Both the position numbers and the translations under genes were made by a program. From an uncultured Candidatus Saccharibacteria bacterium (lineage in GTDB: Bacteria; Patescibacteriota; Minisyncoccia; Phycocordibacterales; JACOZG01): 64,000 nt of DNA. The stretch covers positions 5,574-69,573 of the forward strand of contig CAYHYA010000001.1 of NCBI GenBank assembly GCA_964360815.1, in the 5' to 3' direction. The notes under the pieces were generated by a model that saw only the letters and a list, made by a program, of their open reading frames with translations, made no database searches and was not told the origin of the DNA. This document shows positions 1-64,000 of this stretch, one piece after another (within the stretch, counting starts at the first letter, position 1; each line of letters begins with the position of its first letter).

Positions 1-157
1 TTTTTTGCTATTACACAGATAGATCAACCGAATAAATCTTTTATAATCTTTATCACTAAGAAAAATCTTTCTCTTTTCGACTCCACGATTATAAACATGA
101 TAATACTCCCCGGGAGCAAAACTAAACTTTCTCTCCATACCACCAATTATACACCAA

Positions 158-250
158 GATCCACCAAGGGCTTTCCTTGGGAAATTGTGGGTGTGGTATA
201 ATTTTAATTTTCCATGCAAAAATCCCCCGCCGTGAAGCGAGGGATTTTTG
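158..250. repeat. ~93-bp direct repeat, copy A (promoter-like AT stretch plus terminal hairpin); flanks the MazEF-like cassette
   Basis: Near-identical to 948..1040 (atccaccaagggctttccttgggaaattgtgg...aattttaattttcca.gcaaaaa.ccc..cgccgtgaagcgaggg..ttttt). Read directly from the sequence. Confidence 0.7.
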
Positions 251-351
251 TTAGTCCCGACGCTTTGGTCGGGATCCCTATTTTACATCGGGACTACCCG
301 ATCAGGTCAACCCTGACGTCGGCACAAGAAGCTAGGGGTTAATACTGGTAC

Positions 352-675
352 CTAAAATTTATATAATTTATTCCAAATTGAAACTATCTGGTCCTTATCA
401 CTTAAACTAAAAACACCAAGCTGTTTATGGATATCGCTTTTATTCAAACATGTAATCTTTGCTAATCTTACCCATGAGTCAAGCAATAATCCTGATTGTT
501 GCCAGTTTTTAATTTTATAGTCTCCTTTATTTTTTCGTTCAGTGGTTGTTATCGGTGCTAAGATAATGTCATCATCCCCGGTATCTAAAATAACAAGGGC
601 GGGGCGTTGTTTTTTCTTTCCGTCCATCTGATTAAAAACAACTAGGACAACTTCGCCAAATTTATATTTGGTCAT
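352..675 (-). CDS. MazF/PemK-family endoribonuclease toxin (type II TA)
   Basis: N-terminus FGEVVLVVFNQ..G.KKQRPALVILD and APITT motif typical of PemK/MazF. A small partner ORF lies upstream and overlaps by 14 nt. Confidence 0.55.
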   Translation of the reverse strand: MTKYKFGEVVLVVFNQMDGKKKQRPALVILDTGDDDIILAPITTTERKNKGDYKIKNWQQSGLLLDSWVRLAKITCLNKSDIHKQLGVFSLSDKDQIVSIWNKLYKF

Positions 676-853
676 AAATCGCGTCGGATTTATTATAAGA
701 TTTCAGAAATTTATCTTTAGAAGCCCTCCGCCACAGATTTTCATGTTCTTCGTTAATAACGGCATAGTTTAAAAGATTTTGGTATTCCAAGCGAGGAATA
801 ATCATTAAATCTTTTTCCATGATTAAATTTTTCGGAATTGTTATTGTCGTCAT
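662..853 (-). CDS. Putative antitoxin partner of the MazF-like toxin (MazE/AbrB-like)
   Basis: 63-aa ORF immediately upstream of and overlapping the toxin gene. The ITIPKNL..DLMIIP segment resembles the swapped-hairpin AbrB/MazE fold. The call rests on operon position. Confidence 0.4.
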   Translation of the reverse strand: MTTITIPKNLIMEKDLMIIPRLEYQNLLNYAVINEEHENLWRRASKDKFLKSYNKSDAIYDQI

Positions 854-947
854 CTTTCCATCCTACCACCGGACTATTGAATTTTCAAGCAATTTTAGTT
901 GTACCACTTGGAACTTGGAAGTCGGACTTCCAAGTGGGAATACATCA

Positions 948-1040
948 TATCCACCGAGGGCTTTCCTTGGGAAATTGTGGATGTGGTGTAATTTTAATTT
1001 TCCACGCAAAAACCCCTCGCCGTGAAGCGAGGGGGTTTTT
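948..1040. repeat. ~93-bp direct repeat, copy B; its 3' part (1008..1040) is a perfect GC-stem hairpin plus T-run, an intrinsic terminator
   Basis: Copy of 158..250. Hairpin CCCCTCGC-cgtgaa-GCGAGGGG followed by TTTTT and preceded by AAAAA, so it is bidirectional. It lies just 3' of the minus-strand gene 1056..3011. Confidence 0.7.
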
Positions 1041-1055
1041 CTAACTATCCGAATT

Positions 1056-3011
1056 TCAAATCTGACGAAAAAAGAATAATTCTACCTCTGGGAAAGTTTT
1101 GATGGAATTTTCGACATAATCGACAATTTCCTGACTCTGCTTTATTTTTGGGTTGAGCGTCAACCCTTTTTTAGCATACTCTCTTGCCTCTTTAAATTTA
1201 CCCATATAAATATAGGCCACGGCCTTTATCCAATATGATTGGGGATTTTGTGGTACTAATTCGATGGCTTCATCTAAAATTTTTTGGGCTTCATCTAATT
1301 TATTTACTTGGAATAAATTTTGGAAAATTAAAATATCCGCCAGGTTTAATTTGGCTCGAAAATGATCTGGATTATTCTTGATATAATTCTTGTATTCAGT
1401 TTCTATAACTACTAGCTCCTTTTTAAGATTCAGCGCAGTTGATGGACTAGAAAGCACTTCGGGATCAACGGTGATTGCGCGCTGGAAATCAGTTGATATT
1501 CTCCATAAAAAGGCGTGTGGATCAACCGGAGAAGAAATTAGTCTCGGATAAAGCGGGATACGTTCTTCGGCAGATTTTACCGCTCGCATTTGCCCATTAA
1601 CTATTTCGGCTTGCAGTAGGGGCGACAACCCCCAGACCGTTGACCAAATTACAAAAAACAACAAGAACACGGATAGGGGGTATGTGATTGCCGGCCTACC
1701 GGTCTCCCAGTTTACAGTTTTTCTAACTCTTTGAAACAGTATCACCGCCGAAACCATCATAAAAGCTAAGATTGGATAGGAAATCGAGGTTTCGAAAGCG
1801 GTTTGTAATTCTATAAAATGAAGTGGAAAATAAACTAACAAAATAGCCGACAATATTCGATCATTTTTTTCTGGGGAATTTAGGGCCGAGTAAACAAGAG
1901 AAAAAATAATAACAAGATAAACCAAAATATAAAGACCTAGGCCAACCGCTCCACCATCAACCAAATGATCGATGACCACATTATGTGCTCGATCAAGCCA
2001 CGCCTCATTTCCATATTCGTCTTGCAATACCCGATTATCGTAATGCGCCTCAAAGACTCGTTCAAAATTATCCATACCCCAACCAAAAACAGGTCTTTCT
2101 AGAAAAATTTTATTTGAAACTTCCCAAGTTATCGGTCTTACAGCCGTTGCCTGCTTAAGATATATTCTTTGTAGAAAACCATTTGGGGTTACGAGTGAGT
2201 AAGACGCCCAGGATATTAATAAAACACCGAAGCTCAAAATTGAGTAAGTAAAGATTTTTTTGTTTCGTTGATTTCTTATTTTAGAAATTAACCAAATTAA
2301 AATTAACGCGAACAAAGACAGAAAGATCACATAAGCCGACGCCCTAGCCTCTCCGACAAAAACCCCAGAAAAATCGCCAGACCAAACCTGACGGTTTAAT
2401 ATGTTGGGATTTATAATAAATGAGATTGGCAAAGCATACATCCACCACTTTTTGTGTTCAGATTGAAATAAGTAATATATAGATAACAAAAAAACGCCAA
2501 AAAGATACATCCCGGCAAAAGTGGAGTTACTCAAGGTAAAAGCATTGCCGGGATAATCTTTAAAAATTACACCCAGCCCGCCAGGGCCAAATAAAGAAAG
2601 AAGGGAATAAAATGAGGTTGAAAGTATAATTATTAGTAATATTTTTCTATATTTTTCTCGATCGGAAAATACTAACCACAAAATCCAAGCAAACAAACCA
2701 AGGTTGAGAAAATACCATAACCCCGTTGTTCTTGTCGCCAAAGACCAGAAAGAGTTGTCGAAATTAAAACCGACAAAAGCAGAAATAATGAGGGAAATAA
2801 AATAAAGAAGTAACAGGAGAAGAATTGGAGATTTTGGAATAACTAAAGTCTGTTTTTTTTTGAAAAGTTTGACAGCAAACCAGATAAGCAAAAGTGAAGT
2901 TGTAGCGATTAAAAAAATCGATCGCGTTGACGAACCACCATAAAGAAAAGATTGTATATTAATAAAAGGGAATAAGACAAAAAACAAATATATTAGATAT
3001 TCTGCAAACAT
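1056..3011 (-). CDS. Polytopic membrane protein with O-antigen-ligase-like (Wzy_C) domain and C-terminal TPR repeats; possible O-oligosaccharyltransferase
   Basis: About 12 predicted TM helices. The LDRAHNVVIDHLVDGGAVGLGLY block resembles the Wzy_C/PglL/PilO loop. The C-terminal ~200 aa are TPR-like (AIELVPQNPQSYWIKAVAYIYMGKFKEAREYAKKGLTLNP). The gene is AT-rich relative to its neighbours. Confidence 0.5.
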   Translation of the reverse strand: MFAEYLIYLFFVLFPFINIQSFLYGGSSTRSIFLIATTSLLLIWFAVKLFKKKQTLVIPKSPILLLLLLYFISLIISAFVGFNFDNSFWSLATRTTGLWYFLNLGLFAWILWLVFSDREKYRKILLIIILSTSFYSLLSLFGPGGLGVIFKDYPGNAFTLSNSTFAGMYLFGVFLLSIYYLFQSEHKKWWMYALPISFIINPNILNRQVWSGDFSGVFVGEARASAYVIFLSLFALILIWLISKIRNQRNKKIFTYSILSFGVLLISWASYSLVTPNGFLQRIYLKQATAVRPITWEVSNKIFLERPVFGWGMDNFERVFEAHYDNRVLQDEYGNEAWLDRAHNVVIDHLVDGGAVGLGLYILVYLVIIFSLVYSALNSPEKNDRILSAILLVYFPLHFIELQTAFETSISYPILAFMMVSAVILFQRVRKTVNWETGRPAITYPLSVFLLFFVIWSTVWGLSPLLQAEIVNGQMRAVKSAEERIPLYPRLISSPVDPHAFLWRISTDFQRAITVDPEVLSSPSTALNLKKELVVIETEYKNYIKNNPDHFRAKLNLADILIFQNLFQVNKLDEAQKILDEAIELVPQNPQSYWIKAVAYIYMGKFKEAREYAKKGLTLNPKIKQSQEIVDYVENSIKTFPEVELFFFRQI

Positions 3012-3028
3012 AATCTCAATGATAACAC

Positions 3029-3057
3029 AAAAACTCCCCCATGAAGGGGGAGTTTTT
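3029..3057. terminator. Bidirectional intrinsic terminator (AAAAACTCCCCC-atgaa-GGGGGAGTTTTT)
   Basis: Perfect 12-bp stem with flanking A-run and T-run, between the 3' end of 3107..5245 (-) and the start of 1056..3011 (-). Confidence 0.7.
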
Positions 3058-3106
3058 GCTAGCTAGTAACTAAAGCTATTCTACTAGACTTCTATCTAAT
3101 CTAAGT

Positions 3107-5245
3107 TTAGTTCAAACCAATATATGGTGTGACAAACTCATCAAGGTTAGAAGAATAGACAATGTCGGTAGTGTCATCGGTGCTGGTATCATCCCAGTAG
3201 AAACCACCGAGCGACAAACGATACTGACCAGCGGCCCCAACAGTCGGCAAGATAGCCGTTGCCGTTAAGGTGAAGGTCTCGGTCTGACCGTCAATAATCT
3301 CGTAGAGACCAGCGGCATTAAGAGTCGTGTCGGAATTAACCAAGGTCATAGTAACGCCACCAGTGGTACCCGTACCAGCTCGATCGACAACACCTGAAGT
3401 CTTGGCCGCTGTTACACCGGAAGTCTTGGCGTCAACAAGCGACGACACATAGATATTGCCACCGAAAGCGGTAATGCTGTACTTAAGCGTGAAGGTACCT
3501 TGATCATTAGGATCAGTGGTACTACCTCCTTCAGCCCCAACAGGCATAGGGGCACTCACCAATTTAAGCTGAACTCCCTTACTGCGAAGCTGATTGGCAT
3601 CAGTAGAAACCGAACCGGTCATATCGGCATCAGCTAACTTCGTATTGGACTCATCGCGGATATCAGCCAAACCAGTGTTGTCGGTTTCGGTCTCACCTAG
3701 AACGACAGCGATAGTATCGCCCTCGGAAAGAAGATTGCCGGCAGTAGCGCTAACGGGATTAATGTCAGCCCGAATCACAACCGTAACCGTATCTCCGGCT
3801 GGGATAGTGAAGTCAACATCATCAAAGAGTACCAGCTCCGTCAGATTAGTGCTGTCATCAGTGCTAGCCAAGGTGTAAGAAGTCGTAGTATCTCCACCAT
3901 AAGTAGCAGAACCGTAGGACTGACCGTCAATGATCAATTCAATGGCCGGAGACATATCACCAGCAATCACATCATCAACATCAACAGCATCACCAGTAAT
4001 AGTAACCATGACACCTAACTTCTTGATCTCTAAGGCGGAATCGCCTTCCGCTTCAAGCGTAAAGGAAGCTAGTTCCACATCCTGTTTAGTATCAGTGGTG
4101 CTGATTTCAGCAATATGGAACTTGTTAATGGCATCATCGTCTTCGGTAATCTTAAACTCTGAATCAGCAGCAGACGCGAAACTCTTGAAGTTAAAGGTAC
4201 GAGTACCAGTGCCTGGATCCTCGGAAGTGGAATCACCCCGTCCATCAACATAGCGAACGCTAGTGATATCAGCTGTCCATGAATCGGGATCATCATCGCT
4301 GGAATCCAAGTTGCTGACTGCCGACACGGCAATCGTTAATTCGGCCGTTTCGCCAGCCTTAATGATTGCTCCATCGTCCAAAGCAATCGTCTTGGTCCAG
4401 TTGTTCTCATCAGTAAACCCAGTACTATCAACGCGACCAACTTCTTCGCCATCGAGCCAAACAGATACTTCAGTCGCATAATCCTCGAAGTCAGAGGTGG
4501 TATTTGTGCTCTCATTGAAGACAACGCGAACGGCCGTGAGTTCGAGATCAGAATTATTATCTGCCTCAACCTCAAGACCAATCACCGGAACATCATCTTC
4601 ATCCTCACCAACAGGCTCGTTAGTGAGATCAGACATTAGGGTGTAATTCTCAACAACTCCTGTGCTACCGGTCAAGCCGGTGTCTGGGGTTGTACCGCCA
4701 CCTGTGGACGGCATACAGTTGTTCGAGAGCAAATTGCCGTTCGGACAAGTGGTGCCAGTCTGCGCCGGCATACAGTTGTTCGAGAGCAAATTGCCGTTCG
4801 GACAAGTGTTGCTAGACGAACCAGGACCCGGATTTACCGGCGGATAAGTACCACCAGTCGTCGCCATGATGGCGTTGTAGGTGATATTACCGTAATAACC
4901 GACAGCCGGAGCAACTCCGTGGTCGCCCTGCCATTTGGCCAAAGCGGCCTTGGTCTGCGGACCGAATGTACCGGTCGCGCCAGCCGGAATGGCATAGCCC
5001 TGCGACATTAACCATTGTTGGAGTTTGGTTACCTCCATACCGCTATTACCAACTGTCAAAGGCGGCATCGGCACAATGTCTGCGGACATTGAACCACCAC
5101 CCTGCAAAGCACCGATTTGGGCAGTCAGTTGGGCAATTTGGGCCATTAATTGATCAACGGTCATCGTCTGGGCGCTAACCGCACCAGAGACACCGAAGAT
5201 CAAGGCCAACGCGGCCAAACCGAAAATAAATTTCTTAATACTCAT
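3107..5245 (-). CDS. Secreted cell-surface protein: signal peptide, peptidoglycan-binding (PG_binding_1-like) domain, tandem CPNGNLLSNNCMP repeats, long acidic Thr/Asp-rich region
   Basis: N-terminus MSIKKFIFGLAALALIFGVSGAVSAQ is a signal peptide. TKLQQWLMSQGYAIPAGATGTFGPQTKAALAKWQ resembles a PG-binding domain. A 57-bp tandem DNA repeat at about 4709..4820 encodes the Cys motif twice. Confidence 0.55.
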   Translation of the reverse strand: MSIKKFIFGLAALALIFGVSGAVSAQTMTVDQLMAQIAQLTAQIGALQGGGSMSADIVPMPPLTVGNSGMEVTKLQQWLMSQGYAIPAGATGTFGPQTKAALAKWQGDHGVAPAVGYYGNITYNAIMATTGGTYPPVNPGPGSSSNTCPNGNLLSNNCMPAQTGTTCPNGNLLSNNCMPSTGGGTTPDTGLTGSTGVVENYTLMSDLTNEPVGEDEDDVPVIGLEVEADNNSDLELTAVRVVFNESTNTTSDFEDYATEVSVWLDGEEVGRVDSTGFTDENNWTKTIALDDGAIIKAGETAELTIAVSAVSNLDSSDDDPDSWTADITSVRYVDGRGDSTSEDPGTGTRTFNFKSFASAADSEFKITEDDDAINKFHIAEISTTDTKQDVELASFTLEAEGDSALEIKKLGVMVTITGDAVDVDDVIAGDMSPAIELIIDGQSYGSATYGGDTTTSYTLASTDDSTNLTELVLFDDVDFTIPAGDTVTVVIRADINPVSATAGNLLSEGDTIAVVLGETETDNTGLADIRDESNTKLADADMTGSVSTDANQLRSKGVQLKLVSAPMPVGAEGGSTTDPNDQGTFTLKYSITAFGGNIYVSSLVDAKTSGVTAAKTSGVVDRAGTGTTGGVTMTLVNSDTTLNAAGLYEIIDGQTETFTLTATAILPTVGAAGQYRLSLGGFYWDDTSTDDTTDIVYSSNLDEFVTPYIGLN

Positions 5246-5540
5246 AATTTTTACTTAATCTAATAATTTTACGCCGTATCGAACCGAAACGGCTATTGCT
5301 ACTAATTTTCTAAAACCTCTTGCGTCTCACGTAATTTTAAGATGCGAAACCAAGAGGACTTTAGCAAGATAAATAGGAGTAACAGGAATATTTGGTTGTC
5401 AAAGACCGCCAACGCGAAACAGTATACTACAACCTGGCAAGCGCTCGGCAAAACCCTTGTGGATAAATAGCCGATCGGCCAAGTTAGAGCAGTATAGCGG
5501 AAGCGACTAGAGGCGTCAATCCGTCAAACGCTCGGGGCGA

Positions 5541-6197
5541 CTAGACTTTACTATAGCGGCTCCAGCGCCGTTCGCCGGTTTTCTTAACCAAGCCAGCAGT
5601 GGTGAGATCAGTTAGTTCCCGTTGAACGGTTTTACCGCTAAATTCGGGTAAACTTTTAGCCACTTCTTTAATGGAGAGCCAGGCGCCCGGCCGAAGCGAT
5701 TGTAGGATGGCCGCCCGGCGATCGGCTTTGGTTTTCTTGTTTCCAGCCGTCGGTCCTAGCCGACGGGCTTTAGGGCCAGTTTTTAGCCGGCGCGCGGGCA
5801 AAACTTTAGCGGTTGGGGTCGGTAAGGTTGTCGCCGACTCAAATAGAGCCGAAAGATTGTTCGGTTCATGATTAAGCCAGTTTTGAAGCACCAGATATTC
5901 TTGACGCAACAGAGCAAAATTCATGGCTGAGGCCTGACGATCAAAAGTGGTAACATCAATCAAGGACAGCAATTTGGTGATATCGGACAAAGATTGGCCC
6001 GAGTTAGTGGCGAGCAATGCGAGCAAAACATCTAACGCCTTTTCTCTTAACCGCCACTTGATCTGGTCGTTGTCTGATAGGAAATTGGTGACTAAATATA
6101 AAGCCGAGGCGAGTTTTTCGGCTTTAAGGACAATTGGAGTTTTGTCTTTTATGTCCTTTTCTGGCATCTTGTCCTTTATTGAGCGTTCACCGGTCAT
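5541..6197 (-). CDS. Hypothetical protein with C-terminal winged-helix DNA-binding domain
   Basis: C-terminus WLSIKEVAKSLPEFSGKTVQRELTDLTTAGLVKKTGERRWSRY resembles an ArsR/DeoR-type wHTH. No family was recognised for the N-terminus. Confidence 0.35.
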   Translation of the reverse strand: MTGERSIKDKMPEKDIKDKTPIVLKAEKLASALYLVTNFLSDNDQIKWRLREKALDVLLALLATNSGQSLSDITKLLSLIDVTTFDRQASAMNFALLRQEYLVLQNWLNHEPNNLSALFESATTLPTPTAKVLPARRLKTGPKARRLGPTAGNKKTKADRRAAILQSLRPGAWLSIKEVAKSLPEFSGKTVQRELTDLTTAGLVKKTGERRWSRYSKV

Positions 6198-6277
6198 TTG
6201 TCTTTTATTATATCTAGGACAAGAGAAATGTCCATTAAATTAGGGCGGGGTGAGTCGGTTTGCTATAATCGTCAGTA

Positions 6278-8368
6278 ATGAAGCGATCGAAAACCCTGGA
6301 GCAGGTTGGCGAGGGGACGAAACATGGCGTCTTAGCGATTGCCGCTTTCGTCTTGGGGATCTTTTTCGTGTTGGCCAGTTTTGACCGCGCCGGCCGGGCC
6401 GGCGCTGGTTTACACCAATTTTTACGTCTGGTTTTTGGTTGGGGGTTTTTCCTATTTCCGGCCGTGCTGTTTTTCATCGGTTTGGCTTTACTGAAAGCCC
6501 TGCGTCCGCAAACTTTGAAACTGAAGCTTTGGGGTGGCGCGGTGTTTTTTATCGGCGGTCTCGGCCTGCTCGACCTCCTCTTTAACGCCGGTGGTTTGGT
6601 TGGTCAACTTCTGGCTAAACCGCTAATCGCTCTCTTTGATCGTTCGATCAGTGTGGTCTTTTTCGGTGCTTTAATTGTGACGGCGGTGTTAATTATTTTC
6701 GACACCCAGTTAACGCTCGAACGTTCGCTTTTTGGTTGGCGCCGCCGACCGAAAGTCGTTGCCGGTGAAGACGAAATGACCGTCAACGATCAGTTTGTCG
6801 GCGACAATAAATCGTTGCCGATCAAAGACTCCGGTTCAAGCGTCAGCAAGAGTCCAAACATCAAAGAAAACATCGAGTCGGAAACCGCCCCGCTCACGGC
6901 GGCGATTAAAAACAGCGGTCAAGGGAATCCATCGGAGTTTCGACCCCTGCCGCTTTCATTACTCGAGCGCGACGTGGGCAAACCGGTCTCGGGCGACATT
7001 AAAGCCAACGCCAACATTATTAAACGGACGCTGGCCAATTTCGGCATCATGGTGGAAATGGACGAAGTTTCGATCGGCCCCTCGATCACCCGCTACGCGC
7101 TCAAGCCGGCCGAGGGCGTGAAGCTCTCGCGAATCATTGCGCTCCAAAATGATTTGGCCTTGGCCCTCGCCGCGCACCCGATCCGCATCGAAGCGCCGAT
7201 CCCCGGCCTGTCGCTCGTTGGCATCGAGATCCCAAACCGCACCAAAGCGACGGTTGGTTTGGCCCCACTGCTCGGTTCCGCCGCCTTCTTGAATTCGCCA
7301 CTGTCGCTCTTGGTCTCGCTTGGCCGCGATATCTCCGGCGCGCCGCACTTCGCCAACCTTGCGCGCGCGCCACACATTTTAATTGCCGGTTCAACCGGCT
7401 CCGGCAAATCGGTGGTCATCCACACTTTCATCACTTCCCTGCTTTATCGCAATTCGCCGCAAGCATTGCGCCTGATTATGATTGATCCGAAACGCGTCGA
7501 GCTCACGCTGTACAACAAAATTCCTCATCTCTTAACGCCGGTGGTCACTGACGCGAAGAAGGCCATCGCCACGCTCAAGTGGGCCACGCAGGAAATGGAA
7601 CGGCGTTACGGCGTGCTCGAACAAGAAGCGGTGCGCGACATTCAGTCTTATCACAAAACCAAACCGGAAAACGTTTCTGAAATGCCTTACATCGTGATCA
7701 TTATTGACGAATTAGCCGACATTATGACCCGTTACCCACGCGAGCTCGAGGCGGTGATCGTCCGCTTGGCCCAAATGTCGCGCGCGGTCGGTATCCATCT
7801 CGTACTCTCGACGCAACGGCCATCGGTGGAAGTGATCACCGGTTTGATTAAAGCCAACATCTCCTCGCGCGTGGCTTTGCAAGTGGCCTCGCAGATTGAT
7901 TCGCGAACCATCTTGGACATGGCCGGCGCCGAAAAATTGCTCGGTTCGGGCGACATGCTTTATCTCTCCGGCGAACGCTCGAAGCCGTTGCGTTTGCAAT
8001 CGGCGTTTGTATCGGAGCCGGAGGTGAAGAAGGTGGTTGACTGGCTGGCGAGGAATTATAGCGACCGCCTGCCGGACGAATTACCGATCACCGAGCTTAA
8101 TCAAAAAAACGATTTAGGGTCGGGGTTGGATGAAGCGTTTGGCGACAATGGCGATGATGACGAACTTTATGAGGAAGCGCGCGAGATCGTCATCAGCGCC
8201 GGCAAGGCCTCGGCTTCTTATCTCCAGCGCCGCTTAAAAATTGGCTACGCCCGCGCGGCGCGACTACTCGATCTGCTCGAAGAGCATGGCGTGGTCGGTC
8301 CGGGCGAGGGCGCTAAACCACGGCAAGTTTTTGAAAGTTCGACCACGAACTCGGCCGAGACGGTGTGA
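6278..8368 (+). CDS. ftsK: DNA translocase FtsK/SpoIIIE
   Basis: N-terminal TM segments, a linker, then the motor domain with Walker A IAGSTGSGKSV and IMIDPKRVEL, and a C-terminal gamma-domain-like wHTH. Confidence 0.85.
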   Translation: MKRSKTLEQVGEGTKHGVLAIAAFVLGIFFVLASFDRAGRAGAGLHQFLRLVFGWGFFLFPAVLFFIGLALLKALRPQTLKLKLWGGAVFFIGGLGLLDLLFNAGGLVGQLLAKPLIALFDRSISVVFFGALIVTAVLIIFDTQLTLERSLFGWRRRPKVVAGEDEMTVNDQFVGDNKSLPIKDSGSSVSKSPNIKENIESETAPLTAAIKNSGQGNPSEFRPLPLSLLERDVGKPVSGDIKANANIIKRTLANFGIMVEMDEVSIGPSITRYALKPAEGVKLSRIIALQNDLALALAAHPIRIEAPIPGLSLVGIEIPNRTKATVGLAPLLGSAAFLNSPLSLLVSLGRDISGAPHFANLARAPHILIAGSTGSGKSVVIHTFITSLLYRNSPQALRLIMIDPKRVELTLYNKIPHLLTPVVTDAKKAIATLKWATQEMERRYGVLEQEAVRDIQSYHKTKPENVSEMPYIVIIIDELADIMTRYPRELEAVIVRLAQMSRAVGIHLVLSTQRPSVEVITGLIKANISSRVALQVASQIDSRTILDMAGAEKLLGSGDMLYLSGERSKPLRLQSAFVSEPEVKKVVDWLARNYSDRLPDELPITELNQKNDLGSGLDEAFGDNGDDDELYEEAREIVISAGKASASYLQRRLKIGYARAARLLDLLEEHGVVGPGEGAKPRQVFESSTTNSAETV

Positions 8369-8382
8369 TTACTTGACTGGTC

Positions 8383-8742
8383 ATGCGAACGATTTTTTTC
8401 CCCCGTTACTTGCTCCTCGTTATCTTTTTTATTTTGGTGGCCGGCTATACCGTCTACCAGTTGTCTGGGCTCTTCCGTCAACCGACTCTCGTGATTGAGC
8501 AACCGACCGATGGCCAAACCGTCACGGACGAACTGCTTGTGATTCGCGGACAAACCACCGGCTTGTCTGGCCTGACGGTCAATGACGAAAAATTGATTAT
8601 GGACGAGCGGGGTCAATTCGAGACTAAATTGCTCCTCGCCGCCGGTTATAATACAATCAGGGTCACGGGAACCGATCGGTTTGGCCGGATAATTACTAAG
8701 AAATTACAACTTGTTTATGCCCAAGAAAGAGAAGGAAGTTAA
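8383..8742 (+). CDS. Small membrane-anchored hypothetical protein
   Basis: N-terminal TM helix ([17 protein letters not shown]) followed by a beta-rich ~80-aa domain. It lies between ftsK and recA. Confidence 0.35.
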
Positions 8743-9748
8743 GTCAAGTGGTGTTGGGATTGAAGAAACTATTCATTCGATCCAGAGCCGCTTCGGCGAA
8801 GGCGCGATTATGAAGCTCGGCGACCAGCCGAAAGTTGGGGTCGGAGCGATGCCGACCGGATCGCTCGGCCTCGACCTCGCGCTCGGGATCGGCGGCGTGC
8901 CTCGCGGCCGGATTATTGAAATTTACGGTCCGGAATCGTCGGGTAAAACCACGCTCGCCCTGCACGTTGTGGCCGAAGCCCAACGCGCCGGTGGCATCTG
9001 CGCCTTTATTGCCGCCGAACACGCGCTCGATCCCGATTATTCGCGCCGGATCGGGGTGAAGGTGGACGACCTTTTGATTTCCCAACCCGACTACGGTGAA
9101 CAAGCCCTCGAGATCGCCGAGAGTTTGATCCGCTCGGGCAAAATTGACGTGATCGTGATTGACTCGGTGGCCGCCCTAACGCCGAAAGACGAGATCGAGG
9201 GCGACGTGGGTGCTTACCATGTGGGCAAGCAGGCCCGTTTAATGTCGCAGGCCCTGCGGAAGATGACGGCGATTGTGGCTCGATCGAAAACTGTGGTTAT
9301 CTTTATTAACCAGATCCGGATGCAGATCGGCGTGATGTTTGGCAATCCGGAAACGACGCCGGGCGGTAAAGCCCTGAAATTTTACTCCTCGGTGCGGCTC
9401 GACATTCGTCGCATTGCCCAAATTAAAAAAGGTGAAGAGGTGGTGGGTGGTCGCGTGCGGGTTAAGGTGGTCAAGAATAAAGTGGCCGCACCGTTTAAGG
9501 TGGCCGAATTTGATATTCTCTACAATGAAGGGATCTCACCCGAGGGCGAAATTATCGCGCTCGGCGAAAAGCAGGGTCTGGTGACAAAAAGCGGCACCTC
9601 CTACAGTTATCAACCGAAAGACAAAGACGGCAAGCCGCAGGGCGAAGAGATCAAGCTCGGGCGCGGCTATGACGCGGCGCGCACGTTCCTTCGCGATAAT
9701 CCGAAAATAAAAAGCGAGCTAGAAAAAAAGATTCGACTTCATGCTTGA
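8711..9748 (+). CDS. recA: Recombinase RecA (the start is more likely the ATG at 8717)
   Basis: [26 protein letters not shown] Walker A region, and L2-loop and C-terminal regions typical of RecA. Confidence 0.9.
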
Positions 9749-10322
9749 TTACAACGACATTAAACCGAAGAAGTTTATTATTCTCGATGGCGATCCTTAC
9801 GAGGTGCTCGAGTCGCACGTCTTTCGAAAACAACAACGCAAGCCGGTTAACGCTACCAAGCTAAAAAATCTAATCACCGGCGGCGTGCGCGAACATTCGT
9901 TCGCCGTAAGTGATAAGGTTGAAGAAGCCGGGCTCAACGAGCGCGAGGTCACTTATCTGTTCAGTAAAAAATGCCTGCCTGCCGGTGGGCAGGAATACTG
10001 GTTCTGCGAGGCGCAAGATAAAGCCAAGCGATTTAAACTGGAACCGGAAAAAGTCGCCGAGCAAATTAAATACCTTCGACCGAATGTTAATGTCCGACTA
10101 CTCACTTTCGGCGAGACCGTCCTTGGAATTAAAATTCCGATCAAGGTCGAGCTCAAGGTTAAAGAAGCGGCGCCGGCCGTGCGCGGCAACACCGTGCAGG
10201 GTGCCACCAAACAAGTGACGCTCGAAACCGGCTTCGTGGTCAACGTTCCAATGTTCGTTAACGAAGGCGACACGATTGTCCTCAACACCGAGACGGGAGA
10301 ATACGTGGAGCGAACGCAGTAA
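9741..10322 (+). CDS. efp: Translation elongation factor P
   Basis: 193 aa. [28 protein letters not shown]...[11 protein letters not shown] matches the N-terminal KOW domain and the three-domain length of EF-P. Confidence 0.8.
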
Positions 10323-10340
10323 TAATTATTATTATTCCGT

Positions 10341-10360
10341 ATCTCTACGATCGTAGAGAT
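10341..10360. promoter_or_regulatory. Perfect 20-bp palindrome ATCTCTACGATCGTAGAGAT between convergent genes (efp and a hypothetical)
   Basis: Read directly from the sequence. There is no adjacent T-run, so it is not a classic intrinsic terminator. It may be a protein-binding site or a weak bidirectional terminator. Confidence 0.3.
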
Positions 10361-10424
10361 GTGGCATATTTCAGCCAAACGAAAACCCCAAACAAAGATT
10401 TGGGATCTTCGCTTGGGGGTTGGA

Positions 10425-10907
10425 CTATGCACTGACATCGATGAGCTCAAGCGGGCTGATCGCCAACTCGTCAACGCCCCTGTTGTCGTTGTTGCCAACG
10501 ACAACAAACTTGGTGCCTTGGTACTCGACAACGTCACCAGTCTTGGATTCCGAGTTGATAGTTGGTGGGAGTGCCGGGTGAGGACCAGAAATTTCACCGT
10601 CCAAAGTTCGCCCGAAATAGAGGTACGGGATGTTGTGAGCGTCCAAAACTCCCCAACAGTCAAGCAACGGACCGTAGAAATTAGAACCACCAGACTCTGC
10701 CCTGTTCTTGATCGCCCGCTCCCTGTTCTCGTAAACTAGCACGGACAAAGGAATTGGCCCCTTGATCGGTTCGACGCAGAAACACTCATTGAACTCTCTG
10801 GTGAGACGCTTGCCGATGTCGGTGTTGAGGTCGACAGTGGCAAGTAAGTGCATGAGCAGTTGGTTCTTCGCGCCAATCTGACAAAGGGCTGGCCAATTAC
10901 GCTGCAT
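10425..10907 (-). CDS. Hypothetical protein (160 aa), no family recognised
   Basis: Long ORF whose coding potential is consistent with its neighbours. It is adjacent to the HicAB module. Confidence 0.3.
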   Translation of the reverse strand: MQRNWPALCQIGAKNQLLMHLLATVDLNTDIGKRLTREFNECFCVEPIKGPIPLSVLVYENRERAIKNRAESGGSNFYGPLLDCWGVLDAHNIPYLYFGRTLDGEISGPHPALPPTINSESKTGDVVEYQGTKFVVVGNNDNRGVDELAISPLELIDVSA

Positions 10908-11062
10908 GGCAATCTCCTCAATTTACAAAGAAACTAGTTTGGTAACCCAGAAACTCCAGATTTACAAACCAAACACTACCTTTACCCTAGCATGTTTCCA
11001 GTGATTTTGTCAAGCGATTTTTGGGATTACTATCGGAAAAGTTAAAAAATGCCTCAATGGAG

Positions 11063-11314
11063 CTATTTCATCCACTCGTTTTTCGGAATACCTGATTGAA
11101 GAATTATGCTTTTCAATGTTCTCGGCTTGAGGGCTTTGCGACCATGAAATTGCACCTGCACTTGTCTCGGGATACCGCCCTGATGACCGAAGTAAAAGTG
11201 GTGACTTCCCTCAACATGAGTTAGTGAAAAATTATGTTCTTTTAAAAAATTTACAACGTCATCGAATGTCCAGTTAAAAACTCTCCTAGGCATTAGCGAG
11301 CAACTGTGTCCCAA
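11063..11314 (-). CDS. hicA: HicA-family mRNA interferase toxin
   Basis: FLKEHNFSLTHVEGSHHFYF...TLKSIILQSGI matches the HicA/YcfA consensus (GSHH, TLKSILKQAGI). Confidence 0.7.
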   Translation of the reverse strand: MGHSCSLMPRRVFNWTFDDVVNFLKEHNFSLTHVEGSHHFYFGHQGGIPRQVQVQFHGRKALKPRTLKSIILQSGIPKNEWMK

Positions 11315-11609
11315 AACTAATTTCTTGATAAGGAGAAGGGATTGGCTTGTTATTGTTTAATTTAAACCAAAGATTTTCATATTCCGAATCCGTAACTTGA
11401 TTTAAAATATGTGGCCGAGATTTAATTTTTCTGGCCGAGTTGATATAACCGGTAATAGCACTGAATAGATTGTTTACCACTTCCTCCCGAGACTCACCGT
11501 CCACAACAATATTAAACTCAAGACCAGCCCCATACCAAACACCGTCTTCTCTAAAGACAATGAAACGAACCTTACCTTTCTGAAGAGTATTTTTGTATTT
11601 CATAATCAA
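11286..11609 (-). CDS. hicB: HicB-family antitoxin
   Basis: N-terminus FIVFREDGVWYGAGLEF is typical of the HicB N-terminal domain. It overlaps hicA by 29 nt and lies immediately downstream of rpsR. Confidence 0.65.
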   Translation of the reverse strand: MIMKYKNTLQKGKVRFIVFREDGVWYGAGLEFNIVVDGESREEVVNNLFSAITGYINSARKIKSRPHILNQVTDSEYENLWFKLNNNKPIPSPYQEISFGTQLLANA

Positions 11610-11626
11610 TTTCGCTCGGGACCGGA

Positions 11627-11827
11627 CTAACTCGAAGAGAAAGGTAACAGGGCGAGGAAGCGGGCGCGTTTAACGGCGATCGTTAGTTTGCGCTGATGCC
11701 GCGCGCAGAGACCGCTACGTCGTTTGCCGCTAATCCGTGAATATGGGTCCAGAAACTTCTTCAGTGTTTCCACTTCTTTGTAATCCGGATAACGGATGTT
11801 GTTGTTGCAAAAATAACAGTGCTTCAT
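11627..11827 (-). CDS. rpsR: 30S ribosomal protein S18
   Basis: CYFC...IRYPDYKEVETLKKFLDPYSRISGKRRSGLCARHQRKLTIAVKRARFLALLPF is the bS18 signature. Confidence 0.85.
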   Translation of the reverse strand: MKHCYFCNNNIRYPDYKEVETLKKFLDPYSRISGKRRSGLCARHQRKLTIAVKRARFLALLPFSSS

Positions 11828-11855
11828 TTTCGTTGATGGGTTTAGGTGACGGTAA

Positions 11856-12311
11856 TTAAAATGGAATATCGTCCGGGTTAATTTCTTCCCCCGGGTATTG
11901 GATGGTTTTCAATTCTTCCGGCGCCGGTGATGGACTACCAGCGCTTGGTCCACGGGGCGCGTCGGCGGGAGCACTGCCGGCGCCGGCTTTCGGTCCGAAC
12001 TGCACGCGATCGGCGACCACTTCCGTGCGGTAACGCTTACTGCCGTCTTGGGCGTCCCAACTGCGAGTTTGCATTCGGCCTTCCACCAAAACCGACTGCC
12101 CCTTTTTCAAATACTGATTGACGATCTCGGCCTGTTGGCCGAAAACGACAATGTTGTGGAACTGGGTGTCTTCTTGTTTTTCGCCGTTTTTATTTTTAAA
12201 TACCCGATTGGTCGCCAAACCGAAAGTCGTGACCTTGATGCCGGAGGGTAGGGCCTTGAGTTCCGGGTCACGCGTTAAGTTACCGATTAAAATCGCTTTA
12301 TTTAGATACAT
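11856..12311 (-). CDS. ssb: Single-stranded DNA-binding protein
   Basis: OB-fold N-terminus (MYLNKAILIGNLTRDPELK...), Gly/Pro-rich linker and an acidic C-terminal tail ending DDIPF. Confidence 0.85.
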   Translation of the reverse strand: MYLNKAILIGNLTRDPELKALPSGIKVTTFGLATNRVFKNKNGEKQEDTQFHNIVVFGQQAEIVNQYLKKGQSVLVEGRMQTRSWDAQDGSKRYRTEVVADRVQFGPKAGAGSAPADAPRGPSAGSPSPAPEELKTIQYPGEEINPDDIPF

Positions 12312-12843
12312 AGGTTCCGGTGGTTAAAAGTTGTTCAATTTCTTTGTCCATTTCGTCGGTGCTCATAACCGGTTTGTCTGGCGGATTGGCCACCGCTTCG
12401 CTAGTTGACGCCTCGTCGGTTCTCTTCTGCCGGTTTTGTAAATGTTTCTCTTGGGCTAAAGCCGCTTGGGAAATTTCGAGGAGAAGAAACCGGATCAACT
12501 CCGGAGTTTGGCGGAAGGTGGTCGCTAACTTAACCGCCGCCGCCGGTTGACCGCGGAAACGCAAGGCGCCAAAGTAGCTATCACGAAAAGTCACTCGTTT
12601 GTTCTCAATCAGTTTACGAATCGGATAGGAGAGAGACAGTTTCCGCGCTGGCCAATCCCCAACCACTTCCGCATTAACGGCACTAATAACTTGTTTGAGA
12701 TATTTATTCGTGGCCTCGTCCAATCCCTCGGCGGGAATTAGCGGCGACAAAAGATAACCGATTTCGTAGGTTTTATTATCGGTTTCGGGCTCAATCTCGA
12801 GCTCGTCATTGATCGGCTTTTTTTCGTGGTTTTCGCTCATCAC
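12298..12843 (-). CDS. rpsF: 30S ribosomal protein S6 (with N- and C-terminal extensions)
   Basis: YEIGYLLSP...RKLSLSYPIRK...VTFRDSYFGALRF matches the bS6 core. The rpsF-ssb-rpsR operon order is conserved. Confidence 0.7.
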   Translation of the reverse strand: MMSENHEKKPINDELEIEPETDNKTYEIGYLLSPLIPAEGLDEATNKYLKQVISAVNAEVVGDWPARKLSLSYPIRKLIENKRVTFRDSYFGALRFRGQPAAAVKLATTFRQTPELIRFLLLEISQAALAQEKHLQNRQKRTDEASTSEAVANPPDKPVMSTDEMDKEIEQLLTTGTYVSK

Positions 12844-12869
12844 TAGGTTGGCTCGATCGTAACATATCG

Positions 12870-13700
12870 TCAGCCAACGGGCAAACTGACGGCCGGCAAG
12901 TTAAAGAAGCGCCGTGCGTTAGCCAGAGTGGCTTCCTCGATCGCGGCTGGGGTTAAGTGACGCAAAATCGCCAACTGCTTAACCACTTCTTCAACATAAA
13001 CCGGTTCATTCCGCCGGCCGCGCTGTGGCACTGGCGCCACGAACGGACAATCGGTCTCGACCATTAACCGATCGAGGGGCAGCTTTTTAATTACTTCTTC
13101 AGCGTCAGCCCTCGGCTGACCCGCCTTGGGCGGGAAGGTGATCACACCGGTAAAAGACAAACTGAAACCCCGATCGAGAAACTGGCTGGCCGTTGACCAG
13201 TCACCGGCGAAAAAATGAACATTCGCCCGCAGGTCAACGGCCTGATTTTTAAAATTGGAAAGAACGCCGAGAACTTCGTCGTAGGCCCGACGAATATGAA
13301 GCATGAGCGGCTTCTTCACCTTGATCGCCAATTCGATTTGTCGTTCGAAAATTTCGACCTGTCGCCGCCCACTCTCGCTCGATAGGTCAAACTTAGGTTC
13401 TCGTGTGTCTAGTCCGCATTCGCCGATCGCCACCACTTTAGGCTGACTGGCTAACTTGGTCAGTTCGGAAAGAATATTGGCCACCTCACTCGGCGCAGGC
13501 AAGTCGGTTGGATGAAGGCCGACCGTCGCCCACATCTCCGGGTTCGCTTCGGCTAAAGCCACGGCCGCCTGCGAAGTTTCGAGATCAGTGCCAACGTTGA
13601 TCACGCCAATCCCCGCGGCCCGCGCTCGGCCAATCACCCGCTCCCGATCCTCGTCAAACTCCGGAAACTGCAAATGGGCGTGAATGTCGATTAGTTTCAT
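12870..13700 (-). CDS. tatD: TatD-family metal-dependent hydrolase (DNase)
   Basis: MKLIDIHAHL...GLHP...ECGLD motif pattern of TatD/YcfH. Confidence 0.8.
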   Translation of the reverse strand: MKLIDIHAHLQFPEFDEDRERVIGRARAAGIGVINVGTDLETSQAAVALAEANPEMWATVGLHPTDLPAPSEVANILSELTKLASQPKVVAIGECGLDTREPKFDLSSESGRRQVEIFERQIELAIKVKKPLMLHIRRAYDEVLGVLSNFKNQAVDLRANVHFFAGDWSTASQFLDRGFSLSFTGVITFPPKAGQPRADAEEVIKKLPLDRLMVETDCPFVAPVPQRGRRNEPVYVEEVVKQLAILRHLTPAAIEEATLANARRFFNLPAVSLPVG

Positions 13701-13724
13701 CCGTTCGATGATAACATAAAAAAA

Positions 13725-14123
13725 CCCCTGAAATCACGAAAGTGATTTCAGGGTACCTCACATCGCTGTTCACGCTTAGGGATGACAGCTCAAATGTGTT
13801 TTCCTGAAGTCAGGATTTTTAACTTCAGTAAGCCTTCTTGATAACGGCCAAGTGGCGAAGCCGGCATCGAAACATTTTTTTATCATCCTTGCGGTTTGGA
13901 AGTTCCAAAGTCGATGCGCGCCTTTTCCCAACCTTACCGCAAGAGTCAATTCACCTGGTGGCGGATGAATTAACGGTGTAACTCGTTGCCACCAATCCCT
14001 TTCTTGCTTTCGGCCATACGAGTTTTATGGGCGAAAGGAGGAGGGACAAAAAGGTTCAGGATTTCAGGGCTGTACCTCGTGCTTCCCTGAAGATTCGTGC
14101 TCGAGTTCCTGCAACCTCTTCTA
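13725..14123 (-). ncRNA. Candidate ~400-nt structured non-coding RNA (class unknown) with its own promoter and intrinsic terminator
   Basis: A 510-bp gap lacks any ORF of 60 aa or longer. A sigma70-like promoter lies on the minus strand (TTGACA, 16 nt, TATACT). The 3' end is a perfect 12-bp GNRA-capped hairpin (CCCTGAAATCAC-gaaa-GTGATTTCAGGG) plus U7. Several internal inverted repeats and a repeated GAUUUCAGGG(CU)GUACCUC motif are present. Confidence 0.35.
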
Positions 14124-14129
14124 CTTTTA

Positions 14130-14157
14130 AGTATACATGAGACATTGATTCTGTCAA
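14130..14157 (-). promoter_or_regulatory. Sigma70-like promoter for the candidate ncRNA (-35 TTGACA, 16-nt spacer, -10 TATACT)
   Basis: Read on the minus strand as cacTTGACAgaatcaatgtctcatgTATACTtaaaag, 50 bp downstream of the metG stop. Confidence 0.4.
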
Positions 14158-14210
14158 GTGTTTATTTATGATTGAGTGATCGGGTTACTAAAATACGCCT
14201 AAAAACAAGG

Positions 14211-15671
14211 TTATTTCCGTGGAAATAGCGGTGGGGTCGGTGGCTGATTGATCTTAATACCGTCAATGATTTTTTCAGCGGTTGCCGGCATAAAAGGTTT
14301 GAGCGCGACAGCCAGATCGGCCAAACCTTGAACCAGTTTGGCGATGTCGGCGCGGGCGGTGGTCGGATCAGTTTTGATTAAATTAAACGGTTGAGTTTTC
14401 TGGATGTAGGCATCGTGGAGACCAATCTGCCGCCAGATTTCGTCCATTGCCTGACTAAACTGATAACCGGCGAGCGGCGTGGTTAAATGACTAAAAGCCG
14501 AGATTGATCGGCGTTCGTAGACGAACGGTTGGGATAAATGCGCGCTCGCAAGCGTCATCACCCGACTAACTAAATTACCCAAACCGTTCGCCAGATTGGC
14601 GTTGTAACACTCTTTAAATTTTTCCAACGTGACATCAGTATCTTCGAACGGTTGGACGTGACGGAGGAGAAAATAGCGCACCGCGTCAGTGCCGTATTCT
14701 TCGACTAGCTTGAACGGGTCAATCACGTTGCCGAGCGATTTCGACATTTTCTGACCGCCGCTCGTGATAAATCCATGAATCACAATTTGCCGCGACGGTG
14801 GCAAACCAACCGACAAAAGCATCGCTGGCCACATTGCCGCCTGCTGACGAAGATTATCTTTGCCGGCAAACTGGGTGACTGGCCACCACTTGTTGAAGCG
14901 GTTTTCGTCAGCGGGCCAACCGATCGCGGAAATATAGTTGACGAGGGCATCAAACCAAACGTACATCGTGTGCGCCGGATCGTCCGGTACTGGCACGCCC
15001 CACGGTTGCTTGGCCACCGAACGCGAAATGGAAAAATCTTCCAGTCCCCGACCAACAAACTCCCGAACCTCGTTTAGCCGAGAATTCGGCACGACGAAAT
15101 CTGGCCGTGTTTCGTAAAGTTCAAGCAGTGGTTTTTGAAATCGCGAAAAACGAAAAAAGTAATTTTCTTCGGCAATTAGTTCGAGTGGTTGGTTGGGATG
15201 AAGGGGGCAGAGATTGTTCGTGAGTTCGGATTCCGTTTTTTCCAGCTCGCAACCAACGCAGTATTTAAGCTGGTAATCTTTTTTGTAAATATCACCGGCG
15301 GCGGCCGCCCGCCGCCAAAATTCTTGGGCCGCGGCGACATGGGCAGGGTCAGTGGTTCGAACAAAGTTGGCGTCCGGCAAAATGCCAAGCATCGGCAATA
15401 ATTGCTTGAAGCGACCGGCCGTCCGAGTGACGTAGGTCGCCGGATCAAGTCCGGCTTGACTAGCCGCTCGAAAAATTTTTAAACCATGCTCGTCGGTGCC
15501 AGTGTTAAAAAAAACTTCCCGGCCAATCAAACATTCGTAACGAACCATCGTGTCAACGAAGACCAACTCCAAAGCGAAGCCGATATGAGGATCAGCGTTA
15601 ACGTAGGGTAGGGTGGTGGTAAAATAACGCGGCTCAAGCATTCTCGGCAGCGATCCGCTTTCTCTGTTCAA
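14211..15671 (-). CDS. metG: Methionyl-tRNA synthetase (short form, no C-terminal tRNA-binding domain)
   Basis: PYVNADPHIGF (HIGH-like) and KMSKSLGNVIDP (KMSKS). Class I catalytic core with a MetRS-type connective peptide. Confidence 0.85.
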   Translation of the reverse strand: MNRESGSLPRMLEPRYFTTTLPYVNADPHIGFALELVFVDTMVRYECLIGREVFFNTGTDEHGLKIFRAASQAGLDPATYVTRTAGRFKQLLPMLGILPDANFVRTTDPAHVAAAQEFWRRAAAAGDIYKKDYQLKYCVGCELEKTESELTNNLCPLHPNQPLELIAEENYFFRFSRFQKPLLELYETRPDFVVPNSRLNEVREFVGRGLEDFSISRSVAKQPWGVPVPDDPAHTMYVWFDALVNYISAIGWPADENRFNKWWPVTQFAGKDNLRQQAAMWPAMLLSVGLPPSRQIVIHGFITSGGQKMSKSLGNVIDPFKLVEEYGTDAVRYFLLRHVQPFEDTDVTLEKFKECYNANLANGLGNLVSRVMTLASAHLSQPFVYERRSISAFSHLTTPLAGYQFSQAMDEIWRQIGLHDAYIQKTQPFNLIKTDPTTARADIAKLVQGLADLAVALKPFMPATAEKIIDGIKINQPPTPPLFPRK

Positions 15672-16683
15672 GATCGTTTAACAGTTCCATGAGCAGCGTT
15701 GCCGCCGGCACGGCAAGGAGAATACCCAAGAAACCGGCCAGTTTAGCGCCAGTGATTAGAGCCAAAATAACAATGATTGACGGGACCCCGACAATTTTTC
15801 GAACCACCAACGGGTAAAGTAAATGATTTTCAAATTGTTGGATTATGATGTAAAGACCGGCGACCAAGAGACCAGTGGCGGCACTCGCCGTAAAACCAAT
15901 CAAGACGGCCGGCACGGCCGAAAGCACTGGCCCGAAAACCGGAATCAACTCGAAGCCGGCGGCCATCAGGGCAAGAATCAGGGCGTGTTCAATTTGCAAG
16001 ATGCTTAAACCCAAATAGACAATCACGCCGACCAACAAGCCGAGCAGCATTTGTCCTTGCATCCAACGACCGATCTTTTGTTCGGAACGATGCCAAAGAT
16101 TGAGAACATATTTTTCGTGGCGGGCGGGAACAATCAAACGCAGAAAGTTCCCCACTCCATCGTCTTGAACCGCTAAATAAAACGAAACAACCACGATCAT
16201 CACGAAACTGAAAAAGCCACCGAAAACCACGCTGACTGCCTCAAAAAAACCTTTGGATAAACCAGAAAAAGCTCCCTGAATACTGGTTGAGAGGTTGGCG
16301 AAATAATTTAAATCCGAAATTTTAGAAATCAAGCCGCCGGGTGCGTTTAAGAAAGATAGCGAGCCAAGTTTGGCTGGTAGGGTAGCGGAGATTTCGATTA
16401 AGTCGCTAAAAACCGGAACGAAAAATAACGGCAACAAACTAAACAATAGAGCGAAGACGAGCACATAAACAACGAGCACGGCCGGGACACGCGGCAAACG
16501 ATAACGTCCCAACCAGCGCACCGCCGGTTCAATCGCCGAGGCGATCACCACCGACAGCAGGATAAGTAACACCAAGTCGCGAAGGTAGTAAAGAAACCAG
16601 AACAGGGTCAGCCATAAAACCACCCGGATAATTGAGGCCGAGGTTATGTCGATGGTCATCCCCTCCCGACGAGTTTCCAACAT
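15634..16683 (-). CDS. AI-2E family transporter (PerM/UPF0118-like membrane protein)
   Basis: About 8 TM helices. The length and hydrophobic pattern are typical of the AI-2E family. Confidence 0.6.
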   Translation of the reverse strand: MLETRREGMTIDITSASIIRVVLWLTLFWFLYYLRDLVLLILLSVVIASAIEPAVRWLGRYRLPRVPAVLVVYVLVFALLFSLLPLFFVPVFSDLIEISATLPAKLGSLSFLNAPGGLISKISDLNYFANLSTSIQGAFSGLSKGFFEAVSVVFGGFFSFVMIVVVSFYLAVQDDGVGNFLRLIVPARHEKYVLNLWHRSEQKIGRWMQGQMLLGLLVGVIVYLGLSILQIEHALILALMAAGFELIPVFGPVLSAVPAVLIGFTASAATGLLVAGLYIIIQQFENHLLYPLVVRKIVGVPSIIVILALITGAKLAGFLGILLAVPAATLLMELLNDLEQRKRIAAENA

Positions 16684-16723
16684 GGCCCAATTCTACTACA
16701 AACCGGCCAGCGATGGAAAGACG

Positions 16724-18169
16724 CTAATTCCCGATTTGGAAAATCCCCGACCCGCCGTAAATCGTTTCGCCGTTGACCACCGTGGAGAGACGGAACCAGT
16801 AAGAACCAGGTGTAATCGAGGCGAAAGCCACATTTTTACTACCAGTGTTCTGATTTAAGGAAGGAGTAAAATTACTAACTAATTGGTTATTGGGCGTCAT
16901 CAGTTCGACTCGAATTAGATTGCCATTGGGGACATTACTTGATGTCCAAGTCACCATTTTGGGCGAATCGGCCTGACGCCAAAGATTGTTCGCCAACGGG
17001 GCTGTCACATTGATCGAGGCGGTGGTTTGAGCTGGCGGCGGATTAGTACACTGGGTCGTATTGAGAGTGCAACTACCACTACAAATTAGAGAACCGAGAG
17101 AGTAACCATAAGAACCGCAAGTCAACGAACCGAAATTGTTGCCATCACATTGTTCTCCACCTTCAATTAAACCGTTACCACAAGTAGTCGCGGGCGGCGG
17201 CGGAACGGAAGTCGGAGCGGCGGTAAATTGGAAAATCCCCGACCCGCCGTAGATGTTTTGCCCGTTAACGACAGTGGAAAGACGGAACCAATAGGCGCCA
17301 GTCGGCAAACTGGAGTTGGTCAAACGACCAGACTCAACGCCGTCGTTTGCGGTAGTGAAATTAGAAAAACCAGTGGCCGGCTGATTGTTGGGGGTCCAGA
17401 GCTCAACCAAAATCGTGTTGCCGTCTGGAATGTTTGTGTCCGACCAATAAATCACCGGTCCGTTATTCACCGTCCATGAGCTGTTAGCCGGCGGCGAAGA
17501 CACATTGATCGTGACGGGACCAGGAGGAATCGGAGGTGAGGGTGGTGAAGTGAAATCGTTGCCGGTACTACCGCTTGCCGGCAGACAACTGTTCGAGAGT
17601 AAGTTGCCGTTCGGGCAAACAGAAGTCGAAGAGGGTGAACTGGCGGTAATGGTGAACCAGCGACTCCAACCGGTGATGGTCTCGCCGTTAACCGTAGTGG
17701 TGATTCGGACGCGATATTGGCCCGGCGCGGGCTGACTGTTCAAAACAAGGTTCTGCCGGCCGTCGTTTATAGTATTGAGAACACTTGTCGCACCGGTAAA
17801 TCTATCGGCCGAATTTAAAACTCGGACATCAACTAATGTTTCTGGCGGTAGGTCTTGACTCCACCACCGTACCGGCAATTCCGATCCGGCTTCATAACTA
17901 CCACCGCCCGGTACCGTGACGGTGATACTGGAGGTGGTGGTGGAATTATTAATGCTGGTTGAAATTCGTTGACCGATTGCTTGTCCCTGTAAAACTAGCA
18001 ACTGTTGTTGAAGTTGGGCGATCAAAGCATTGAGCTGGCTGATCAGTTGTTGCAAATAAGCCGCTGAGATGTTTTGCGTCTGCGCTTCGACTGGAGGTAA
18101 ATTGATAAAACCGATCGAGACGATAATTAATAAAAGACTAACAAAAACAAACCTTGATTTTCTATTCAT
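16724..18169 (-). CDS. Secreted repeat protein with three ~95-aa beta-domain repeats, a Myxococcus-type cysteine-rich repeat (CGNGxxExGEQCDxG) and the CPNGNLLSNSCLP motif
   Basis: Signal peptide MNRKSRFVFVSLLLIIVSIGFINLPPVEAQ. Internal repeats end ...YWFRLSTVVNG(Q/E)(N/T)IYGGSGIFQ. The DNA repeats at 16738..16803 and 17230..17296 were read directly. Confidence 0.55.
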   Translation of the reverse strand: MNRKSRFVFVSLLLIIVSIGFINLPPVEAQTQNISAAYLQQLISQLNALIAQLQQQLLVLQGQAIGQRISTSINNSTTTSSITVTVPGGGSYEAGSELPVRWWSQDLPPETLVDVRVLNSADRFTGATSVLNTINDGRQNLVLNSQPAPGQYRVRITTTVNGETITGWSRWFTITASSPSSTSVCPNGNLLSNSCLPASGSTGNDFTSPPSPPIPPGPVTINVSSPPANSSWTVNNGPVIYWSDTNIPDGNTILVELWTPNNQPATGFSNFTTANDGVESGRLTNSSLPTGAYWFRLSTVVNGQNIYGGSGIFQFTAAPTSVPPPPATTCGNGLIEGGEQCDGNNFGSLTCGSYGYSLGSLICSGSCTLNTTQCTNPPPAQTTASINVTAPLANNLWRQADSPKMVTWTSSNVPNGNLIRVELMTPNNQLVSNFTPSLNQNTGSKNVAFASITPGSYWFRLSTVVNGETIYGGSGIFQIGN

Positions 18170-18182
18170 GGTCCCAATTCTA

Positions 18183-18191
18183 CCCCCCCCC
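18183..18191. repeat. Homopolymeric C9 (G9 on the coding strand) tract 21 nt upstream of the start codon of secreted repeat protein 16724..18169
   Basis: Read directly: tacccccccccctgaatt. Confidence 0.8.
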
Positions 18192-18215
18192 TGAATTAGC
18201 GGGCAAGGTGGAATG

Positions 18216-18259
18216 TTGACAACCGAAAATCGGTCGAGTATGTTTATGATATTATCATA
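18216..18259 (+). promoter_or_regulatory. parDE promoter (TTGACA, 17 nt, TATGTT) with an overlapping 15-bp palindrome TATGATATTATCATA, the likely ParD operator
   Basis: Read directly, 16-60 bp upstream of the parD start codon at 18275. Confidence 0.45.
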
Positions 18260-18274
18260 TTAAATTATAGTACT

Positions 18275-18499
18275 ATGTCTACCTTATCCGTCCCCCTGTC
18301 GCCCACCCAAGAAGAATTTATCAAGAACATGGTCAAATCCGGTGCGGCGGCCAACAAGGCCGACGTGGTGCGCAAGGCCCTTAAACTGCTGGCCGAAGAA
18401 GAGGCCGTGATGACCGTGCTCAAGGCCGAGGAAGAATTTCGTCAGGGTAAATATTTCACCGGTGACCTAGAAAAAATCATTAGGAAATTTCCCGGCTAA
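18275..18499 (+). CDS. parD: ParD/RelB-type ribbon-helix-helix antitoxin
   Basis: SVPLSPTQEEFIKNMVKSGAAANKADVVRKALKLLAEEE matches the ParD consensus. Its stop overlaps the toxin start (ATGA). Confidence 0.65.
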   Translation: MSTLSVPLSPTQEEFIKNMVKSGAAANKADVVRKALKLLAEEEAVMTVLKAEEEFRQGKYFTGDLEKIIRKFPG

Positions 18500-18762
18500 T
18501 GAACTACTATTACGCGCCGTCATTCTTAAGGCAACTTAAAAAACTTGATCCAGCCATTCAAGCTGAAGCCATCGAAAAAATAAGTTTATTTAAAACCGGG
18601 GACTATGGTCGGCAACTAAAAGTTCACAAGTTAAGTGGTTGGCTAAATGATCGCTATAGTTTTTCTGTTGATTATCGCGTTCGAATCGTTTTCACCTACG
18701 TACACAAAAGAAAAGGTATCCTTTTTGTCGCAATCGGTGACCACGACGTGTACAAAAACTAG
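18499..18762 (+). CDS. parE: RelE/ParE-family toxin
   Basis: 87 aa. YRVRIVFTYVHKRKGILFVAIGDHDVYKN matches the C-terminal RelE/ParE signature. Confidence 0.65.
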   Translation: MNYYYAPSFLRQLKKLDPAIQAEAIEKISLFKTGDYGRQLKVHKLSGWLNDRYSFSVDYRVRIVFTYVHKRKGILFVAIGDHDVYKN

Positions 18763-20063
18763 CTTAAGCGTTTGGCCAGTTCATTAATTGGCACTCGTTC
18801 TTGTTTTCCGGTGTCGCGATCGCGCAGGGTCACCGTGTCGTCATCGAGGGTTTGAAAATCAATGGTGAGACAGGCCGGAGTACCAATCTCGTCCTGACGG
18901 CGATAGCGCTTGCCGATGTTGCCATGGTCGTCCCAAGCAAGCGCCGGTTGTTCTCTTTTAAGGGCGGTGTAAACGGTTCGGGCTTTGGCCACCAACTCCG
19001 GCTTATTTTTCAAAAGCGGAAAGACGGCCGCTCGAACCGGCGCGAGGCGCGCCGGCAAACGGAGAAACGTTCGCGGTTCGCCCCCCAACTCATCTTCGGT
19101 ATAGGCGCTGACGAGCACGGCTAAAATGGCGCGGCCGACCCCAAGCGAGGGTTCGATCACGTGCGGCACAATCTTTTCGTTGGTTTCTTGATTTAAAAAA
19201 GAGAGGTCAACACCACTCGAAGTCATGTGGCTTTTCAAGTCGTGATCAGTGCGATAGGCCAAGCCAAATAATTCTTTCTGGCCAAATGGAAACTCAAACT
19301 CGAAATCAACCGTTCGCTTGGAGTAATGGGCGCGATCGCCGTCGGTAATTTCTAGCTCGTGGATTTTTTTTGGATCAATTCCCACCGCCTCAATAAAACG
19401 CCAGATCTCCTTTTGCCACATCTCGAACGCGCCGCGCCAATCTTCCGGTTTAACGAAATATTCCACCTCCATTTGTTCCAGCTCGCGAACTCGAAACAGG
19501 AAATCGCGAGGCGCGATTTCATTTCTAAAGGCCTTGCCGATCTGGGCGATACCGAAAGGTAATTCCGGATGAAACGAGTCGACGATATTTTTAAAATTAG
19601 TAAAAATCCCCTGCGCCGTTTCCGGACGAAGATAGGCCAAAGAAGATTCGTCTCGGGTGGCACCGAGATTCGTTTCCAACATCAAATAGAACTGTCTCGC
19701 TTCACCCAACTTCCCACCACAGTCCGGACATTTTTCCGAGTCGGTTAAATGGTCGGTGCGAAAACGTCGTTGGCACTTTTCGCATTCAGAAAGCCGGTCG
19801 GCAAAACCGCGAGCGTGGCCACTGGCTTGGAGAACCTCCTGCTTAGTGACGATCGCCGAATCAAGACCATACATTTCCTCTCGGTCGGTGACAAACTGCT
19901 TCCACCACAATTGGGTTAGGTTGTTTTTGAGCGAAAGTCCATATGGTCCGTAGTCAAAAAAACCGGCCAGCCCACCGTAGATATCCGCGCTCGGATAGAT
20001 AAACCCGCGCCGTTTACACAGCGAGACTATTTTTTCCAATAATGACTGGTCAGAAGTAATCAT
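18759..20063 (-). CDS. glyQS: Glycyl-tRNA synthetase (alpha2 type)
   Basis: Class II motifs, a zinc-knuckle insertion (CEKCQRRF...CPDCG) and a C-terminal anticodon-binding domain. The length fits dimeric GlyRS. Confidence 0.85.
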   Translation of the reverse strand: MITSDQSLLEKIVSLCKRRGFIYPSADIYGGLAGFFDYGPYGLSLKNNLTQLWWKQFVTDREEMYGLDSAIVTKQEVLQASGHARGFADRLSECEKCQRRFRTDHLTDSEKCPDCGGKLGEARQFYLMLETNLGATRDESSLAYLRPETAQGIFTNFKNIVDSFHPELPFGIAQIGKAFRNEIAPRDFLFRVRELEQMEVEYFVKPEDWRGAFEMWQKEIWRFIEAVGIDPKKIHELEITDGDRAHYSKRTVDFEFEFPFGQKELFGLAYRTDHDLKSHMTSSGVDLSFLNQETNEKIVPHVIEPSLGVGRAILAVLVSAYTEDELGGEPRTFLRLPARLAPVRAAVFPLLKNKPELVAKARTVYTALKREQPALAWDDHGNIGKRYRRQDEIGTPACLTIDFQTLDDDTVTLRDRDTGKQERVPINELAKRLS

Positions 20064-21997
20064 GGGGCCACACGGTCGTCACCGAAATTAAATTCCGGAT
20101 CGTTTAATAATTTGGTGTCGAGCGCCCGGCGCTCGTAATTAAGAACCTGTCCGGTGTAGCCGTCAATACCCGTAAGCGTTGAGGCCGTAACCAGAACCGG
20201 CGCCTGACTGATCTGACTAACGCTCGGTTTCAGGGCTACCTGAAAAGCCAGTTCGCGGGCGGCCGACGACACACCTCGACCGGCCTCGACGGTCTCGAGA
20301 TCCCAAGTCACCTCGCCGGTAGCTTCGTTGAAACTGACTTTTTCTGTGGTTGGACTGATTAGGCCAAGCCAACGAACGTAGGTTGGTAGGGTCGCCTTAA
20401 CCGTGGCCTCGTGAACAGCATTCGAAGAATTGACCACCGACCAAACAATGGCATAGCTCGTTTCTAGGCCCACGCGTGGCGGCAACGGGCCGGTATTCAC
20501 AAACGGGCCGTTCCGACGTAAGACCTCGGCGGCCAGTTGGAAAACCGAATTAACTTTGATCCGTTGATTGATGCTTGAGTCCACCGGCTCGTCCGGCAAA
20601 CCGGTGGCGATTTGTCGGCCGGTAAAGCGAAAGGAAAAATTGATGTTAGGATTTTCTATAATTGATCGTTGGTTGTCATTACCAATTAACGGTTTAGTGG
20701 AAAAGGTGAAGCTCGCTTGACCGGTGGCTCCCGGTGCTAGTCGTGCTAACGCTGATTTAGTCCCGCGATGCCAAACGATTTTGTCTTCCGACGACTGATA
20801 AAAACCGTCAGCGACATTCACCGAGCGTTCGTCGAGTACGGCACCATCAATTAAAACCTCGATGCGCCCATCAATAATTTCGGTTGGCAGATTGTTGACC
20901 CAGGATAAATCGAGCCGCAACAAGTCGCCACTCGAAGTCGTTCGGTCGCCGCTTGCCGCTTGACCGTTAACCGTTACCGCCAAACCAACTTGCGGTCGTT
21001 TGATCGTCACCGGTTGAAACAATTCATCGTAAACCAGGTCAAGTTCCTCTTCCGTGGCACCGGTTTTAACCGAGCCGACAGAAAAGCGAAAAGACTTTGA
21101 ATCGTCCTGCTGACCATCAAGCGCGCCAACGAGCACAATTTTCTTTTGGCCGCCGGCCAGTAATTCTCCGAGGCGCCAAAAATTGTGGTTGGCCGCCGGC
21201 GCGGGTGTGGCGTTTTTGAAAGTAAAGCCCGGCGGGTAATCGGCTCGCAAAGCGAGATCTTTGACCGGGGAAGTTGAGTTGGCCAAAACTTCAAGCGTCA
21301 ACGTTAAGGGTTGACCGGCATTGACCTCGGCTGGCGAATCGATCGCCAAGGAAACCGGCGAATCAGTAATCAGATAGCGATACAGAAAAACCTTGTCGAA
21401 AATGGCGTTGGAATCAGCCAGACGATATTCGGCGGTAACTTTTATTTCTTGTTCGGCTTCTTTCTCACCAAAAACCACGGCTCGAATATCTTGACTAATC
21501 ACCGCCCCGGGTTTGATCGTGCCGAGCGCCCAACGCTCGCGAGTTAAAACTTTGGCTAGGTCGGTCGCCGCGCGCGTCCCGGCCGGATATTCCACCACCA
21601 AATCAACCGCCTGAAGAGCGGCGGTGTTGTGATTGCTGACCAAAATTTGTAACGACAGAGTTTCACCTGCGGCCACGGTTTTTTCGCCGGCGACGGTCAG
21701 ATCAACATTGGCTGAAGAGACCACGTTGCTGCCATGATAAAAAATGTAAGTTGCCGTCCCCACCGAACCAAGAAAGAACGCTAGCGCGATCAAGAAAATA
21801 AGGCGGAGAAAAAATGAGCGACGGGGAGGCGAAATGCTTTCTGCTTGTGGTGAAGACTGATCGCTCGACCAATCCGGGACAGCGGTGTCGGCCCGGCTAG
21901 ACGACAGGGCTGATCGCCGAAGCGGCACTGGTTTGTCGCCCAGAGCATACAGTTTACGCTTAAAGCGCTCGATTCTTTCTTCGCCCCCGTTTAGCAT
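20060..21997 (-). CDS. Membrane-anchored hypothetical protein with multiple beta-sandwich (DUF11/CARDB-like) repeats
   Basis: N-terminal cytoplasmic tail, a TM helix (FFLRLIFLIALAFFLGSVG), then ~550 aa of repeated beta-rich segments. It overlaps glyQS by 4 nt. Confidence 0.4.
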   Translation of the reverse strand: MLNGGEERIERFKRKLYALGDKPVPLRRSALSSSRADTAVPDWSSDQSSPQAESISPPRRSFFLRLIFLIALAFFLGSVGTATYIFYHGSNVVSSANVDLTVAGEKTVAAGETLSLQILVSNHNTAALQAVDLVVEYPAGTRAATDLAKVLTRERWALGTIKPGAVISQDIRAVVFGEKEAEQEIKVTAEYRLADSNAIFDKVFLYRYLITDSPVSLAIDSPAEVNAGQPLTLTLEVLANSTSPVKDLALRADYPPGFTFKNATPAPAANHNFWRLGELLAGGQKKIVLVGALDGQQDDSKSFRFSVGSVKTGATEEELDLVYDELFQPVTIKRPQVGLAVTVNGQAASGDRTTSSGDLLRLDLSWVNNLPTEIIDGRIEVLIDGAVLDERSVNVADGFYQSSEDKIVWHRGTKSALARLAPGATGQASFTFSTKPLIGNDNQRSIIENPNINFSFRFTGRQIATGLPDEPVDSSINQRIKVNSVFQLAAEVLRRNGPFVNTGPLPPRVGLETSYAIVWSVVNSSNAVHEATVKATLPTYVRWLGLISPTTEKVSFNEATGEVTWDLETVEAGRGVSSAARELAFQVALKPSVSQISQAPVLVTASTLTGIDGYTGQVLNYERRALDTKLLNDPEFNFGDDRVAP

Positions 21998-22024
21998 TTG
22001 ACGTATTATATCACAGCCCTCGAC

Positions 22025-22618
22025 CTAAAGATGGCTATGATAAAGCGCTTGTTCAATCAGCTTCGCCGTCAGTTGACGATGTGGAGTAAATTTCGCGAGC
22101 GCCAACTTCGACCAAGCGGTTGGTGGAACGAATGAATCAAGCTGTTTCGCCCCGGGCCAATAACCAAGAACTCCGAGCAGGCGCAGGGTAGCGACAAGTT
22201 CGTAATTTAAAACATCCTCCGGCGATAACTGTTGCTTGGTTAAAAAAACTAAGGCCTGTTCTAATTCCCGATAAACCCTCGGTCGTCGCCCCTCGGCGAC
22301 CACCAACCGGCCAAGCAAGTTAAGTAGGGCGACAAACTTAACGTGACGTTCCCGAACTAGTCCGGAGGCGTTCAAGAAAAATTCGTCCGGCTCGGCATGA
22401 ATTAGCCGCCAACCCATTCGACCGGCGACCAAACCCAGACGAACCGGTCCAAGATACTGAAGGGTGTAACGCAGTTTTGATTTCAATTCCCGAACACTAA
22501 CCGCGAGGGCCGTGACCCGACCAAGACGACTAGTGAATAAATCAAACAATTGATTCGACTCACCCACCGCGCGGCGGTTCAAAATAAAACCCTCGGTTTG
22601 ATAGAGGTGGCGAGACAA
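22025..22618 (-). CDS. recO: DNA repair protein RecO
   Basis: TEGFILNRRAVGESNQLFDLFTSRLGRVTALA matches the RecO N-terminal OB-fold consensus. Confidence 0.7.
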   Translation of the reverse strand: MSRHLYQTEGFILNRRAVGESNQLFDLFTSRLGRVTALAVSVRELKSKLRYTLQYLGPVRLGLVAGRMGWRLIHAEPDEFFLNASGLVRERHVKFVALLNLLGRLVVAEGRRPRVYRELEQALVFLTKQQLSPEDVLNYELVATLRLLGVLGYWPGAKQLDSFVPPTAWSKLALAKFTPHRQLTAKLIEQALYHSHL

Positions 22619-22622
22619 GTTA

Positions 22623-25600
22623 TTAGGTCGGCTTGATGATTTCTAAATCGAAAACCGGCGTGGCGGTCGTTTCCGCTGTTTCCTTGTCGGCCCGAACAAT
22701 TTCGATCTTCGAAAGCGTGGCCGTTTGCCAAAGAAATGACTCGGCGGCCTTGATCAGTTTTTCGCCCGAAGTACTCGTCGTCACTCGCAAGCTAGCCAAC
22801 TCGCCAGCCAGTAATCCAGATTTTTTTCGCTGATCCTGAATCTGTCGAACGAGTTCTCGTAAATCGCCCTCGAACTTTAGTTCTGGTGTGAGGGTGGTGT
22901 CTAGCTCAACCGTCGCCGCCAAATCATTTTGCCAAACCACTTCCTTAACATTAACTTCATCTTTGATTAAACTGATTAGCTCGTCGGTCAAATCGGGAGT
23001 GACTCCCCTGACGGCCAATCGAGCCAACGGTTGCCTGATCTTTATTCCGGCTTTAACCCGCGCCTCAAGAGCCAAAGATGCTAACTGACGAACCTGTGCC
23101 ATGTCGTTCAAAAGTTTTTCGTTCGCTGTTTCGCCAACAGTGGTTGTTTTATTTTTTTCGAGATTAGGCCAATCGGTTAGATGGACGCTGGTTGGGTCAG
23201 TGGGGTAACGAAGTTTCTGGTAAATTTGTTCGGCGAGAAACGGCGTCAAGGGAGCGAGTAAACGAGACAGTCGTTTAAGAATCTGCCCGAGCGCGAGCGA
23301 AGCGTGTTGGCGCTCGGCCGGTGAGCCAACGCGGAAACGATCTCGTGACCGCCGCAAATACCACTGCGACAGATCAGCCACAAACTCACGCAAGGCGCGA
23401 GCGGCGGCGGTGATCTCGTAACGTTCGAGTCCCCGCGTGACTTCAACCGTTAAACGATCCAGCAACAAATTAATCCACCGATCGAGCACCGGGGTTGCCG
23501 CCCGATCGGGCGGCTTGACGGTTTCAAGTTCAAGGTCAACTGGATAAAGTTCGTAGAAAGATAAGACGTTGGTGATTGGGTTTATAAATTTCTTAACCAC
23601 CTCAAAAACGGTTTGCTCGTCGAAGTTCTTCGACTCGCCGGGTTGATTGATGCTATACATCCAAAAACGCAAAGCGTCGACACCGTATTTGTCTATCATT
23701 AATTGCGGATCGACCACGTTGCCGACCGACTTAGACATTTTCTTACCGGCCGCGTCCAAAATGTGCCCCAGGCAAACGACGTTTTTGTATGGCGTTCCGC
23801 GGTCAAGAATCACGCCAATCGCGAGCAGGGTGTAAAACCAGCCACGAGTTTGATCAATGGCTTCGGCAATGTAATCGGCCGGATAAAGAATTTTGTCGGG
23901 GGTAGAAATTTGGGAAGCGAGCGGCATGGCGCCGGAATCAAACCAAACGTCCAGCACCTCGGGCACTCGTTTAAGCACTTGGCCACTTTCACTAACCAGT
24001 TCGAGCTCGTCAATAAACGGCCGGTGCAGATCAAGTTCATAGTCGGCGTTGTGCGGGAGTGGGACAAAGGGAATTTCTTTCACCTCGGCATTATTCAACC
24101 ATAAATCTCTCGAGATCTGCCCACTTCTCTCGTCATCGGCTCCTTCTGTCACCATCATGAGGGACTCGTAGGTGATCGCATGACCAACAATCAGGATTAC
24201 TTCGTTGGCGTGTTTTTTCTCTAAATCATAAATAAAACTACCGAAACGCCGCTTGGCCTCTTTTAAACTTTCTCCGTCGGAAGGAATAGCGGTGAAATAA
24301 TCGGGTACACCAACTGACCAATTATTAAATTCCGAGCTTGGTTTATCGCTATAAATTCCGAAATCATATTCCCGCAAACGGTTATCAAAAATAATTTCGG
24401 TCGGATTAAATTTAAGCTCTCTTACTACCAAATCAGCCGTTTCGCGACAGCGCACCAGCGGCGAAGAAAAAATTTTCGTGACACCGAGTTTACGTAATTG
24501 ATCAACACTTGCTACGACCTGCTTTTTCCCTGTCTCGGTTAGGTGGTAAAGAACGTGCTCGTTGTTTGTGAATAAGTCTTTTACCTGATGCTCACCTTCC
24601 CCATGACGCATGACCAAATACCGATTGCCCGAACGTTTCGTGTGGGCTTTAAGTTCGGCGAGTGATCCAATCACCACCCTTTCTTGACCATCAGTCGATT
24701 GCCAAACCGGTAAAGGCGTCCCCCAATAGCGTTCGCGTGAAATCGCCCAATCTTTAACCTCCGTTAACCACTCGCCAAAGCGGCCATTTTTTATATGTTC
24801 CGGCACCCAATTAATTTTTTGATTTTCGGACAACAATTTTTCTTTGAGGGCCGACATCTTGAGGTACCAGGAATCGCGAGCGTAGTAGATCAGCGGGGTT
24901 TTACAACGCCAACAAAAAGGATAGGTGTGGACGATGGACTCGGCTTGGAAAAGTTTCTGCTGGTGCTTTAGTTCGGTGACGATAAGTGGGCTAGCATCAT
25001 TAACCAATTGGCCAGCCCACAATTTGACCTCCGGCTTAAAACGTCCGTCTTCGGCCACCAGATGATATTTCGGCAAACCAACCGCCGTGCCGAGCGCGAA
25101 ATCATCCACACCATACATCACCGCCGTATGGACAATCCCGGTCCCCTCCTCGGCCGACACGAAGTCGGCCGGATAAATTTGGAAGGCGTTGGGCAATTTA
25201 TTTTTTTCGGCGGGCGGCAAATTATCGGCCAGAGACGAGAAAAGAGGGTGGTATTTCTGGCCAACCAATTCTCGACCAGGAACCGTCGAAATAACTCTAA
25301 CCGTTTCGGTGGTAAATAATTTAGAAACAAGACTGGCGAGTAAAATATATTTGCTGTTCGCCGCCTGAACCAGCGCGTATTCCAAATTCGGATTAACCGC
25401 CAAAGCGACGTTGCCGGGCAGAGTCCACGGCGTTGTGGTCCAAGCCAAAAAATAAGTCCCCGGGTCGTTGACCAATTCAAACTTAACGTAAACCGCCGTT
25501 GCCGTGACTTCGGTATAACCCTGGGCCAACTCGTGACTCGAAAGCGCCGTCCCGCAACGCGGACACCACGGAACCACTTTGTAATCTTGATAGAGCAGGC

Positions 25601-26123
25601 CGCGGTCGGCCGCGTGTTTAATGATGCTCCAAACCGACTCGATGTATCTCGGTTCATAGGTGACGTAGGGATGATCTTGGTCAATCCAAAAACCGATTCG
25701 TTCGGTAAATTGCCGCCAGTCGGTTAAATATTTCCAAACGCTGTCGCGACAACGCTGGTTGAAGGCGACGAGACCATACTGTTCAATCTCTTTTTTTGAT
25801 TTCAGGCCAAGCTGTTTTTCGACTTCGAGTTCAACCGGCAAACCGTGCGTGTCCCAACCGGCGCGCCGCGCCACCCGATAACCCTGCATCGTGCGAAAGC
25901 GCGGAATAATATCTTTGAACGCCCGGGCTTCGATGTGGTGGATCCCGGGCCGACCATTGGCCGTCGGCGGCCCTTCATAGAAAACGAAGTCACCCCGCGG
26001 CGCGGATTTTGTCAGTGACTGTTCAAAGATTTTATTCTCCCGCCAAAACTGAAGAATGGCTTCTTCTTTTTTAGCTAAATCTGATGGTTCGTTATTTTTT
26101 GGTTCGATCATTAACGAACGCAT
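22623..26123 (-). CDS. ileS: Isoleucyl-tRNA synthetase carrying an inserted histidine-phosphatase (PGAM-like) domain
   Basis: HIGH region PTANGRPGIHHIEARAFKD and KMSKS. About 200 aa (residues ~497-700, nt ~24026..24635) contain RHGEGEH...LTETG...SSPLVRCRETA...VGHAITY, the histidine-phosphatase signature. Confidence 0.85.
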   Translation of the reverse strand: MRSLMIEPKNNEPSDLAKKEEAILQFWRENKIFEQSLTKSAPRGDFVFYEGPPTANGRPGIHHIEARAFKDIIPRFRTMQGYRVARRAGWDTHGLPVELEVEKQLGLKSKKEIEQYGLVAFNQRCRDSVWKYLTDWRQFTERIGFWIDQDHPYVTYEPRYIESVWSIIKHAADRGLLYQDYKVVPWCPRCGTALSSHELAQGYTEVTATAVYVKFELVNDPGTYFLAWTTTPWTLPGNVALAVNPNLEYALVQAANSKYILLASLVSKLFTTETVRVISTVPGRELVGQKYHPLFSSLADNLPPAEKNKLPNAFQIYPADFVSAEEGTGIVHTAVMYGVDDFALGTAVGLPKYHLVAEDGRFKPEVKLWAGQLVNDASPLIVTELKHQQKLFQAESIVHTYPFCWRCKTPLIYYARDSWYLKMSALKEKLLSENQKINWVPEHIKNGRFGEWLTEVKDWAISRERYWGTPLPVWQSTDGQERVVIGSLAELKAHTKRSGNRYLVMRHGEGEHQVKDLFTNNEHVLYHLTETGKKQVVASVDQLRKLGVTKIFSSPLVRCRETADLVVRELKFNPTEIIFDNRLREYDFGIYSDKPSSEFNNWSVGVPDYFTAIPSDGESLKEAKRRFGSFIYDLEKKHANEVILIVGHAITYESLMMVTEGADDERSGQISRDLWLNNAEVKEIPFVPLPHNADYELDLHRPFIDELELVSESGQVLKRVPEVLDVWFDSGAMPLASQISTPDKILYPADYIAEAIDQTRGWFYTLLAIGVILDRGTPYKNVVCLGHILDAAGKKMSKSVGNVVDPQLMIDKYGVDALRFWMYSINQPGESKNFDEQTVFEVVKKFINPITNVLSFYELYPVDLELETVKPPDRAATPVLDRWINLLLDRLTVEVTRGLERYEITAAARALREFVADLSQWYLRRSRDRFRVGSPAERQHASLALGQILKRLSRLLAPLTPFLAEQIYQKLRYPTDPTSVHLTDWPNLEKNKTTTVGETANEKLLNDMAQVRQLASLALEARVKAGIKIRQPLARLAVRGVTPDLTDELISLIKDEVNVKEVVWQNDLAATVELDTTLTPELKFEGDLRELVRQIQDQRKKSGLLAGELASLRVTTSTSGEKLIKAAESFLWQTATLSKIEIVRADKETAETTATPVFDLEIIKPT

Positions 26124-26146
26124 GCTAGCATTTTTTTACGCGACAA

Positions 26147-26178
26147 AAAAGCCCCCGCGTGATGAGACGCGAGGGGCA
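26147..26178 (-). terminator. Intrinsic terminator (imperfect GC hairpin plus T6) between the hypothetical gene and the ileS start
   Basis: Minus strand reads GCCCCTCGCGT-ctcatc-ACGCGGGGGC followed by TTTTTT. Confidence 0.4.
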
Positions 26179-26207
26179 AAAATCAATCAAGGTTCAACCA
26201 AGGAAGG

Positions 26208-26705
26208 TCAACGTGACAAAAAGGCAAAAGCCACGCGGTTTTGGTCATCGTGATCAAAAGAACCCAAGGACACGGTCATTGACTCTGCGCCCTCTCTTCC
26301 GTCAATCACTAAAAGATGGAGCGGGTTTTCGTTCACGACGACGATCCGAGATAGACCGCATTTCAACAAACTTTCGTTAGAAATTTCCAGACGGAGATAG
26401 CAAGCGGCCTCAAGCGGTAAGGGCTTTCTGTTCTTTTGATTTTTCGTCAAAAGAATAACGTCGTCAAAAGAAAAAGATTCTTTGGGTAAACTCAAACCGC
26501 AAGCCGTTACAATGTCTACCGCATATCCGACCCCGTTTGTTGGACAAAAATCTTCCGACCGAAGAACGCGGAGCACATCGCCACTCAACGTAAAACCATT
26601 CTCATTGAGATACTTGAGCAACCCTTCCCCAGTAATTCCCCTTGACCGAATACTGTAACCAAATATTTCTGAGCGACGGTAATCATATCGTTGTTTCTCC
26701 CCCAC
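26208..26705 (-). CDS. Hypothetical protein (165 aa)
   Basis: ORF between argS and ileS. No family recognised. Confidence 0.3.
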   Translation of the reverse strand: MGEKQRYDYRRSEIFGYSIRSRGITGEGLLKYLNENGFTLSGDVLRVLRSEDFCPTNGVGYAVDIVTACGLSLPKESFSFDDVILLTKNQKNRKPLPLEAACYLRLEISNESLLKCGLSRIVVVNENPLHLLVIDGREGAESMTVSLGSFDHDDQNRVAFAFLSR

Positions 26706-26782
26706 GCGAGATCACCTCCTTTCTTTTTTTAATTAACCAATCCGACCAAATAACTAGCACGAATAGCCAGACGGGTTAATTG

Positions 26783-28474
26783 TTACATCTCCTCGGGAAT
26801 TGGGATGGCCAAAAGACCCAAGCCGTTTTCAAGCACTTGGGCCGTGGCCTCGGTTAAGGCCAAACGGTAAGACGCCCCCGAGTCGGAATCAATAATCTGA
26901 TTTGCGGCGTAGAAAGTGTTGAACACCGAAGCCAGTCCCAACAGATAACTAACAATCTGTTGCGGCGCATAAGTGGCGGCCGCGCGCGCGGCCGTTTCGG
27001 GAAAACGACCAAGCCAACGTTCCAAAATAATTACCGCGTCAGTGGAAGCATTAACAAACGTGGCCGTTAGACCACGCGACGCGGCCTTCTTCAGCACGGC
27101 CCGCGCCCGAACCAGAGTGTATTGCAGATAAGGACCCGAGTCCCCGGCGAGCGACAAGGCGTGATCCGGATCAAAAATAATATCCTGTCCGGGAGCTTGT
27201 TTCAAGATCCAATACTTAATCGCCCCGAGCGCCACTCGTTCCACGGTCTCGCTTCGAATCTTCTCCGCCAAGTCACGTCCAACCATCTTCGCCTTCACCA
27301 GTGTCGCGACCTCCTCGATCAAACCCTCGCCAGTGATCACATTACCGGCTCGTGACGACATTTTACCAGTCGCTAGACGCAACAGGCCATGACTCAAGTG
27401 TTTGGTTTTCGCGCCAACCGCCGGCGCAATCAAGTTTAAAACTTTCAACACCACGGCAAAATAGGCGTTCTGTTCGTTAGCCGTAACGATCAGCGACTGA
27501 TCCAATTCCGGTTCGAGAGTAAACTTTTCAGTATTCAAACCCAAATCCTTTGCTTCGTAAGTCGGCAAACCAAGAGCGTTAATGAAAACCCGCGTATGCA
27601 AACCATCCTTCTCACCACGGAAAATTATTGCGCCGTCCGTGCCTATTTCAAAAACACCTTTCTCGCGCCACCTTTCAACCAATTCTTGACCAAGCGGCGC
27701 GACGACACTTTCCAGAAAATAGTAATCGAACGCGGTGCCAAGTCGATGATAAATTTCTTCGAAATGAGCCAGGCTGACCTTCTTCCCTTGATCGTACAGT
27801 GCGTTGATCGCCTCGTCGCGGCGTTCAAAAATAACTTTATTCAGAGTTTCGATCGCGATTCGGGCGGCGGGATCAGTATCGTAAGCTTGACTACCACGCG
27901 CGTAGGCCTCGCCCCAACCGCGAATGTCCTCCGGCGGCTGCGGCAATAATCTCGCCGCCCAGATGGCTTTGGCCACATGCAGACCAACATCACCCTGATA
28001 ACAGGCCCGTTTAACCTTCGCCCCTTGCCACGACAGAAGTCGTGCGATCGCTTCGCCGATCGCGTTCGACATCAGGTGGCCGATGTGAAATTCCTTAAAC
28101 GGATTCGGGTCGGTGTACTCAACCATTATTTTCTGGTTGGCCAAAGTCGTGCCCCGACCGTAATTAGTTTTTTCCTGAATAACTTTTTTAATTTCTCCGC
28201 TAAAAAAATCTTTGGTTAAACGGAAGTTAATAAACCCCGGGCCGGCCGGCTCGACCGTGGCCACCATAGTGGGTAATGATTTTTTTAGTTCGACGACAAT
28301 CGTTTCGGCCAACGCGCGCGGCGCACGCTGGCCGGCTTGGGCCAAAACTAGAGCCACGTTGCTTGAATAATCGCCGTGACTTAAATCGGCGGTCGGCCCA
28401 AGCCAAAAGTCGGCCACCGCGAGACCGAGCGCGGCAAGAGCTTGATTAACTTGTTGGCGCAAAATTTCTGTCAT
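26783..28474 (-). CDS. argS: Arginyl-tRNA synthetase
   Basis: HIGH-type motif (FHIGHLMSNAIGEA), the N-terminal Arg_tRNA_synt_N region and a DALR-type C-terminus. Confidence 0.85.
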   Translation of the reverse strand: MTEILRQQVNQALAALGLAVADFWLGPTADLSHGDYSSNVALVLAQAGQRAPRALAETIVVELKKSLPTMVATVEPAGPGFINFRLTKDFFSGEIKKVIQEKTNYGRGTTLANQKIMVEYTDPNPFKEFHIGHLMSNAIGEAIARLLSWQGAKVKRACYQGDVGLHVAKAIWAARLLPQPPEDIRGWGEAYARGSQAYDTDPAARIAIETLNKVIFERRDEAINALYDQGKKVSLAHFEEIYHRLGTAFDYYFLESVVAPLGQELVERWREKGVFEIGTDGAIIFRGEKDGLHTRVFINALGLPTYEAKDLGLNTEKFTLEPELDQSLIVTANEQNAYFAVVLKVLNLIAPAVGAKTKHLSHGLLRLATGKMSSRAGNVITGEGLIEEVATLVKAKMVGRDLAEKIRSETVERVALGAIKYWILKQAPGQDIIFDPDHALSLAGDSGPYLQYTLVRARAVLKKAASRGLTATFVNASTDAVIILERWLGRFPETAARAAATYAPQQIVSYLLGLASVFNTFYAANQIIDSDSGASYRLALTEATAQVLENGLGLLAIPIPEEM

Positions 28475-28476
28475 GA

Positions 28477-29178
28477 TTATTTTTTAGACGGTTTTAACAG
28501 TTTCGCCACTCGCCGGTAAACCAATTCGTGAATGACCTCTTTTGGTTTAACCTGATTGTCTTGCTGACACTCAATTTTATACCAATTATTGTAACGTTTA
28601 ATAATACCGGAAGCATTTTTTTGCGATTCGACCAAGTGCTTGAGATTGTCTTCGGCCACATCGCGGCGACCTTCGGCGTAGCGTTTTTTAAAAGCCAATA
28701 ATTTGTTCTTCAATAATTCCTGACTCAAAGCAACCGACAAATGAAGATATAAAATCAGGTCGGGGCGCGGAATTTTAAAAACTTCGTATTCCATTTTTTC
28801 GAGCCAATGGAGAAAAAGTCGGCGATCGGCTTCGTCGGTGATTTTACTTCCCTGGTGAATCTGGTTGGCGCTAACGTAGCGATCGGCCACCACCGTATAG
28901 CCGGCGGCCAACCAGCGGCGGATTTGGCCGCTTGACTCAAAACGGTCGGCGGCATAAAGCACCGAGGCGACATGCGGATCCATTTCGATAAAGTCACCGT
29001 ATTTACCCGAAAGATACTCGCCGAGCAGTTTGCCGAAAAAGTTTTTGTAATAATTAGGAAACTCAACCGCCTTAGCCTTCTTCCCCTCGCGCCGCAAGCG
29101 TTGGACGAGTAGCGCCGCCTGGGTTGCTTTACCCGTACCATCAATCCCGTCAATGACGATAAATTTACCTTTGGCCAT
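28477..29178 (-). CDS. tmk: Thymidylate kinase-like (dTMP kinase)
   Basis: P-loop FIVIDGIDGTGKATQ and LYAADR LID/NMP-region similarity to Tmk. It is adjacent to glyA. Confidence 0.55.
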   Translation of the reverse strand: MAKGKFIVIDGIDGTGKATQAALLVQRLRREGKKAKAVEFPNYYKNFFGKLLGEYLSGKYGDFIEMDPHVASVLYAADRFESSGQIRRWLAAGYTVVADRYVSANQIHQGSKITDEADRRLFLHWLEKMEYEVFKIPRPDLILYLHLSVALSQELLKNKLLAFKKRYAEGRRDVAEDNLKHLVESQKNASGIIKRYNNWYKIECQQDNQVKPKEVIHELVYRRVAKLLKPSKK

Positions 29179-30394
29179 TTTTAAGCTGAGAATTTAAAAT
29201 TCGGTTGATTCGTCTGGCAATTGAGATCATGTCTTTTTCCTTTCGACCGCGCGTAGTTTCAGCAGCCGTTCCAACCCTGATACCCGACGGATCGACTGGC
29301 GAACGAGTGTCGAAAGGAATGTTATTCTTATTAACAATAATACCGTGTTGCTCCAATAAGTCACTCGCGACCTTACCCGACAAGCCCCGACCGTCCTGCC
29401 AAGTATCAACGAGAAGTAGGTGGGAATCCGTGCCACCGGTCACCAAGCGGAAGCCACCGCGCGATAATTCCTTGGCCAACACTTTAGCATTTTTTACCAC
29501 TTGACGGGCATACTTCTTAAAGGCGCTAGTGCTGGCTTCCTTCAGCGTCACGGCCACCGCGGCAATCTGATTTAAATGCGGACCACCCTGAAGACCGGGA
29601 AAAACCGCTTTGTCTATTTTTTTGTTTAGTTCACGCGCGTCAATTTTTGAGAAAATTAAAGCACTGCGCGGGCCGCGCAAAGTTTTGTGGGTCGTCGTTG
29701 TCACCACGTCGGCAAACGGAAACGGTGACGGATAAACCCGGCCAGCGACCAAGCCAGCGAGATGCGACAGGTCAACCAACAAGATCGCGCCAACGGTGTC
29801 GGCGATGGTGCGGAATTTCTGCCAGTCAATAATCCGCGGATAGGCGGTGTAACCGGCGACGATGAGTGCTGGCTTTTCCCGCGCGGCCAGCGCGCCGATT
29901 GCCGCATAATCAAGTTGTTCCGTTTGACGATTAACGCCGTAATAAACCGGCGACCAAAACTGCCCGGTGATAGAAACCTTGTGTCCGTGCGTCAAGTGAC
30001 CGCCATGATCGAGTGCCAACCCCATGATTTTGGCGCCGCGTGGCACGAGACCTAAATACACCGCCAAATTAGCCGGCGAACCGGAAAGTGGTTGCACGTT
30101 CACCGCCCAATCGCTACTTTTCAAACCGAAAAGTTTTAGTGCTCGCGCTTGGCAAAGTTCTTCAATTTGATCAACAATTTTATTGCCGCCGTAATAACGG
30201 CGGCCGGAATAGCCCTCGGCATATTTGTTCGTTAGCTCCGAACCGAGCGCTGTTAACACGTCTTTGGAAACATAGTTTTCCGAGGCGATCAAATTGATAA
30301 CTCGCTTTTGTCGCCCCCGTTCGGCTTTAATTAAACGTTCAATTGGTTTATCCAACATTGGCCATAAATTAGCATAAAGAAGATAAAGCCCCAA
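29165..30394 (-). CDS. glyA: Serine hydroxymethyltransferase
   Basis: LIASENYVSKDVLTALGSELTNKYAEGYSG...TTTTHKTLRGPRSALIF carries the PLP-lysine motif. Confidence 0.9.
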   Translation of the reverse strand: MGLYLLYANLWPMLDKPIERLIKAERGRQKRVINLIASENYVSKDVLTALGSELTNKYAEGYSGRRYYGGNKIVDQIEELCQARALKLFGLKSSDWAVNVQPLSGSPANLAVYLGLVPRGAKIMGLALDHGGHLTHGHKVSITGQFWSPVYYGVNRQTEQLDYAAIGALAAREKPALIVAGYTAYPRIIDWQKFRTIADTVGAILLVDLSHLAGLVAGRVYPSPFPFADVVTTTTHKTLRGPRSALIFSKIDARELNKKIDKAVFPGLQGGPHLNQIAAVAVTLKEASTSAFKKYARQVVKNAKVLAKELSRGGFRLVTGGTDSHLLLVDTWQDGRGLSGKVASDLLEQHGIIVNKNNIPFDTRSPVDPSGIRVGTAAETTRGRKEKDMISIARRINRILNSQLKNGQR

Positions 30395-30445
30395 CCGTTC
30401 GCGGTTGGGGCTTTAATTAGCCGGAATTAGCGATCAAAATGGGAG

Positions 30446-31180
30446 CTAGGCCGCTCCCGTTCCAAACTGTGATTGTTCCAGAACAAGAGTACCACAATCA
30501 CACGGACACCGACGACACTCCGGACAACCCGGAAAATATCTAGTTTCGATGGCCTGATTCAGATCAATTCTGATCAAGTTGGCCAGTGATAAGAGCCAAC
30601 TAATGACATCTGCACATTCAAGGGCGTAGTTCATTTCAAGATGATCAACCGACAAACCGGGAAAAATGTCGGCCCCACCGACAATGGCTCCCATCTCGCC
30701 AATTTCCATAAAAATACGGTTCAAGCAAACCGTCACTCCTCCAGATTGATGGTTTGCTAAGCCATAAATATTTTCCAGTGCCACCTGCGATTCACGCAGA
30801 GTGCGTCCATAAAGTCGACCGTTTTCACTATCAACACACCAATCTTTTCTATTGAAGCGCAGATCTCTTGGCGGACGATCCTTGGGACATTCACAAGGAC
30901 GCTTACCACAATAACTACACGCCGATCCAGACCACTTGAAGGCGAATGCCTCCGGCAAGGGTAGATCGTCAAAATAATTGGCGACCGCCATTAACCAGGC
31001 AAAAACATCGGCCAGACAATAAGCAGTGATACCGTGTTGATCTTTTCTCAGTGTCTCACCTAGTTGTCGACACGCAACAAGTAAACGAGTAAACCTCTTT
31101 TCCAGGGAAATAAAATAGTTGTTCCGTCGACCGTAGATACGACGAAAATGCGCCTGCCATTCAGCGAGAGTTCGATTCAC
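30446..31180 (-). CDS. Tandem MazG-like nucleoside-triphosphate pyrophosphohydrolase domains, each followed by a Cys cluster; candidate dimeric-dUTPase-type enzyme
   Basis: Two repeats with the MazG EExxE/D-like helices (LGETLRKDQ...CLADVFAWLMAVANYF and ECADVISWLLSLANLIRIDL). CSYCGKRPCEC and CPECRRCPCDC clusters are present. Confidence 0.4.
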   Translation of the reverse strand: MNRTLAEWQAHFRRIYGRRNNYFISLEKRFTRLLVACRQLGETLRKDQHGITAYCLADVFAWLMAVANYFDDLPLPEAFAFKWSGSACSYCGKRPCECPKDRPPRDLRFNRKDWCVDSENGRLYGRTLRESQVALENIYGLANHQSGGVTVCLNRIFMEIGEMGAIVGGADIFPGLSVDHLEMNYALECADVISWLLSLANLIRIDLNQAIETRYFPGCPECRRCPCDCGTLVLEQSQFGTGAA

Positions 31181-31270
31181 GATGGTTCTCCTTTTCTTAT
31201 TTTCTTTTCAAACAACAAAAACCAAACCAGCTTTCAAGCTAACCCTGTTTGATCGAAAACGCAAGTCTGG

Positions 31271-32569
31271 TTACTTCTTCTCCGCGATCGTCTGGCGGCC
31301 ACGACGGACGTCCCAGTCGTCCGGATCGAGATCGGAATAAAGTTTCAATTTAGGAAAGCGGCGAGCGAGAAAGTGGTGCATTCGGTGAGCCAGACGACGG
31401 AGCGTTGGATGAACCATTTTCCCCGAACGTAGTTCGGTCACATAAACCGCCGCCGGTAAGCCGTAAGTGACCCGGCCGGAGATGTTGAAACCCATCGCCA
31501 AATAATACTGCCGGAGTTCGGGCGGTGCTTTCAGTTTGGCCACGACTGATTTTTGATCACGGATTAGCTTTTCGGCTGTCCGCCGCGCTTCCATCGGCAA
31601 CTGGTCGAGATACCACTGATTGAAACCAAAACGAGGCGTCAAAAGCGGCATCCGGCAAACACCGTGGCGATGGCGTTGGAGATCGCGGAAAGAACCGAAA
31701 TCGAGCAGGAAATCAAACGTGCATTGGCCAAGCTCGCTGAAGAAATGGGGTAGATTGGTTTTACCTGGTCGTCTGGTTAAGAGATCGTGATAACGATCAA
31801 GTTCCGAATTTTTGATGTTGGTTTTAGCGTGCCAATCACCGGTGTAATTTTTCTCCAAATAATAGGTGCGGCGATCGCCAAGATACTGCCAATATTTTTC
31901 CTGTTCCGGATAGAGTTTGTGACCAAAACTGGACTGATACTTTTTCTGCAACTCCCCGTGAATCAGCTTCGCCACCGCCTGTACCTCGGGCAAGGGCCAG
32001 TGACGAAGCAGGGCGAGCTTGTCCCAGGCCTGACGAAGGTTGGTGTGCCAAGACAGTTGAGTAGTAATACCAGCTGGCAAAAAACCGCGTAAGCTGTCGA
32101 AGGTTCGGGCCTTGATCGCCCGTTCGTAAACCGGCTCGTCTTCCGCCGGCTGGCGCGGATATTTCAGCCGGAGATGTTGGGCGACAATCTCTTGGTTCTT
32201 GGTATAAAAATCTCGCCATTTTTCCAAAACTGATTTCGAAACGGTCGTTTCAAGCGGATCAATCATGGCTTGTTTGGATAAATCAATGTAGCGCGAGCTG
32301 GTTTCCTGGCCGGAATAAAGCGGCCAATCTTGAAGTGCCTTGGCCGCCAACATGGAAACGCCTTCGACGAAAAGTGTGGTCGAGCCACAGTCGGCGATGG
32401 AAGCGTGGCCGTAACCAACATAATATTTTTCCATGAACTTACCCGAACCGCTCTGGCGCACCTTCGCGACGTGCTGAACCACCGACTCGGCCGAGCGCGA
32501 ATAGAGCGCCTGCATCATCGCCGTGTCCTCCGGATTAAACTCGTCGTAGATGAAAATTTTCATGCTCAT
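31271..32569 (-). CDS. thyX: ThyX-like flavin-dependent thymidylate synthase, apparently a fused tandem duplication with complementary motif retention
   Basis: The N-half aligns to ThyX (MKIFIYDEF..., YSGQETSSRYIDLS corresponds to ASYNELSGRYSKLS) but lacks RHR. The C-half has FDFLLDFGSFRDLQRHRHG (ThyX RHR block) but lacks SxRY. Confidence 0.5.
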   Translation of the reverse strand: MSMKIFIYDEFNPEDTAMMQALYSRSAESVVQHVAKVRQSGSGKFMEKYYVGYGHASIADCGSTTLFVEGVSMLAAKALQDWPLYSGQETSSRYIDLSKQAMIDPLETTVSKSVLEKWRDFYTKNQEIVAQHLRLKYPRQPAEDEPVYERAIKARTFDSLRGFLPAGITTQLSWHTNLRQAWDKLALLRHWPLPEVQAVAKLIHGELQKKYQSSFGHKLYPEQEKYWQYLGDRRTYYLEKNYTGDWHAKTNIKNSELDRYHDLLTRRPGKTNLPHFFSELGQCTFDFLLDFGSFRDLQRHRHGVCRMPLLTPRFGFNQWYLDQLPMEARRTAEKLIRDQKSVVAKLKAPPELRQYYLAMGFNISGRVTYGLPAAVYVTELRSGKMVHPTLRRLAHRMHHFLARRFPKLKLYSDLDPDDWDVRRGRQTIAEKK

Positions 32570-32581
32570 CTCTTATTCTAA

Positions 32582-33601
32582 CTAGATCGAGCCAAAAGAC
32601 AAAGAACGCAAAAGATGCTGGCGTATTTTGTGTCCACGACAATGCTTTAGCACACCTAGATACGAAGTAAGATTGGCGGGAGTGATCTCGTCCCGATCCA
32701 ACCGCCGTAAAATGCGCCTTTTGGTCCGCGTTCGCAAAACTCGATAATGCGGCCGGGCGACGTACCCCAGATAATCAATTCCTTGGTGCAACTTACGAAT
32801 GATAATTTTGTCGGGATGCAAAGAAAGATTTAATTTGTTTTTCAAAAAATCAGAAATTGGCCAAATCAGGTTTTCTAAATAATCACGGCTTTGATGGACG
32901 ATGACAAAATCATCACAGTAACGCAGGTAATATCTGGCCTTAATTTCGTGTTTAATAAATTGATCAAGTTCGTTGAGATAAATGTTGGCAAAAAGCTGAC
33001 TGGTTACATTGCCCAGCGGTAAGCCACAACCAGGGATGATAGCGAAGCTCTCAACGACCGATCGAATTAGAGTGATAACACGGCTATCACCGATTACCTT
33101 TTCAATCAATGACAACAAGATAGCATGATCAATATTATCAAAAAACTTTTGAACATCACATTTTAAGGCGTAGCTTTGTGAATGATAATTACCACTGATC
33201 TTGCGAACAAAGGATTCTAGACGACTTACTCCACGATGCACTCCTTTGTTGAAGCGACAAGAATACGAGTCGTAAATAAAATGCCGATCAAAAAAATGGT
33301 ACAGTCCACGGAAAAGTGCTTGGTGTAGAACTCGGTCGAGCACCGGGGCCTTGTGGATATGACGTATCTTTGGGTCCCGAACGTAAAAAGATTGGTAGGA
33401 GGAGGGATGGTAAGCGTCGGAGACCAGATCAGCATGAAGTTTAAACAAATTATTTTCTAAATCGAACCCGAACTCCAAAACTTTGATTTTTTTGATTTTG
33501 CCGCGCTTGAATTCTCGCCAGGCATTGAGTAAATTAGACAGCGACACAACATGCTCCCACAACGACCAAGTAGACCCCCCCCCAACAGATTTCCTTGCCA
33601 A
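32582..33601 (-). CDS. Diversity-generating retroelement (DGR) reverse transcriptase
   Basis: RT motifs 1-7 with YCDD. Motif 4 reads LGNVTSQ, the DGR-specific [ILV]GxxxSQ that replaces QGxxxSP. 339 aa. The cognate TR and VR lie directly upstream. Confidence 0.8.
   Translation of the reverse strand: MARKSVGGGSTWSLWEHVVSLSNLLNAWREFKRGKIKKIKVLEFGFDLENNLFKLHADLVSDAYHPSSYQSFYVRDPKIRHIHKAPVLDRVLHQALFRGLYHFFDRHFIYDSYSCRFNKGVHRGVSRLESFVRKISGNYHSQSYALKCDVQKFFDNIDHAILLSLIEKVIGDSRVITLIRSVVESFAIIPGCGLPLGNVTSQLFANIYLNELDQFIKHEIKARYYLRYCDDFVIVHQSRDYLENLIWPISDFLKNKLNLSLHPDKIIIRKLHQGIDYLGYVARPHYRVLRTRTKRRILRRLDRDEITPANLTSYLGVLKHCRGHKIRQHLLRSLSFGSI
33575..33583. repeat. Homopolymeric C9 (G9 on the coding strand) inside codons 7-9 (GGG) of the DGR reverse transcriptase
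   Basis: Read directly: tagacccccccccaacag. The minus strand atggcaaggaaatctgttGGGGGGGGGtct encodes MARKSVGGGS. Confidence 0.8.
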
Positions 33602-33939
33602 TTGTTCATCAGTTAGGAGAATTATATAAGCATGTTTACCAAATTGGAAAGAAATTAAGTAAGGGCGACAAACTCGGCGTTTGGTCTAAAATAGAAATAG
33701 TGTGTTTGGAATGTCTTGAATTATCGATCACGGCCAGCTTGTTGCCATTAACATCAAAAACAGAGCCGCTTCGGCGATTAGGGTTAAAAATAGAAGTGAT
33801 GAAAAGGTTGATTAGGTTGTGTTGCGAAATTAAGATCATTGAAGATCGGGTTTATTTATGTTTAACTCAACCGTTACAGGAAATTTCCAAGATGACAGCT
33901 GGCTGGTACAAATACGCCAACCAAAAAGAGCGCCCTTAA
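33595..33939 (+). CDS. Possible Avd-like four-helix-bundle accessory protein (23S-rRNA-IVS family), encoded divergently from the RT
   Basis: ELYKHVYQIGKKLSKGDKLGVWSKIEIVCLECLELS resembles the IVS/Avd helix-1/2 pattern. The orientation is opposite to the TR and RT, which lowers confidence. Confidence 0.3.
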   Translation: MPIVHQLGELYKHVYQIGKKLSKGDKLGVWSKIEIVCLECLELSITASLLPLTSKTEPLRRLGLKIEVMKRLIRLCCEIKIIEDRVYLCLTQPLQEISKMTAGWYKYANQKERP

Positions 33940-33957
33940 GACGCCCCGTTTTGGTAA

Positions 33958-34076
33958 CACTACCTCACGAGTCCGACCATTCGGGTTGGCGTCGTCGCGA
34001 TTCCACCAATTGATCTTGAACTGTCTATCGTTCCAGTTGGCGTAGACGGCCTTGCCATCAGAGTTACGCGAACTCG
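33958..34076 (-). repeat. DGR template repeat (TR), 119 bp, Asn-codon (AAY) rich
   Basis: Aligns without gaps to VR 34352..34470. 13 of 15 differences fall at TR adenines (coding sense on the minus strand). The track's ORF 33874..34176 most likely just spans this non-coding TR. Confidence 0.8.
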
Positions 34077-34339
34077 CGTAGTATCCTTTCCCATCCATTC
34101 CACCGGCAATCTTAAAGTAAAATTGCCTGCGTTGATCCCGTGGTGTGGGGCAAAGTTTGCGGCCTGGTCTTATCAATCCTTACCGCCAGGAAAAGACACG
34201 CAGTGCTATTTAATCTTCTTGGCAAATCGTTATTCCGTGAACGGAACCGATTTATCAGCCGGGTTAAATTTTACAAATAAAAAAATCACCGCGCAACTCA
34301 ACAAAGAGACACGCGGTGATCTAGGATTAAAGGAAGAAG

Positions 34340-35143
34340 TTACGAGTTTAGCACTACCTCACGAGTCCGACCATCCGGGTGTGCGCCGTCGCGAAGCCAC
34401 CAACCGACCTTGAACTGTCTACCGTCCCAGTCGGCGCCGACGGCCCTGCCATCAGAGTAACGCGAACTCGTAATGGTCACGTTAATTAGGTCGAGATGAC
34501 CGCCCTCGATTTTTTGGTGGTGCAATGCTTCCAACAACATCCGCTCGCCAATGGTTGAGTATATAAGGCCACGTTGATCGAGTTGGTCCGGCGAAAGATT
34601 GGAGTATTCTTCACTTGGTTCCACCGCCCCTTCGGTCCAGAGAGCATAAACACTCTCTGGCCGAGGTTGGTTTATGGTAACGGCCTGATCGAGATTTTTC
34701 GTGTAACGAAAACACGGAAAAGCGACTTCGTTAACGCGGTAAATTTGATCGAGCGACAAGTTGGGGTCAACGACGAGTAGCGTTGGTTGCCGAAACCTAC
34801 CTGTCGGCAGGGTCGGCACGGTCAGTTTGTTCAAATCTATTCGTCGTTGGTGCTGATCAAGATAATATTGTTCCCACCACTCGAGATCGTTACCAATATT
34901 GACAGCATCGTCAGTCGCACCGATTAAGAAATTACCGACCCTTCTCTGCCATTCTCTTTTTTCCTTGACCAGTTTTTCGGCCTGATCAAAATCTATCGTT
35001 ATCGGCATCGCGTGAACCAAAGCACTGCAAATTTCCCTCGTTTGACCGAACGTCATCGGTTTCTTAACCACCGCTGGAACAGTACCGCTTTTACTCATGG
35101 TCAGTTTCCTTTCACTTAATTCAAAGACCCCGGCTAAAGGCAC
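34340..35143 (-). CDS. DGR target protein (variable protein); the C-terminal ~40 aa are encoded by the VR
   Basis: C-terminus ...SSRYSDGRAVGADWDGRQFKVGWWLRDGAHPDGRTREVVLNS compares with the TR-encoded SSRNSDGKAVYANWNDRQFKINWWNRDDANPNGRTREVV. No signal peptide was detected. Confidence 0.7.
   Translation of the reverse strand: MPLAGVFELSERKLTMSKSGTVPAVVKKPMTFGQTREICSALVHAMPITIDFDQAEKLVKEKREWQRRVGNFLIGATDDAVNIGNDLEWWEQYYLDQHQRRIDLNKLTVPTLPTGRFRQPTLLVVDPNLSLDQIYRVNEVAFPCFRYTKNLDQAVTINQPRPESVYALWTEGAVEPSEEYSNLSPDQLDQRGLIYSTIGERMLLEALHHQKIEGGHLDLINVTITSSRYSDGRAVGADWDGRQFKVGWWLRDGAHPDGRTREVVLNS
34352..34470 (-). repeat. DGR variable repeat (VR) at the 3' end of the target gene
   Basis: See the TR entry. 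The final ~21 nt (ggtcggactcgtgaggtagtg) are identical to the TR, including its adenines, which is consistent with an IMH-like unmutated end. Confidence 0.8.
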
Positions 35144-35258
35144 TCGTCACACGACAAGACCAAATTTTAGCACTTTTTTAATGATAGTAAATATAGATGG
35201 TTTTGTCAATAGGCAGGGTCAGTTATTCGTACTAGAATTCGGGGTGAAATAAACCATT

Positions 35259-35930
35259 ATGGCCCTATCGGATAAGCGAATTTTGGCGGAGAAAGAACGT
35301 GGCAAGATCGTCATCGAGCCGTTTCGGCGCGAGCACTTGAGCACTTCGAGTTATGACGTCACTCTGGGCGAATGGTTTTTCCGTGAACAGCCGCGGCCGC
35401 ACTATCATCATAAAATTTATAACATCTTTGACGGCCGACACACCGAGGAAGTTTGGGGGCGGAAAGCCCTGCGAGCCGAGCCGGCGGCTAAAGTTTTCCA
35501 AAAATTTAACTTCGAGTGGCAAGGTCTAAAACCGACCGACAAAATTATTCTCCTCGAACCGGGCGAGACCGTTCTGGCGCACACCGAAGAATTTATCGGC
35601 GGCCGCGAGCATATTACAACCATGATGAAGGCCCGCTCCTCGCTCGGCCGCGTCTTCGTATCGGTATGCAAGTGCGCTGGTTGGGGCGACGTTGGCTATA
35701 CCAACCGTTGGACGATGGAGATTAGCAACAATTCCCAGCATTATCTCATCCCGCTCAAAGTCGGCATGCGAATCGCGCAAATTATATTCTTCGACACCGG
35801 AGAAATTTTGGACAAAGATTACACTCGAACCGGCAAATATCAGTCGGAAGGTGATTTATCGAAAATGAAAAAACTCTGGCGGCCAGAAATGATGCTCCCT
35901 CGCCTCCACCAAGACGCCGGGAAAAAGTAA
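35259..35930 (+). CDS. dcd: dCTP deaminase
   Basis: LSDKRILAEKERGKIVIEPF...SYDVTLG and ARSSLGRVFVSV...WGDVGYTNRWTMEISN align with the Dcd/dUTPase-fold family. Confidence 0.7.
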   Translation: MALSDKRILAEKERGKIVIEPFRREHLSTSSYDVTLGEWFFREQPRPHYHHKIYNIFDGRHTEEVWGRKALRAEPAAKVFQKFNFEWQGLKPTDKIILLEPGETVLAHTEEFIGGREHITTMMKARSSLGRVFVSVCKCAGWGDVGYTNRWTMEISNNSQHYLIPLKVGMRIAQIIFFDTGEILDKDYTRTGKYQSEGDLSKMKKLWRPEMMLPRLHQDAGKK

Positions 35931-35938
35931 CTACGAAT

Positions 35939-36364
35939 CTACCCCACCACCTCGAGACCCATCGAGCGCGCCGTGCCGGCGATGGTCGCGCTGGCCGCTT
36001 CGAGGTCGGCGGTGTTTAAGTCGGGCAGTTTGCGCGCGGCGATTTCTCTAATTTGTGCGCGCGTCACTTTGCCGGCGCGACTGACTAAATTTTTTCCCGA
36101 GCCCTTCTCCACACCGGCCGCCTTCAACAACAGGCGCGAGGCCGGTGGTGTTTTCAAAACAAAATCAAACGTCCGGTCACCGTAAACCGACAACTCAACC
36201 GGGATGATATCGTCGCCCAAATCCTTAGTCGCGGCGTTAAACTTGCTGACGAAATCACCAATGTTGACTCCGGCCGGACCGAGCACTGTGCCGACCGGCG
36301 GCGCCGGCGTGGCTTTACCGGCCGGAATTTGTAACTTAATTTTCTTCTCAACTTTTTTAGCCAT
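35939..36364 (-). CDS. rplK: 50S ribosomal protein L11
   Basis: [43 protein letters not shown] is canonical uL11. Confidence 0.9.
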
Positions 36365-36373
36365 AATTTTTGC

Positions 36374-36919
36374 TTAAATTTTTTTAACTTGCAGGAAGTC
36401 GAGTTCGACCGGCGTTTCCCGTCCAAACATCGAGACCAGCACCTTAACCTTACCGCGATTTTCGTCTACTTCGGCCACCTTACCCTCAAAATCTTTGAAC
36501 GGGCCGTCGGAAATCTGGATCGCTTCGCCCGCCACTAAATCAATCTTGTGCTTAACTGTTTCCTCGCCCATCAATTTAAACAAATTTTCAATCTCGGTTT
36601 TCTCAAGCGGCACGGGCACCACGCCAGCACCGACGAAACCGGTCACGCGCGGCGTGTTACGAACGATATACCACGAATCATCGGTGACGATCATGTCCAC
36701 CAAAACGTAACCGGGATAAATTTTTTCCTCAACCGTTTGGCGTTTACCGCCCTTCATTTTAACTTTTTTCTCGAGCGGTACGACGACATTGAAAATTTTG
36801 TCCTCCATCCCGAGCGACTCAATCCGCTGACGCAGATTACGCGCCACGGTGTTTTCGTAACCGGCATAGGTGTGGACAGCGTACCAATTACGCTCGGGCT
36901 GTAAAACTTGTTTGGTCAC
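36374..36919 (-). CDS. nusG: Transcription termination/antitermination factor NusG
   Basis: NWYAVHTYAGYENTV (NGN domain) and a C-terminal KOW domain (GEAIQISDGPFKDFEGKVAEV). Confidence 0.85.
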   Translation of the reverse strand: MTKQVLQPERNWYAVHTYAGYENTVARNLRQRIESLGMEDKIFNVVVPLEKKVKMKGGKRQTVEEKIYPGYVLVDMIVTDDSWYIVRNTPRVTGFVGAGVVPVPLEKTEIENLFKLMGEETVKHKIDLVAGEAIQISDGPFKDFEGKVAEVDENRGKVKVLVSMFGRETPVELDFLQVKKI

Positions 36920-36923
36920 GAAG

Positions 36924-37100
36924 TTAAATTATTAGCTTGAGTAAAGAAACGAAAACCAGATCAAAAACCCCCAAAAGCACCGCCGACAAGAGCGAAAGAG
37001 CGATCACCACCACGGTAAAATTAACCGCCTGATTTCGACTCGGCCAATTGACCTGCTTAAGTTCTAAGACCGTTTCCTTCAGATAAGTGCTGATACTCAT
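36924..37100 (-). CDS. secE: Preprotein translocase subunit SecE (58 aa; below the ORF-track cutoff)
   Basis: Translated by hand: MSISTYLKETVLELKQVNWPSRNQAVNFTVVVIALSLLSAVLLGVFDLVFVSLLKLII. It has a single TM helix and occupies the conserved position upstream of nusG. Confidence 0.6.
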   Translation of the reverse strand: MSISTYLKETVLELKQVNWPSRNQAVNFTVVVIALSLLSAVLLGVFDLVFVSLLKLII

Positions 37101-37154
37101 AACAGGGTCAGCATACCACTGAACGTTGTTTTGTCAATTGTTTTAGGCGTTTAG

Positions 37155-37832
37155 CTAGATTGGCTGACCATTAACTGAAACCACAACCGCTTTAACCGTG
37201 GAGAATTGTTTGAGTGTTTCTGTGATTTGCGCTTTCAAGGTCGCAGCCAAACAGGTTTGTTCGGCGGCCGGCTCAAGCGCCGCCAACTCGCGGCTGAAGT
37301 CGGCGCGCGCCACGCCGCCAGCAATCGTCAAACTCTGAAGTTTGGTTTCGGAATTGATCGCGGTCGAGAGGCCGATCGCGGCATCGCTTGGCGAAACACC
37401 CTTCAGTAATTCGAGCAGGGCCGCGCGACCGACCGCCGAAGTTCGGGCGACGGTTCGGGCGATCGGCAAAACCGCCTGGCAACGCTCGCCCTGCGGATCA
37501 AGATTTTTATTGCGGAAATAAACACGGATGACCAGCGGTCCGGAAGTCGGCGCGGCCACGGCCGCGAGGTTGGTGTTAACTGGCGGCGGGTTTGAAACTA
37601 CCGACACGGGGTTGTCGGTCAAAGAAGTCGGGGCGGTTACCGACTCATCGGCATTTGTTCCCGTCTCTGATTCCGGTGATTCTAATTCAGTCGGGAGATC
37701 GCTCGGGGAATCACTGGGACGCAGAATCGGCCAAAGAATTACGCCGACAACCAGAATAATAATGATGATTAACCAGAGATTGCTTTTGCTATTCTTACCG
37801 TTCGGTGCCTGCGTTGGTACTGGTGTGGCCAT
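37155..37832 (-). CDS. Membrane-anchored protein with C-terminal GerMN-like domain
   Basis: N-terminal TM helix, a Pro/Ser/Thr-rich linker, then VRVYFRNKNLDP...ARTSAVGRAALLELLKGVSPSD...VSVNGQPI, a GerMN-like pattern. Confidence 0.4.
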   Translation of the reverse strand: MATPVPTQAPNGKNSKSNLWLIIIIILVVGVILWPILRPSDSPSDLPTELESPESETGTNADESVTAPTSLTDNPVSVVSNPPPVNTNLAAVAAPTSGPLVIRVYFRNKNLDPQGERCQAVLPIARTVARTSAVGRAALLELLKGVSPSDAAIGLSTAINSETKLQSLTIAGGVARADFSRELAALEPAAEQTCLAATLKAQITETLKQFSTVKAVVVSVNGQPI

Positions 37833-38150
37833 GTTTAGATTTAGCTAACGAAAAAATTAATAATAACCCGCATTCTAGCAGATTGAAAAATTTAAGCAAA
37901 TTAGGGTCAAAGAAAGCACCGTTCTCCCATGAGGATGGACGGTGCTCTCCGGAGGGGAAAGAAGCTATTATTTAAACACAATTCCTATTTAAGGTTACAC
38001 CCAACGACGGCTCTGGTAAAGAAAAACTGTGCATAACCATCGAGAGCGAAAACTTGGACAAACCAGTTCAGATATGTTAGCGTGAGGGTGGGTCTTTTCC
38101 GGTGACGTTAGCCGGATCAGACTTTTTTGGTCTTTACGAGGAGGAACAGC

Positions 38151-38510
38151 GTGGGGCAATGTAAACGACTAGCAAGACGACTGAAGGAACTGCGGGATCG
38201 GGCCTATATAAGTACGGGTGATCCAGAAGGGATTATTGACGTTGTTGAATCGCTTCTCACTTCTGATTATCTATCCGCCATAGGAACAAGTAGGGCTGAG
38301 CTATTAAGGTTGGCCCACCTCAATCTGTCGGGGTGTATCTTGGCGTTGATGGTAAAAAGATTGCCACCGGAAGAGTTTGAGAAACTCGCGGAGACGACAA
38401 GGGGTGCGATAGACAGAGAATATCTTGTTCCAAAAAATCTAGCTTCCGAGGATGAACAGTTGATCGATAGTCTCATTAGACAACCACAAGGCGAAACGGT
38501 GCTTGTCTAG
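38151..38510 (+). CDS. Hypothetical protein (the start is likely the GTG at 38151, preceded by AGGAGG)
   Basis: ORF with a strong RBS (acgAGGAGGaacagcGTG). No family recognised. Confidence 0.35.
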   Translation: MGQCKRLARRLKELRDRAYISTGDPEGIIDVVESLLTSDYLSAIGTSRAELLRLAHLNLSGCILALMVKRLPPEEFEKLAETTRGAIDREYLVPKNLASEDEQLIDSLIRQPQGETVLV

Positions 38511-38559
38511 AAACAAAACATTCAATCCCCCGGCGAAAGCAAAACTTTCGCCGGGGATT

Positions 38560-39579
38560 TTATTTCTCCCCTAACTCCGGATAAACTTCGAGTAGTTTTT
38601 GTAGGAATAATTTTTTGGCCGCGGGCATAGGCATCTTTAACACGGCCCCGGCGGCGGCGCGATGGCCGCCGCCGCCTAGCGCGGCGGATAATTTAGAAAC
38701 GTCAAACCTCTCCGCATCGCGCGTCCGCAAGCTCACCCGGATAATCTCCGGTTCGGACTCGGTTAGCGTCGCGCCGATCTCCCAGCCAACCACCGACTTC
38801 AGACGGTTGGCGATACTGATCCCTTGAGTGTCTTCGTAACGCAAACCGTGCGCCGCCCGTTGTTCAAGCGATAGAGCCACCAACGCCACTCGCCCACCGC
38901 CAAATACTTCGATCGAGCTTAGGGCTAGGCCCTCGTAAGTTAGTTGGCCGCAGGAATTGTTATTTTCTAACTGGAAAAGCAAAGCTGGAAAATCAGGCGC
39001 CAGTTTGACCAGTTCGGCGGCGGCAAGGAAGGTAGCCGCGGTCGTGCCCGGGTAACGGAAGCCGCCAGTGTCGCCGAAAATGCCGAAAAATAAATTGGTG
39101 GCGCTGGCCGGGGTTAGTTTAATTTCCCAAAGTCGGAACAACTCATAAAGAATCTGGCTGGTGGCCGGATAATTTGTGGCCACCAGATTGATCTGGCAAA
39201 ACGGTTTAGTGGTGACATGATGATCGATCAGGATTGTTTTGAGCGTTGGCGGAAAAGTAACTTGGCCCAAGCTACTGATTCGTTCCGGCGCACCAACATC
39301 TAAAACCAAAAACAGGCCGAAGCTGGCCGGATCAATTTCCAAATAATTTTTTGGCACGATGCTTTCGTAACCCGGGAGAAAAGAGAGGTATTCGGGCATG
39401 GGCGAATCACCCTTGATCACGACGGCCTCTTTGCCGAGCGCGCGCAGAACGTGAGACATGGCTAGCGCCGAACCAACCGAATCCGGATCAGGGTGAGGGT
39501 GGAGGTGAAGCAAGACCCGCTTGGCTGATTTGATGACGGTAAAAATTTCTCGCGCCAGTTTCTCTTGCTCGTTAGTCAT
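38560..39579 (-). CDS. nrnA: DHH/DHHA1 phosphoesterase (NrnA-like oligoribonuclease / pAp phosphatase)
   Basis: HPDPDSVGSALA (DHH motif I), IDHH, and the C-terminal DHHA1 GGGHRAAAG. Confidence 0.75.
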   Translation of the reverse strand: MTNEQEKLAREIFTVIKSAKRVLLHLHPHPDPDSVGSALAMSHVLRALGKEAVVIKGDSPMPEYLSFLPGYESIVPKNYLEIDPASFGLFLVLDVGAPERISSLGQVTFPPTLKTILIDHHVTTKPFCQINLVATNYPATSQILYELFRLWEIKLTPASATNLFFGIFGDTGGFRYPGTTAATFLAAAELVKLAPDFPALLFQLENNNSCGQLTYEGLALSSIEVFGGGRVALVALSLEQRAAHGLRYEDTQGISIANRLKSVVGWEIGATLTESEPEIIRVSLRTRDAERFDVSKLSAALGGGGHRAAAGAVLKMPMPAAKKLFLQKLLEVYPELGEK

Positions 39580-39661
39580 ACTCTCAAGTAAAGCAGACGA
39601 AAAGAAAAACCACCAGCAACCTCTACGGTTACTGGTGGGTGTGGTGTGCGCTTGTATTCCG

Positions 39662-40309
39662 TTAATTTAGTGTTTTGATGATTTTGTTCCAGAAATCGCG
39701 TCCACGTCTGAACCAATCTCGTCGGCGGAGAACAGCAACACTCGCTCCCAACAGAGAGAGGGTTCCTGGTTCCGGAATCGGCGTGCCGCGGAGAACAAAA
39801 GAATCAAATCCCATTCGATCGCCAGCGGAGGAAAAATCTCCGATTAGACGAAAAGCGAAATTAGGATTATCGCTGGCTTCCGGCGGCAGGGCCAGAGATT
39901 CTAAAATCCAGTCGCTTTCGTTCATGTTCGTGTAGAAAGCAAGTGGTTTCCAATCTTTCGAATCGGGGGTCCACTCAACTCGCATCACGTCATCAATCTC
40001 GAGCGCCCCCCTAACCTGTTCGGCAAACTCCAAAATCAAACCATGAAAGCCGACCGTGGAAATTTCAAGAAGCAGCGTGCCGTCCGGCCCACCACTTATT
40101 CCACTAAAGTCGGCGCCCCAGTCTCCCTCGAAGGCCGCCGCATCAGACGAGATAAGTTGCCATCGCCCATTAGCACCGGTCCATCGATCAAATGCTTGAT
40201 TGGGGCCGCTGATTTCGAATCCATCCTCGAATAGAATATCGGCCGAAACCCCCCCCACCATCAACAGAGGTAAGAGTAAAACCAGTCGCGACTTTCTTCT
40301 TCCACCCAT
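39662..40309 (-). CDS. Secreted protein with C-terminal PEP-CTERM sorting signal
   Basis: Signal peptide MGGRRKSRLVLLLPLLMVGGVSA. C-terminus IPEPGTLSLLGASVAVLRRRDWFRRGR is PEP followed by a TM helix and an Arg-rich tail. Confidence 0.55.
   Translation of the reverse strand: MGGRRKSRLVLLLPLLMVGGVSADILFEDGFEISGPNQAFDRWTGANGRWQLISSDAAAFEGDWGADFSGISGGPDGTLLLEISTVGFHGLILEFAEQVRGALEIDDVMRVEWTPDSKDWKPLAFYTNMNESDWILESLALPPEASDNPNFAFRLIGDFSSAGDRMGFDSFVLRGTPIPEPGTLSLLGASVAVLRRRDWFRRGRDFWNKIIKTLN
40249..40256. repeat. Homopolymeric C8 (G8 on the coding strand) in the signal-peptide codons of the PEP-CTERM protein
   Basis: Read directly: gaaaccccccccacca. The minus strand gtgGGGGGGGtt encodes VGGV. Confidence 0.8.
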
Positions 40310-40425
40310 AAACTGTCTCCTTTTCTCAAAAACAAAACACTAAAAACCCAAGACACGCGCCCGGGTCTTCTTCAAGTTCAAGGATCAACTTAATCCGGTG
40401 AGGATACTAACACAACTAGATTAAA

Positions 40426-41043
40426 TTATCTAGAGTCAAACAAATCGCTGTTGGGAAAACGGATTTTCGGTTTCGGCTTCTCGCTCGCGTGACGGTAGCC
40501 AAGTGCGAGCAGGGCTTTCGGGAAAAAATGTTCGGGTAGCTTAAGAACGGTCTTCACGCCAGCCGGATTGAAACCCTCCATCGGGCAAGCATCAATTTCG
40601 AGTTCAGCGGCGGCGGCCAGAGCGAAGCCGAGCGCGAGATAAGTCTGGCGCGCCGCCCAACTCTCGGCGGCCGGCGCATCAAGACCAGCGGCGAAATCGG
40701 TCATCATTTTTTCATACCCCGCCAGCGTCGCCCGAAGGGCGGCTTGGCCGCCGGTGGCCAGTTCAAAATAAGCGTTGATCCGATCCGAGATGTCGGTGCG
40801 AGCCGAGAAAACGAGCAAATGCGAGCCGGTCGTCACCTGTTCCTGACCCCAAGCCAAATCCTTTATTTTTTCGCGCAAGTCTTTGTCCGTGACGATTGTC
40901 ACATGGAACGGTTGCAACCCGAACGAAGTCGGGGCCAAACGGACCGCCTCAAAGATTTTGGCCAGTTTGTCCGGCGCGATCGTTCGACCATCAAACTTTT
41001 TGGTAGCATAACGCCAAGAAAGATTATTTAAAAATGATGGCAT
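40426..41043 (-). CDS. Nitroreductase-family NAD(P)H oxidoreductase
   Basis: RYATKKFDGRTIAPDKLAKIFEAVRLAPTSFGLQPFHVTIV is the nitroreductase fold signature. Confidence 0.7.
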   Translation of the reverse strand: MPSFLNNLSWRYATKKFDGRTIAPDKLAKIFEAVRLAPTSFGLQPFHVTIVTDKDLREKIKDLAWGQEQVTTGSHLLVFSARTDISDRINAYFELATGGQAALRATLAGYEKMMTDFAAGLDAPAAESWAARQTYLALGFALAAAAELEIDACPMEGFNPAGVKTVLKLPEHFFPKALLALGYRHASEKPKPKIRFPNSDLFDSR

Positions 41044-41278
41044 GTTTTAAAAGTAAGTTAAGCGTAACAAAAAAAGGGCCCGAGTGCAAACAGCACCACG
41101 GGCCCCAGAAATATCACTCGCGACAACGACACAATCATCATACACAACCAACAACGACCAAAAATCAAATCATCGCTTTTTCCTCCTTTCTTTTCCCATT
41201 TAAAGACAGCTCGATTCTATGTCAGATACTATCGTAAACCATCACCAAATCAAAGTTGTCGCTTGTGGATAAATTGAT

Positions 41279-42364
41279 TTAGTGACCAAAGATGATGTTG
41301 GCCAGGTCGCGACGAACGGCATTGATTGCCCGACTATCGGCCGGCGGATGTGGATAGGTTCGATTGGTCAACATGACGAACGCTCGCCCGCCAACCGGAT
41401 CAACCGCGATCAGGGTACCGGTAAAACCGGACTTGTAGAAAATTCGCCGGTCGTCAGGTAAATCAATCATTTCTGACTGGCCGATGGCCCAACCCAATCC
41501 AGCTGTCCGATTTATTGACCCTTCAAGCTGGTTCGTGGACATCGCCTCGACCAGGTTTGCCGAAAAATATTTCCGGCCACCCTTAATCCCCTTGTTCAAG
41601 AGCATCGCCAAAAATTTAAGTAGGTCCGGCGCGGTCGAAAACAGGCCAGCAATGGCCGTGGGCCTCTTTTTCCCGAGAACGAAGGCGGCTTCATCGTGAA
41701 CCACGCCGCGGACCTCTCTCTTGCGCCAAATATCGTCAATCTCGGTCGGAGCAATGCCCGCGGACAGGTGTGTCTCGGGCGAATAGTTGGTCCGCGCCAT
41801 TCCCAGGGGGTTGAAGAATTTTTCGGCAGCGAGGCGGTCGAGGCGAGATCCGGTAACTTTCTCGACCACCAAACCGATCAGCAGGGCGGTCGGATTGGCA
41901 TAGACATGGTGACTACCGGGCGGGCATTTAAGCGGCGCCTTAAAAACAGTCTCCCAAATTGCCTCGGCCGAATGTCCGGTGCGAGCCAATTCCGAGAGTG
42001 CTGGCAGTTCAAGATCGAGGGTGTAGGTTAACAGGTGCCAAATTGTGACCGCCTGTTTGTTTTCCTCGGTTCCGAACTCCGGTACATAACGAACCAACGG
42101 ATCGTTTAGTTTGACCTGGCCACTGTCGATCAGCTGTAAGAGTAAGGACGTTCCGACAACCGATTTAGTCAGCGAGGCCAGATCATAGACCGTTTCTGTT
42201 TCAACCAACGGCGAGTCGAGGTCGTAAGTCAGTCGGCCGACTGGCACGATTTGCTGTCCACCATTGGAATGAACCAATCCGACCACGCCACCCGGGAAAA
42301 CCCGGTCGGCAATGGCCAGTGCCAATCGCTTGGTAATGAATGATAGAAGTCCGACTTCCATCAA
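41279..42364 (-). CDS. Serine hydrolase of the beta-lactamase/PBP4* family
   Basis: SxxK motif (DLASLTKSVVG) and class-C-like length. Confidence 0.65.
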   Translation of the reverse strand: MMEVGLLSFITKRLALAIADRVFPGGVVGLVHSNGGQQIVPVGRLTYDLDSPLVETETVYDLASLTKSVVGTSLLLQLIDSGQVKLNDPLVRYVPEFGTEENKQAVTIWHLLTYTLDLELPALSELARTGHSAEAIWETVFKAPLKCPPGSHHVYANPTALLIGLVVEKVTGSRLDRLAAEKFFNPLGMARTNYSPETHLSAGIAPTEIDDIWRKREVRGVVHDEAAFVLGKKRPTAIAGLFSTAPDLLKFLAMLLNKGIKGGRKYFSANLVEAMSTNQLEGSINRTAGLGWAIGQSEMIDLPDDRRIFYKSGFTGTLIAVDPVGGRAFVMLTNRTYPHPPADSRAINAVRRDLANIIFGH

Positions 42365-43299
42365 GTTTTTAAAAGCGCCCGCATCATTCGGGTTAAACCA
42401 ATCCCGCCGCCAAAACGAGGAAAAAATTTTAGCGATAAGAAATCTTCCAACTCACGTTCAACTCGCGCCCGGCCGAAGTGCTCGAAAAGTAGTTTGGCAT
42501 AAGCCCCGTCACTGATAGTGTGGAATTGTTTGCGCATTACCTCTGGATCGACGCTCCGTTCAGCCGAACCAATTGTCTCCATACCGGCGATGATCACGTC
42601 AATTTTGTGGGCATGTTTGCCATTCTTCATCATATTCCAAAACGGCGAGGTGTGAAGCGGAAAACGCTCCAGGAAAAAAACTGGCCCAAACTCTTCGGAC
42701 ATTTCGCGCTCGTGCTCGCTGGTTAATTCCGATGCTTCGTAATAATCGGCCATCTCGTCATAAGTGCGATGCGGATAATTCCGCCGGTCGCCGAAACCAA
42801 GATGTTCGCAGAGTTCGGCTTCGAGCTGGCGGAGGTCATCAATCGTACCAGCGGATTCAAATTCAAACATCGGGAAAATGATTTCGTGTCGACCAGGGAT
42901 CGGATTTTTCTCATTGCGATAACTGGTGCTGACACAAAAGACCCCGGGTAGAGACGGGTCGTTCAAAAGTTCGTATTCGAGCCACATTTGTCCGGTTTGC
43001 GGCAAGGGCCAAGTTTCTCCGGCGTAGTCGTAAGTGGCAATCGTTGTCGGATCCTCGCAGGCAGCCAAAATACTTAACCGATCTTGAGTGTGCACTTCGT
43101 GGAAACCTTTACCCAGGAAAAATTGTCGGAGCTTGTTCACTGTTTGGCTATAACCTTTCACGTTTTTTGTCGCTCGATAATTATTGATCATATTTTGGCA
43201 AAAAAATAACCCCGCGGTGGTGGGGGTGACTAACTTTTTAATAACTTGATTAATAAATACTGACCAAAACTTTTTTTCATATTCGCTAGATTGTAGCAA
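42361..43299 (-). CDS. Class-II aaRS-like catalytic-core protein without anticodon-binding domain; best guess is AsnA-type aspartate-ammonia ligase
   Basis: Motif-2-like YRNEKNPIPGRHEIIFPMFEFE and motif-3-like FGGGIGLTRMMRALL (close to E. coli AsnA GGGIGQSRLTMLLL). 312 aa. Confidence 0.4.
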   Translation of the reverse strand: MLQSSEYEKKFWSVFINQVIKKLVTPTTAGLFFCQNMINNYRATKNVKGYSQTVNKLRQFFLGKGFHEVHTQDRLSILAACEDPTTIATYDYAGETWPLPQTGQMWLEYELLNDPSLPGVFCVSTSYRNEKNPIPGRHEIIFPMFEFESAGTIDDLRQLEAELCEHLGFGDRRNYPHRTYDEMADYYEASELTSEHEREMSEEFGPVFFLERFPLHTSPFWNMMKNGKHAHKIDVIIAGMETIGSAERSVDPEVMRKQFHTISDGAYAKLLFEHFGRARVERELEDFLSLKFFPRFGGGIGLTRMMRALLKT

Positions 43300-43342
43300 C
43301 CCTGCCCCAAGCTGGAGAAGAAGAAAGGTGGATATCTACGAT

Positions 43343-45131
43343 CTAATGCAGTCCGATTTGATATTCGTAAAGTCGGCGATAGGCACCAGCCGGTCGCGTG
43401 ATCAGTTCCTCGTGTGTGCCCGTTTCAACGATTTTTCCTTTCTCGAAAACGAGGATCAGGTCGGCTCGACGAACTGTTGACAGGCGATGCGCGATGATAA
43501 AGGTGGTCCGTCCGCGCATTAGTGCTTCCAGCGCTTCCGTGACAATTTTTTCGGTCGCCGCACCAAGAGCGCTCGTTGGTTCATCGAGAATCAGGATGGC
43601 TGGCTCGCGCAGCATGGCTCGAGCAATCGCCACGCGCTGTTTCTGGCCGACCGACAACTTAATTCCCCGCTCGCCGACCACCGTCTCATATTTCTCGGGA
43701 AACTTTTCCACAAAATGGTCAATGTGGGCCTCTTTAACCACCCGCTTAAACACCTCGTCGGCTACGGCGAATGTGCCGTAACGAATATTTTGTCCAATCG
43801 TGTCGTTGAAAAGTGCGATCTCTTGTGGCACCACGGCGATCTGGCGGCGTAAACTGGTTAGGTTGAGCTTGCGGGTATCTATTCCGTCAACCAACACCGC
43901 ACCGGTCGTGGGAAAGTAGTAACCAGAAATCAAAGAAACGGCCGTTGATTTGCCAACCCCCGACTCGCCAACCAGCGCCACGGCCTGTCCGGGTTTAATT
44001 GCAAAGTTTAAATTTTCCAGCACTAGCGGTTGAGTCGGTGCGTAGGCAAAAGAAACGTTATTGAAAGAGACGGCGCCCTTCAAACTCTCTGGCGTAACAG
44101 CGTTAGTGGGAAGATAAATTTCTTCCGGTTCTTCAAAAATCTCTTCGGCGTGGGCGGCGGCCGTGATGCCGTTCTGGACCGTTTGCCAACTGTGCCCAAG
44201 CGCCACGAACGGCCCAAAAAACATCATCGCGTAACCGTTAAGCGCCACGAGCTCGCCAACACTAATCATCTGACTCGCGATCAAACGAACGGAAAAAATG
44301 AACACGGCCAATTGGGTGAGGAAAACAATTGTTCGCTGGAAAAAGCTAACGTTGTTCCAACGTCGTTCGAGCTTTAACCAAACATCACGCGTTTTTTCCA
44401 ATAAATTAGTTTCAACTTTTTTGGTCTCATAATCTTCACTGGAGGCCTGTTTAACACTTTCGATTTGCTGAACCACCGCGGCCGCGTCATCCCAACCCTG
44501 ATTCCAGGAACGATGCGCTAGCGAGTCCAGTGCCGCGACTGGTCGAATCATTTTGATTAAAATTATGGAGTAAAACAAAACTCCGAGAGCTAAAATTCCA
44601 GCCAACGAGTAATTAATCTTGGCGGCCAAAACAATCCCGATGATTACGCTTAAAAATTGCGGGGCCACAGCAACAACTCGATTCATAATTGCCGACACCC
44701 GCCAGCCGGCCTGACTAATTTTCAAGAGCTCACCGTTGATGTGCGTGTTCTTATGATAATTTAGCGGTAAGCGAAAGAGGCGGCTAAAACCATCGGTTTG
44801 AATTTTGAAGTGAAGTGTGATGTCTAGGTGACGGCGCAACCGATCCATGAACCAAAATATTGTTGGCCACGAGTTGGATGACGACCCAGATCAGAAGCAG
44901 AGACGTCCAGAGCGGCAAAGAATCAATGTTTTGATCCGCGACCCCCTTCGACACTTCAATCAGGGCATCAAAAAATCGTCCGGTGACATAAGGGACCGAA
45001 CCGTTGGCCAAAGCCGAGACCAACCCGAGAAAAGTTAGCAGAATTAATTCATTCTTAAACGGCCGGAGGTGGCGACGAATCGCTCGCAACCCTTTCCTAA
45101 CTTCACCTTTTTCCTTGATCGTATTTTCCAT
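43343..45131 (-). pseudogene. ABC exporter (fused TMD-NBD, MsbA/Sav1866-like) interrupted by a frameshift near 44784..44850
   Basis: The ORF at 44784..45131 encodes a typical N-terminus with TM1-2 and stops. The ORF at 43343..44848 continues in another frame with TM3-6 plus the NBD (Walker A GESGVGKST, LSVGQKQR, ILILDEP). The two ORFs overlap by 65 nt. Confidence 0.5.
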
Positions 45132-45159
45132 TTTAATGAAACCCCTCTATCTCTAGATC

Positions 45160-45468
45160 TCACCTTCGCTCAAGAGCACGCAACACCGTGGCGGAAACAA
45201 AATCCTTTCGTGCCTCACCTAACACGGGTAATACCGCCAGCACAGATGCGTTTTTTGTAGGAATAAGTTCAACCTTTCCTCCGTTAAACTCAGTGAGATG
45301 GGTTAAAAACTCATCAAGCCATGACGGAGTAACAGTAAGCACTCCATCAAAATCGACCTGAATTGGTGTATCAGGATTAAGTTGTGGACGAATAGCATTA
45401 AATGCCTCTAGTCCTGCTGGGCGAGAAACGAGTACTGTGCCAAATTTTTTAAGTTGAATAGTTTGCAT
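45160..45468 (-). CDS. STAS-like (DUF4325-type) small protein, a putative partner-switching antagonist
   Basis: 102 aa, with no recognisable motif beyond the STAS-like length and pattern. It lies immediately downstream of the GHKL-ATPase gene. Confidence 0.35.
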   Translation of the reverse strand: MQTIQLKKFGTVLVSRPAGLEAFNAIRPQLNPDTPIQVDFDGVLTVTPSWLDEFLTHLTEFNGGKVELIPTKNASVLAVLPVLGEARKDFVSATVLRALERR

Positions 45469-45480
45469 TTGTAATATTTT

Positions 45481-46206
45481 CTAAAACATTATAACCGCAT
45501 ATGCCCCACGAACATTCCCGTCAGCCATTTTGATGCGCATCGGTCCGGGGCTAGTGGGAATATTGACGACACCGACACCAGAGCGAAACAAGAGGCCGAC
45601 CTCCTTTGATTCAGCGACCCGGCGAACGACCTTGAGTCCATTACCGCGCTTCTCGGGATTTCTCCCTGAAACTATTTCTGTAAAAGCCACATTAAGGGCG
45701 TCGACATCGGTGTCGAGATTTGGCCTAACCTGTTTAAGTGTAGTTTTGACACCACGCCCCCGATCCGCAAGAACAATAATCCGCTTAGCAATACTATACG
45801 CGTAAAATATACCTGACACATCGGGCCAATTACCAACATTGTGGGCGAAGGAGTTGTCGCCAATTTCTCCTGCAACCAGGGTAACCAGCGAAGCTAAATC
45901 TTCTGAAACCTGGCCAACGTTCTGTAGTTCAGCACCCATCTTGGCAACTCGACTAGTGAAGCGATCTGATCGTTCGCAATAATACTCACTCGGGAGCTCT
46001 GGGGGCAAGGCGCTTGTTGCCCAGGCCAACCCCAATAACTGCAGGTTAAGGGCAAAACTCTTTAGATCGCCTAAGGCGTAATAACGTTGTTTCCCCACAC
46101 TCCGCTCGGAATTAAGCCGACCAGATTTCTCCCAGTTACGTAGGGTTTGCACTGATACGCCTAGTATCTTTGCGGCCTCTCCTACCCTCACTTTTCCCTC
46201 ATTCAT
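45481..46206 (-). CDS. MerR-type HTH fused to a GHKL (HATPase_c, RsbW-like) domain
   Basis: N-terminus VGEAAKILGVSVQTLRNWEKSGRL (MerR HTH). C-terminus GEIGDNSFAHN...ADRGRGV...GNGLKVV (N, G1 and G2 boxes of the GHKL ATPase/kinase). Confidence 0.5.
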   Translation of the reverse strand: MNEGKVRVGEAAKILGVSVQTLRNWEKSGRLNSERSVGKQRYYALGDLKSFALNLQLLGLAWATSALPPELPSEYYCERSDRFTSRVAKMGAELQNVGQVSEDLASLVTLVAGEIGDNSFAHNVGNWPDVSGIFYAYSIAKRIIVLADRGRGVKTTLKQVRPNLDTDVDALNVAFTEIVSGRNPEKRGNGLKVVRRVAESKEVGLLFRSGVGVVNIPTSPGPMRIKMADGNVRGAYAVIMF

Positions 46207-46393
46207 AACGTTATACTATACGATAAACCTATAAAAGTCAACAAATATTAGCAGGTTTAGTTGTAAAACCTACAATTTTGAGATAATGATGGAAGTCCGA
46301 CTTTCATCATTACAAAGGCCTTGCTACATTTTCACGAAGGCGATCTTTAAAACTTTCATTCCTTCTGTAGATTAGTATCAATTAAGACGGCGA

Positions 46394-47308
46394 TTAAATT
46401 TGATATACAACATGAGTCTTTTTGATAGTATCCACTCGTTTGAAACTTCTCTTCAAAAAATCCTGCCCCACATTTTCAGAACCCTGTAATGACAAAAGCC
46501 TGGTGTGAATAAGTTTTTCTTTCAGACATCTAAGACCTTCCCATAATAAATATCTCATTAAATTAGACTGATTTTTATTAATTATTGCATTAGCAAAAGT
46601 TACTATATCCATTGGAGTGTAGAATGAAACCGCGATCAATTTCCCATCGTTAAAATGAGAAAATCGTTGCTTGTTTTCTATTTCTTCCGAAAAGAAAAAA
46701 TTATGTGCATCTATGACTTCTTTAGAGTTTTCGGCTCCCTTCTTGTTCAGATGGTCAGCATAATCACGCAAAAGCTTTCTATCCTCATTTTCATGGTCTT
46801 TAGAATAATCACTGCTTACTATTCCCTGTTCTTTTTTAAACTTGCGGATAACTCGAATCGTAGAGTGACGTACTGAATCGGGCTTTAAATTTAAGATTGA
46901 ATCAAAATCAGATACATATTCCGGAAATGTGTTATCGTCTCTAAATGAAAATTTACTCCATGGTTCAGTAGTTTCTATAAAACCTACGGCTTTCAAATCT
47001 TCAAGTTCTTTGAGATCAACATTTTTAACTAAAATTGAGCACTTTTCCTTTGTGTCGGCAATAAAATTGCTCAATATTTGTTGCCGATCTTTCCCTAATC
47101 TATTTACTACAACAAGCTGATTGTCTTTTGGTCGAAAATATAAAATCGACCCATCTTTTTCATATACAAAGCCCGTATCTCTTGTTGATTGAATAATGTA
47201 CGGCCAGTTATTCTCAAATGATAACTTGCCTACTTTAGACTTTTTTAGATAGTCGTAAAATAGCTTCTCATCATTAGATTTAATTGGTCTTACATTTGGC
47301 ATATCCAT
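46394..47308 (-). CDS. AT-rich hypothetical protein (304 aa), likely horizontally acquired
   Basis: The ORF and its flanks (46210..47390) are visibly AT-rich compared with the neighbours. It sits immediately 3' of tRNA-His. No family recognised. Confidence 0.4.
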   Translation of the reverse strand: MDMPNVRPIKSNDEKLFYDYLKKSKVGKLSFENNWPYIIQSTRDTGFVYEKDGSILYFRPKDNQLVVVNRLGKDRQQILSNFIADTKEKCSILVKNVDLKELEDLKAVGFIETTEPWSKFSFRDDNTFPEYVSDFDSILNLKPDSVRHSTIRVIRKFKKEQGIVSSDYSKDHENEDRKLLRDYADHLNKKGAENSKEVIDAHNFFFSEEIENKQRFSHFNDGKLIAVSFYTPMDIVTFANAIINKNQSNLMRYLLWEGLRCLKEKLIHTRLLSLQGSENVGQDFLKRSFKRVDTIKKTHVVYQI

Positions 47309-47390
47309 TTTAGTATCCTCATATCCAAGTTTATCGGGTTGAAACTGATTTCACAGCTTAATAAAAAGCTATTTTTTAAAAATCCTCAAG

Positions 47391-47465
47391 TGGGGTGCTC
47401 GGAGGGAATCGAACCCTCATTACCGCCTCCACAGGGCGGAGTTTTACCACTAAACTACGAGCACC
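47391..47465 (-). tRNA. tRNA-His (anticodon GTG) with genomically encoded G-1 and 3' CCA
   Basis: Folded by hand: acceptor GUGCUCG/CGAGCAC, extra 5' G pairing with C73, D-stem GUUU/AAAC, anticodon stem CCGCC/GGCGG with loop CUGUGGA, T-stem GAGGG/CCCUC with loop UUCGAUU, and CCA. Confidence 0.85.
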
Positions 47466-47484
47466 ATCTTGATCGTCATCGCCT

Positions 47485-48039
47485 CTACCGATAGTGCGGC
47501 GATTGCTCCTTTATACCAGACCGGTGATTAACCAGTCTAGCGAGCGCGTAGAGTAAGGACGAGAGACGATTAAGATAAGCTAGCGTGGCTTCACCTATTT
47601 TAACCTGTTTTTCTTCACGGGCACGGACTACCCGTCGCTCGGCACGACGAGCGACGGTGCGAGCGTAATCTAACAGTGCCGCCAGTTCCGTGCCGCCAGC
47701 GATGAAAAAAGATTTGATTGGTGGCAATTCGTTCTCGATTTCGTCAATAATTTTCTCGAGCGCGCTGACTTTTTCGGTGACGATCATTTTAGCGGCGCCA
47801 GCCAGTTCGGCCTGAATGATAAAAAGATTGTGTTGAGCTTGTTCGAGAACCTGAACCAGTGCGAGCGACTTCGGTTTAACTTTTACCTTTTGACTTTTAA
47901 CCTTACAGAACCCGAGCAACGAGTTGAGCTCATCCATTGCGCCAAGCGCTTCGGCCACGGCTGAACTTTTCGATAATTTCTGATCACAACCAAAAATCTT
48001 GGTGGTGCCACCATCACCCTTACGGGTATATAAAGCCAT
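47485..48039 (-). CDS. PduO-type ATP:cob(I)alamin adenosyltransferase family protein
   Basis: MALYTRKGDGGTT...ALGAMDELNS corresponds to IYTRTGDKGET...GTVDELNS of Cob_adeno_trans. Confidence 0.6.
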   Translation of the reverse strand: MALYTRKGDGGTTKIFGCDQKLSKSSAVAEALGAMDELNSLLGFCKVKSQKVKVKPKSLALVQVLEQAQHNLFIIQAELAGAAKMIVTEKVSALEKIIDEIENELPPIKSFFIAGGTELAALLDYARTVARRAERRVVRAREEKQVKIGEATLAYLNRLSSLLYALARLVNHRSGIKEQSPHYR

Positions 48040-48153
48040 GACTCCATCATAACGAATCGTTTATTGTTTGACAAATAATCAAAGCGGTGATAGTCATGGG
48101 GCGGTGTTGATTTTAGTTCCTTACAAAAAACCAAGCCCTGAAAGGAGTTCGAG

Positions 48154-49431
48154 ATGATACCGATGCCAAGTATTGACCCGTATCTGTTTGAGAAAATCGA
48201 AGTGGACGGAGTGCCGGTTCACGTTAAAAATTGGCCAAACAACGTTGGTTGCTGCATTAGAATCATTTTTCACGTTGGGGCGCGACACGATCCAAAAGGT
48301 AAAGCTGGTCTAGCCCATCTGTTTGAACATTTACCGTTCAATGGTTGTGCGGATTACCATGACCACCAAACGATCAGCCGAGTAAACGATGACCTCTTTT
48401 ATGGATCCCTAAACGCCCATACCGGTTTTGAACAGACTTGTTTCCACGGCTGGATACCAGATCTGTCCCGAGCAACCGAAGCAATCACCTTCCTCTCTAG
48501 TTTGGTTAACCGTCCGCTCCTTGATAAAGATCAGTTCGCGCGGGAAATTGGTGTAATCGAACAGGAGATCTGGAAAGATTTTGCTAATGGCGCCGATGTT
48601 GAGTTTTGCAAAAGGGTTCGTCGTTTACTCTATGGTGATCATCCATTTAGTGAACAGGCGCGACCTTACGGTTGGCCAGACACGATTAACCAGATAACCA
48701 TAGGAGATTGTCTGGACCATCACAATCAATATTACCATCGAGGAAATTGTGAAATTGTTCTTGTTGGTAACATTACCTCGGAGATGGCTAGGCAATTCCT
48801 TCCTCCCCTCACGGGCGTTATGTCCGAAGGGTTGGGACGGGCGTGGCCGCGGATCTACGAATGTCCAGGCCCCCTAGAGAAAGAGGTGGTGATCTCTCGA
48901 GCTCGTGATCTGGGGCTAGCGAACACTCGGAATGCCCAGATCAGAATTAGCCGTTTGTGTTCAGTGGTGGATTGGTCGGATGCAACCGTCTGGGTAGCCG
49001 GGTCGATCATTAGAGAGCGTCTGTTTGAGATCATCCGCCAAGAAATTGGTGCGACCTATTCACCATCCTTCAATCACCAGAAATATTCAGACCATCAGTT
49101 TGTCACCGGCTTGATCGTGGTTGATCCATCCAGCGTAACCCGGTCCCGCCAAGCCGTCCGAGATTCAATTGACTGGCTTGCGGAAGATTCGTCTGAAGTT
49201 GAAAAATTGTTCAAAGACAAGAGGGCGCGGCGGATTGGCGAGCTGAAGGCGGCCGAACGAACCGCGGCTCAGATTGCCAGAAGCGCAGAGGAGGAGATTG
49301 TTACCACGGGAACTAAGACTTTGTTCCGGGAGATTGAAGAACTTGAACAATTAGGGCGGGAGGAAGTTGTTCGGTTTGCGGCCACCGAGCTGTCTGAAGA
49401 AAGACTGTTCTGGGTGATTGTTGAACCGTAG
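48154..49431 (+). CDS. M16-family (pitrilysin/insulinase-like) zinc metallopeptidase
   Basis: Inverted zincin motif HLFEHLPF (HxxEH) near the N-terminus. Two-domain length. Confidence 0.65.
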   Translation: MIPMPSIDPYLFEKIEVDGVPVHVKNWPNNVGCCIRIIFHVGARHDPKGKAGLAHLFEHLPFNGCADYHDHQTISRVNDDLFYGSLNAHTGFEQTCFHGWIPDLSRATEAITFLSSLVNRPLLDKDQFAREIGVIEQEIWKDFANGADVEFCKRVRRLLYGDHPFSEQARPYGWPDTINQITIGDCLDHHNQYYHRGNCEIVLVGNITSEMARQFLPPLTGVMSEGLGRAWPRIYECPGPLEKEVVISRARDLGLANTRNAQIRISRLCSVVDWSDATVWVAGSIIRERLFEIIRQEIGATYSPSFNHQKYSDHQFVTGLIVVDPSSVTRSRQAVRDSIDWLAEDSSEVEKLFKDKRARRIGELKAAERTAAQIARSAEEEIVTTGTKTLFREIEELEQLGREEVVRFAATELSEERLFWVIVEP

Positions 49432-49511
49432 CCCGTAACCATGGGCACAACCAAAACACCGTTCCGGAATTATCCGGCGCGGTGTTTTTTATTCAAACTA
49501 ATTCAAAACAA

Positions 49512-50054
49512 CTACCGGCTAACGCTGATCGTCTCGCCGTCTTCGGCATCACAGGCCCCAACGGTGATCGAGCCAGTAGAACTACGCGAGATATAGTAAC
49601 CAGTCATGTCATCGAGCGGGTCGGTGTCCCAAGTGGCGGCACCGGCCGGACTAACCGGAATTCGCGGCAAATAACCGTCGGTCACAAGACCAGCGGTGCC
49701 ACTTTCCAAAACCACGCAATTATTGCCATCGTTCACGATCGAACAAGAAGTATTGCAACCAGTGCTTGGCACCGTTGTTTCGTTGTTGCTGATCATAAAG
49801 TTCTCTCCGGCGGCCAAATCGGCAACACTGAAACCGGTCGGCCCATCCAAGTATCGTCCGCCGTTGTCGACTTGGTCAACTTTGATCGCGCTTAAAATCG
49901 CCGTCACGTCCGTCCAGCGTGCGGCATTGCGCGCGTCGGCAAAACGTTGTAGCGGATCAAGCGACACAAACACCACGCCGGCCAAAATGGCGATGATCGC
50001 AATGACGATCAAAAGTTCGATGAGGGTAAAACCTTTTTTCTTAAACATAAACAA
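49512..50054 (-). CDS. Type IV pilin / pseudopilin (prepilin N-terminal methylation domain)
   Basis: KKGFTLIELLIVIAIIAILAGV is a class III signal peptide with the G/F cleavage site and Glu+5. Confidence 0.75.
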   Translation of the reverse strand: MFMFKKKGFTLIELLIVIAIIAILAGVVFVSLDPLQRFADARNAARWTDVTAILSAIKVDQVDNGGRYLDGPTGFSVADLAAGENFMISNNETTVPSTGCNTSCSIVNDGNNCVVLESGTAGLVTDGYLPRIPVSPAGAATWDTDPLDDMTGYYISRSSTGSITVGACDAEDGETISVSR

Positions 50055-50056
50055 AA

Positions 50057-51577
50057 TTATGGGATTATTAATTTTTTAATCGCGTATTGTTTACTGATCC
50101 AACCAATCTCTATTTTATACCATTCACCATCCGTCTCCAAGAGTGGATAATTCTCCTCCGGATAAACCTTGCCCACAACCCCGAAGGTTGGCCCCGGACC
50201 AGCGCGAACGTTTAACCACCCGGTTGGCGTGACCGTGATGACGACCATCTCAACTTCCTCGACTGGCGGCGAAGTGGTGGCCAGCTCCGAAGAGATCGAG
50301 ATGGTGACTGGCGAGATCGCCGAGGGAACAGTTTCGACCGGACTCTCAACTTTCGCCGGCTTGCTTGGCTCAAGGATTTGTCGGTTTTGTCGGAAAAGAT
50401 ACCAACCGCTGCTAACCACTAAAACCAAAAAAACTCCCGTCATGGCCACCCTAAGTCCGTAGCGCGAACCACTTCGGTCGTGCTGACCGTCCAACCGGAA
50501 ATTTAGCTCTTCGCCACTACGCCAGCGCGATGAACTAAATTCTTTAAGCGCTAATCCAATCGCCTCAAGATAAACGAGCGGTTGATTGAGAAAAAACGAG
50601 TGCGCCAAATTAACTGGTAACTCCAAATTAGATTTAAGGTAGTCACTCAAACCCCGCAAATGGCTACCGCCGCCGGCCAGAAAAAGTGAATCAACCTTAC
50701 GCCCCGACCATTGTTCGTAGTAGTCGAGAGTCACCTTCAGTTCGTCGCGCAAGACCACCAAATTCTTGAGCAAAACGGTGAAAACTTGATGGTCGGGATT
50801 AGTTAAACCGATCTCCTTCTTCATTTCTTCGGCTTCGCTTGAGGTGATTTTTAAGTTTTTAACCAGGTCGGTGGTCAACATTTCCGCGCCGTAATTCAAA
50901 ATTCGCGAATAACGCAGGCCGCCGCGCTCAAAAATCGCCACATGGGTGGAGACCGCTCCGAAATCAACCACGGCAAGTGGGCCGGCGGGTGAACCATTAA
51001 TCGAGGCCTCGGCTGGCGCGACGCTCCGAAACAGCGCGCTCGTTTCAAGATCAAATTCAACCGCCCAACCAAACGACTGGAAAAATTTTTGCCACCGTTC
51101 AAGAAACGAGCGGCTAACCGCCGCTAAAAGAAAATTGTCGCCACTCAAACGCTTGTAAGTAACCACAAGATCGTCGGCCTCGATCGGGACATTCTCCTTC
51201 GCTTCGCGCAAAACGCGCGCCCGCCACTCTTCGGCGGTGTGGGGTTGTTGTTCAGCTGGGCAAACAAAGGCGTGGAGAAAAACTTGCGTCTCGGGCAAGC
51301 CGAAATAAAGGCGGCGCGGGGTGATTGGTTCAGGTTTGGCTAATTCCAAAACACTTTTGACCGCGGCGGCCAAGCGAACTTCGTCTTTAATCACTCCCCG
51401 CTCAACCACACCGGCGGGCAAAACTTGTCGACCGAGGGCCGTCACCTCAAGCTGACGGCCTCGTCGAACAATTTCAGCCACCTCAATACTTCGATCGGCC
51501 ACATCGAGACCAACCGCCGCTTTAGAAAAAAAGTTTAAGCGCCACATGTTAAAAATTATTCCGCTGGCTCGGACCAA
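50057..51577 (-). CDS. pilM: PilM-like actin-fold pilus assembly ATPase fused to a PilN-like TM segment and a C-terminal SH3b-like domain
   Basis: N-terminal ~330 aa resemble PilM (GLDVADRSIEVAEI...). A TM helix at ~aa 370 (VFLVLVVSSGWYLF). C-terminus GWLNVRAGPGPTFGVVGKVYPEENYPLLETDGEWYKI is SH3b-like. Confidence 0.6.
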   Translation of the reverse strand: MVRASGIIFNMWRLNFFSKAAVGLDVADRSIEVAEIVRRGRQLEVTALGRQVLPAGVVERGVIKDEVRLAAAVKSVLELAKPEPITPRRLYFGLPETQVFLHAFVCPAEQQPHTAEEWRARVLREAKENVPIEADDLVVTYKRLSGDNFLLAAVSRSFLERWQKFFQSFGWAVEFDLETSALFRSVAPAEASINGSPAGPLAVVDFGAVSTHVAIFERGGLRYSRILNYGAEMLTTDLVKNLKITSSEAEEMKKEIGLTNPDHQVFTVLLKNLVVLRDELKVTLDYYEQWSGRKVDSLFLAGGGSHLRGLSDYLKSNLELPVNLAHSFFLNQPLVYLEAIGLALKEFSSSRWRSGEELNFRLDGQHDRSGSRYGLRVAMTGVFLVLVVSSGWYLFRQNRQILEPSKPAKVESPVETVPSAISPVTISISSELATTSPPVEEVEMVVITVTPTGWLNVRAGPGPTFGVVGKVYPEENYPLLETDGEWYKIEIGWISKQYAIKKLIIP

Positions 51578-51963
51578 CGTCGCACCTCAACCGTTCGTTC
51601 GCCCAAACCAACCGTCACGACAACCGTTTTGGTGAAGGCGGCGAGTTGACCGGTTACCGTCACCACTCTTTGTTGTCCACCCGAGTTAACAACTTCTATT
51701 ATACACGAACCAGTAAGTAGCGGCAGGCCGGGCGCGGGCTGGCCCAGATAGTTTTGGTCTAGCCGCAAACGTTCGAGGGCCTCCTCAACACAGCCGTCCG
51801 CGAGCGCCCCGGCGCGCGCCGCGCCGATCAAATAACCAAAATCAAGCGCGCCCAAACCGAGCAACGAGGCGTTGAGCGATAAGATAAGAGCCGTGGCACC
51901 AATCACCACAATGGCCACCAGCGCCAAGAAGCCGCGTTGATTATTTTTTGCTTGTTTAATCAT
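51556..51963 (-). CDS. Minor pseudopilin-like protein (GspK/PilX-like N-terminal anchor)
   Basis: RGFLALVAIVVIGATALILSL is an N-terminal hydrophobic anchor. It lies in the pilus operon. Confidence 0.4.
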   Translation of the reverse strand: MIKQAKNNQRGFLALVAIVVIGATALILSLNASLLGLGALDFGYLIGAARAGALADGCVEEALERLRLDQNYLGQPAPGLPLLTGSCIIEVVNSGGQQRVVTVTGQLAAFTKTVVVTVGLGERTVEVRRWSEPAE

Positions 51964-52457
51964 TGACGCAAACTAATCACCGTTCTAACTTCGATTTCGT
52001 AAGCAAAATCGGCTGACGCGGGCTCACGATAACGAAGCGTAAAACTAGCGCGTAGATTATCTCGAGCGTCGTTGGGCTCGGCTAAATTAGTAAAAAGCAG
52101 GTTGGTCAGTTCAACGGCCCCGCCGGAAACTTGAACGGCGGCTTGACCAGCCGTGGTTAACCATAAGACTCCGTCGAGTAATTCAAATTTCCGACCTGGT
52201 TCCGGGCTGGGACGAGTCAATTCCAGCACAGTGGCCGCGCTACCCGCCGGCGGATTAACGATGGCCGTGGCGGCGCGCACTTCTCTGGCAATGATCGAGG
52301 TAACGATTTGCGCGTTCGCCTCGACTTCAACTGCGACATAATTCTTGTCCCGCACCGCACCAAGAGAAAGTATCCAAATCACCAAACTCGTCAACACCAA
52401 ACTGACGAGTGTGAGGTAAATTACAAATTCGACCAAAGTAAAACCTTTTTTCATCAT
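51960..52457 (-). CDS. Prepilin-type pseudopilin
   Basis: MMKKGFTLVEFVIYLTLVSLVL is a class III signal. Confidence 0.6.
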   Translation of the reverse strand: MMKKGFTLVEFVIYLTLVSLVLTSLVIWILSLGAVRDKNYVAVEVEANAQIVTSIIAREVRAATAIVNPPAGSAATVLELTRPSPEPGRKFELLDGVLWLTTAGQAAVQVSGGAVELTNLLFTNLAEPNDARDNLRASFTLRYREPASADFAYEIEVRTVISLRQ

Positions 52458-54295
52458 TTGTAATTTATTCTGACCGCTCCAACCACGGGCGTGGTGTTGC
52501 CGTCACCGGTTAAAAAGACGCGATATTGTAACCACTGGTTGCCGTTATAACTCTGATCAACCAGCGCGCCGCGCGCGACCGTAAAATCTGGCGACCAAAC
52601 CGCCGCGGCGAGACCGGCTTGGCTTGAAGCAACACGAATTTGAAAACGCACGGTGCAGGTCGGACTACAAGCGGGCAAAACTTCATCCCAACCAATCAGT
52701 TGAATTGGTGACGGGTTGCCGAGATCAAAGGCCGAAGATATCAGTTCGCCGGCCGTCTCATAACCACCGCCGGTCAAGCGTAAAATTACGCCGTTGTTAC
52801 CGACCGCCCAACCAGCGCCAACCGAAGGCAAGACCAAACCATTAAGCGTTCGAATTGTGCCGGTGAGCAAATCGTTCCAATTCGTGCCGTCAAATTGACG
52901 ACTCGTGCCATTTGAACCAACCACCAAACCACTAAGTCCGACCGAACCCTCAACTTCATTCCAGGTTTGACCGCCAGTCGAGTAAACGGTATTCCAGTTG
53001 CCGCCGTTCCAACGTCTGATTTGGCCATTCGTGCCGGCGACCCAACCATCGTTCGCGGTGAGCAGGAAAACGCTGTTCCAGGTGACACTGCCGAAGTTGA
53101 TAAAAGAATTCCAACTTGCGCCGTTCCAACGAACGATCGCGCCACTGCCACCAACCGCCCAACAATCATTAGGACTCACACACCAGACGCTGTTTAGGTT
53201 GACGTTCGGCGCGGTCGGAGCTGGCCCGATTCGCGACCAAGCACTACCGTTCCAGTGAAGCGTGAGTGGGCCGCCCGAGCGAATCCCGACCACCCAACAA
53301 TCGTTATTGGTTAGGCAAAAAATACTGTTCAAGCCAACATCGGGAATGGCCGCGACCGGATTGAACCGGGTCCAACCAGTGCCGCCAGTATTCCGAATAA
53401 TCAATTCACCGCCACTCGCGTTGCCAACGGCCAAGCAGTCGCCGGCGCTCACGCAAAAAACACTGTTCAGGTTAACATTCGGAATGCTCGCCGACGGGCT
53501 GACTCGTGACCAAGCGCTACCGTTCCAGTGTAAAATCATTTCGCCCTGGTTCGCCACCGGCCCACCGGTAATGGCATTACCGACCGCGAAGCAATCGTTA
53601 GCACTTCGGCAATGAACATCGTTCAGGGTTTGCGTGGTTGGAGAAATTTCGTTAACCCAAACCAACGGCCGAGAGCGCAACTTCAGTTCCCCGCCGGTCT
53701 GGTCTAACCGACCGTCATCACTTAAATAGCGCGTTGGATCAGACCAACTGACCTGTCCGGCGCCGCCCGACCAGTCGGTTTGCACCCAGTCATTCGAATC
53801 CCAGTTAGTGAAGAGGGTGGCCCGCTCGACTTCGTTGTTCGCCCCCGAAGCCGCCGACCAACTAACCATCACTCGAGCGGTCTGACTCTCAAGGTCAATG
53901 GTGCCGGCGGGACAAACAACGATGGCGCGAGTAGCGTCACGACACACTGGAGCGAAAGAAGTGGTGCGAGTAAATTGACCAACTGTTTCCGTGGTCCCCT
54001 CGCCCAAGAAACGCCATTGCCCGCTCGTCGAGGTGGCGACACTTTGCGTAAAAACTAATTCGTTCCACGCACCATCGCGAATCGAGCGCACTGCCTCGAG
54101 ACCCTCATCGGCTAAAGCCGCGGCGGCAAGATAGTCGCCGCCTTGAATTAAAGAAGTGAAACCGCCAAGCGTTAACGACACCATCACCGCGGCGAGCAAA
54201 GCGAAAATCGCCAAGGCGATAATCACCTCCATTAAGCTTTGGCCGCGGCGGCCAAAATTCGGAAAATTAATTTTCTTCAACCAAGCCAAGTTCAT
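52454..54295 (-). CDS. Large minor pilin with prepilin N-terminus and ~6 beta-propeller-like repeats; putative pilus-tip adhesin
   Basis: GQSLMEVIIALAIFALLAAV prepilin signal. Repeats of WNGSAW/WNGASW...N.LNSV.C....DC.AVG are YCF48/BNR-like propeller blades. Confidence 0.55.
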   Translation of the reverse strand: MNLAWLKKINFPNFGRRGQSLMEVIIALAIFALLAAVMVSLTLGGFTSLIQGGDYLAAAALADEGLEAVRSIRDGAWNELVFTQSVATSTSGQWRFLGEGTTETVGQFTRTTSFAPVCRDATRAIVVCPAGTIDLESQTARVMVSWSAASGANNEVERATLFTNWDSNDWVQTDWSGGAGQVSWSDPTRYLSDDGRLDQTGGELKLRSRPLVWVNEISPTTQTLNDVHCRSANDCFAVGNAITGGPVANQGEMILHWNGSAWSRVSPSASIPNVNLNSVFCVSAGDCLAVGNASGGELIIRNTGGTGWTRFNPVAAIPDVGLNSIFCLTNNDCWVVGIRSGGPLTLHWNGSAWSRIGPAPTAPNVNLNSVWCVSPNDCWAVGGSGAIVRWNGASWNSFINFGSVTWNSVFLLTANDGWVAGTNGQIRRWNGGNWNTVYSTGGQTWNEVEGSVGLSGLVVGSNGTSRQFDGTNWNDLLTGTIRTLNGLVLPSVGAGWAVGNNGVILRLTGGGYETAGELISSAFDLGNPSPIQLIGWDEVLPACSPTCTVRFQIRVASSQAGLAAAVWSPDFTVARGALVDQSYNGNQWLQYRVFLTGDGNTTPVVGAVRINYK

Positions 54296-54719
54296 TGATC
54301 GTGATCATCCTCTGACCGCTCGCTTCGTGATCCAAGGTGACGCTACCGGCGGCGAGCGGCGCGCCGAGAGAATTAAAATTGAGGTCGTTAGCTAGCAAAG
54401 TTGTCGAGACGCGAAGCGCTGGCGGCAAATCAACGATGCGATCGTATTCAACAATTCGACCGGTGCAGTCAACCCCTTGATAAAGAATGTAGCGATCGGC
54501 TGGCGGACTGGCTTCAAAACAAACGCCGTGATGAGCGGCGTTCAAGCCAACCACACTCCGTTCGCGCGCCAAACGCATGGTTTGGACGAGCTGGCTCGTT
54601 TCTTCGTTCAACTGTGTTGTCACCGCTAAGTTGCCGTAAAGCGGTAACACCGTCACTCCGACCAACAAAAAAATTGCCAACACTAAAAGCAGTTCGACCA
54701 AAGTAAACCCCGCGCTCAT
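54267..54719 (-). CDS. Prepilin-type pseudopilin (GspH/FimT-like)
   Basis: MSAGFTLVELLLVLAIFLLVG is a class III signal. Confidence 0.6.
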   Translation of the reverse strand: MSAGFTLVELLLVLAIFLLVGVTVLPLYGNLAVTTQLNEETSQLVQTMRLARERSVVGLNAAHHGVCFEASPPADRYILYQGVDCTGRIVEYDRIVDLPPALRVSTTLLANDLNFNSLGAPLAAGSVTLDHEASGQRMITINELGLVEEN

Positions 54720-54756
54720 GGGGTAAGTATAATCTAAATTGGTGATTTAATTAAAA

Positions 54757-55326
54757 TTACGGGAGAAACTGAAGCAGGAACCATTGTCTCGACGTGTCAG
54801 AGGAAAAAACCGAGATAACCTGATAGGTTAATGTATCATCAAAAAACGTGTCCACCATGTTGGTTGGGATATTATCTATGTTTTCTACTGTACCCATCAG
54901 AGCAACCTTGTAATCTCGACCCTGCGAATCTGTTTTGTACCAGTAACCCAAATCCGGATTACTGGATGGACCAGAGGGGTCAGCGGGTCTGGGGTCTAGA
55001 TATTGAGATATCGCCGCTAGTTTATTGGGGTCATGGTAATCGTTGTTCGTGGTGGGGCAATCCCAACAATCAAGTCCGGCTGACGTTATTTCGGTTCCGC
55101 CAATAAAAATATCATCTGGATAACGACCATAATCTGTCTTATACAACTCCAACGCGTTTCTTAATTGAATTAAGTCCTGCACACGTTTTGAGTCGCGGGC
55201 TTTGGCCCGGGCTTGGGCGAGGGAAGCAAACACAATGCTCGACAAAAGGGAGATAATCGCGATGACGACTAAAATTTCGATCAGCGTGAACCCCCCCCTC
55301 TTTTCTGTTCGTTCTGTGTTCTTCAT
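54757..55326 (-). CDS. pilA: Type IV major pilin (PilA/GspG-like)
   Basis: RGGFTLIEILVVIAIISLLSSIVFASLAQARAKARDSKRVQDL matches the GspG/PilA consensus. The leader contains a G8 tract. Confidence 0.7.
   Translation of the reverse strand: MKNTERTEKRGGFTLIEILVVIAIISLLSSIVFASLAQARAKARDSKRVQDLIQLRNALELYKTDYGRYPDDIFIGGTEITSAGLDCWDCPTTNNDYHDPNKLAAISQYLDPRPADPSGPSSNPDLGYWYKTDSQGRDYKVALMGTVENIDNIPTNMVDTFFDDTLTYQVISVFSSDTSRQWFLLQFLP
55291..55298. repeat. Homopolymeric C8 (G8 on the coding strand) in the prepilin leader of the major pilin gene, immediately before the G/F cleavage site
   Basis: Read directly: gtgaacccccccctctt. The minus strand agGGGGGGGGttc encodes RGGF. Confidence 0.8.
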
Positions 55327-55364
55327 TTTACACTTTAGATCGTAGCAGTTTTTGTTTGTCCTGA

Positions 55365-56441
55365 CTATCGCCTAATATTGCCCGTGATTTGGTAGATCGG
55401 CGTGATGATCGAAAGGGCCAGACCGGCGACGACAAAGCCGATCAAGAGCAATAGGATTGGCTCAAGAATGGTGGACAAAGATTTGGTGGTGGCGTCAACT
55501 TCGTCCTCATAGAAATCGGCGAGATAGAAAAAGGTGTCCTCAAAGCGTCCCGAGACTTCGCCAACTCGAACCATTCGGGCAAACAGGCGCGGGAAAAGTT
55601 TGGGAAACCGTTCCAACCCGTCCGAGAGCTTCAGGCCCCGACCGACCTCGCTCGTCACCTCGCGCAAGGCGCGACGGTAATAAAAATTGTTTAAAGTTTT
55701 TTCGGTAATCGTTAGGGCCTCGTCAATATTGATGCCACTTTTCAATAGCAAGCCAAGCGAACTGGCCGTGCGCGCTAAATTAAGGTTACTGGCAAGACGC
55801 CCCGAGCCAGGCGAACGCAAAATTAACCAATGGGTCAGCGGGGCCATAAAACCCTGATGGAGTAGCCAGCGCAGAAATGCGACAACCACAATGAACCCGA
55901 CAAGGAAGATGAGTCCGCGGCGATCAACGAAGTCGGCCAACCAAATCAGCCAACGCGTGGTGAACGGCAGATCAATTTTCAAACCCCGAAAGAGCGGGGT
56001 GATCTTCGGCAGGATAAAGAAGGCGATCGTTAAACCAAGACCGATCGTTGAAACTAGCACGATGGCCGGATAAATCATCGCGCCCCTAACCTTCGATAAC
56101 AGATTGCGCTCTTTTTCCAATTCGCGGGCGAGGTTGGCCAAATTGGTCGCCAGATTACCGGAACGCTCCCCCGCATAAACCGCGCTGACGAAAATGCCGG
56201 AAAAAATTCTGGGAAAGACGGTGAGGGCCTCGGCGAACGATGATCCCGACTCGACGGAACGCTCGACGCGAGTGAGCGTCCGCCGCAGGGCGCCAGTGGC
56301 AGAATCAATAGACACGGCGAGCGCTTCGGTTAGAGTTAAGCCGGCCCCGAGCATCACTGATAAGTGTTTGGCGAAAAGGGCTTTCTGGGTTAAGTTGACG
56401 CCGCCCCAACTGATTTCTTTTTTTAACCAACCGTTAGACAT
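55365..56441 (-). CDS. pilC: Type IV pilus / T2SS inner-membrane platform protein (GspF/PilC family)
   Basis: Two repeated GspF domains, 3 TM segments, 358 aa. Confidence 0.75.
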   Translation of the reverse strand: MSNGWLKKEISWGGVNLTQKALFAKHLSVMLGAGLTLTEALAVSIDSATGALRRTLTRVERSVESGSSFAEALTVFPRIFSGIFVSAVYAGERSGNLATNLANLARELEKERNLLSKVRGAMIYPAIVLVSTIGLGLTIAFFILPKITPLFRGLKIDLPFTTRWLIWLADFVDRRGLIFLVGFIVVVAFLRWLLHQGFMAPLTHWLILRSPGSGRLASNLNLARTASSLGLLLKSGINIDEALTITEKTLNNFYYRRALREVTSEVGRGLKLSDGLERFPKLFPRLFARMVRVGEVSGRFEDTFFYLADFYEDEVDATTKSLSTILEPILLLLIGFVVAGLALSIITPIYQITGNIRR

Positions 56442-56447
56442 ACCAGT

Positions 56448-58139
56448 TCAAATTTTAGTCACTCGCAAAACTTCTTCGAGCGTGGTGAGGCCGGATAAAA
56501 CTTTATCCACGCCGTCCTCGAGCATGGTCGTGAGCCCGGCGCGACGGGCCGCTTGAACAATTTCGTTCGACGCGGCCCGCGCTACCACGAGTGCCTTGAT
56601 CGCATCATCCATCTCGAGCACTTCAAAAATGCCGACTCGCCCCTGATAACCAGTCTGACTGCAGACCGTGCAACCCTGTCCATGATAAAAAGTTAATTTG
56701 GTTAAACTGCTATAACCGCGGTCTTTAAAAATTTGTTTCAGTTCCGGCTCATCGACAATCAATTTTTTAGTTTCCGCCGAAGGTGCGGCCGAGACCCGAC
56801 AACGATCGCAAACTTTCCGCACCAGCCGCTGGGCGATAATTACGTTGATTGTCGAAGCGACGAGAAATGGTTCGATCTCGAGGTCAAGGAGTCGCGGTAG
56901 CGTGGTGGCGGCATCGTTCGCATGGAGCGTGGAGAGAACGAGATGGCCCGTCATGGCCGAATTAACGGCAATACCGGCGGTTTCCTCATCCCGAATTTCT
57001 CCAACCACGATAATGTCCGGATCCTGACGCACGATTGCCCGCAAACCCAAAGCGAAAGTTAGGTTAGTTTTCGGGTTAACCTGAATTTGGCTCACCCCTT
57101 CGATGTCATACTCAACCGGATCTTCGATCGTGGCCACATGAACGTCTCGCGTATTTAAAATTTTTACGACGGCGTAAACCGTCGTGGTTTTACCAGAGCC
57201 GGTCGGACCAGTGACCAGAATCATCCCGTGCGGATTATCTATCGCCCGTTTAACCTTAACTAAATCGGTCTCGCCCAAACCCAAATCCGTTAAGCTGAAC
57301 TTCCGGCTCTGTTCAGAAAGTAGGCGGAGCACGACATTTTCGCCATCAGTCACCGGCACGATGGACACGCGCACATCAATCGGTTCATTTCGAACCATAA
57401 ACTGGAGCTTGCCGTCTTGCGCCGAACGGTGTTCGTCGGTGCGCATCCGGGCGAGAATTTTGATGCGCGTTAAAATGACGTCAGACAAACCCCGTGGCAA
57501 TTCCAAAACATCGTGCATGACTCCATCAATCCGAAAGCGCACCAGCACTTTCTGTCGCGTTGGTTCGATGTGGATGTCCGAGCACTTATTCTGGTGACCA
57601 TATTGGAAAAGTAGGTCAACCAAGCGAATCGTCTGCTCGTCGCGCCCTTCTTTACTCAAGCGTTCGTCGAGTACTCGTTCTAGGGTTGACTCAAACTCGG
57701 ATTTCAAACTACCTTTGTAATTATTTAGGGCTTCGTCAAGATCGCGCCGCGTAATCAATCCCGCGATAATTCGTTCGCCCAAACGCTTTTCGAGCAAGTG
57801 CACCGTCGCCAGATCAGACGGATCAACCATGCCGACCTTGATTCCCTCACGCGAGCGCGATACGGCAATCACCCCGCGATGTCGCGCCACCATTTCCGGC
57901 ACTCGACTAAAAATCGCCGACTCAATCTTTTCGCGCCGGAGATCAAACCAGTGAAGATCCTGCGCCTCGGCCACCAAGCGGGCCAGATCGCTATCGCGGA
58001 TCAAGTCTTTATCAACCAAGACATCCCACAACTCGCGGTGCTCGGCCTGACTGGCAGTGACGGCCAACTCGAAATCGGCCAGTTTAAGATGACCTGGGGT
58101 GACGAGAATATTTTTTAATTGAGCGGTGGTTAGAGGCAC
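56448..58139 (-). CDS. pilB: Type IV pilus assembly ATPase (GspE/PilB family); the start was revised to the GTG at 58139, 1 nt after the upstream response-regulator stop
   Basis: Walker A LVTGPTGSGKTTT, Asp and His boxes, and a C-terminal tetracysteine (CDRC...CTVC). The track's ATG start would overlap the upstream gene by 113 nt, so a coupled TAAcGTG start is preferred. Confidence 0.8.
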   Translation of the reverse strand: MPLTTAQLKNILVTPGHLKLADFELAVTASQAEHRELWDVLVDKDLIRDSDLARLVAEAQDLHWFDLRREKIESAIFSRVPEMVARHRGVIAVSRSREGIKVGMVDPSDLATVHLLEKRLGERIIAGLITRRDLDEALNNYKGSLKSEFESTLERVLDERLSKEGRDEQTIRLVDLLFQYGHQNKCSDIHIEPTRQKVLVRFRIDGVMHDVLELPRGLSDVILTRIKILARMRTDEHRSAQDGKLQFMVRNEPIDVRVSIVPVTDGENVVLRLLSEQSRKFSLTDLGLGETDLVKVKRAIDNPHGMILVTGPTGSGKTTTVYAVVKILNTRDVHVATIEDPVEYDIEGVSQIQVNPKTNLTFALGLRAIVRQDPDIIVVGEIRDEETAGIAVNSAMTGHLVLSTLHANDAATTLPRLLDLEIEPFLVASTINVIIAQRLVRKVCDRCRVSAAPSAETKKLIVDEPELKQIFKDRGYSSLTKLTFYHGQGCTVCSQTGYQGRVGIFEVLEMDDAIKALVVARAASNEIVQAARRAGLTTMLEDGVDKVLSGLTTLEEVLRVTKI

Positions 58140-58140
58140 G

Positions 58141-58539
58141 TTAAGAGTGACGAGCGCGAGCGAGTTCGGCTTTAATTTTTTCCACCACGGTTTTAATCTC
58201 CACGTCCGACTTAACCAAATAATCGCTCGCCCCGAGCGCTTTGGCTTTGGCAATATCGGTGTCCTGTCCCAGGTTCGACAACACGATCACGGGCGGGGGT
58301 TTCGCCACTCGTCCCAACTTCATTTCCGCTAAAACCTCAAAACCGTTTTTCCGGGGCATGATCAGGTCGAGTAACACCAAATCGGGCGCCTCGCTTTTAA
58401 TCTTGTCGAGCGCCTCTTCGCCGTTGATCGCTTTGATCACGGTAAAACCCGCGCGCGTCAGCTTGTCGCCCAGGGCGACGGAAAGAAACTTGTCATCCTC
58501 GGCGAGCAGGATTTTGCCCAATGTTTTTTCTTCAGACAC
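58141..58539 (-). CDS. Single-domain response regulator (CheY-like receiver)
   Basis: ILLAEDD...DLVLLDLIMP...VIVLSNL...K carries the receiver Asp and Lys signature. There is no output domain. Confidence 0.75.
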   Translation of the reverse strand: MSEEKTLGKILLAEDDKFLSVALGDKLTRAGFTVIKAINGEEALDKIKSEAPDLVLLDLIMPRKNGFEVLAEMKLGRVAKPPPVIVLSNLGQDTDIAKAKALGASDYLVKSDVEIKTVVEKIKAELARARHS

Positions 58540-58548
58540 AAAATTTAT

Positions 58549-59676
58549 TTAATTTAAACCCTTGATCCCCTCTTTTTTGCTCATTCCGCTAAGCGGCAAG
58601 GTAACAGTGAAAGAGGTGCCTTGGCCCTCGAGCGAATCAAACCAAATTTGGCCACCGGCCGCTTCAACAATCGCTCGAACGATATAAAGACCGAGGCCAG
58701 TCCCCTCGGCTTCTTTATCCCTAATATTATCAGCCCGAAAGAGTTTCGTAAATATTTTCCCACGGGCGGCGTTCGGAATGCCATAGCCGGTATCGGTCAC
58801 TTTAATTGAAACCTGCTCCCCAGCGCGACTAATCGTTAACGTAATCGTCCCGCCGGCCGGCGTGTACTTAACGGCGTTCGAAAGGAGGTTTTGAAAAATG
58901 ATTCGCACCAACTTGGGATCGGCGTTGATCACCGGCACGGCCGGATCGTATTGCTTGTTCAGAGAAAGATTTTTGGCCGCCACTGGCGGCGCCAGTTCGA
59001 CCAACACTTCGTCGGCCACGGCCGCGAAATTGGTCGGTGCCGGATCAATGGCGAAAGTGCCAAGTTCGATCCGCGAAACGTTCAACAGCGAATTCACCAA
59101 TTCGACCATCCGCCGGTTGGAGTCTTGCAAGTTATGGAGATACTCACGCTGTTTGTCGTTCAACGGACCAACCTCTTCTTCGAGCATCATCTCCGAATAC
59201 CAGTTAACGGCCGAGAGCGGGGTTTTCAGTTGATGCGAAGCCAAAGAAACAAATTCCGTCTTGGCCTGATCAATCTCCTTCTCTTTAGTGATATCGCGAA
59301 ACAAAATGATCGCGCCGGAAACTTCGTTGTGGGTTAAAAGTGGCGCGATCATCATCGCCACGGGAAACCAGCGCCCATTCTTGGCCTTGACCGAAATTTG
59401 GTCGAGCAAACTAATCGAGATGATGTTTCGTTCAGCCATCGCCTTCTCGATCGGCAAAGAATCGTAAGACAACTCTCGGCCGTCGCGGCCGGAAACTAGA
59501 ACCGTGCGAATGTCTTGACCGGTCGCCTCGGACGGCGCCGTACGCAAAAGAATGCCGGCGGCCTGATTCATTAAAATCACGCGGCGTTCATTATCAATGG
59601 CGATCAACCCTTCGGCCATTGACGACAAGATGGCATTGAGCTGATTTTGCTTGTCTTTTGATTCTTCGTCGTCCAT
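58549..59676 (-). CDS. Cytoplasmic PAS-domain sensor histidine kinase
   Basis: PAS region (LIAIDNERRVILMNQAA), HisKA H-box (FVSLASHQLKTPLSAV) and HATPase_c N/G boxes (NAVKYTPAGG...DTGYGIP...GTGLGL). Confidence 0.75.
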   Translation of the reverse strand: MDDEESKDKQNQLNAILSSMAEGLIAIDNERRVILMNQAAGILLRTAPSEATGQDIRTVLVSGRDGRELSYDSLPIEKAMAERNIISISLLDQISVKAKNGRWFPVAMMIAPLLTHNEVSGAIILFRDITKEKEIDQAKTEFVSLASHQLKTPLSAVNWYSEMMLEEEVGPLNDKQREYLHNLQDSNRRMVELVNSLLNVSRIELGTFAIDPAPTNFAAVADEVLVELAPPVAAKNLSLNKQYDPAVPVINADPKLVRIIFQNLLSNAVKYTPAGGTITLTISRAGEQVSIKVTDTGYGIPNAARGKIFTKLFRADNIRDKEAEGTGLGLYIVRAIVEAAGGQIWFDSLEGQGTSFTVTLPLSGMSKKEGIKGLN

Positions 59677-59769
59677 TAGTGGGAATTATAACGCATCAGC
59701 CAGCGAACAAAAAACGCCCCGTCTAACTTTAAGTTTAAGACGGGGCGTTACTGTCGCCGCTTCCCACTT

Positions 59770-59991
59770 TTATTCTCTTACCAAAAAATGCACCGTATAG
59801 TAGGGTCTATCCACTCCATCCGCCGAACCGTGCCATTGAAAACTGTCGAAAATGATCGCGGTTCCCTGTTTTTCAGATAACTTCCGAAACCTCCTGTTCC
59901 TTTTCTTCAAAACTTTAAATCCCAACTCGATAATTTCACCATCAACATCGCCATTTTTCCTGGCCGGAACGCGAGCAACAAACGGCTTCAT
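59770..59991 (-). CDS. Small hypothetical protein (73 aa)
   Basis: Its start overlaps the upstream small ORF's stop (ATGA). No family recognised. Confidence 0.2.
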   Translation of the reverse strand: MKPFVARVPARKNGDVDGEIIELGFKVLKKRNRRFRKLSEKQGTAIIFDSFQWHGSADGVDRPYYTVHFLVRE

Positions 59992-60176
59992 CTGACCCTC
60001 GCGACAAAACCAAAACCTAGAGGTAGGCGTAGCTGATCTTTCTCATTGCTCCTTTGTCGCAGCCGTTTAAGCCTCCGGGCACGTTCATTTTTACAATCAA
60101 GACATCCCGACCCCTCGATCGACCCCCTATTACCACATTTCCCGCAGATGCCAACGGTATACCCTTTTTTATTCAT
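59988..60176 (-). CDS. Small zinc-ribbon-like hypothetical protein (62 aa) with a basic tail
   Basis: CGKCGNRGSIEGSGCLDC is a C4 pattern. The C-terminus is Arg/Lys-rich. Confidence 0.2.
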   Translation of the reverse strand: MNKKGYTVGICGKCGNRGSIEGSGCLDCKNERARRLKRLRQRSNEKDQLRLPLGFGFVARVR

Positions 60177-60259
60177 GCCCGACTACCTCCAGTTGAATCG
60201 GAGCCCGGTTTTCGGGTTAACGCAACCCGAACTAATCCAACGCTAGTTTAACCAATTGG

Positions 60260-62716
60260 TCAAACCGCGTCAACCTCGGCCAACCGGCAGTAACGCTGCC
60301 GCGCGAAGAACTTTCGAATTTCTTCCACCACGAGAATCGAGGCGGCCACGGCGATTAGCGCGAACCACTCCGACCAACCAAGCGGCACGGTGTGCAAAAA
60401 CTTTTGTAACCACGGATTATAAATAACCAGTAGTTGTAAAGAGATGACGATCGCGGTGGCGCCGAGCAAAAACTTGTTGGTGAAAAAATTAATTTGAAAA
60501 ATTGACTTCGTTTCGTGTCGACAGTTCCAAGCATTGAACCACTGGAACACCGCTAGCCCGGTCAACGCGACCGTTTGCGCATGGGCCAGATCGACGGCAA
60601 AATATTTCTGAAACAAATATAGTGTCCCCAGCATCATCGGCAAAGACATCACCAACATCCTCTGAACCATCAACTTGTCAACCAAATATCTTTTCGGCCG
60701 TTCAAAATTCCCCTTCAGCAAGCCGGCCTCTTTCGGTTCCATCGCCAGAGCCACGTCGAGGAAGCCATCGGTGACAAAGTTCAACCAAATAATTTGCGCC
60801 GGCAAAAGCGGTAAGGGGTAACCAAGAAAAAGCGCGCCCACAATAGTTAGGACTTCGCCCCAACTGGTGGAGAAGAGATAAAGAATGACTTTCTTGATCG
60901 TTTTGTAAATACTTCGGCCCTCTTCCACCGCCGACACGATACTGCCAAAATTATCATCCAACAGAACGATATCCGCGGCCTCTTTGGCCACTTCGGTACC
61001 GATCCGACCCATCGCCACGCCAAGATCAGCCGCCACGAGCGACGGCGCATCGTTGACGCCATCGCCAGTCATCGCCACGACTTCGCCGCGCGCTCGATAA
61101 GCGTTCACGATGCGTAGTTTGTGTTCCGGCGTGACCATGGCAAACACCGAAGTCTTGGCGAGCGCCAATGATAAATCGTGAGCCGAAAGCTGGTCAATGT
61201 CTTGACCGGTGAGAACGGTGTCGCCTTCTCGGTAAATGCCCGCTTCGCGGGCAATCGATCGCGCCGTGACCTTGTGATCGCCAGTAATCATCACCACGCG
61301 GATGCCGGCCTCGCGGGCGCGCGCCAAGGCCGCCGGCACTTCGGCCCGCAAGGCGTCTTTCATCCCCAAAAAGCCGACAAAGGTCAGCGCGTGGATTTTG
61401 GTCGAGGATAATTCTTCCGCCGGATGATCATCCTTGGCCACCGCTACCACCCTTAAGCCCTCCCGCGATAAAGACAGAAAAACATTTTCCAGTTCATGTC
61501 GTTTTTCCACCGACAACTCATGTTGACCGGTTGAACTCCAGATTTTTCGACAGAGACCGAGAATGGTTTCCGGTGCGCCGACTACTGTCAATAATTTACC
61601 GCTACTCGACATCGCCTCGCGATGAAGCGTGGCGTGATATTTAAGATTGTAATCAAACGGGATTTCGCCAATGAGGGGTGACTCGCGTTCGAGATCGTCT
61701 TTATGGAAACCAAGTTTTTTGGCCAGAACGAGCAGGGCGGCTTCGGTCGGATCACCGGCCACGCGCCAAATTTTATCAGTGGCGGAAAAGATTACTCGCG
61801 CGTCGGCGCAAAACGCCGCCATTTTCCCCACCAACACCAGTTCGGGGTGATTGAGCGGATCAATCACGGCTCCCGCGAGCTGGATTTCCCCGGTTGGTTC
61901 ATAGCCAACGCCGCCGACCGTAAAGATTTTTCCATCAGAGTAAACCTTCCTGATGACTAATTCGTTTTTCGTGATCGTCCCAGTTTTATCCACGGCAATG
62001 ACCCGAGCTTGCCCCAGCGCCTCAACTGCCTGAAGTCTTTTAACCAGAGCGTGATTTTTAGACATTCGCCAAACACCCGTGGCCAAAACGAGCGTCATCA
62101 CGATTAACAAACCTTCGGGAATAATGGAAACGGCGAGCGAAACCACGGTGGTAAACATCTCCTTGGTTGGCTGACCGGAAATCGCCCCGAGAATAAACAA
62201 ACCGGCGCTGATGCCGGCCACGACCCAGATAATCAAGCGTGATAAGTTGCGGATATCGTTTTTGAGTGGGATCTCCGTTTCGTTTATCGCCACGGCTTTA
62301 GAGATTTGGCCGACGGCAGTATGGACACCGGTGGCCACAACCAACGCGCGACCACTGCCGGCCAAGACCTGCGTGGCTTTGAAAATCAGGTTCTTGTGCT
62401 CTGGGGTTTTGTGAACCGGCTGGGATTCGCCGGTTAGGGCGGCTTCGTCAATTTTCAAATTAGCGGCGGTGATAATTCGCGCGTCGGCTGGCACCTTCTC
62501 CCCGCCACGGAGAATAACGATGTCCCCGAGCACGACCTCATGGTCGGGCACGATCAGTTCTTCACCATCACGAACCACCGTGGCGGTTGTTTCAACAAAC
62601 TTTTTCAGAGCCAAAAGGGTGTTCTGTGTTCGACCTTCTTGAACTGTGCCGATCAGCGCGTTAAAGACCAAAACGGCGAAAATGATCGCGCCGTCAACCG
62701 TCTCCCCCAACGCCAA
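60260..62716 (-). CDS. Cation-transporting P-type ATPase (Ca2+/Mg2+-type). The N-terminal ~60 aa continue in frame upstream to ~62890 without a canonical start codon
   Basis: DKTGTITKN phosphorylation motif, TGDGVNDAPSL hinge, 10 TM pattern. The Cation_ATPase_N-like segment ITLTELFQTLESNERGLSRAEAARRLERHGRNKL lies in frame at 62717..62890 but is preceded by TAA with no ATG/GTG/TTG. Confidence 0.8.
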   Translation of the reverse strand: MALGETVDGAIIFAVLVFNALIGTVQEGRTQNTLLALKKFVETTATVVRDGEELIVPDHEVVLGDIVILRGGEKVPADARIITAANLKIDEAALTGESQPVHKTPEHKNLIFKATQVLAGSGRALVVATGVHTAVGQISKAVAINETEIPLKNDIRNLSRLIIWVVAGISAGLFILGAISGQPTKEMFTTVVSLAVSIIPEGLLIVMTLVLATGVWRMSKNHALVKRLQAVEALGQARVIAVDKTGTITKNELVIRKVYSDGKIFTVGGVGYEPTGEIQLAGAVIDPLNHPELVLVGKMAAFCADARVIFSATDKIWRVAGDPTEAALLVLAKKLGFHKDDLERESPLIGEIPFDYNLKYHATLHREAMSSSGKLLTVVGAPETILGLCRKIWSSTGQHELSVEKRHELENVFLSLSREGLRVVAVAKDDHPAEELSSTKIHALTFVGFLGMKDALRAEVPAALARAREAGIRVVMITGDHKVTARSIAREAGIYREGDTVLTGQDIDQLSAHDLSLALAKTSVFAMVTPEHKLRIVNAYRARGEVVAMTGDGVNDAPSLVAADLGVAMGRIGTEVAKEAADIVLLDDNFGSIVSAVEEGRSIYKTIKKVILYLFSTSWGEVLTIVGALFLGYPLPLLPAQIIWLNFVTDGFLDVALAMEPKEAGLLKGNFERPKRYLVDKLMVQRMLVMSLPMMLGTLYLFQKYFAVDLAHAQTVALTGLAVFQWFNAWNCRHETKSIFQINFFTNKFLLGATAIVISLQLLVIYNPWLQKFLHTVPLGWSEWFALIAVAASILVVEEIRKFFARQRYCRLAEVDAV

Positions 62717-62907
62717 AATTGTTGCCCCGGCGGCTAAAAGAATATAAATTAACGGACTTTGAAATTGGCGCAGAAAGATCAGCGCCAGATGGTCAGTTTT
62801 AGCACTGGGTAATTTGTTTCGACCGTGGCGCTCAAGCCGGCGCGCCGCTTCGGCGCGGCTTAAACCGCGCTCGTTGGATTCAAGTGTTTGGAAGAGTTCG
62901 GTGAGAG

Positions 62908-63312
62908 TTATGGATTGGAATTAAAAGACTTAAACCACTCTTTGGCGTTCCTTGGCCAACCCAGCATAAAGAGCAGAGCAAGCGGCGCACCCCAGTTGGC
63001 CGAACGTTCAACGAAATCCCAAGCGGGATCAGGCCCAATTGGCCAGCGAATCAGGGCTGTCCATAACCCCCAAAGGGCCATCCAGAGTACCGCCAAACGA
63101 ATCGGTTTGATGAGAACGAGGATTGCGAGCAGGAGGTCGACCAGTCCAACCAGAAACAAAAGGTTGACGATTAAGCCGGTTTCGGTAATCCCTACGGCGT
63201 TAAAATACTTAAACCAACCCTCTTTACCCTGCAAAGCGAAAACACCATGACCAATAAACTCGCCAGCGACCGCCACCCGCAAAATCCACTCGACTAATTT
63301 TGAATTATTCAT
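62908..63312 (-). CDS. DoxX-family membrane protein
   Basis: 134 aa, 4 TM helices, GHGVFAL region as in DoxX. Confidence 0.5.
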   Translation of the reverse strand: MNNSKLVEWILRVAVAGEFIGHGVFALQGKEGWFKYFNAVGITETGLIVNLLFLVGLVDLLLAILVLIKPIRLAVLWMALWGLWTALIRWPIGPDPAWDFVERSANWGAPLALLFMLGWPRNAKEWFKSFNSNP

Positions 63313-63334
63313 AGTGATTCAATTATATCTCGAA

Positions 63335-63961
63335 TCAAGCTTGTCTAATATAACGCCTGTTGATAGTGATCGAGGTATACCCGAGAGCAATAAACACGAA
63401 ACCAAGAATCACGAGGGCAATCGGCCAACCGACCGAGTCGTAAAAATACTCGCTGGTGATATAAGAGACATGCGCGATTAAAAAAAGCGTGCTCCAAAGA
63501 AGCAGGCTACGATTTTTGAGGCGGGCGGACAAAAAGAGCCCGATGAGCACGATCAAGAAGAAGAATCCCTGCCACGGCGGTGAATCGAAAACCCGCGAAA
63601 AAGCGGCGGCTAAAAATCCGCCACTACCAAAGAAATAAAGCACGTCGAGTAATTTTTTATTCCAACCATCACGGAAAGCTTGAGCGAGTAAAAGATAGCT
63701 CGCCCCCACCACCATGGTGAGGTAGGCATATAAATCGTCGTGTCGATACGCCGGTCCCGGGGTCAGGGCTTCGATCAAGAGGTAAATAAAAGCCGTGCCG
63801 TTGGCGATAGCAAAAAAAGTCAGTAGCGGATGCTTGTGAATAGTGCTTAGCAACAAATAAAAACCACAGATCACGCCAAACACCAGCGCCACCGGCCCCA
63901 AAGAAACGAAATCTACACCGAGCTCGTGAAGCGTGACCAGCGCGCCACCCGGAATCAACAT
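63335..63961 (-). CDS. Polytopic membrane protein, hypothetical (may extend beyond the window end)
   Basis: 6 or more TM helices. The ORF is open to the window edge. Confidence 0.3.
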   Translation of the reverse strand: MLIPGGALVTLHELGVDFVSLGPVALVFGVICGFYLLLSTIHKHPLLTFFAIANGTAFIYLLIEALTPGPAYRHDDLYAYLTMVVGASYLLLAQAFRDGWNKKLLDVLYFFGSGGFLAAAFSRVFDSPPWQGFFFLIVLIGLFLSARLKNRSLLLWSTLFLIAHVSYITSEYFYDSVGWPIALVILGFVFIALGYTSITINRRYIRQA

Positions 63962-64000
63962 CCCGCCGAGAAAGTGGAAAATTACTCCGAGCTTGTCCGC

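Follow-up and report, generated by a model that had tools for sequence, protein, structure and literature searches.

The closest described counterparts of the locus reported here are the REPtrons, in which a RAYT (TnpA_REP) gene is bordered by REP/BIME hairpins (Nunvar 2010; Ton-Hoang 2012, PMC3333891; Quentin 2018, PMC6006769), and in some E. coli strains a hicAB toxin–antitoxin pair is found in place of tnpA_REP (PMC3333891). Further systems that lend themselves to comparison are the IS200/IS605 insertion sequences (IS200, IS608, ISDra2) and PATEs, chromosomal integron arrays, and short repeats such as MITEs and Correia/ERIC-type elements. For bacteria of the Candidate Phyla Radiation, the literature searched contained no description of a REPtron-like arrangement. 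We here describe a locus that probably, though by no means certainly, is of this kind: two direct repeats, R1 and R2, would be duplicates of a module that lies in the upstream flank of a RAYT-like Y1 HUH gene, with a toxin–antitoxin operon lying between them.

The locus lies at the start of the window, i. e., the whole stretch of 64,000 nucleotides that was analysed, and all of its genes are on the minus strand. With a third core copy (R3) located 3' of the Y1 stop codon, its order is Wzy – R1 – toxin/antitoxin – R2 – Y1 gene – R3, the repeats all being direct. The features, in window coordinates, are as follows.

1..138, minus strand: Y1 HUH nuclease gene, first 46 codons (219 aa in full; RAYT-like, Pfam Y1_Tnp), the remainder lying beyond the window start
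148..155, minus strand: extended −10 element TGTATAAT, 8 nt 5' of the Y1 ATG, read from the sequence
149..249, minus strand: R2, the proximal repeat copy (terminator hairpin, spacer, core), ending at the Y1 gene promoter
164..180, minus strand: R2 core hairpin CCAAGGAAAGCCCTTGG, intact 6-bp stem and 5-nt loop, centred ~34 nt 5' of the Y1 start codon
217..250, no strand assigned: R2 terminator hairpin, from inverted repeat and RNA folding
252..296, minus strand: hairpin with a 12-bp stem
302..316, minus strand: small 3'-UTR hairpin TCAGG-GTTGA-CCTGA of the toxin–antitoxin operon, 5-bp stem
352..675, minus strand: PemK/MazF-family toxin, 107 aa (Pfam PF02452, E 5e-12)
662..853, minus strand: putative antitoxin, 63 aa, N-terminus MTTITIPKNL, overlapping the toxin start by 14 nt
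860..888, minus strand: sigma-70-like promoter of the toxin–antitoxin operon (TTGAAA, 17 nt, TAGGAT, TG extension)
913..935, no strand assigned: 23-nt palindrome ACTTGGAAGTCGGACTTCCAAGT between R1 and the toxin–antitoxin promoter, beside a 7-nt duplication
940..1039, minus strand: R1, the distal repeat copy (in gene-strand order: terminator hairpin, ~30-nt spacer, ~50-nt core, ~10 nt more)
954..970, minus strand: R1 core hairpin CCAAGGAAAGCCCTCGG, degenerate, with a T-to-C change that leaves an A.C mismatch in the 6-bp stem
1013..1034, no strand assigned: R1 terminator hairpin, bidirectional and Rho-independent, 17 nt 3' of the Wzy_C/TPR gene stop
1056..3011, minus strand: Wzy_C (O-antigen ligase-like) and TPR membrane protein, 651 aa, 36 % GC, the gene upstream of R1

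A sequence-only reading of this DNA had reported two ~93-bp elements, 790 bp apart, around a toxin–antitoxin pair, each with an A-run, a GC hairpin, and a T-run. This description of the repeats holds: a direct repeat of 91 nt with 91 % identity is present at 159–249 and 949–1039 (+ strand, 790 nt from start to start), and gapped blastn pushes the pair out to 149–249 and 940–1039 (101 columns with one gap, 89 % identity, E 5e-30). What had been missed is the neighbour, namely the Y1 HUH gene running from position 138 and the third core copy past the window edge. R1 and R2 each combine a Rho-independent terminator hairpin with a core of ~50 nt (in its 42-nt form AAATTAYACCACAYNNNCAATTTMCCAAGGAAAGCCCTYGGT) that carries the hairpin CCAAGG-AAAGC-CCTTGG. 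Both copies have the A-run, GC stem, and T-run, with stems at 1013–1034 and 217–250 that reach 13–15 bp in RNA folding and that differ, as read from the two copies, by a single compensatory change from T-A to C-G. Since R1 begins so close behind the Wzy_C/TPR stop, it can serve as the terminator of the Wzy gene, as had also been proposed, and the R2 hairpin is likely the terminator of the toxin–antitoxin operon, insulating the Y1 gene.

Terminators of this lineage share one generic form, TAGNTAG-CAAAAA-GC stem-TTTTTGC, and the TAGNTAG-CAAAAA motif that is common to the Wzy 3' end and the repeat is a generic terminator flank. That the repeat reaches leftward into the Wzy 3' end was rejected, because the score of 16 in the local alignment was attained by 107 of 2000 shuffles and is not significant. 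On the other side, the R1/R2 homology spans terminator, spacer, and core and stops at the −10 box: the last ~10 nt of R1 align with the start of the Y1 gene −10 box in R2, and the box is no longer formed in R1. With its mismatched stem and lost −10 box, R1 looks like a decaying duplicate. For annotation it is relevant that the repeats are places where assemblies of this population break, contigs L002–L004 ending in or near them.

The surroundings had rightly been called AT-rich: GC content is 32–42 % in positions 1–3000 as compared to 50 % for the whole window, and Y1 genes and the toxin–antitoxin pair are consistently low-GC islands. The region is a low-GC, variable, island-like stretch. Neither ARAGORN nor Rfam (at gathering thresholds) detected a tRNA or structured RNA in positions 1–1100, and the only such match in the window is a tRNA-His at 47.4 kb.

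The earlier proposal of a repeat-bounded mobile or recombination cassette stands in part. There is a direct repeat beyond chance, it carries terminators, it lies in a low-GC island, and an origin by recombination is possible; the MITE-like element that had been envisaged was rejected, as the repeats are direct, without terminal inverted repeats or a target-site duplication, and without dispersed copies in the window, GTDB, or IMG/VR. Searches with blastn-short, self-blastn, and patterns at ≤3 mismatches gave no further repeat copy in the 64-kb window, where the 22-nt core at ≤3 mismatches matches only at R1 and R2 (and not once in 100 shuffles); the exact 22-mer is absent from 185,579 GTDB species representatives, and IMG/VR contains no match to a 24-mer in which two positions are degenerate. 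The repeat resembles MITEs and Correia/ERIC-type elements as a short non-coding hairpin element at gene ends that is able to act as a terminator, but it differs from them in not being multi-copy (two copies in 64 kb and one adjacent partial copy). Empty sites lacking the cassette, which the sequence-only reading had suggested looking for, were absent among the contigs with the exact toxin, Wzy, or Y1 protein (L001–L004, L096, and L097, at 3–5x coverage): all of these have one and the same layout with the cassette present. A simple local duplication found only here had been named as the outcome that would speak against a mobile cassette, and this applies by half: the element is not dispersed, but other populations retain its core at the orthologous genes.

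The remainder of the Y1 gene is found on contig L001, which is identical to window positions 1–3905 (0 mismatches) and carries the complete 219-aa Y1_Tnp gene. R3 is a 50-nt copy of the core at L001 4426–4475, directly 3' of the Y1 stop and 521–570 nt before window position 1; it thus lies outside the window, in the same direct orientation as R1 and R2 on the gene strand. The extended −10 element is so close to the ATG that the Y1 gene looks leaderless or nearly so, and the same −10/ATG layout is seen in L005 and L012. The 219-aa protein matches Pfam Y1_Tnp with 36.4 bits (cut-off 23) and scores 42.8 bits against NCBIfam REP_Tyr_transpos, under the cut-off of 80. At the sequence level, a search against solved structures returned ISDra2 TnpA only (E 0.76), so that a fold search was needed: the best PDB match of the AlphaFold model (pLDDT 88) is 4ER8 (E 4.7e-6, TM 0.64 on the target), which is E. 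coli TnpA_REP with a bound REP hairpin, and the next-ranked fold matches are IS608 and ISDra2 TnpA. The HUH (H79, H81) and Tyr (Y139) positions are intact and invariant in the family alignment.

The core is retained at orthologous genes. In L005–L011, with an 80 % identical Y1 protein, a 44-nt core lies on both sides of the gene in direct orientation (93–95 % identity), and the positions at which it differs from the window core shift together in the upstream and downstream copies, even where a copy is at the same time coding sequence for the N-terminus of the following gene. A different palindrome, whose stem is still CCAAGG/CCTTGG, is present in the flanks of the gene in L012, where the protein is 61 % identical. 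Judged from these alignments, the repeat belongs to the conserved flanks of the Y1 gene. More than 4,900 Y1 homologs were detected, and in 55 of 65 GTDB Patescibacteria homolog loci an exactly matching stretch of ≥13 nt occurs both in the 130 nt upstream and in the stop region, as compared to 0 of 45 control pairs sampled at a distance of 1 kb. The matching sequence is usually a locus-specific palindrome of 17–30 nt, centred near −40 and +660. Within these palindromes AGG/CCT is nearly invariant and variation in the outer stem is compensated, a covariation count that describes sequences chosen as palindromes and is no independent test of structure; the independent test is that of shared flanks against controls. 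Among 44 loci, 91 palindrome copies lie within 200 nt of the gene ends and none more than 2 kb away (130 kb covered); about one quarter of the loci have an extra copy inside the coding sequence (at about +165), and extra copies cluster family-wide at <2 kb from Y1 genes. The loops of the two flanking palindromes are inverted in about half of the family loci, the orientation being mixed across the family.

The locus resembles a REPtron. Its Y1 HUH gene is single, has intact HUH/Tyr positions, and finds its best structural match in the complex of TnpA_REP with REP DNA, and a lineage-specific hairpin stands on either side of it (R2 upstream and R3 downstream, likewise in L005–L011), with a near-gene copy number that varies; palindromes occur in both orientations across the family, and downstream gene order is conserved between related lineages. 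The order 3' of Y1, i. e., membrane protein – LTD protein – rplJ/rplL, is common to the lineages with 80 % and 61 % identical Y1 proteins; a general synteny of the Y1 gene was rejected, this order being present in few of all GTDB loci. The toxin–antitoxin modules at these loci are a loose parallel to hicAB replacing tnpA_REP. Unlike in REPtrons, the palindromes are undispersed (in the 64-kb window as in the 130 kb more than 2 kb from the genes), whereas REPs amount to hundreds of copies, and about one quarter of the loci have the additional copy within the coding sequence. The hairpin foot lacks GTAG/CGTC, the core hairpin being placed between ATTT(C/A) and T(G/A), and no GTAG was found at the aligned palindromes of 45 loci. 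Further differences are the length of the protein (219 aa, the E. coli chain of 4ER8 having 165 aa), its score below the NCBIfam equivalog cut-off, and a window-lineage unit that exceeds a bare hairpin, with its ~42–50-nt core plus, in R1 and R2, a terminator.

The operon between R1 and R2 had been read as a MazEF-like pair at 352..853, which the Pfam match of the toxin and the overlapping 63-aa ORF bear out. A PemK/MazF-family toxin, a small overlapping ORF 5' of it, and a promoter-like site of its own together make this an ordinary type II (MazEF/PemIK) module. The 63-aa ORF matched no Pfam family; its position and the MTTITIP N-terminus, which is conserved in cassette arrays, fit a putative antitoxin. 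The 23-nt palindrome at 913..935 may be an operator and is absent from orthologous cassettes. Small hairpins had been noted at 254–340, and two are indeed present: the one at 252..296 is made by a ~40-nt insertion (254–293) relative to the orthologous L007/L102 3' UTR, and the one at 302..316 is kept in the L007/L102 ortholog via a compensatory change (TCAGC...GCTGA). The insertion begins right behind a GTAG. A GTAG is present in the window at ~297, beside a hairpin other than that of the core.

The pair of ORFs is found with 71–84 % nucleotide identity in 12 other loci, in alignments spanning most or all of both ORFs. Across 15 other metagenome loci with orthologous cassettes, homology ends at or near the ORF boundaries, except for L007/L102, where ~60 nt of 3' UTR are also common. 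The idea that the repeats travel with the toxin–antitoxin pair was dismissed, because these 15 loci match in the two ORFs and not in the repeats, so that the genes are found elsewhere without the core. Other direct repeats bracket orthologous cassettes (L102/L007, 82 nt, 87 %; L103, 62 nt, 100 %; L104, 68 nt; L107, 122 nt), and L105 holds an array of at least five toxin–antitoxin-like cassettes with repeated 60–130-nt intergenic units in between. These bracketing repeats are terminator and/or promoter modules, and in L102, L104, L105, and L107 they are unrelated, locus-specific, and without the Y1 core; bracketing may therefore be a general property of such cassettes and not be tied to the Y1 gene. 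L099, the closest ortholog of the pair, has no bracket visible in 172 nt of upstream sequence. L103 constitutes an independent second case of a PemK cassette bracketed by a Y1-type palindrome: here, the palindrome is CCATAGGTTAAACCTATGG, which also flanks a Y1 gene 1.4 kb away, and the identical 62-nt unit (palindrome and promoter) stands 5' of the PemK pair and 5' of the gene after it.

Our preferred explanation is that R1 and R2 derive from the flank module of the Y1 gene. One part of this module would be a bidirectional Rho-independent terminator ending the preceding operon; the other would be the ~50-nt core, with the hairpin CCAAGG-AAAGC-CCTTGG as single-stranded-DNA recognition site of the Y1 protein. 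From the analogy with TnpA_REP on REPs and IS608 TnpA on its end hairpins, we infer that the Y1 protein binds or cuts these hairpins and that the R2 core hairpin is such a site. Either a ~100-nt piece upstream of Y1 (terminator and core, up to the first part of the −10 box) may have been duplicated when the toxin–antitoxin operon arrived, or the operon may have recombined into the flank module. R2 and R3 would form the functional pair around the Y1 gene, and R1 would be a decaying relic that still terminates the Wzy gene. The anatomy of the repeats, the third copy, the conservation of the core at orthologous genes, the family-wide flank pattern, and the protein fold are the observations on which this explanation is built. 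Several points count against it: orthologous cassettes elsewhere are bracketed by repeats without the Y1 core, the palindrome is placed where it could be an operator of the Y1 promoter, the contigs of this population gave no empty site, the protein scores under the NCBIfam cut-off, and R1 and R2 have terminator and spacer besides the core, which a spread of the hairpin only, as in REPs, leaves unexplained.

Alternatively, the repeat may be independent of the Y1 enzyme and a by-product of small-cassette shuffling, an origin that we regard as unlikely. The toxin–antitoxin operon would then have entered at a generic terminator/promoter module, through template switching or through homologous recombination of the Campbell type, or else a plain segmental duplication took place; each route duplicates intergenic sequence at the site, here including the Y1 upstream region. 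The R1/R2 homology, extending from the terminator through spacer and core up to the −10 box, does look like the copy of an intergenic block, and the generic terminator form of the lineage, the locus-specific terminator/promoter repeats around orthologous cassettes (L102/L007, L103, L104, L107), and the L105 array all point in the same direction. Such shuffling leaves unexplained, however, why a Y1-type hairpin is in the duplicated block of two independent lineages (the window and L103) and why extra palindromes cluster near Y1 genes throughout the family, and the L099 ortholog shows no bracket within its available upstream sequence.

Another, distinctly doubtful scenario involves the Y1 enzyme directly: R1 – toxin/antitoxin – R2 would be a non-autonomous, PATE-like cargo unit of the IS200/IS605 style. 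R1 would be its left-end and R2 its right-end hairpin, both on one strand, and the neighbouring Y1 enzyme would excise the unit as a single-stranded circle and re-insert it (‘peel and paste’); the array would then comprise two tandem units sharing R2. The Y1 HUH enzyme (Pfam Y1_Tnp) directly beside the cores and the same-strand subterminal hairpins on both sides of the gene in the window lineage, with all three cores in direct orientation on the gene strand, are as in IS200/IS605 elements and PATEs. The Y1 unit spans ~730 nt (~0.7 kb) from upstream to downstream hairpin, which is close to the size of IS200, and has a terminator hairpin directly 5' of the gene, as IS200 has one at its left end. 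Gene GC is lower than that of the host (the Y1 gene is ~10 GC points under its flanks in 26 of 26 loci), in line with the low-GC islands at both Y1 genes and the toxin–antitoxin pair, and L046, L056, and L064, where an extra distal copy encloses a single gene, share with L103 the succession palindrome – one gene – palindrome – Y1 gene – palindrome. However, searches of the 64-kb window, GTDB representatives, and IMG/VR brought up no second copy of the unit, and the toxin–antitoxin orthologs elsewhere lack the core, with homology ending at the ORF boundaries. The R1 hairpin is mismatched, and the inverted loops at about half of the loci misfit strict same-strand left and right ends. Unlike an IS200/IS605 element, which has several copies or differing insertion sites, the unit is at one locus only in the window and its contigs (Y1 protein clusters at 90 % identity are each on 1–9 contigs), and no pair of empty and occupied sites was found from which a cleavage site or target tetra-/pentanucleotide could be defined. 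The genes 3' of Y1 are moreover syntenic across lineages with 61–80 % identical Y1 proteins, which argues against frequent transposition, and the protein is ~70 aa longer than solved TnpA and structurally nearer to TnpA_REP.

Finally, since the palindrome is within the −35 region of the Y1 promoter, the core could instead be a double-stranded operator for a regulator (the Y1 protein or another), its duplication placing toxin–antitoxin and Y1 under common control, but we consider this highly improbable. At most loci, including those of the window, L005, and L012, the palindrome centre does lie ~34–40 nt 5' of the start codon and abuts the extended −10; the opposite strand of the window-lineage core has a conserved extended −10 box of its own, TGTGGTRTAAT, at window positions 194–202 and 984–992; and L103 repeats its palindrome–promoter unit before two genes. 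Yet the copies at the stop codon and within the coding sequence are not at promoters, R1 is ~90 nt upstream of the toxin–antitoxin promoter with a damaged palindrome, and the solved relatives of the Y1 protein bind single-stranded hairpins, no binding to double-stranded substrates being reported (PMC3333891).

A further comparison is that with chromosomal integron arrays. As in these, small single-operon cassettes including toxin–antitoxin modules are separated by 60–130-nt hairpin repeats that are homogeneous within a locus and different between genomes, and a toxin–antitoxin module could stabilise a recombination-prone array. An integron proper was rejected: the repeats, as read, lack the RYYYAAC/GTTRRRY core sites of attC, and no IntI-type integrase was seen next to the array, the nearest gene being the Y1 HUH gene and not a tyrosine recombinase. 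Unlike in integrons, the repeats consist of terminator/promoter modules, to which the flank of an HUH gene is added in the window, and the cassettes have their own promoters. A broader and clearly speculative proposal, which we put forward as improbable on present evidence, is that widespread RAYT-like HUH genes of Patescibacteria, each with a private, undispersed palindrome kept at the 5' flank, at the 3' flank, and in about one quarter of cases also within the coding sequence, act as a single-strand module that captures, duplicates, or exchanges single-gene cassettes. If true, this would be an HUH-based counterpart of the integron platform, and R1 – toxin/antitoxin – R2 – Y1 – R3 would be the snapshot of one capture.

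The toxin–antitoxin pair and its position between repeats are as such ordinary, and the value of the locus lies in the nature of the repeats, which reveal a REPtron-like arrangement within the Candidate Phyla Radiation. It departs from the textbook in that the hairpins are strictly at the gene, co-evolve with it, and sometimes lie within its coding sequence. Provided that the hairpins are indeed substrates of the Y1 protein, the family would offer a compact system on domesticated HUH nucleases without a dispersed REP population to maintain, and a role of such enzymes in shaping the small variable islands (toxin–antitoxin, cell-surface genes) of reduced genomes would become addressable.

Every gene at the locus is encoded on the minus strand, and a toxin-antitoxin pair within it is bracketed by two direct repeats, R1 and R2. 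The two elements of about 93 bp described in the sequence-only reading are real: window positions 159-249 (R2, the left-hand copy) and 949-1039 (R1, the right-hand copy) match over 91 nt at 91% identity with a spacing of 790 nt, and the match lengthens to 149-249 and 940-1039 in gapped blastn (E 5e-30). Matches to a 22-nt core, with up to 3 mismatches allowed, were confined to the R1 and R2 sites in the 64 kb, and no shuffled sequence contained any. The MazEF-like pair placed between the repeats was likewise recovered, as a PemK/MazF toxin and an overlapping small ORF.

Features of the locus (window coordinates)
3011..1056, minus strand: Wzy_C/TPR membrane protein, 651 aa, ending 17 nt before the R1 hairpin
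888..860, minus strand: sigma-70-like promoter preceding the 63-aa ORF
853..662, minus strand: 63-aa ORF, overlapping the toxin ORF
675..352, minus strand: PemK/MazF toxin, 107 aa (Pfam E 5e-12)
155..148, minus strand: extended -10 box TGTATAAT at the R2 end, 8 nt before the ATG at 138

The toxin gene is followed by two small hairpins and then R2, and the ATG at 138 starts an ORF (the Y1 gene, see below) that leaves the window. The block of Wzy gene (36%), toxin-antitoxin pair (31-33%) and Y1 gene (36%) has 31-36% GC as compared to 50% for the genome, which is consistent with acquired DNA. Upstream of the toxin-antitoxin promoter lies a near-perfect 23-nt palindrome, ACTTGGAAGTCGGACTTCCAAGT (913-935, context 904-938), that adjoins a 7-nt tandem duplication (CTTGGAA), is absent from orthologous toxin-antitoxin cassettes and may be an operator. 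Self-blastn of the window furthermore revealed direct repeats at 33955-34076 and 34349-34470 (122 nt, 86%), 16736-16809 and 17228-17301 (74 nt, 82%), 53175-53257 and 53448-53530 (83 nt, 75%), and 4709-4758 and 4766-4815 (50 nt, 96%), the last within a 712-aa PG_binding-like surface protein and encoding a repeated TCPNGNLLSNNCMP motif.

Both R1 and R2 are composed of a terminator, a spacer and a core. The succession of A-run, GC stem and T-run noted earlier is present in each, the terminators are predicted to fold into 13-15-bp stems that differ by one compensatory exchange (T-A to C-G), and tRNA and Rfam searches returned no match in the R1/R2 region. Reverse complementation of the conserved 5' core arm, AAATTAYACCACA, gives an extended -10 box, TGTGGTRTAAT, which is found on the plus strand at 194-202 and 984-992, in the third core copy R3 and in both copies of the related locus L005. 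In R1 and R2 this predicted -10 element is directed towards the bidirectional terminator, at a distance of about 20 nt, and would yield a transcript of about 45 nt; from R3, transcription would run antisense into the Y1 gene at its 3' end. R1 and R2 are also assembly breakpoints: the short-read contigs L002, L003 and L004 stop in or near them, L004 running into a sequencing adapter (GATCGGAAGAGCACACGTCTGAAC) just ahead of R2, and in the GTDB contig of locus L047 a run of N separates two palindrome copies.

L001, a public Hainich groundwater contig, matches window positions 1-3905 with 0 mismatches and extends beyond the window start. On this contig, the ORF at 138..1 is the N-terminal start of a complete 219-aa Pfam Y1_Tnp protein, directly 3' of whose stop codon lies R3 (L001 4426-4475; 521-570 nt before window position 1), which is 92% identical to R2 and consists of the ~50-nt core alone, without the terminator. 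The search for further copies, proposed by the earlier reading, was negative elsewhere in the 64-kb window and yielded this core copy just beyond it. The full array reads Wzy - R1 - toxin/antitoxin - R2 - Y1 gene - R3, with all repeats in direct orientation; the section common to the three copies spans ~42-50 nt and is terminated by the hairpin CCAAGG-AAAGC-CCTTGG. The start of the next gene overlaps the Y1 stop codon (ATGA), and its start codon and first 17 codons, beginning MTIQITPHPQFPKESPW, lie in R3 (L001 4424-4475); this gene is GC-rich and codes for a membrane-anchored protein whose weak match to the Lamin Tail Domain (LTD) is under the Pfam cut-off. In L005, too, the 17 opening codons of the next gene lie in the downstream core copy (2678-2731).

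Sequence similarity of the Y1 protein to solved structures is negligible, and its match to NCBIfam REP_Tyr_transpos falls below the model cut-off. Its AlphaFold model (pLDDT 88) best matches PDB 4ER8, the E. coli TnpA_REP bound to a REP hairpin (E 4.7e-6), followed by the TnpA proteins of IS608 and ISDra2, and the family alignment shows no variation at the HUH and Tyr positions. The Y1 locus is therefore REPtron-like in the sense of PMC3333891 and PMC6006769, although the defining GTAG foot and genome-wide repeat dispersal are missing. A ~40-nt insertion (254-293) relative to the orthologous 3' UTR of toxin-antitoxin loci L007/L102 forms a hairpin (252-296, 12-bp stem) that starts right after a GTAG, a layout like that of classical REPs; no second copy occurs in the window.

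Relatives of the toxin are encoded in 15 other metagenome loci (77-90% identity in 12, 41-59% in 3). Nucleotide homology to the window is limited to the two toxin-antitoxin ORFs, except for L007/L102, which also share ~60 nt of 3' UTR with a small hairpin retained via compensatory change; the idea that R1 and R2 move together with the pair is therefore rejected. Several loci nevertheless have direct repeats of their own on either side of the pair, namely 82 nt in L102/L007, 62 nt (100% identity) in L103, 68 nt in L104, 122 nt in L107 and the intergenic units of L105, all terminator/promoter modules. Locus L105 (JGI contig Ga0208373_1008796, 1-4695) holds an array of toxin-antitoxin-like cassettes (PemK, NYN, antitoxin+PemK, antitoxin+80-aa toxin, antitoxin+ParE-like, and a putative nucleotidyltransferase/HEPN-like pair, labelled from a reading of the ORFs) with repeated 60-130-nt intergenic units between them; three of its antitoxins share an MTTITIP N-terminus, with partner toxins of different families. 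L103 is an independent second instance of the window's architecture: its PemK pair is bracketed by CCATAGGTTAAACCTATGG, and the Y1 gene 1.4 kb away carries this palindrome twice upstream, once inside and once downstream. Upstream of this pair, a 61-aa ORF (L103 81-266) duplicates in truncated form the N-terminal part of the 197-aa gene that precedes the Y1 gene (1529-2122), with 88% identity over 77 nt, which indicates a putative segmental duplication tied to insertion of the PemK and HicAB modules at L103.

The Y1 gene has R2 and R3 as its conserved flanks, and R1 adds a further copy of the upstream one. This copy takes in terminator and spacer as well as the opening bases of the -10 box, and thus a block of ~100 nt was copied, more than a hairpin. 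Since the R1 core stem has an A.C mismatch and the -10 box is lost, R1 is probably a relic, yet one that would still terminate the Wzy gene. Duplication of the upstream-flank block, which would have yielded R1, could have been a plain segmental duplication, could have proceeded via Y1-mediated strand transfer, or could have resulted from a toxin-antitoxin-bearing circle recombining at the module; neither an empty site lacking the cassette nor an excision junction was found in this population (coverage 3-5x). A repeat-bounded cassette is correct as anatomy (R1 - toxin/antitoxin - R2), but the MITE-like interpretation is rejected. For the repeats, the best explanation is duplication of flank modules that belong to a RAYT-like HUH gene.

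Homologs of the Y1 protein number more than 4,900, the majority annotated as Patescibacteria 'transposase'. In loci L005-L011 (Y1 protein 80% identical), a 44-nt version of the core lies on both gene sides (93-95% identity). Its upstream and downstream copies differ from the window core at matching positions, even when the downstream copy forms part of a coding sequence and amino acids are altered, which indicates that the core would be under constraint or homogenization at the DNA level. Amino-acid changes in the next gene between lineages parallel changes in the non-coding upstream copy. The flanks of a 61%-identical homolog (L012) carry another palindrome, ATCCAAGGGTWACCCTTGGAT, that keeps the CCAAGG/CCTTGG stem. 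More generally, in 55 of 65 GTDB Patescibacteria loci a stretch of at least 13 nt, mostly a 17-30-nt palindrome, recurs without mismatch in the 130 nt upstream of the gene and around its stop codon, as compared to 0 of 45 control pairs 1 kb away. The palindromes are centered near -40 and +660 with a nearly invariant loop-adjacent AGG/CCT, and their outer stem varies by locus with pairing maintained, a stem-pair count that is descriptive and no independent structure test, the sequences having been selected as palindromes. In all 26 GTDB loci tested, the GC content of the Y1 gene falls ~10 points short of that of its flanks, even with conserved downstream gene order; L005, L007 and L012 were also taken into this comparison.

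Palindrome copies are found within 200 nt of gene ends (91), inside coding sequences (25) and at 0.2-2 kb (13), with none farther than 2 kb from Y1 genes in 130 kb and none elsewhere in the 64-kb window. L046, L056 and L064 have extra distal palindromes, with one unrelated gene lying between. The locus-specific palindromes are thus strictly local to their Y1 gene. A third, intragenic copy, frequently in the orientation opposite to that of the flanking copies, occurs at about +156 to +184 in ~12 of 49 homolog loci (L012, 6153-6179; L103, 2391-2409; L016, L023, L026, L027, L028, L029, L035, L065, L073 and L076), the window lineage being without one. It encodes the Q-G-x-x-L portion of the family motif 'IQGLPLD', whose two middle residues (LP, ST, RT, QP, VS, RS) track each locus's palindrome, and points to a probable DNA-level constraint inside the Y1 coding sequence. 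The more interesting lead is the family-wide occurrence of strictly gene-local palindromes, intragenic copies included.

Follow-up and report, generated by a model that had tools for sequence, protein, structure and literature searches.

On the minus strand of the window (the whole 64-kb stretch of DNA that was analyzed), the genes for an AI-2E transporter, metG, tatD, rpsF, ssb and rpsR follow one another in this order, interrupted between metG and tatD by 510 bp without an open reading frame (ORF). What, if anything, does this segment (13701-14210) encode? About 93% of the window is coding, and no larger stretch free of ORFs of at least 60 aa is found in it. The genome belongs to the Patescibacteria (Paceibacterota-like), the nearest public relatives by TatD being metagenome-assembled genomes of that group. 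The original prediction placed a structured noncoding RNA with its own promoter and terminator in the gap. Our answer, which we hold with about even confidence, is that the segment may be an insert specific to this lineage, lodged between metG and tatD, and may carry an independently transcribed gene for a noncoding RNA.

No protein gene was recognized in the gap. Stop codons break all six translated frames, and the longest ORF, which has a TTG start, encodes 57 aa. Five frame segments searched against Pfam gave no match, and an exhaustive HMMER search of the 57-aa ORF against 1.8 billion proteins returned only spurious matches to WD40 repeats. None of the gap ORFs has a start signal, a family or a homologue. 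No gene is called in the gap in an independent assembly of the same population. A pseudogene of the C-terminal domain of MetRS was considered and rejected, as the MetRS of the window ends exactly where that of the closest relative (L001) does. A contig from Hainich groundwater (ENA assembly ERZ1292623, contig Hain_H51_01um_R1_6001) is 99.95% identical to the window. The RNA is identical in the two sequences of the population that are available, which are therefore uninformative on selection.

The other long apparent gaps of the window consist of small protein genes or of the template of a retroelement. This diversity-generating retroelement (DGR, 32582-35143) comprises a reverse transcriptase ORF (32582-33601, minus strand; RVT_1, 7e-21) and a bAvd-like ORF (33595-33939, plus strand; 5e-7). 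Its 122-nt repeat at 33955-34076, a candidate noncoding template, is 86% identical to the candidate variable region at 34349-34470, at the 3' end of ORF 34340-35143. A DGR template was rejected as the identity of the RNA between metG and tatD, since the element lies 20 kb away and is unrelated. Another apparent gap contains a type II toxin-antitoxin pair (18275-18762), with a ParD-like ORF (18275-18499, plus strand; 3e-4) and a weakly ParE-like one (18499-18762, plus strand), next to divergent promoter-like sites at 18216-18281. In a further gap of 580 bp, two small minus-strand ORFs of 73 and 62 aa (59770-60176) have no Pfam match; the CxxC...CxxC pattern of the 62-aa ORF suggests a zinc ribbon.

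The minus strand of the metG–tatD gap carries a promoter of the sigma-70 type (Table 1). With its 16-nt spacer, it matches the consensus at 11 of 12 positions, and the near-consensus promoter claimed in the original prediction is thus real. Over both strands of the 64 kb, only three sites reach at least 11/12, this one among them, and all three are intergenic when read by eye. By a rough estimate, about 0.003 such promoters would be expected by chance on the minus strand of the gap. Transcription would start at about 14125-14122. There is no start codon 5-9 nt downstream of this promoter, in contrast to the leaderless protein genes presented below.

The predicted RNA ends at an intrinsic terminator made of a stem of 12 perfectly matched base pairs (13753-13742 / 13737-13726) capped by a loop of 4 nt, the U7 tract occupying positions 13724-13718. 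Its calculated free energy is -20.2 kcal/mol and its pair probability 0.99. The hairpin and the U-tract had been described correctly, except that the GAAA loop is a reading of the plus strand; in the RNA, transcribed from the minus strand, the loop is UUUC. The distance of about 20 nt to the tatD start codon could be refined, as the U-tract ends 17 nt and the stem 25 nt before the ATG. Similar hairpins followed by U-runs are found after several other genes of the window, indicating that the organism uses such terminators. As this is the sole terminator-like site on the minus strand past the metG stop codon, transcripts of metG probably end there too. The features by which a small RNA (sRNA) gene is recognized, a promoter of its own, an intrinsic terminator and the lack of an ORF, are all present in the gap.

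Table 1 Features at the metG–tatD junction, in window coordinates
Feature	Position	Strand	Sequence or basis
metG	14211-15671	minus	Pfam tRNA-synt_1g, 3e-88
Inverted-repeat left arm	14154..14170		CATAAATAAACACTTGA; pairs with 13715-13731
Sigma-70-type promoter	14157-14130	minus	-35 TTGACA 14157-14152, 16-nt spacer, -10 TATACT 14135-14130
Predicted noncoding transcript, ~405-408 nt	13718..14125	minus	promoter, terminator, fold; RNA position 1 = 14125
5' repeat copy	14078-14060	minus	GAGGUACAGCCCUGAAAUC, GAGGUAC(AG)CCCUGAAAUC in RNA sense; sequence repeat search
3' repeat copy	13759-13744	minus	GAGGUACCCUGAAAUC; its CCCUGAAAUC part is the terminator 5' arm
Intrinsic terminator	13753-13718	minus	CCCUGAAAUCAC-UUUC-GUGAUUUCAGGG, then G + U7
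Inverted-repeat right arm	13715..13731		overlaps terminator base and U-tract
Predicted tatD promoter	13716-13698	minus	extended -10 TGTTATCAT 13716-13708, 7 nt, ATG 13700-13698
tatD	12870-13700	minus	Pfam TatD_DNase, 3e-74

Between the U-tract and the ATG of tatD lies the arrangement TGTTATCAT-N7-ATG. An identical one precedes the gene whose start is at 3011, again following a terminator. Over the window, a TAnnnT box stands 5-9 nt before the start codon at about 14 of the 53 gene starts, the figure being about 0.8 per position elsewhere. Such -10-like boxes, often just after the terminator of the previous gene, precede for example the starts at 3011, 6197, 6278, 16683, 18169, 21997, 48039, 59676 and 63312. 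A clear Shine-Dalgarno site was seen in only about 6-8 of the 53 genes when the upstream sequences were read by eye. In relatives with other inserts at the junction, a -10 box is likewise found just upstream of tatD. The position of these boxes suggests that many first genes in this genome are transcribed as leaderless mRNAs, and tatD-rpsF-ssb-rpsR probably has its own promoter and a leaderless mRNA. This makes the RNA likelier to be an independent unit than an attenuator leader of the downstream genes. The layout of terminator, extended -10 box and leaderless ORF can help to annotate the transcription units of these genomes.

The RNA was compared with known families. RNase P RNA is marked by its conserved P4 strands and its J11/12 and J12/13 modules, tmRNA by a tRNA-like domain of acceptor and T-arm and by the reading frame of its tag peptide, and signal recognition particle (SRP) RNA by the domain IV motif; 6S RNA is a rod of about 180 nt with a central bubble. 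At the gathering score, the whole window gave no Rfam match for the region. When positions 13600-14300 (700 nt) were searched with permissive filters at E<=10, only noise was returned, in the form of subthreshold matches of the snoRNA and miRNA types. The models of RNase P RNA (RNaseP_bact_a and RNaseP_bact_b) gave no match in either search. Neither SRP RNA nor 6S RNA was matched in Rfam, and folding predicts hairpins arranged in a chain rather than one rod. For tmRNA, Rfam gave no match and ARAGORN found only tRNA-His (47391-47464) in the window. The proposed cmscan check thus returned no known family, and the earlier failure to recognize RNase P RNA, tmRNA or SRP RNA agrees with both programs.

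T-box leaders, which are marked by the specifier of Stem I and by a T-box antiterminator overlapping the terminator, lie upstream of genes for aminoacyl-tRNA synthetases or of amino-acid genes. The segment is 3' of metG and 5' of tatD, it has no Rfam T-box match, and its GAGGUACC abuts the terminator rather than making a compact T-box antiterminator. Riboswitch and ribosomal-protein leader models gave no Rfam match for the region either. Three further candidates were rejected. A CsrA sponge was dropped as there are 7 GGA motifs versus about 6.6 expected (hand count, approximate base frequencies); a mimic of the anti-Shine-Dalgarno sequence, CCUCCUCCUUUC, was dropped as it is mostly within a helix; and a tetraloop receptor made of UAUGG and CCUAAG was dropped as the two halves are not in the same helix. 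The RNA fits no described family; what it appears to be, an orphan sRNA gene equipped with a promoter and a terminator, is of a well-known kind.

The predicted fold consists of a Y-shaped 5' domain (RNA positions 5-78), a hairpin at 79-131, a central domain (132-295) whose fold is less certain, two hairpins (298-322 and 328-367) and the terminator. Several helices have pair probabilities above 0.9. The minimum free energy of the 408-nt transcript is -139.9 kcal/mol, with a z-score of -4.58 against dinucleotide shuffles. After removal of the terminator, the z-score is -3.33 for the minus strand versus -2.12 for the plus strand, a modest preference in the expected direction, for the transcribed strand. 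Among 936 real windows of 408 nt from the same DNA, GC-corrected, the fold ranks 16th (top ~2%), some coding windows folding better. The structure is above background and is no extreme outlier. One of the two most stable 408-nt folds in the region, GC-corrected, is at 30057-30465 (minus strand), where ORF 29165-30394 meets ORF 30446-31180; a hairpin resembling a terminator overlaps the TTG listed as the start at 30394, and this start is therefore probably wrong.

Tertiary candidates can be drawn: an H-type pseudoknot (183-190:233-240 crossing 209-215:256-262), a kissing loop (101-107:141-147) and a helix closing the 5' and 3' ends, made by a repeated motif. This motif, GAUUUCAGGG on the plus strand, had been noted near 13750 and 14060, and its two copies were located at 13744-13753 and 14060-14069. 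The repeat as it reads in the RNA, GAGGUAC(AG)CCCUGAAAUC, has an alignment score that is matched by 3 of 300 shuffles. In the 5' copy, CCCUGA pairs locally with UCAGGG (14090-14085) and provides the 3' strand of that hairpin. The 3' arm of the terminator can pair with the 5' repeat copy, 310 nt apart, in a duplex of -19.5 kcal/mol; for the 5' arm of the terminator, alternative pairings are no stronger than -11 to -11.6 kcal/mol, versus -20.2 for the terminator itself. Of the other internal features reported from the letters, the CUGAAG/CUUCAG helix is present (13828-13820 / 13812-13804), as is the UAAGG stretch (UAAGGUUGGGAAAAGG); GGUGGC and GCCACC are in the sequence, and the predicted fold pairs that region otherwise.

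The locus was then compared with its counterparts in relatives. The position of metG directly upstream of tatD is widespread, with a junction of at most 14 bp in about 20 loci. In the closest relative, L001 (TatD 67% identical), the junction is 5 bp long and the segment is absent; a Shine-Dalgarno-like GAGGA was read by eye inside the end of metG. L091 (TatD 59% identical) has the same order AI-2E-metG-tatD-rpsF-ssb-rpsR, a 6-bp junction and no segment. Wider metG–tatD gaps in relatives are always filled by protein genes, among them a 225-aa ORF, a pterin dehydratase, PaaX_M, and ORFs of 235, 261, 138 and 193 aa, and the inserted genes differ between lineages. In one lineage, metG has been displaced, and the place directly before tatD is taken by a DUF4268 gene. 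The tight or gene-filled junctions include those of L001, L002, L003, L010, L082-L087 and L091-L094; in L082, the inserted gene for a pterin dehydratase has a fragment of a reverse transcriptase on its upstream side. The insert of the window is the only one free of ORFs among the junctions examined. Tight junctions or unrelated genes in relatives indicate that the metG–tatD junction is an insertion hot spot, and to judge from these gene orders it behaves as a hot spot for accessory genes beside the conserved tatD-rpsF-ssb-rpsR block.

Homologues of the RNA were sought in 95 tatD loci of relatives, among them 80 genome loci and 14 fetched by exact-protein look-up, and none was found by blastn or nhmmer. 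Comparison of the gap with the loci of relatives by tblastx gave no similarity, and tblastn of their inserted ORFs against the gap gave no match. A covariance model built from the single sequence of the 5' domain (R1) matched only itself in 719 kb. No match to phages and plasmids was obtained with blastn in 'distant' mode, and of two pattern scans over viral contigs, one gave 2 matches, attributed to chance, and the other 0. Among 5.8 billion protein clusters, no organism has a TatD more than 67% identical, the same population aside, which puts covariation out of reach. The description of the segment as lineage-specific holds in its strong sense: none of the relatives examined, whose TatD is at most 67% identical, has it. 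The description as a structured noncoding RNA agrees with a fold above background and gains no support from conservation or covariation in relatives, no homologue having turned up in the loci and collections searched; the claim of a structured functional RNA rests on one sequence.

Under the proposal of an independent RNA gene, the strong sigma-70 promoter would start transcription at about position 14124, the transcript of about 405 nt would fold as a series of hairpins, and the efficient intrinsic terminator would release it at 13724-13718. The same terminator would end the transcripts of metG and would insulate tatD-rpsF-ssb-rpsR, which would restart as a leaderless mRNA from TGTTATCAT. The RNA would most likely act in trans, as an sRNA with a regulatory or protein-binding role; the single-stranded GAGGUAC motifs and the CU-rich CCUCCUCCUUUC segment are candidate interaction sites. 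It is from sequence that we infer its expression, its exact ends and any function in trans.

The same signals would be real, and a transcript possible, if the segment were a functionless or selfish insert with an inert RNA, either a miniature mobile element or what remains of an accessory gene cassette, in which case the selected roles would be confined to the termination of metG and to providing room for the tatD promoter. This explanation, the main rival, is unlikely overall, although it carries appreciable weight. It agrees with an insertion hot spot that holds unrelated genes in relatives, with the lack of the segment in the closest ones, and with the cassette of L002, in which promoter- and terminator-like sequences of its own were also read by eye. 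In addition, the segment is bracketed by a candidate terminal inverted repeat, 17 bp long and imperfect. Its arms are complementary at 14 of 17 positions, which 2 of 300 shuffles (~0.7%) reach; they are rich in A and T and share positions with the promoter and the U-tract, and the repeat is a weak lead to a mobile-element origin. Against such an insert, no second copy is found within the 64-kb window, direct reading of the sequence reveals no clear target-site duplication, and no frame retains relic protein similarity. Both the promoter and the stem, paired at 12/12 positions, are intact, and such near-consensus signals argue against old decayed DNA. Folding exceeds background, more so on the transcribed strand, and 500 bp of junk are rarely kept at a coding density of 93%. 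Another reading dispenses with the promoter, whose match would be incidental: the segment would be a long structured 3' untranslated region of metG, serving mRNA stability or termination if it has any function. Transcripts of metG must indeed run through the segment, as there is no terminator from the stop codon (14211) to 13753. However, a full TTGACA with an 11/12 match is unlikely to occur by chance in 510 bp, and L001 and L091, where metG abuts tatD, need no such region; we consider this reading very unlikely.

The original prediction had offered as an alternative a long attenuator leader of tatD-rpsF-ssb-rpsR, which is disfavored here. Such a cis-acting leader, of the attenuator or riboswitch type, would terminate unless an alternative pairing formed. 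The terminator is indeed on the same strand, 17-25 nt upstream of tatD, the repeated CUUCAGG and CCCUGAA allow alternative pairing with either of its arms, and, most genes being without Shine-Dalgarno sites, read-through transcripts would still be translatable. Yet tatD has its own -10 box at leaderless distance, and the candidate antiterminators, at about -11 kcal/mol, are weak compared with the terminator. The only strong competitor is the 5' repeat copy, pairing with the terminator 3' arm; at 310 nt from it, it would lose kinetically. Orthologous operons of all relatives examined are without such a leader, and the leader, T-box and riboswitch models of Rfam gave no match, which makes this alternative improbable. 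A length of about 400 nt and a strong promoter also resemble those of stable RNA genes, and GGUAAGGUUGGGAAAAGG recalls J11/12 of RNase P by eye, with the support of no model. Nevertheless, a highly divergent RNase P RNA, tmRNA, 6S or SRP RNA would not be expected to vanish at this place in relatives with no similarity elsewhere in the loci searched, and neither Rfam at E<=10 nor ARAGORN supports one. A hidden small protein gene conflicts with the lack of any ORF with a start signal, a family or a homologue. A housekeeping RNA or such a gene has the faintest chance of being the correct explanation.

In the Candidate Phyla Radiation, regulatory and structural RNAs have hardly been explored, since its members are uncultivated and annotation by homology misses their RNAs. 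If the independent RNA gene proposed here is expressed, a streamlined genome is able to take up a 400-nt RNA gene at a hot spot for accessory genes and to retain it. The RNA is a candidate from a single genome, and its wider significance is limited.

Comparison with known systems places the candidate among several types of element. Terminator/antiterminator leaders (T-box, ribosomal-protein leaders and attenuators) share with it a terminator directly upstream of a ribosomal-protein operon and repeats capable of alternative pairing; they differ from it in that here the downstream gene probably has its own promoter, the antiterminators are weak and the element is not conserved at orthologous operons. 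With MITE-like insertions it has in common a noncoding insert of about 456 bp, candidate imperfect terminal inverted repeats of 17 bp and a variable junction, whereas a target-site duplication is lacking, the 64 kb contain a single copy, and plasmid, phage and viral collections gave no match. The segment could also represent the first member of an undescribed class of large structured RNAs in Patescibacteria, accessory, acquired at a hot spot and with a real tertiary architecture, acting as a ribonucleoprotein scaffold, as a protein sponge or in defence; we give this little chance. Like OLE, GOLLD, ROOL and raiA, the candidate is several hundred nucleotides long, has multiple hairpins and is of unknown biochemical function. 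Those classes were defined by many homologues with covariation; the candidate, unlike them, matches none of them in Rfam and its structure comes from a single sequence.

DapZ and MicL of enterobacteria are independently transcribed sRNA genes of 80-300 nt at the 3' end of an mRNA, whose intrinsic terminator they share. The candidate, at about 405 nt, is longer, there is no evidence of Hfq or of a seed, it has no homologues, and its host is an uncultivated member of the Patescibacteria predicted to have mostly leaderless genes. Like DapZ and MicL, it has a predicted promoter of its own by the end of a protein gene, a terminator that probably serves the upstream mRNA as well, and no ORF.

Follow-up and report, generated by a model that had tools for sequence, protein, structure and literature searches.

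Genes and features at the locus

The window (the whole 64,000-nt stretch of DNA analysed, to which all positions refer unless another contig is named) encodes on its minus strand a secreted protein of 481 amino acids (16724..18169), whose ORF opens at the first ATG after an in-frame TAA. The protein has a signal-peptide-like N-terminus (MNRKSRFVFVSLLLIIVSIGFINLPPVEA/QTQ), a coiled-coil-like Q/L-rich segment, about four Ig-like repeats and a Cys-rich CGNG..GEQCDG segment, and internal DNA repeats (D7 and D13) lie within the gene. No Pfam family was found for the protein itself. The only homologue found, the syntenic orthologue P0003 from locus L004 (43% identity), also has a signal-peptide-like start, aligns its N-terminus with the 481-aa protein at the ATG, and matches the Kre9_KNH Ig-like, PG_binding_1 and InlB B-repeat families. 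Given the signal peptide, the internal repeats and the domain matches of the orthologue, the label of a secreted repeat protein used in the initial annotation is a fair description of the predicted product. Across the window, 50 of 58 long ORFs lie on the minus strand.

Divergently transcribed from this gene are a ParD-like ribbon-helix-helix (RHH) antitoxin of 74 aa and a toxin-like ORF of 87 aa (18275..18762, plus strand), for which a promoter scan placed TTGACA-17-TATGTT at 18216..18244 on the plus strand. The divergent intergenic region spans 105 nt, and palindromes fit for RHH operators are found at 18226-18262. The toxin-antitoxin cassette is missing at the corresponding position of the orthologous locus L004, and the region between the glycyl-tRNA synthetase (GlyRS) gene and the 481-aa gene has been remodelled by insertions.

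Between the two divergent genes lies a homopolymer of nine bases, C9 on the plus strand at 18183-18191 and therefore G9 on the strand of the secreted-protein gene. Sequence inspection and its recovery in four assemblies bear out the initial annotation of a poly-G9 tract in the 5' control region of this gene. Read on the minus strand, the order of elements is TTGCCC-gctaattcaG9-TAGAAT-tgggacc-ATG. The -10 hexamer TAGAAT (18182-18177), identified by promoter scan, ends 7 nt before the ATG (18169-18167), and its position predicts a transcription start at the ATG or 1 nt before it (within 18167..18170). The -35-like hexamer TTGCCC (18206-18201) lies 18 nt upstream of the -10 hexamer and has 4/6 matches, which is suggestive only; TTGnnn occurs at a spacing of 16-19 nt at 8.5% of positions by chance, so the match is weak. 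G9 makes up the last nine positions, that is, the 3' half, of the 18-nt spacer between TTGCCC and TAGAAT and directly adjoins the -10 hexamer. Its location within a promoter, abutting the -10 box of a predicted leaderless gene, is well supported by these motifs, which also suggest the -35 assignment of TTGCCC and the start of transcription. TTGCCC stands back-to-back with the -35 box of the toxin-antitoxin promoter, 9 nt apart, and the tract lies 25 nt outside the latter box.

This anatomy departs from the one proposed initially. The tract had been placed 21 nt upstream of the ATG, a figure that is correct when counted from the first G; the actual gap is 13 nt (18182..18170, TAGAATTGGGACC) and consists of the -10 box plus 7 nt. 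It had also been placed between a likely promoter and a ribosome-binding site. No Shine-Dalgarno (SD) sequence is present in these 13 nt, the -10 box occupies them instead, and the candidate elements TTGCCC and TAGAAT flank the tract, so the promoter is not wholly upstream of it. Because the tract lies inside the promoter spacer, a change in its length would alter the -35/-10 spacing rather than the promoter-to-start spacing that had been suggested. A second promoter-like site (TAGACA-16-TATGAT, 18281-18254, minus strand) does occur upstream of G9 and overlaps the start codon of the antitoxin gene, which is read from the other strand. The tract leader gave no Rfam match, and its predicted RNA fold was not significant (z = -1.9).

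Predicted leaderless promoters in the window

The spacing between the -10 box and the start codon recurs across the window. About a quarter of the window genes (15 of 59) lack an SD and have a -10-like hexamer that stops 5-9 nt short of the start codon, a hexamer position expected by chance in about one gene. This geometry is the signature expected of leaderless mRNAs. Since the 481-aa gene shares this geometry, its mRNA is predicted to be leaderless as well; by motif geometry only, it shows both features of the leaderless type, the absence of an SD and a -10 box located about 6-9 nt before the start. The next gene downstream has a near-identical TAGAATTGGGCC-ATG, and the promoter of the L004 orthologue reads TATAGT-8 nt-ATG. 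SD-led genes are a minority in the window and carry AGGAG 6-8 nt upstream of the start. The counts imply widespread leaderless transcription in this Parcubacterium, of which the present locus would be a clean sequence-level case, and this bears on how gene starts are called in these genomes.

The leaderless-type promoters also offer a guide to the role of the -35 box. Four of the 15 combine a TGn extended -10 motif with poor -35 boxes, and a -35 match of at least 4/6 was found in 6 of the 11 promoters without TGn, as against 16% in the background. This suggests that -35 boxes matter in the TGn-less promoters of this genome. A G run at the position of the tract is absent from the other promoters of the window, so it is not a general promoter element.

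Copies of the tract

Identical G9 tracts with identical flanks were recovered from three further independent assemblies (L001, L002 and L003), giving four copies in all; L001 is 99.9% identical to the window and aligns with no gaps. These three assemblies come from replicates R1-R3 of the 0.1-µm fraction of Hainich aquifer well H51 and are consensus sequences at 3-4x coverage. The tract was G9 in 4/4 available copies, all of them consensus assemblies from one well at only 3-4x coverage, so the length heterogeneity that had been proposed as a check has been tested weakly. Look-ups by exact protein (the 481-aa protein, cluster members and the antitoxin) returned the same four contigs only, all with G9, and no further copies emerged when metagenome contigs were scanned with a flank-anchored DNA pattern of variable gap length (0 matches). 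GlyRS-anchored scans of genome and metagenome collections showed that the nearest relatives, with GlyRS identities of at most 77%, are Parcubacteria/Paceibacterota metagenome-assembled genomes (MAGs). The tract is absent from the promoter of the L004 orthologue. Among near-identical locus pairs of relatives, the homopolymer indels detected were three A/T indels only, and no pair was informative for G/C.

Long G tracts at gene starts

The lengths of G/C runs in the window are bimodal, with 38 runs of length 5, two of length 6, none of length 7, two of length 8 and two of length 9. A first-order Markov model expects 1.6 runs of at least 8 per window, and the four observed are not significant by this measure (P = 0.07). 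The same model overshoots the medium runs, expecting 18 of length 6 and 4.6 of length 7 compared with the two and zero found, or about 23 runs of 6-7 compared with 2. Relatives provide an empirical baseline: in 81 loci of related Parcubacteria (1.36 Mb), runs of length 6 to 10 number 117, 15, 4, 1 and 2, which amounts to 0.33 runs of at least 8 per 64 kb, and against this rate four in one window is significant (P = 4e-4). All four are G on the sense strand, are no more than 60 nt from a start codon and fall within its -25..+65 zone, which covers 8.3% of the window (P about 5e-5). No other class of simple repeat stands out in the window.

The four runs are located in the promoter of the secreted Ig-repeat gene, the leader of a type IV pilin with an N_methyl motif, the signal peptide of a PEP-CTERM-like protein and the 5' end of a diversity-generating retroelement (DGR) reverse transcriptase (RT) gene, all on the minus strand. 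In the pilin-like gene (54757..55326), G8 (55291-55298) encodes R-G-G just before FTLIE of the N_methyl motif, and a one-base change would truncate the pilin; the gene adjoins T2SSE/T2SSF pilus-assembly genes. The gene for the 215-aa PEP-CTERM-like protein (39662..40309) is preceded by a normal AAGGAG SD, and its G8 (40249-40256) covers signal-peptide codons 18-21. Neighbour-gene look-ups found G8 or an intact ORF throughout at these two loci in other assemblies: the PEP-CTERM-like tract is G8 in three of them, including a Logan run assembly, and an uninterrupted pilin reading frame in R1-R3 implies that its tract is G8 there too. The pilin gene is broken in Logan contigs, at places that differ between them, consistent with low coverage and not with a tract bubble.

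In the RT gene, G9 (33575-33583) encodes Gly-Gly-Gly in frame if TTG 33601 is the start, and lies 12 nt upstream of a divergent Avd-like ORF. G10 is found at the equivalent place before a similar RT in two other Parcubacteria (L005:6942-6951 and L017:11394-11403; ...ENLYEAWQEF.. and ..ANLLEAWKEF..), and the L005 tract is also G10 in two more assemblies (L088 and L102). Because it is conserved across species, the RT tract may switch the DGR itself by frameshifting, or it may serve as a functional element of the DGR. The DGR is complete (32582-35143), with the RT at 32582..33601 (minus strand), the bAvd-like ORF at 33595..33939 (plus strand), and a template repeat (TR, 33955-34076) and a variable repeat (VR, 34349-34470) that are 86% identical over 122 nt; the VR is located at the 3' end of a 267-aa ORF (34340..35143, minus strand).

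The window thus has an excess of long simple sequence repeats (SSRs), clustered where surface-associated genes begin, as in a contingency repertoire, and the four tract-bearing products, a pilin, two secreted proteins and a DGR RT, are typical contingency targets. We tentatively propose, at somewhat less than even odds, that the Ig-repeat promoter, the pilin leader, the PEP-CTERM-like signal peptide and the RT 5' end form a small poly-G contingency repertoire by which the bacterium would stochastically switch its cell surface and its own DGR.

Similar promoters in other Parcubacteria

In about 2.1 Mb of DNA from related Parcubacteria there are ten non-redundant G/C runs of at least 8, three of them directly upstream of a -10 box in promoters unrelated to the present one. 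These are G9-TGG-TATAAT in L056, before a gene for an autotransporter-repeat-like protein with a signal peptide in the slot downstream of GlyRS; TTGCTA-8 nt-G10-T-TATAAT in L162, before a gene for a signal-peptide protein; and C9-ATGT-TATAAT-6 nt-ATG in L118, before a gene for an M16-type peptidase. With the window counted, 4 of 14 long tracts lie within 0-4 nt of a -10-like hexamer, compared with 3.8% in the background (P = 0.0016). The tracts of L056 and L118 precede an extended -10 motif (TGnTATAAT). Extended -10 promoters in Escherichia coli depend little on -35 spacing, and for this reason a spacing mechanism is less obvious in these two cases.

Other features were seen in these sequences. 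In L056, several copies of a GAAACGACGTTTC-type palindrome occur in the intergenic stretch that separates GlyRS from the promoter with G9 (L056:11330-11600). A conserved block beside the L118 tract was considered as a non-coding RNA and rejected, as it is the N-terminal coding region of the M16-type peptidase. In another Parcubacteria MAG, a G8 (L075:20122-20129) lies in the N-terminal coding region, at about codon 15, of what looks like recA (…KTVGGADKKIEDAIAAIKTKFGDDAIMKLGE…).

A candidate promoter-spacer contingency tract

The reading that we favour, with a probability of about 0.5, is that G9 acts as a promoter-spacer contingency tract for a predicted leaderless gene, which encodes a secreted surface protein with Ig repeats, in a member of the Parcubacteria (Patescibacteria/CPR). 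Slipped-strand mispairing of the 9-nt G run at replication would add or remove one G, giving a -35/-10 spacing of 17 nt with G8, 18 nt with G9 and 19 nt with G10. The change in spacing would turn transcription of the surface protein up or down, heritably and reversibly, much as in porA of Neisseria meningitidis, from a start at or beside the ATG, 7 nt downstream of the -10 box. We infer a useful slippage rate and length-dependent expression, and switching by the tract is unproven. In this respect the initial annotation was sound in kind, as transcriptional phase variation through promoter geometry is the best reading of the tract.

A somewhat unlikely alternative is that the spacer is static, with G9 merely tolerated or neutral, perhaps left by the toxin-antitoxin insertion, and slippage no more than rare noise. 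It would account for the constancy of G9 in all four assemblies, for an orthologous promoter in L004 that does without the tract, and for a Markov P of only 0.07, and the remodelling of the GlyRS-to-gene region by insertions would supply an origin. However, the genome purges G/C runs of 6-7 yet keeps four of 8-9, all at gene 5' ends; long tracts adjoin -10 boxes in three other genomes (P = 0.0016); and toxin-antitoxin homologues elsewhere lack a tract, so that it did not arrive with the cassette. The same homologues, found in L017 and L068, led us to reject G9 as a part of the toxin-antitoxin cassette, and they also weaken the proposal that the G run is a regulator site or a shared element of the divergent control region, such as a toxin-antitoxin upstream element or operator, read for its sequence and not its length. 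The 105-nt divergent region with its back-to-back -35 boxes lends itself to such an element, and the 'variable combined promoter' of Haemophilus influenzae hifA/hifB offers a precedent (van Ham 1993, as cited in PMC5084427), but the tract is separated from the toxin-antitoxin -35 box by 25 nt and falls outside the core of that promoter, and the RHH-operator-like palindromes are at 18226-18262 and not at the tract. We regard this proposal as improbable. A role of the tract as a DGR element was also rejected: the DGR of the window is 15 kb away and targets another gene.

Three further explanations were weighed. The tract might be transcribed as part of a 5' untranslated region, between an upstream promoter and the ribosome-binding site or as a G-rich SD in itself, so that its length would alter promoter-to-start spacing or translation initiation. 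The promoter-like site TAGACA-16-TATGAT upstream of the tract, the possible pairing of GGGGG with the anti-SD CCUCC through one G-U pair, and the leaders of about 45 nt in the tract-bearing promoters of L056 and L162 all speak for this arrangement. Nevertheless, it has little probability in our view: no AGGAG-like SD follows the tract, which ends 13 nt upstream of the start compared with 6-8 nt for AGGAG, and these 13 nt contain a -10 box at the standard leaderless distance of the genome; the distance from the 3' end of the tract to the ATG is unaffected by tract length; the leader has neither an Rfam match nor a significant fold (z = -1.9); and TAGACA-16-TATGAT overlaps the start codon of the antitoxin on the opposite strand. 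A translational switch can be read directly from the sequence, in that G8 would bring TTG 18206 in frame and add 12 residues (MPANSGGGRIGT). With G9, though, the TTG frame stops at TAG right after the tract, TTG 18206 has neither an SD nor a promoter, and both the canonical signal peptide and the N-terminus of the orthologue start at the ATG, all of which makes such a switch very improbable. As it stands, G9 is not within a reading frame in the manner of translational frameshift tracts, as there is no in-frame start codon upstream of the ATG. A sequencing or assembly artefact, such as the poly-G of two-colour chemistry, has only the low 3-4x coverage in its favour and is close to negligible for an internal G9 with unique flanks on both sides that is the same in four assemblies.

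Comparison with known phase-variable promoters

The closest counterpart of the promoter-spacer contingency tract is porA of N. meningitidis, in which 11G separates the -35 and -10 boxes and gives high expression, 10G lowers surface expression 2-fold and 9G 13-fold, and length variants arise at about 2e-5 (PMC3639595). In both cases a homopolymeric G tract lies in the promoter spacer of a gene for an envelope protein, and in porA one-base changes give graded expression (PMC3639595). The porA-type features at the sequence level, a tract of at least about 8 nt and its location in the spacer, are found here, the latter with a -10 box for which genome-wide geometry speaks strongly and a -35 box backed by a 4/6 motif match only. 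The present case differs in that the -10 box is 7 nt from the ATG and the gene is predicted to be leaderless; that the organism is a groundwater CPR bacterium and not a mucosal pathogen; and that the tract has nine Gs in a predicted 18-nt spacer.

Other systems are less similar. The poly-C tract of N. meningitidis opc (Sarkari 1994, cited in PMC5084427), the fim poly-C of Bordetella pertussis and the intergenic poly-G tracts of Campylobacter (PMC1891110; PMC8355987) are likewise promoter-region G/C homopolymers of surface-structure genes within genome-wide contingency sets. In these systems the tracts are longer or are placed upstream of the promoter core, and experiments have demonstrated switching, whereas the present set is four candidate tracts in only 64 kb. 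H. influenzae hifA/hifB (van Ham 1993, cited in PMC5084427) resembles our locus in its divergent setting and in having a simple repeat (TA) in the -35/-10 spacer. According to that citation the hif repeat is common to both overlapping promoters, whereas here the tract lies only in the promoter of the secreted-protein gene.

Our literature searches found no report of homopolymer or SSR phase variation in CPR/Patescibacteria. Their only case of local hypervariation driven by repeats in a CPR genome is a hypervariable 9-mer repeat gene of a Gracilibacterium, which has in-frame coding PTD repeats with read-level variation (PMC6851277) and is neither a homopolymer nor a promoter switch. The promoter-spacer tract is thus probably a known mechanism in a lineage in which none was found described, set apart by its CPR host and its leaderless promoter.

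Implications for surface variation in CPR bacteria

The current view of CPR/Patescibacteria is that they live on the surface of host cells, which they contact through pili and surface proteins, and discussion of how this interface varies has centred mostly on DGRs. G tracts prone to slippage at the start of surface genes would give these tiny genomes a second and cheaper means of variation; of the tracts described here, one is within a promoter and one is at the DGR RT itself. If the proposed repertoire is real, it would be the first SSR-based phase variation described in CPR and in a non-clinical ultra-small episymbiont, and at promoters it would use a leaderless architecture in which the tract adjoins the -10 box.

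We also note a 91-nt element near the start of the window, present in two copies that are 91% identical (159-249 and 949-1039). In each copy a TGTGGTATAAT-like promoter box precedes a terminator-like hairpin (CCCCCGCCGTGAAGCGAGGG), and the element may be a small repeated intergenic cassette.

Follow-up and report, generated by a model that had tools for sequence, protein, structure and literature searches.

A nested histidine phosphatase domain, its catalytic residues intact, in CP3 of a type-2 isoleucyl-tRNA synthetase of CPR bacteria

A complete domain of the histidine phosphatase (HP) fold, with its catalytic residues intact, lies inside an isoleucyl-tRNA synthetase (IleRS) encoded in the window, by which we mean the whole stretch of 64,000 nucleotides analysed here. 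The reading we favour, at a probability of about one half, is that the gene specifies one bifunctional polypeptide, in which a type-2 IleRS (IleRS2) predicted to be functional would carry an autonomous phosphomonoesterase acting on a soluble metabolite, and that this arrangement is old and vertically inherited.

The host gene, ileS, is a complete open reading frame of 1166 aa on the minus strand (22623..26123), and all of the motifs listed in the earlier note fall within this one uninterrupted frame. By profile, motifs, editing site and fold its product is a type-2 IleRS carrying a nested phosphatase domain. It passes the TIGR00392 ileS equivalog cut-off in a profile search (867.5 bits vs 621.4), with the IleRS profile matches falling into two stretches, one on each side of the insert, and Pfam recognises tRNA-synt_1, Anticodon_1 (PF08264) and DUF5915 (PF19302). 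The N-terminal part (aa 1-495; 24639..26123, minus strand) aligns to residues 11-478 of the Priestia megaterium IleRS2 structure 8c8w and comprises the first half of the Rossmann fold, the CP core, the CP1 editing domain, CP2 and the start of CP3, a strand followed by the helix SLAELKAHT. Reading the sequence of this part also reveals a non-canonical class I signature, G60-I-H-H63 (25935..25946, minus strand), of the GXHH class described for part of IleRS2 (PMC10485003); among 121 aligned relatives H62 and H63 never vary, and at least 90% have G60. The CP1 editing motifs WTTTPWTLP and GTGIVHTA..D are invariant or almost so across the 121 sequences, with no variation at all in W228-T-T-T-P-W-T-L, H332 and D341, and the isolated editing-domain structures 1wk8 and 1ue0 also match the CP1 region. 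Pfam, sequence reading and the 8c8w alignment place in the C-terminal part (aa 725-1166; 22623..23951, minus strand) the DVWFDSG strand, the other half of the Rossmann fold, which bears KMSKS (aa 795-799; 23727-23741, minus strand), the anticodon-binding domain and an IleRS2-type C-terminal domain. The full-length AlphaFold (AF2) model (pLDDT 90.2, pTM 0.84) superposes on Thermus thermophilus IleRS (1ile) with a TMt of 0.92 and on P. megaterium IleRS2 with 0.80-0.81 (8c8v: 0.81). The likeness to these solved IleRS2 enzymes (1ILE, 8C8V/8C8W; TMt 0.80-0.92) takes in fold, CP1 editing domain, KMSKS, C-terminal domain and the GXHH signature known from part of IleRS2, whereas the window protein differs from them by about 195 extra residues that form an independent enzyme domain in CP3 and by the loss of the zinc-knuckle cysteines; a comparable insert at the CP3 site is absent from all the solved IleRS chains that matched. 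The MupA/MupB exception models were also missed (727/1900 and 740/1900 bits).

The insert itself, a branch-1 HP of about 195 aa, occupies aa 496-690 (24054..24638, minus strand), as delineated by PF00300, by a clean insertion relative to 8c8w, by AF2 and by Foldseek. We take these as its true ends because the alignment to 8c8w skips exactly those residues, query 495 pairing with residue 478 and query 691 with residue 480. The earlier note described an insertion of about 200 aa; the span it gave, 24026-24635, corresponds to aa 497-700. Along the protein the motifs run in the order WGTPLPVW (461-474), RHGEGEH (506-512), LTETG (528-532), SSPLVRCRETA (553-563), VGHAITY (646-652) and DVWFDSG (725-731). 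PF00300 (His_Phos_1) matches aa 503-670 with E=5.1e-26 and 92 bits against a cut-off of 21.7, which is far beyond chance; the AlphaFold model of the HP domain reaches pLDDT 96 and pTM 0.92; and Foldseek pairs that model with solved histidine phosphatases at a probability of 1.00 and TM 0.71-0.78. Having a score above the Pfam threshold, the catalytic core and the alpha/beta/alpha fold, the insert belongs to branch 1 of the superfamily. The central claim of the earlier note, that an HP-fold domain with intact catalytic residues is embedded in IleRS, is confirmed by Pfam and NCBIfam, by the AlphaFold model and by conservation in 121 homologues, and the objection raised with it, that the segment could be a connective-peptide variant without a phosphatase fold, is ruled out by Pfam, AF2 and Foldseek. 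Both junctions are conserved, SGN at 498-500 on one side and F686..P690 on the other, with N500 invariant and G499, F686 and P690-N692 present in at least 90% of the 121 sequences. Junction conservation this strong suggests that the HP is held in a fixed orientation on the IleRS.

The site of insertion is the variable CP3 subdomain, and the idea that the domain replaces a usual short linker did not survive; CP3 in relatives bears a Cys4 zinc knuckle, which many of them retain around the insert. Past the insert, the remaining CP3 residues 691-724 (HNADYELDLHRPFIDELELVSESGQVLKRVPEVL; 23952..24053, minus strand) pair with 8c8w from residue 480 onwards. The window IleRS lacks both of the knuckle's Cys pairs and has QSTD and SESG where relatives show CxxC and CxCGG; the SESG that occupies the CxCGG position lies in aa 691-724. 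The topology of CP3, as defined and compared by others, varies among solved IleRSs (PMC7191050), which makes this subdomain a plausible place for an insertion to be tolerated.

All of the aligned homologues (121/121) have an insert, 174-215 aa long, and its catalytic set is kept in them. The RHG motif R506-H507-G508 (24600..24608) contains the presumed nucleophilic His, and R506 and H507 are present in 121/121 sequences and G508 in 120/121. R558 of SSPLVRCRETA (24450..24452) and H648 of VGHAITY (24180..24182), presumably the second Arg and the second His of the phosphate pocket, are each found in 121/121; E585 of LREYDFG (24369..24371), the presumed general acid/base, is Glu in 119/121 and Asp in 2/121. 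All four features lie on the minus strand, and the roles given to R506, H507, R558, E585 and H648 are those we take to be established for the superfamily. Mean identity over the 121 sequences is 38% in the insert vs 66-71% in the IleRS core. Invariance of the R-H-R-H set, with Glu in nearly all copies, at so low an identity indicates selection on catalysis. With a mean net charge of -4.9 and a pI of 5.9, the HP inserts are slightly acidic and so look unlike an RNA-binding module, an identity that we do not favour for the domain.

Comparison with known families points to the small phosphatases. The family profile runs end to end with PspA (E=2.8e-24), PhoE (2.7e-23), the riboflavin-pathway phosphatase 9mmh and CobC, whereas mutases match only profile positions ~10-114 (~5-114 for the dPGM and BPGM chains), with E~1e-12 or weaker. 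Judged by these profiles the insert is phosphatase-like (PspA/PhoE/CobC) and not mutase-like, and the label PGAM-like that it had been given stands at the level of the superfamily but not as a likeness to mutases. In fold, catalytic set and size (~190-210 aa) it resembles PspA/iPSP1 (4IJ5), PhoE (1H2E/1EBB) and CobC (6NRU, 6E4B), and likewise GpgP Rv2419c (4PZ9) and the riboflavin-pathway phosphatase (9MMH). These small branch-1 HPs match the family profile over its whole length (E 1e-19 to 3e-24) and the model with TM 0.72-0.78; they are, however, free-standing and 20-23% identical to the window domain, which is nested in an aaRS. The NCBIfam phosphatase equivalog cut-offs (CobC, PspA, acid phosphatase, SixA) were all missed, with ribazole_cobC at 67.2/162.9, PspA at 46.8/350 and PRK13462 at 28.7/226. 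Two known architectures bear comparison with that of the window protein. One is the bifunctional Rv2228c-type RNase H / acid phosphatase (NF005567), in which a branch-1 HP is also joined to an enzyme of nucleic acids; to the phosphatase half of this protein the insert is similar at E=1.2e-18 (67.6 bits vs a cut-off of 326), but there the partner enzyme is a different one and the fusion is end to end, not a nested insertion. The other is NF040702 (ileS_w_GNAT), a curator-recognised precedent for an unrelated catalytic domain within a bacterial IleRS, although the guest belongs to a different enzyme class and the window protein, which is without GNAT, misses the model at 364 bits vs 1999.

The architecture is widespread, being abundant in public databases and present in hundreds of related species. 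PF00300 was found in 120/120 of the closest IleRS clusters (50-60% identity, Patescibacteria/Parcubacteria), and at least 597 stretches in species-representative genomes, matched with a scan pattern built from a 12-sequence alignment, encode an HP-bearing IleRS, mostly as unbroken frames of ~1100-1250 aa on contigs of up to 688 kb. A word-indexed search with the insert only returned two free-standing HPs; the family was recovered by a full-length query and exhaustive HMMER. Public pipelines label such proteins 'class I tRNA ligase family protein' or 'isoleucyl-tRNA synthetase' only. In the searchable literature on IleRS and aaRSs we found no description of an IleRS-nested HP, and recent IleRS2 papers make no mention of phosphatase or CPR. 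The earlier note's impression of an undescribed architecture agrees with this, though the architecture is not unique. The note's guess of a CPR host agrees with the source names of the homologues, and the chimera that it feared is excluded by this distribution.

The HP is also found in other hosts and at other sites. In valyl-tRNA synthetases (ValRS) of Gracilibacteria/Peregrinibacteria-type CPR bacteria it occurs in 71/120 of the nearest clusters, with 71 copies between WWGHRIP and DTWFSS, the loop equivalent to CP3, while other IleRS lineages carry it after DxWFESG or at the start of the anticodon-binding domain. Overall the host sites are three in IleRS, the CP3-equivalent loop and one other in ValRS, and one fusion that places an HP at the C-terminus of a TsaC (threonylcarbamoyl-AMP synthase); no hosts beyond IleRS, ValRS and TsaC occur among the 150 best cluster representatives. 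Relatives, the CPR ValRSs among them, carry between one and four HP copies, and this variable copy number, together with the several insertion sites, fits a self-contained enzymatic module. ValRS HPs are 25% identical to IleRS HPs and 33% among themselves, and the two acquisitions therefore look separate. Pairwise identity is 33-38% inside each group and 32% when IleRS inserts are compared with free-standing HPs, and on these pairwise values we do not favour a single origin. In some relatives a further module accompanies the HP on the same synthetase, either a C-terminal HD phosphohydrolase domain or, in one IleRS relative (P0196), GNAT.

How might such a protein work? In the reading we favour, a type-2 IleRS with GXHH signature, KMSKS and intact CP1 editing site, predicted to be functional, would hold the HP in its peripheral, plastic CP3, in an arrangement that is old and inherited vertically in Parcubacteria/Paceibacteria-type CPR bacteria. 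As is usual for the family, H507 would attack a phosphomonoester to give a phospho-histidine intermediate, with the phosphate held by R506, R558 and H648 and a proton supplied by E585. The substrate would probably be a soluble phosphorylated metabolite, as for the closest solved relatives PspA, PhoE, CobC and GpgP. The IleRS, by this account, may be merely a permissive and constitutively expressed host, with no channelling of substrate between the two activities, so that hydrolysis would proceed independently of aminoacylation. Weighing against this reading are the missed phosphatase equivalog cut-offs, the choice of hosts and the strongly conserved junctions.

Several other explanations deserve to be weighed against this autonomous phosphatase. 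That assembly or binning spliced the gene of an unrelated phosphatase into ileS might be suspected from the base composition, the insert (GC 0.40-0.45) being somewhat richer in AT than the remainder of the gene (~0.50), but the same in-frame layout, with the insert at an unchanged residue position, recurs in each of the 120 nearest clusters from independent projects, the layout is also seen in the species-level genomes and long contigs counted above, and an independent collection contains a fragment of 100% identity (P0123); recurrence of the in-frame architecture across independent assemblies refutes a chimera, to which we give practically no credence. We also consider it very improbable that the module is catalytically dead and plays a structural part, for instance by standing in for the zinc knuckle that CP3 has lost, or a ligand-sensing allosteric one. 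The absence of both knuckle Cys pairs from the window IleRS and the faster evolution of the insert relative to the core would suit this idea, but it sits badly with the conservation of the catalytic set at ~38% identity, with the coexistence of knuckle and insert in many relatives, and with multi-copy variants, in which the catalytic set is intact in nearly every HP copy. Somewhat less remote, though still unlikely in our estimation, is that the insert is the 'missing' phosphoglycerate mutase (PGM), or another phosphatase of central metabolism, hidden in ileS and overlooked by reconstructions. Its best NCBIfam match is indeed NF038349, a short archaeal dPGM model (E=8.5e-20), Foldseek places the short Schizosaccharomyces pombe PGM 1fzt near the head of its hits, and no PGM gene lies within the 64-kb window. 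With dPGMs (GpmA, BPGM, 1FZT) the domain shares the superfamily and the RHG, Arg, Glu and His catalytic residues. Against the idea of a hidden PGM, every dPGM family cut-off was missed by a wide gap (NF038349 71.5/225 bits, PRK01295 42/316, PRK01112 29.4/320, GpmB 45.9/261), and solved dPGMs cover only the N-terminal half of the profile that phosphatases match whole. The dPGM substrate residues of E. coli GpmA (K100, R116/R117 and the Asn of HGN) have no apparent conserved counterpart in the insert. With cut-offs missed and similarity limited to half of the profile, identity as a phosphoglycerate mutase is not supported.

A different possibility, which we entertain tentatively, is a functional coupling of the two enzymes, with the phosphatase acting on something that passes through the aaRS; the HP would then be a novel catalytic accessory of class Ia aaRSs. 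Candidate substrates would then include, at the tRNA 3' end, a 3'-phosphate, a 2',3'-cyclic phosphate or a toxin-added pyrophosphate, and elsewhere AMP, PPi, Ap4A, the phosphorylated enzyme itself or an adenylate-mimicking inhibitor. In favour of coupling one can cite the independent recruitment of HP into the homologous ValRS loop, the further IleRS sites and the TsaC fusion, the HD domain on some IleRS-HP proteins and GNAT on one, and the conserved HP junctions. The recurrence of hosts looks non-random, a hint that the HP is tied to enzymes that form adenylates and are directed at tRNA, which one would not expect under the autonomous model. On the other hand, the HP is acidic, its closest solved relatives are all small-metabolite enzymes, and we know of no superfamily members that act on RNA ends. 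The TsaC fusion, moreover, comes from a single 3.7-kb contig, and recurrence could reflect permissiveness alone, as aaRSs are among the preferred hosts of domain insertion generally (PMC13114784) and CP3 is plastic. A more specific form of the proposal, which we regard as slightly more doubtful still, is that the HP is an unrecognised accessory activity of CPR class Ia aaRSs, convergent in the CP3 loops of IleRS (Parcubacteria) and ValRS (Gracilibacteria/Peregrinibacteria), that would act on the tRNA end, on an adenylate-related nucleotide or on an aaRS-directed toxin modification.

Aminoacyl-tRNA synthetases are among the best-studied enzymes, and the add-ons of bacterial aaRSs are, to our knowledge, editing or tRNA-binding modules. 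Here an enzyme of an unrelated class, its catalytic residues intact, sits within the catalytic core of an aaRS and has been kept across a class-level lineage and hundreds of species. In automated annotation these genes are demoted to 'class I tRNA ligase family protein', and metabolic reconstructions of CPR bacteria overlook the phosphatase; among the gaps still debated there is a phosphoglycerate mutase held to be 'absent' from some Parcubacteria. The IleRS and the independent ValRS case together may mean either an unknown chemistry linking tRNA charging to phosphate-ester hydrolysis or the 'hitch-hiking' of an enzyme on an essential gene in ultra-small genomes. If the coupled reading were true, these bacteria would have a built-in repair, immunity or signalling chemistry tied to tRNA charging.

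The isoleucyl-tRNA synthetase (IleRS) gene ileS of the window is one single open reading frame (ORF) of 1166 aa on the minus strand (22623-26123), and its protein is confirmed to carry an inserted branch-1 histidine phosphatase (HP) domain, far beyond what chance could produce. All of the motifs quoted in the earlier note lie in this one frame: RHGEGEH (aa 506-512), LTETG (aa 528-532), SSPLVRCRETA (aa 553-563) and VGHAITY (aa 646-652) in the insert, and DVWFDSG (aa 725-731) in the host, which also has WGTPLPVW (aa 461-474) and KMSKS (aa 795-799). The ORF scores as an IleRS with 867.5 bits against a TIGR00392 cut-off of 621.4, and Pfam matches it to tRNA-synt_1, Anticodon_1 and the IleRS2-type C-terminal domain DUF5915; every IleRS match is broken into two, with His_Phos_1 (PF00300, aa 503-670, E=5.1e-26) between the halves. 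Aligned to the P. megaterium IleRS2 structure 8c8w, the protein pairs its residue 495 with residue 478 of the chain and its residue 691 with residue 480, so this is a clean insertion of aa 496-690 (window 24054-24638, minus strand), which bears out the claimed insertion of roughly 200 aa. A model of the full-length protein (pLDDT 90.2, pTM 0.84; pLDDT 91-98 over the insert) has an IleRS body that superposes on 1ile (TMt 0.92), 8c8v (0.81) and yeast IleRS (0.81-0.88), so that host and guest both appear intact; on this evidence, the HP-bearing protein would keep its predicted IleRS function.

The earlier note had the domain replacing a short linker, and here our reading departs from it. In the C. 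albicans IleRS paper (PMC7191050), the connective peptide CP3 is the segment from CP2 to the second Rossmann-fold half; three solved IleRS structures are reported to show three different CP3 topologies, and the T. thermophilus CP3 to hold a zinc-binding motif. By this definition the insert is nested in CP3, a zinc-knuckle subdomain in relatives. The CxxC...CxCGG knuckle is retained around the insert in many homologues, and the window IleRS has QSTD and SESG at its two positions. When the window IleRS is aligned with its 120 nearest clusters (121 sequences), the junctions prove short and conserved, with N500 invariant, G499 in 112/121, F686 in 117/121, and P690, H691 and N692 each in at least 90%. 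The GC content of the insert is 0.40-0.45, against about 0.50 in the rest of ileS; as the insertion is old, weaker constraint is a likelier cause of this AT-richness than a recent transfer.

Sequences that combine the two domains abound in public databases. The 120 best clusters from a search with the full-length protein (50-60% identity, 1101-1211 aa) all have PF00300 together with the IleRS domains, and an insert of 174-215 aa occupies the same place in every member of the 121-sequence alignment. Named sources are Patescibacteria, Vogelbacteria, Zambryskibacteria, Pacebacteria/Paceibacterota and Parcubacteria, and the product names go no further than "class I tRNA ligase family protein", "isoleucyl-tRNA synthetase" or "hypothetical". 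With the insert as query, an exhaustive HMMER search reached 5042 cluster representatives at E<=1e-3, 411 of them at E<=1e-10; at least 106 of the best 150 are IleRS proteins or fragments with the insert at this CP3 site. Scanning one genome per GTDB species, we found a relative encoded in 597 of at least 600 pattern matches, on contigs of up to 688 kb labelled Paceibacteria, Parcubacteria, Nomurabacteria, Kaiserbacteria, Zambryskibacteria, Minisyncoccia and, in some cases, uncultured Candidatus Saccharibacteria. No species-representative insert among the matches listed exceeds 48% identity to that of the window, whose organism is close to none of these representatives. The assembly chimera that the earlier note had worried about is excluded by this recurrence and by the 80 fetched loci, most of which read through the insert in one unbroken frame of about 1100-1250 aa; we regard an artefact as very unlikely.

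Several aminoacyl-tRNA synthetase (aaRS) genes lie on one strand within 14211-28474 of the window, namely metS (14211-15671), a class II G/H/P/S/T-type aaRS (18759-20063), ileS and a putative argS, a 563-aa ORF read from sequence (26783-28474). An argS-ileS arrangement occurs again in locus L080, both within one open frame. Elsewhere in the window are a short class II D/K/N-type aaRS ORF (42361-43299) and, on the minus strand, a 339-aa RVT_1 reverse transcriptase ORF (32582-33601), which could be part of a diversity-generating retroelement or a group II intron; it adjoins an unusually long ThyX ORF of 432 aa (31271-32569, minus strand).

The inserted domain looks catalytically competent, as the earlier note had judged from its motifs. 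R506, H507, R558 and H648 are invariant in 121/121 sequences, G508 is present in 120/121, and E585 in 119/121 with Asp in the remaining two; on the evidence, a histidine phosphatase with a complete catalytic set is present. The Asn following RHG in this family occurs in 41 of 45 sampled sequences, and the window has Q513. By analogy with the histidine phosphatase superfamily, the phosphoryl group would be bound by R506, R558 and H648 and transferred to H507, with E585 donating a proton to the leaving group. The catalytic residues are kept although identity to the window protein averages only 38% over the insert, against 66-71% over the Rossmann-fold parts. The AlphaFold2 check that the earlier note had proposed returned a phosphatase fold (pLDDT 96.0, pTM 0.92, from a 45-sequence alignment), which Foldseek matches with probability 1.00 and TM 0.71-0.78 to solved histidine phosphatases, including the riboflavin-pathway phosphatase 9mmh, mycobacterial GpgP, PspA, TIGAR, PhoE and CobC.

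The description "PGAM-like" holds as regards superfamily membership but not as regards the mutases. When a profile of the insert family is aligned to solved superfamily members, phosphatases align end to end (PspA 4ij5, E=2.8e-24, profile positions 9-178; PhoE 1ebb/1h2e, E=2.7e-23; 9mmh, E=7.4e-20; CobC, E about 1e-19), whereas the match to cofactor-dependent mutases and BPGM is confined to profile positions ~5-114 (E~1e-12 or weaker). Among NCBIfam models, a short archaeal dPGM model matches best but stays below its threshold (71.5 bits, cut-off 225), and the insert reaches no phosphatase equivalog cut-off in NCBIfam, so it has no assignable orthologue and hence no assignable substrate. By these profile comparisons, the insert is a superfamily member resembling small-molecule phosphomonoesterases.

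HP domains are found at other sites and in other hosts. In some other IleRS lineages they follow DxWFESGSMPYA and also stand at the start of the anticodon-binding domain. Two such proteins, P0217 and P0239, also have HP inside an intact zinc knuckle; P0217 carries two HP domains, P0239 at least two and the start of a third where the sequence ends, and RH(G/A) is kept in all copies read from them. The valyl-tRNA synthetase (ValRS) P0156 has four copies, and 71/120 ValRS clusters nearest to it (P0156, P0273-P0390; named sources Gracilibacteria and Peregrinibacteria) have one to four; one Nomurabacteria ValRS among these nearest clusters is without HP. Among the ValRS copies, 71 occupy the stretch from WWGHRIP to DTWFSS, homologous to the loop that takes the insert in IleRS, and nine further ones are found between QWF and WGH. 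R, H and R are retained in essentially all copies. The ValRS inserts make up a sequence group distinct from those of IleRS: ValRS HPs are 33% identical among themselves and only 25% to IleRS HPs, which are 32% identical to free-standing HPs; these pairwise identities, not a tree, make separate acquisitions by IleRS and ValRS more likely than one shared origin. Three CPR ValRS (P0296, P0331, P0305) have other guests, PF04480 (DUF559, endonuclease-like) and PF00216 (HU DNA-binding).

The same HP clade appears at the C-terminus of a threonylcarbamoyl-AMP synthase (TsaC, TIGR00057 above cut-off; P0226, locus L081 977-2140), seen only on one 3.7-kb contig. Some IleRS-HP proteins, Nomurabacteria and Paceibacteria records among them, have at their C-terminus an HD-domain phosphohydrolase of ~190 aa with an H...HD motif (L013; L022 about 5850-6475; L048; L053 about 5960-6568), so that each bears two unrelated phosphohydrolase modules. 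P0196 (L083 4001-7201), the N-terminal half of an IleRS, houses three guests in frame: CP1 holds an IS200-like Y1 transposase domain, CP3 an HP domain, and a GNAT domain follows DxWFESG; the gene stops directly behind GNAT. This ileS may be split or decaying, and its host may not be a CPR bacterium, given an SLH-domain protein among its neighbours.

What might the phosphatase be doing there? The reading we rank first, with a probability of about 0.5, is that it acts autonomously, as a small-molecule phosphomonoesterase for which an essential, constitutively expressed protein provides a peripheral loop that tolerates the insertion. We favor this because its closest relatives by fold and profile all act on small metabolites, because the domain is acidic (mean net charge -4.9), because CP3 is structurally plastic (PMC7191050), because aaRSs are among the preferred domain-insertion hosts generally (PMC13114784), and because relatives differ in how many HP copies they have and in where these are inserted. 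The main rival, possible but distinctly doubtful, is functional coupling of HP to aminoacylation, tRNA or adenylate-related nucleotides: the hosts are recurrently adenylate-forming, tRNA-directed enzymes, and CP3 has been used convergently. It is unlikely that ileS hides a PGM; several shallow Parcubacteria clades are without PGM according to Jaffe et al. (PMC7304191), but the profile evidence speaks against a mutase. That the insert, with its conserved catalytic residues, is a dead structural module seems very improbable.

As to precedent, the guest belongs to the branch-1 histidine phosphatase superfamily, and the NCBIfam IleRS with a GNAT domain is a curated precedent only in kind for a catalytic guest in IleRS; the window protein is not a member (364 bits, cut-off 1999). 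We came upon no account of an IleRS or ValRS with a phosphatase domain in the open-access literature and bioRxiv, the only literature covered, which included the two latest papers on IleRS2 evolution and structure and a domain-insertion survey of 2026. The host itself is an IleRS2 member and shares the non-canonical GXHH form of the class I "HIGH" signature (PMC10485003), here G-I-H-H (aa 60-63; 25935-25946, minus strand). Among the 121 HP-bearing sequences, H62 and H63 never vary and at least 90% have G60, and PMC10485003 credits the G/AXHH signature with up to 1000-fold higher mupirocin resistance of IleRS2, so the whole HP-bearing clade is predicted to be hyper-resistant to mupirocin. More broadly, foreign domains seem to enter the class Ia synthetases of CPR bacteria with unusual ease.
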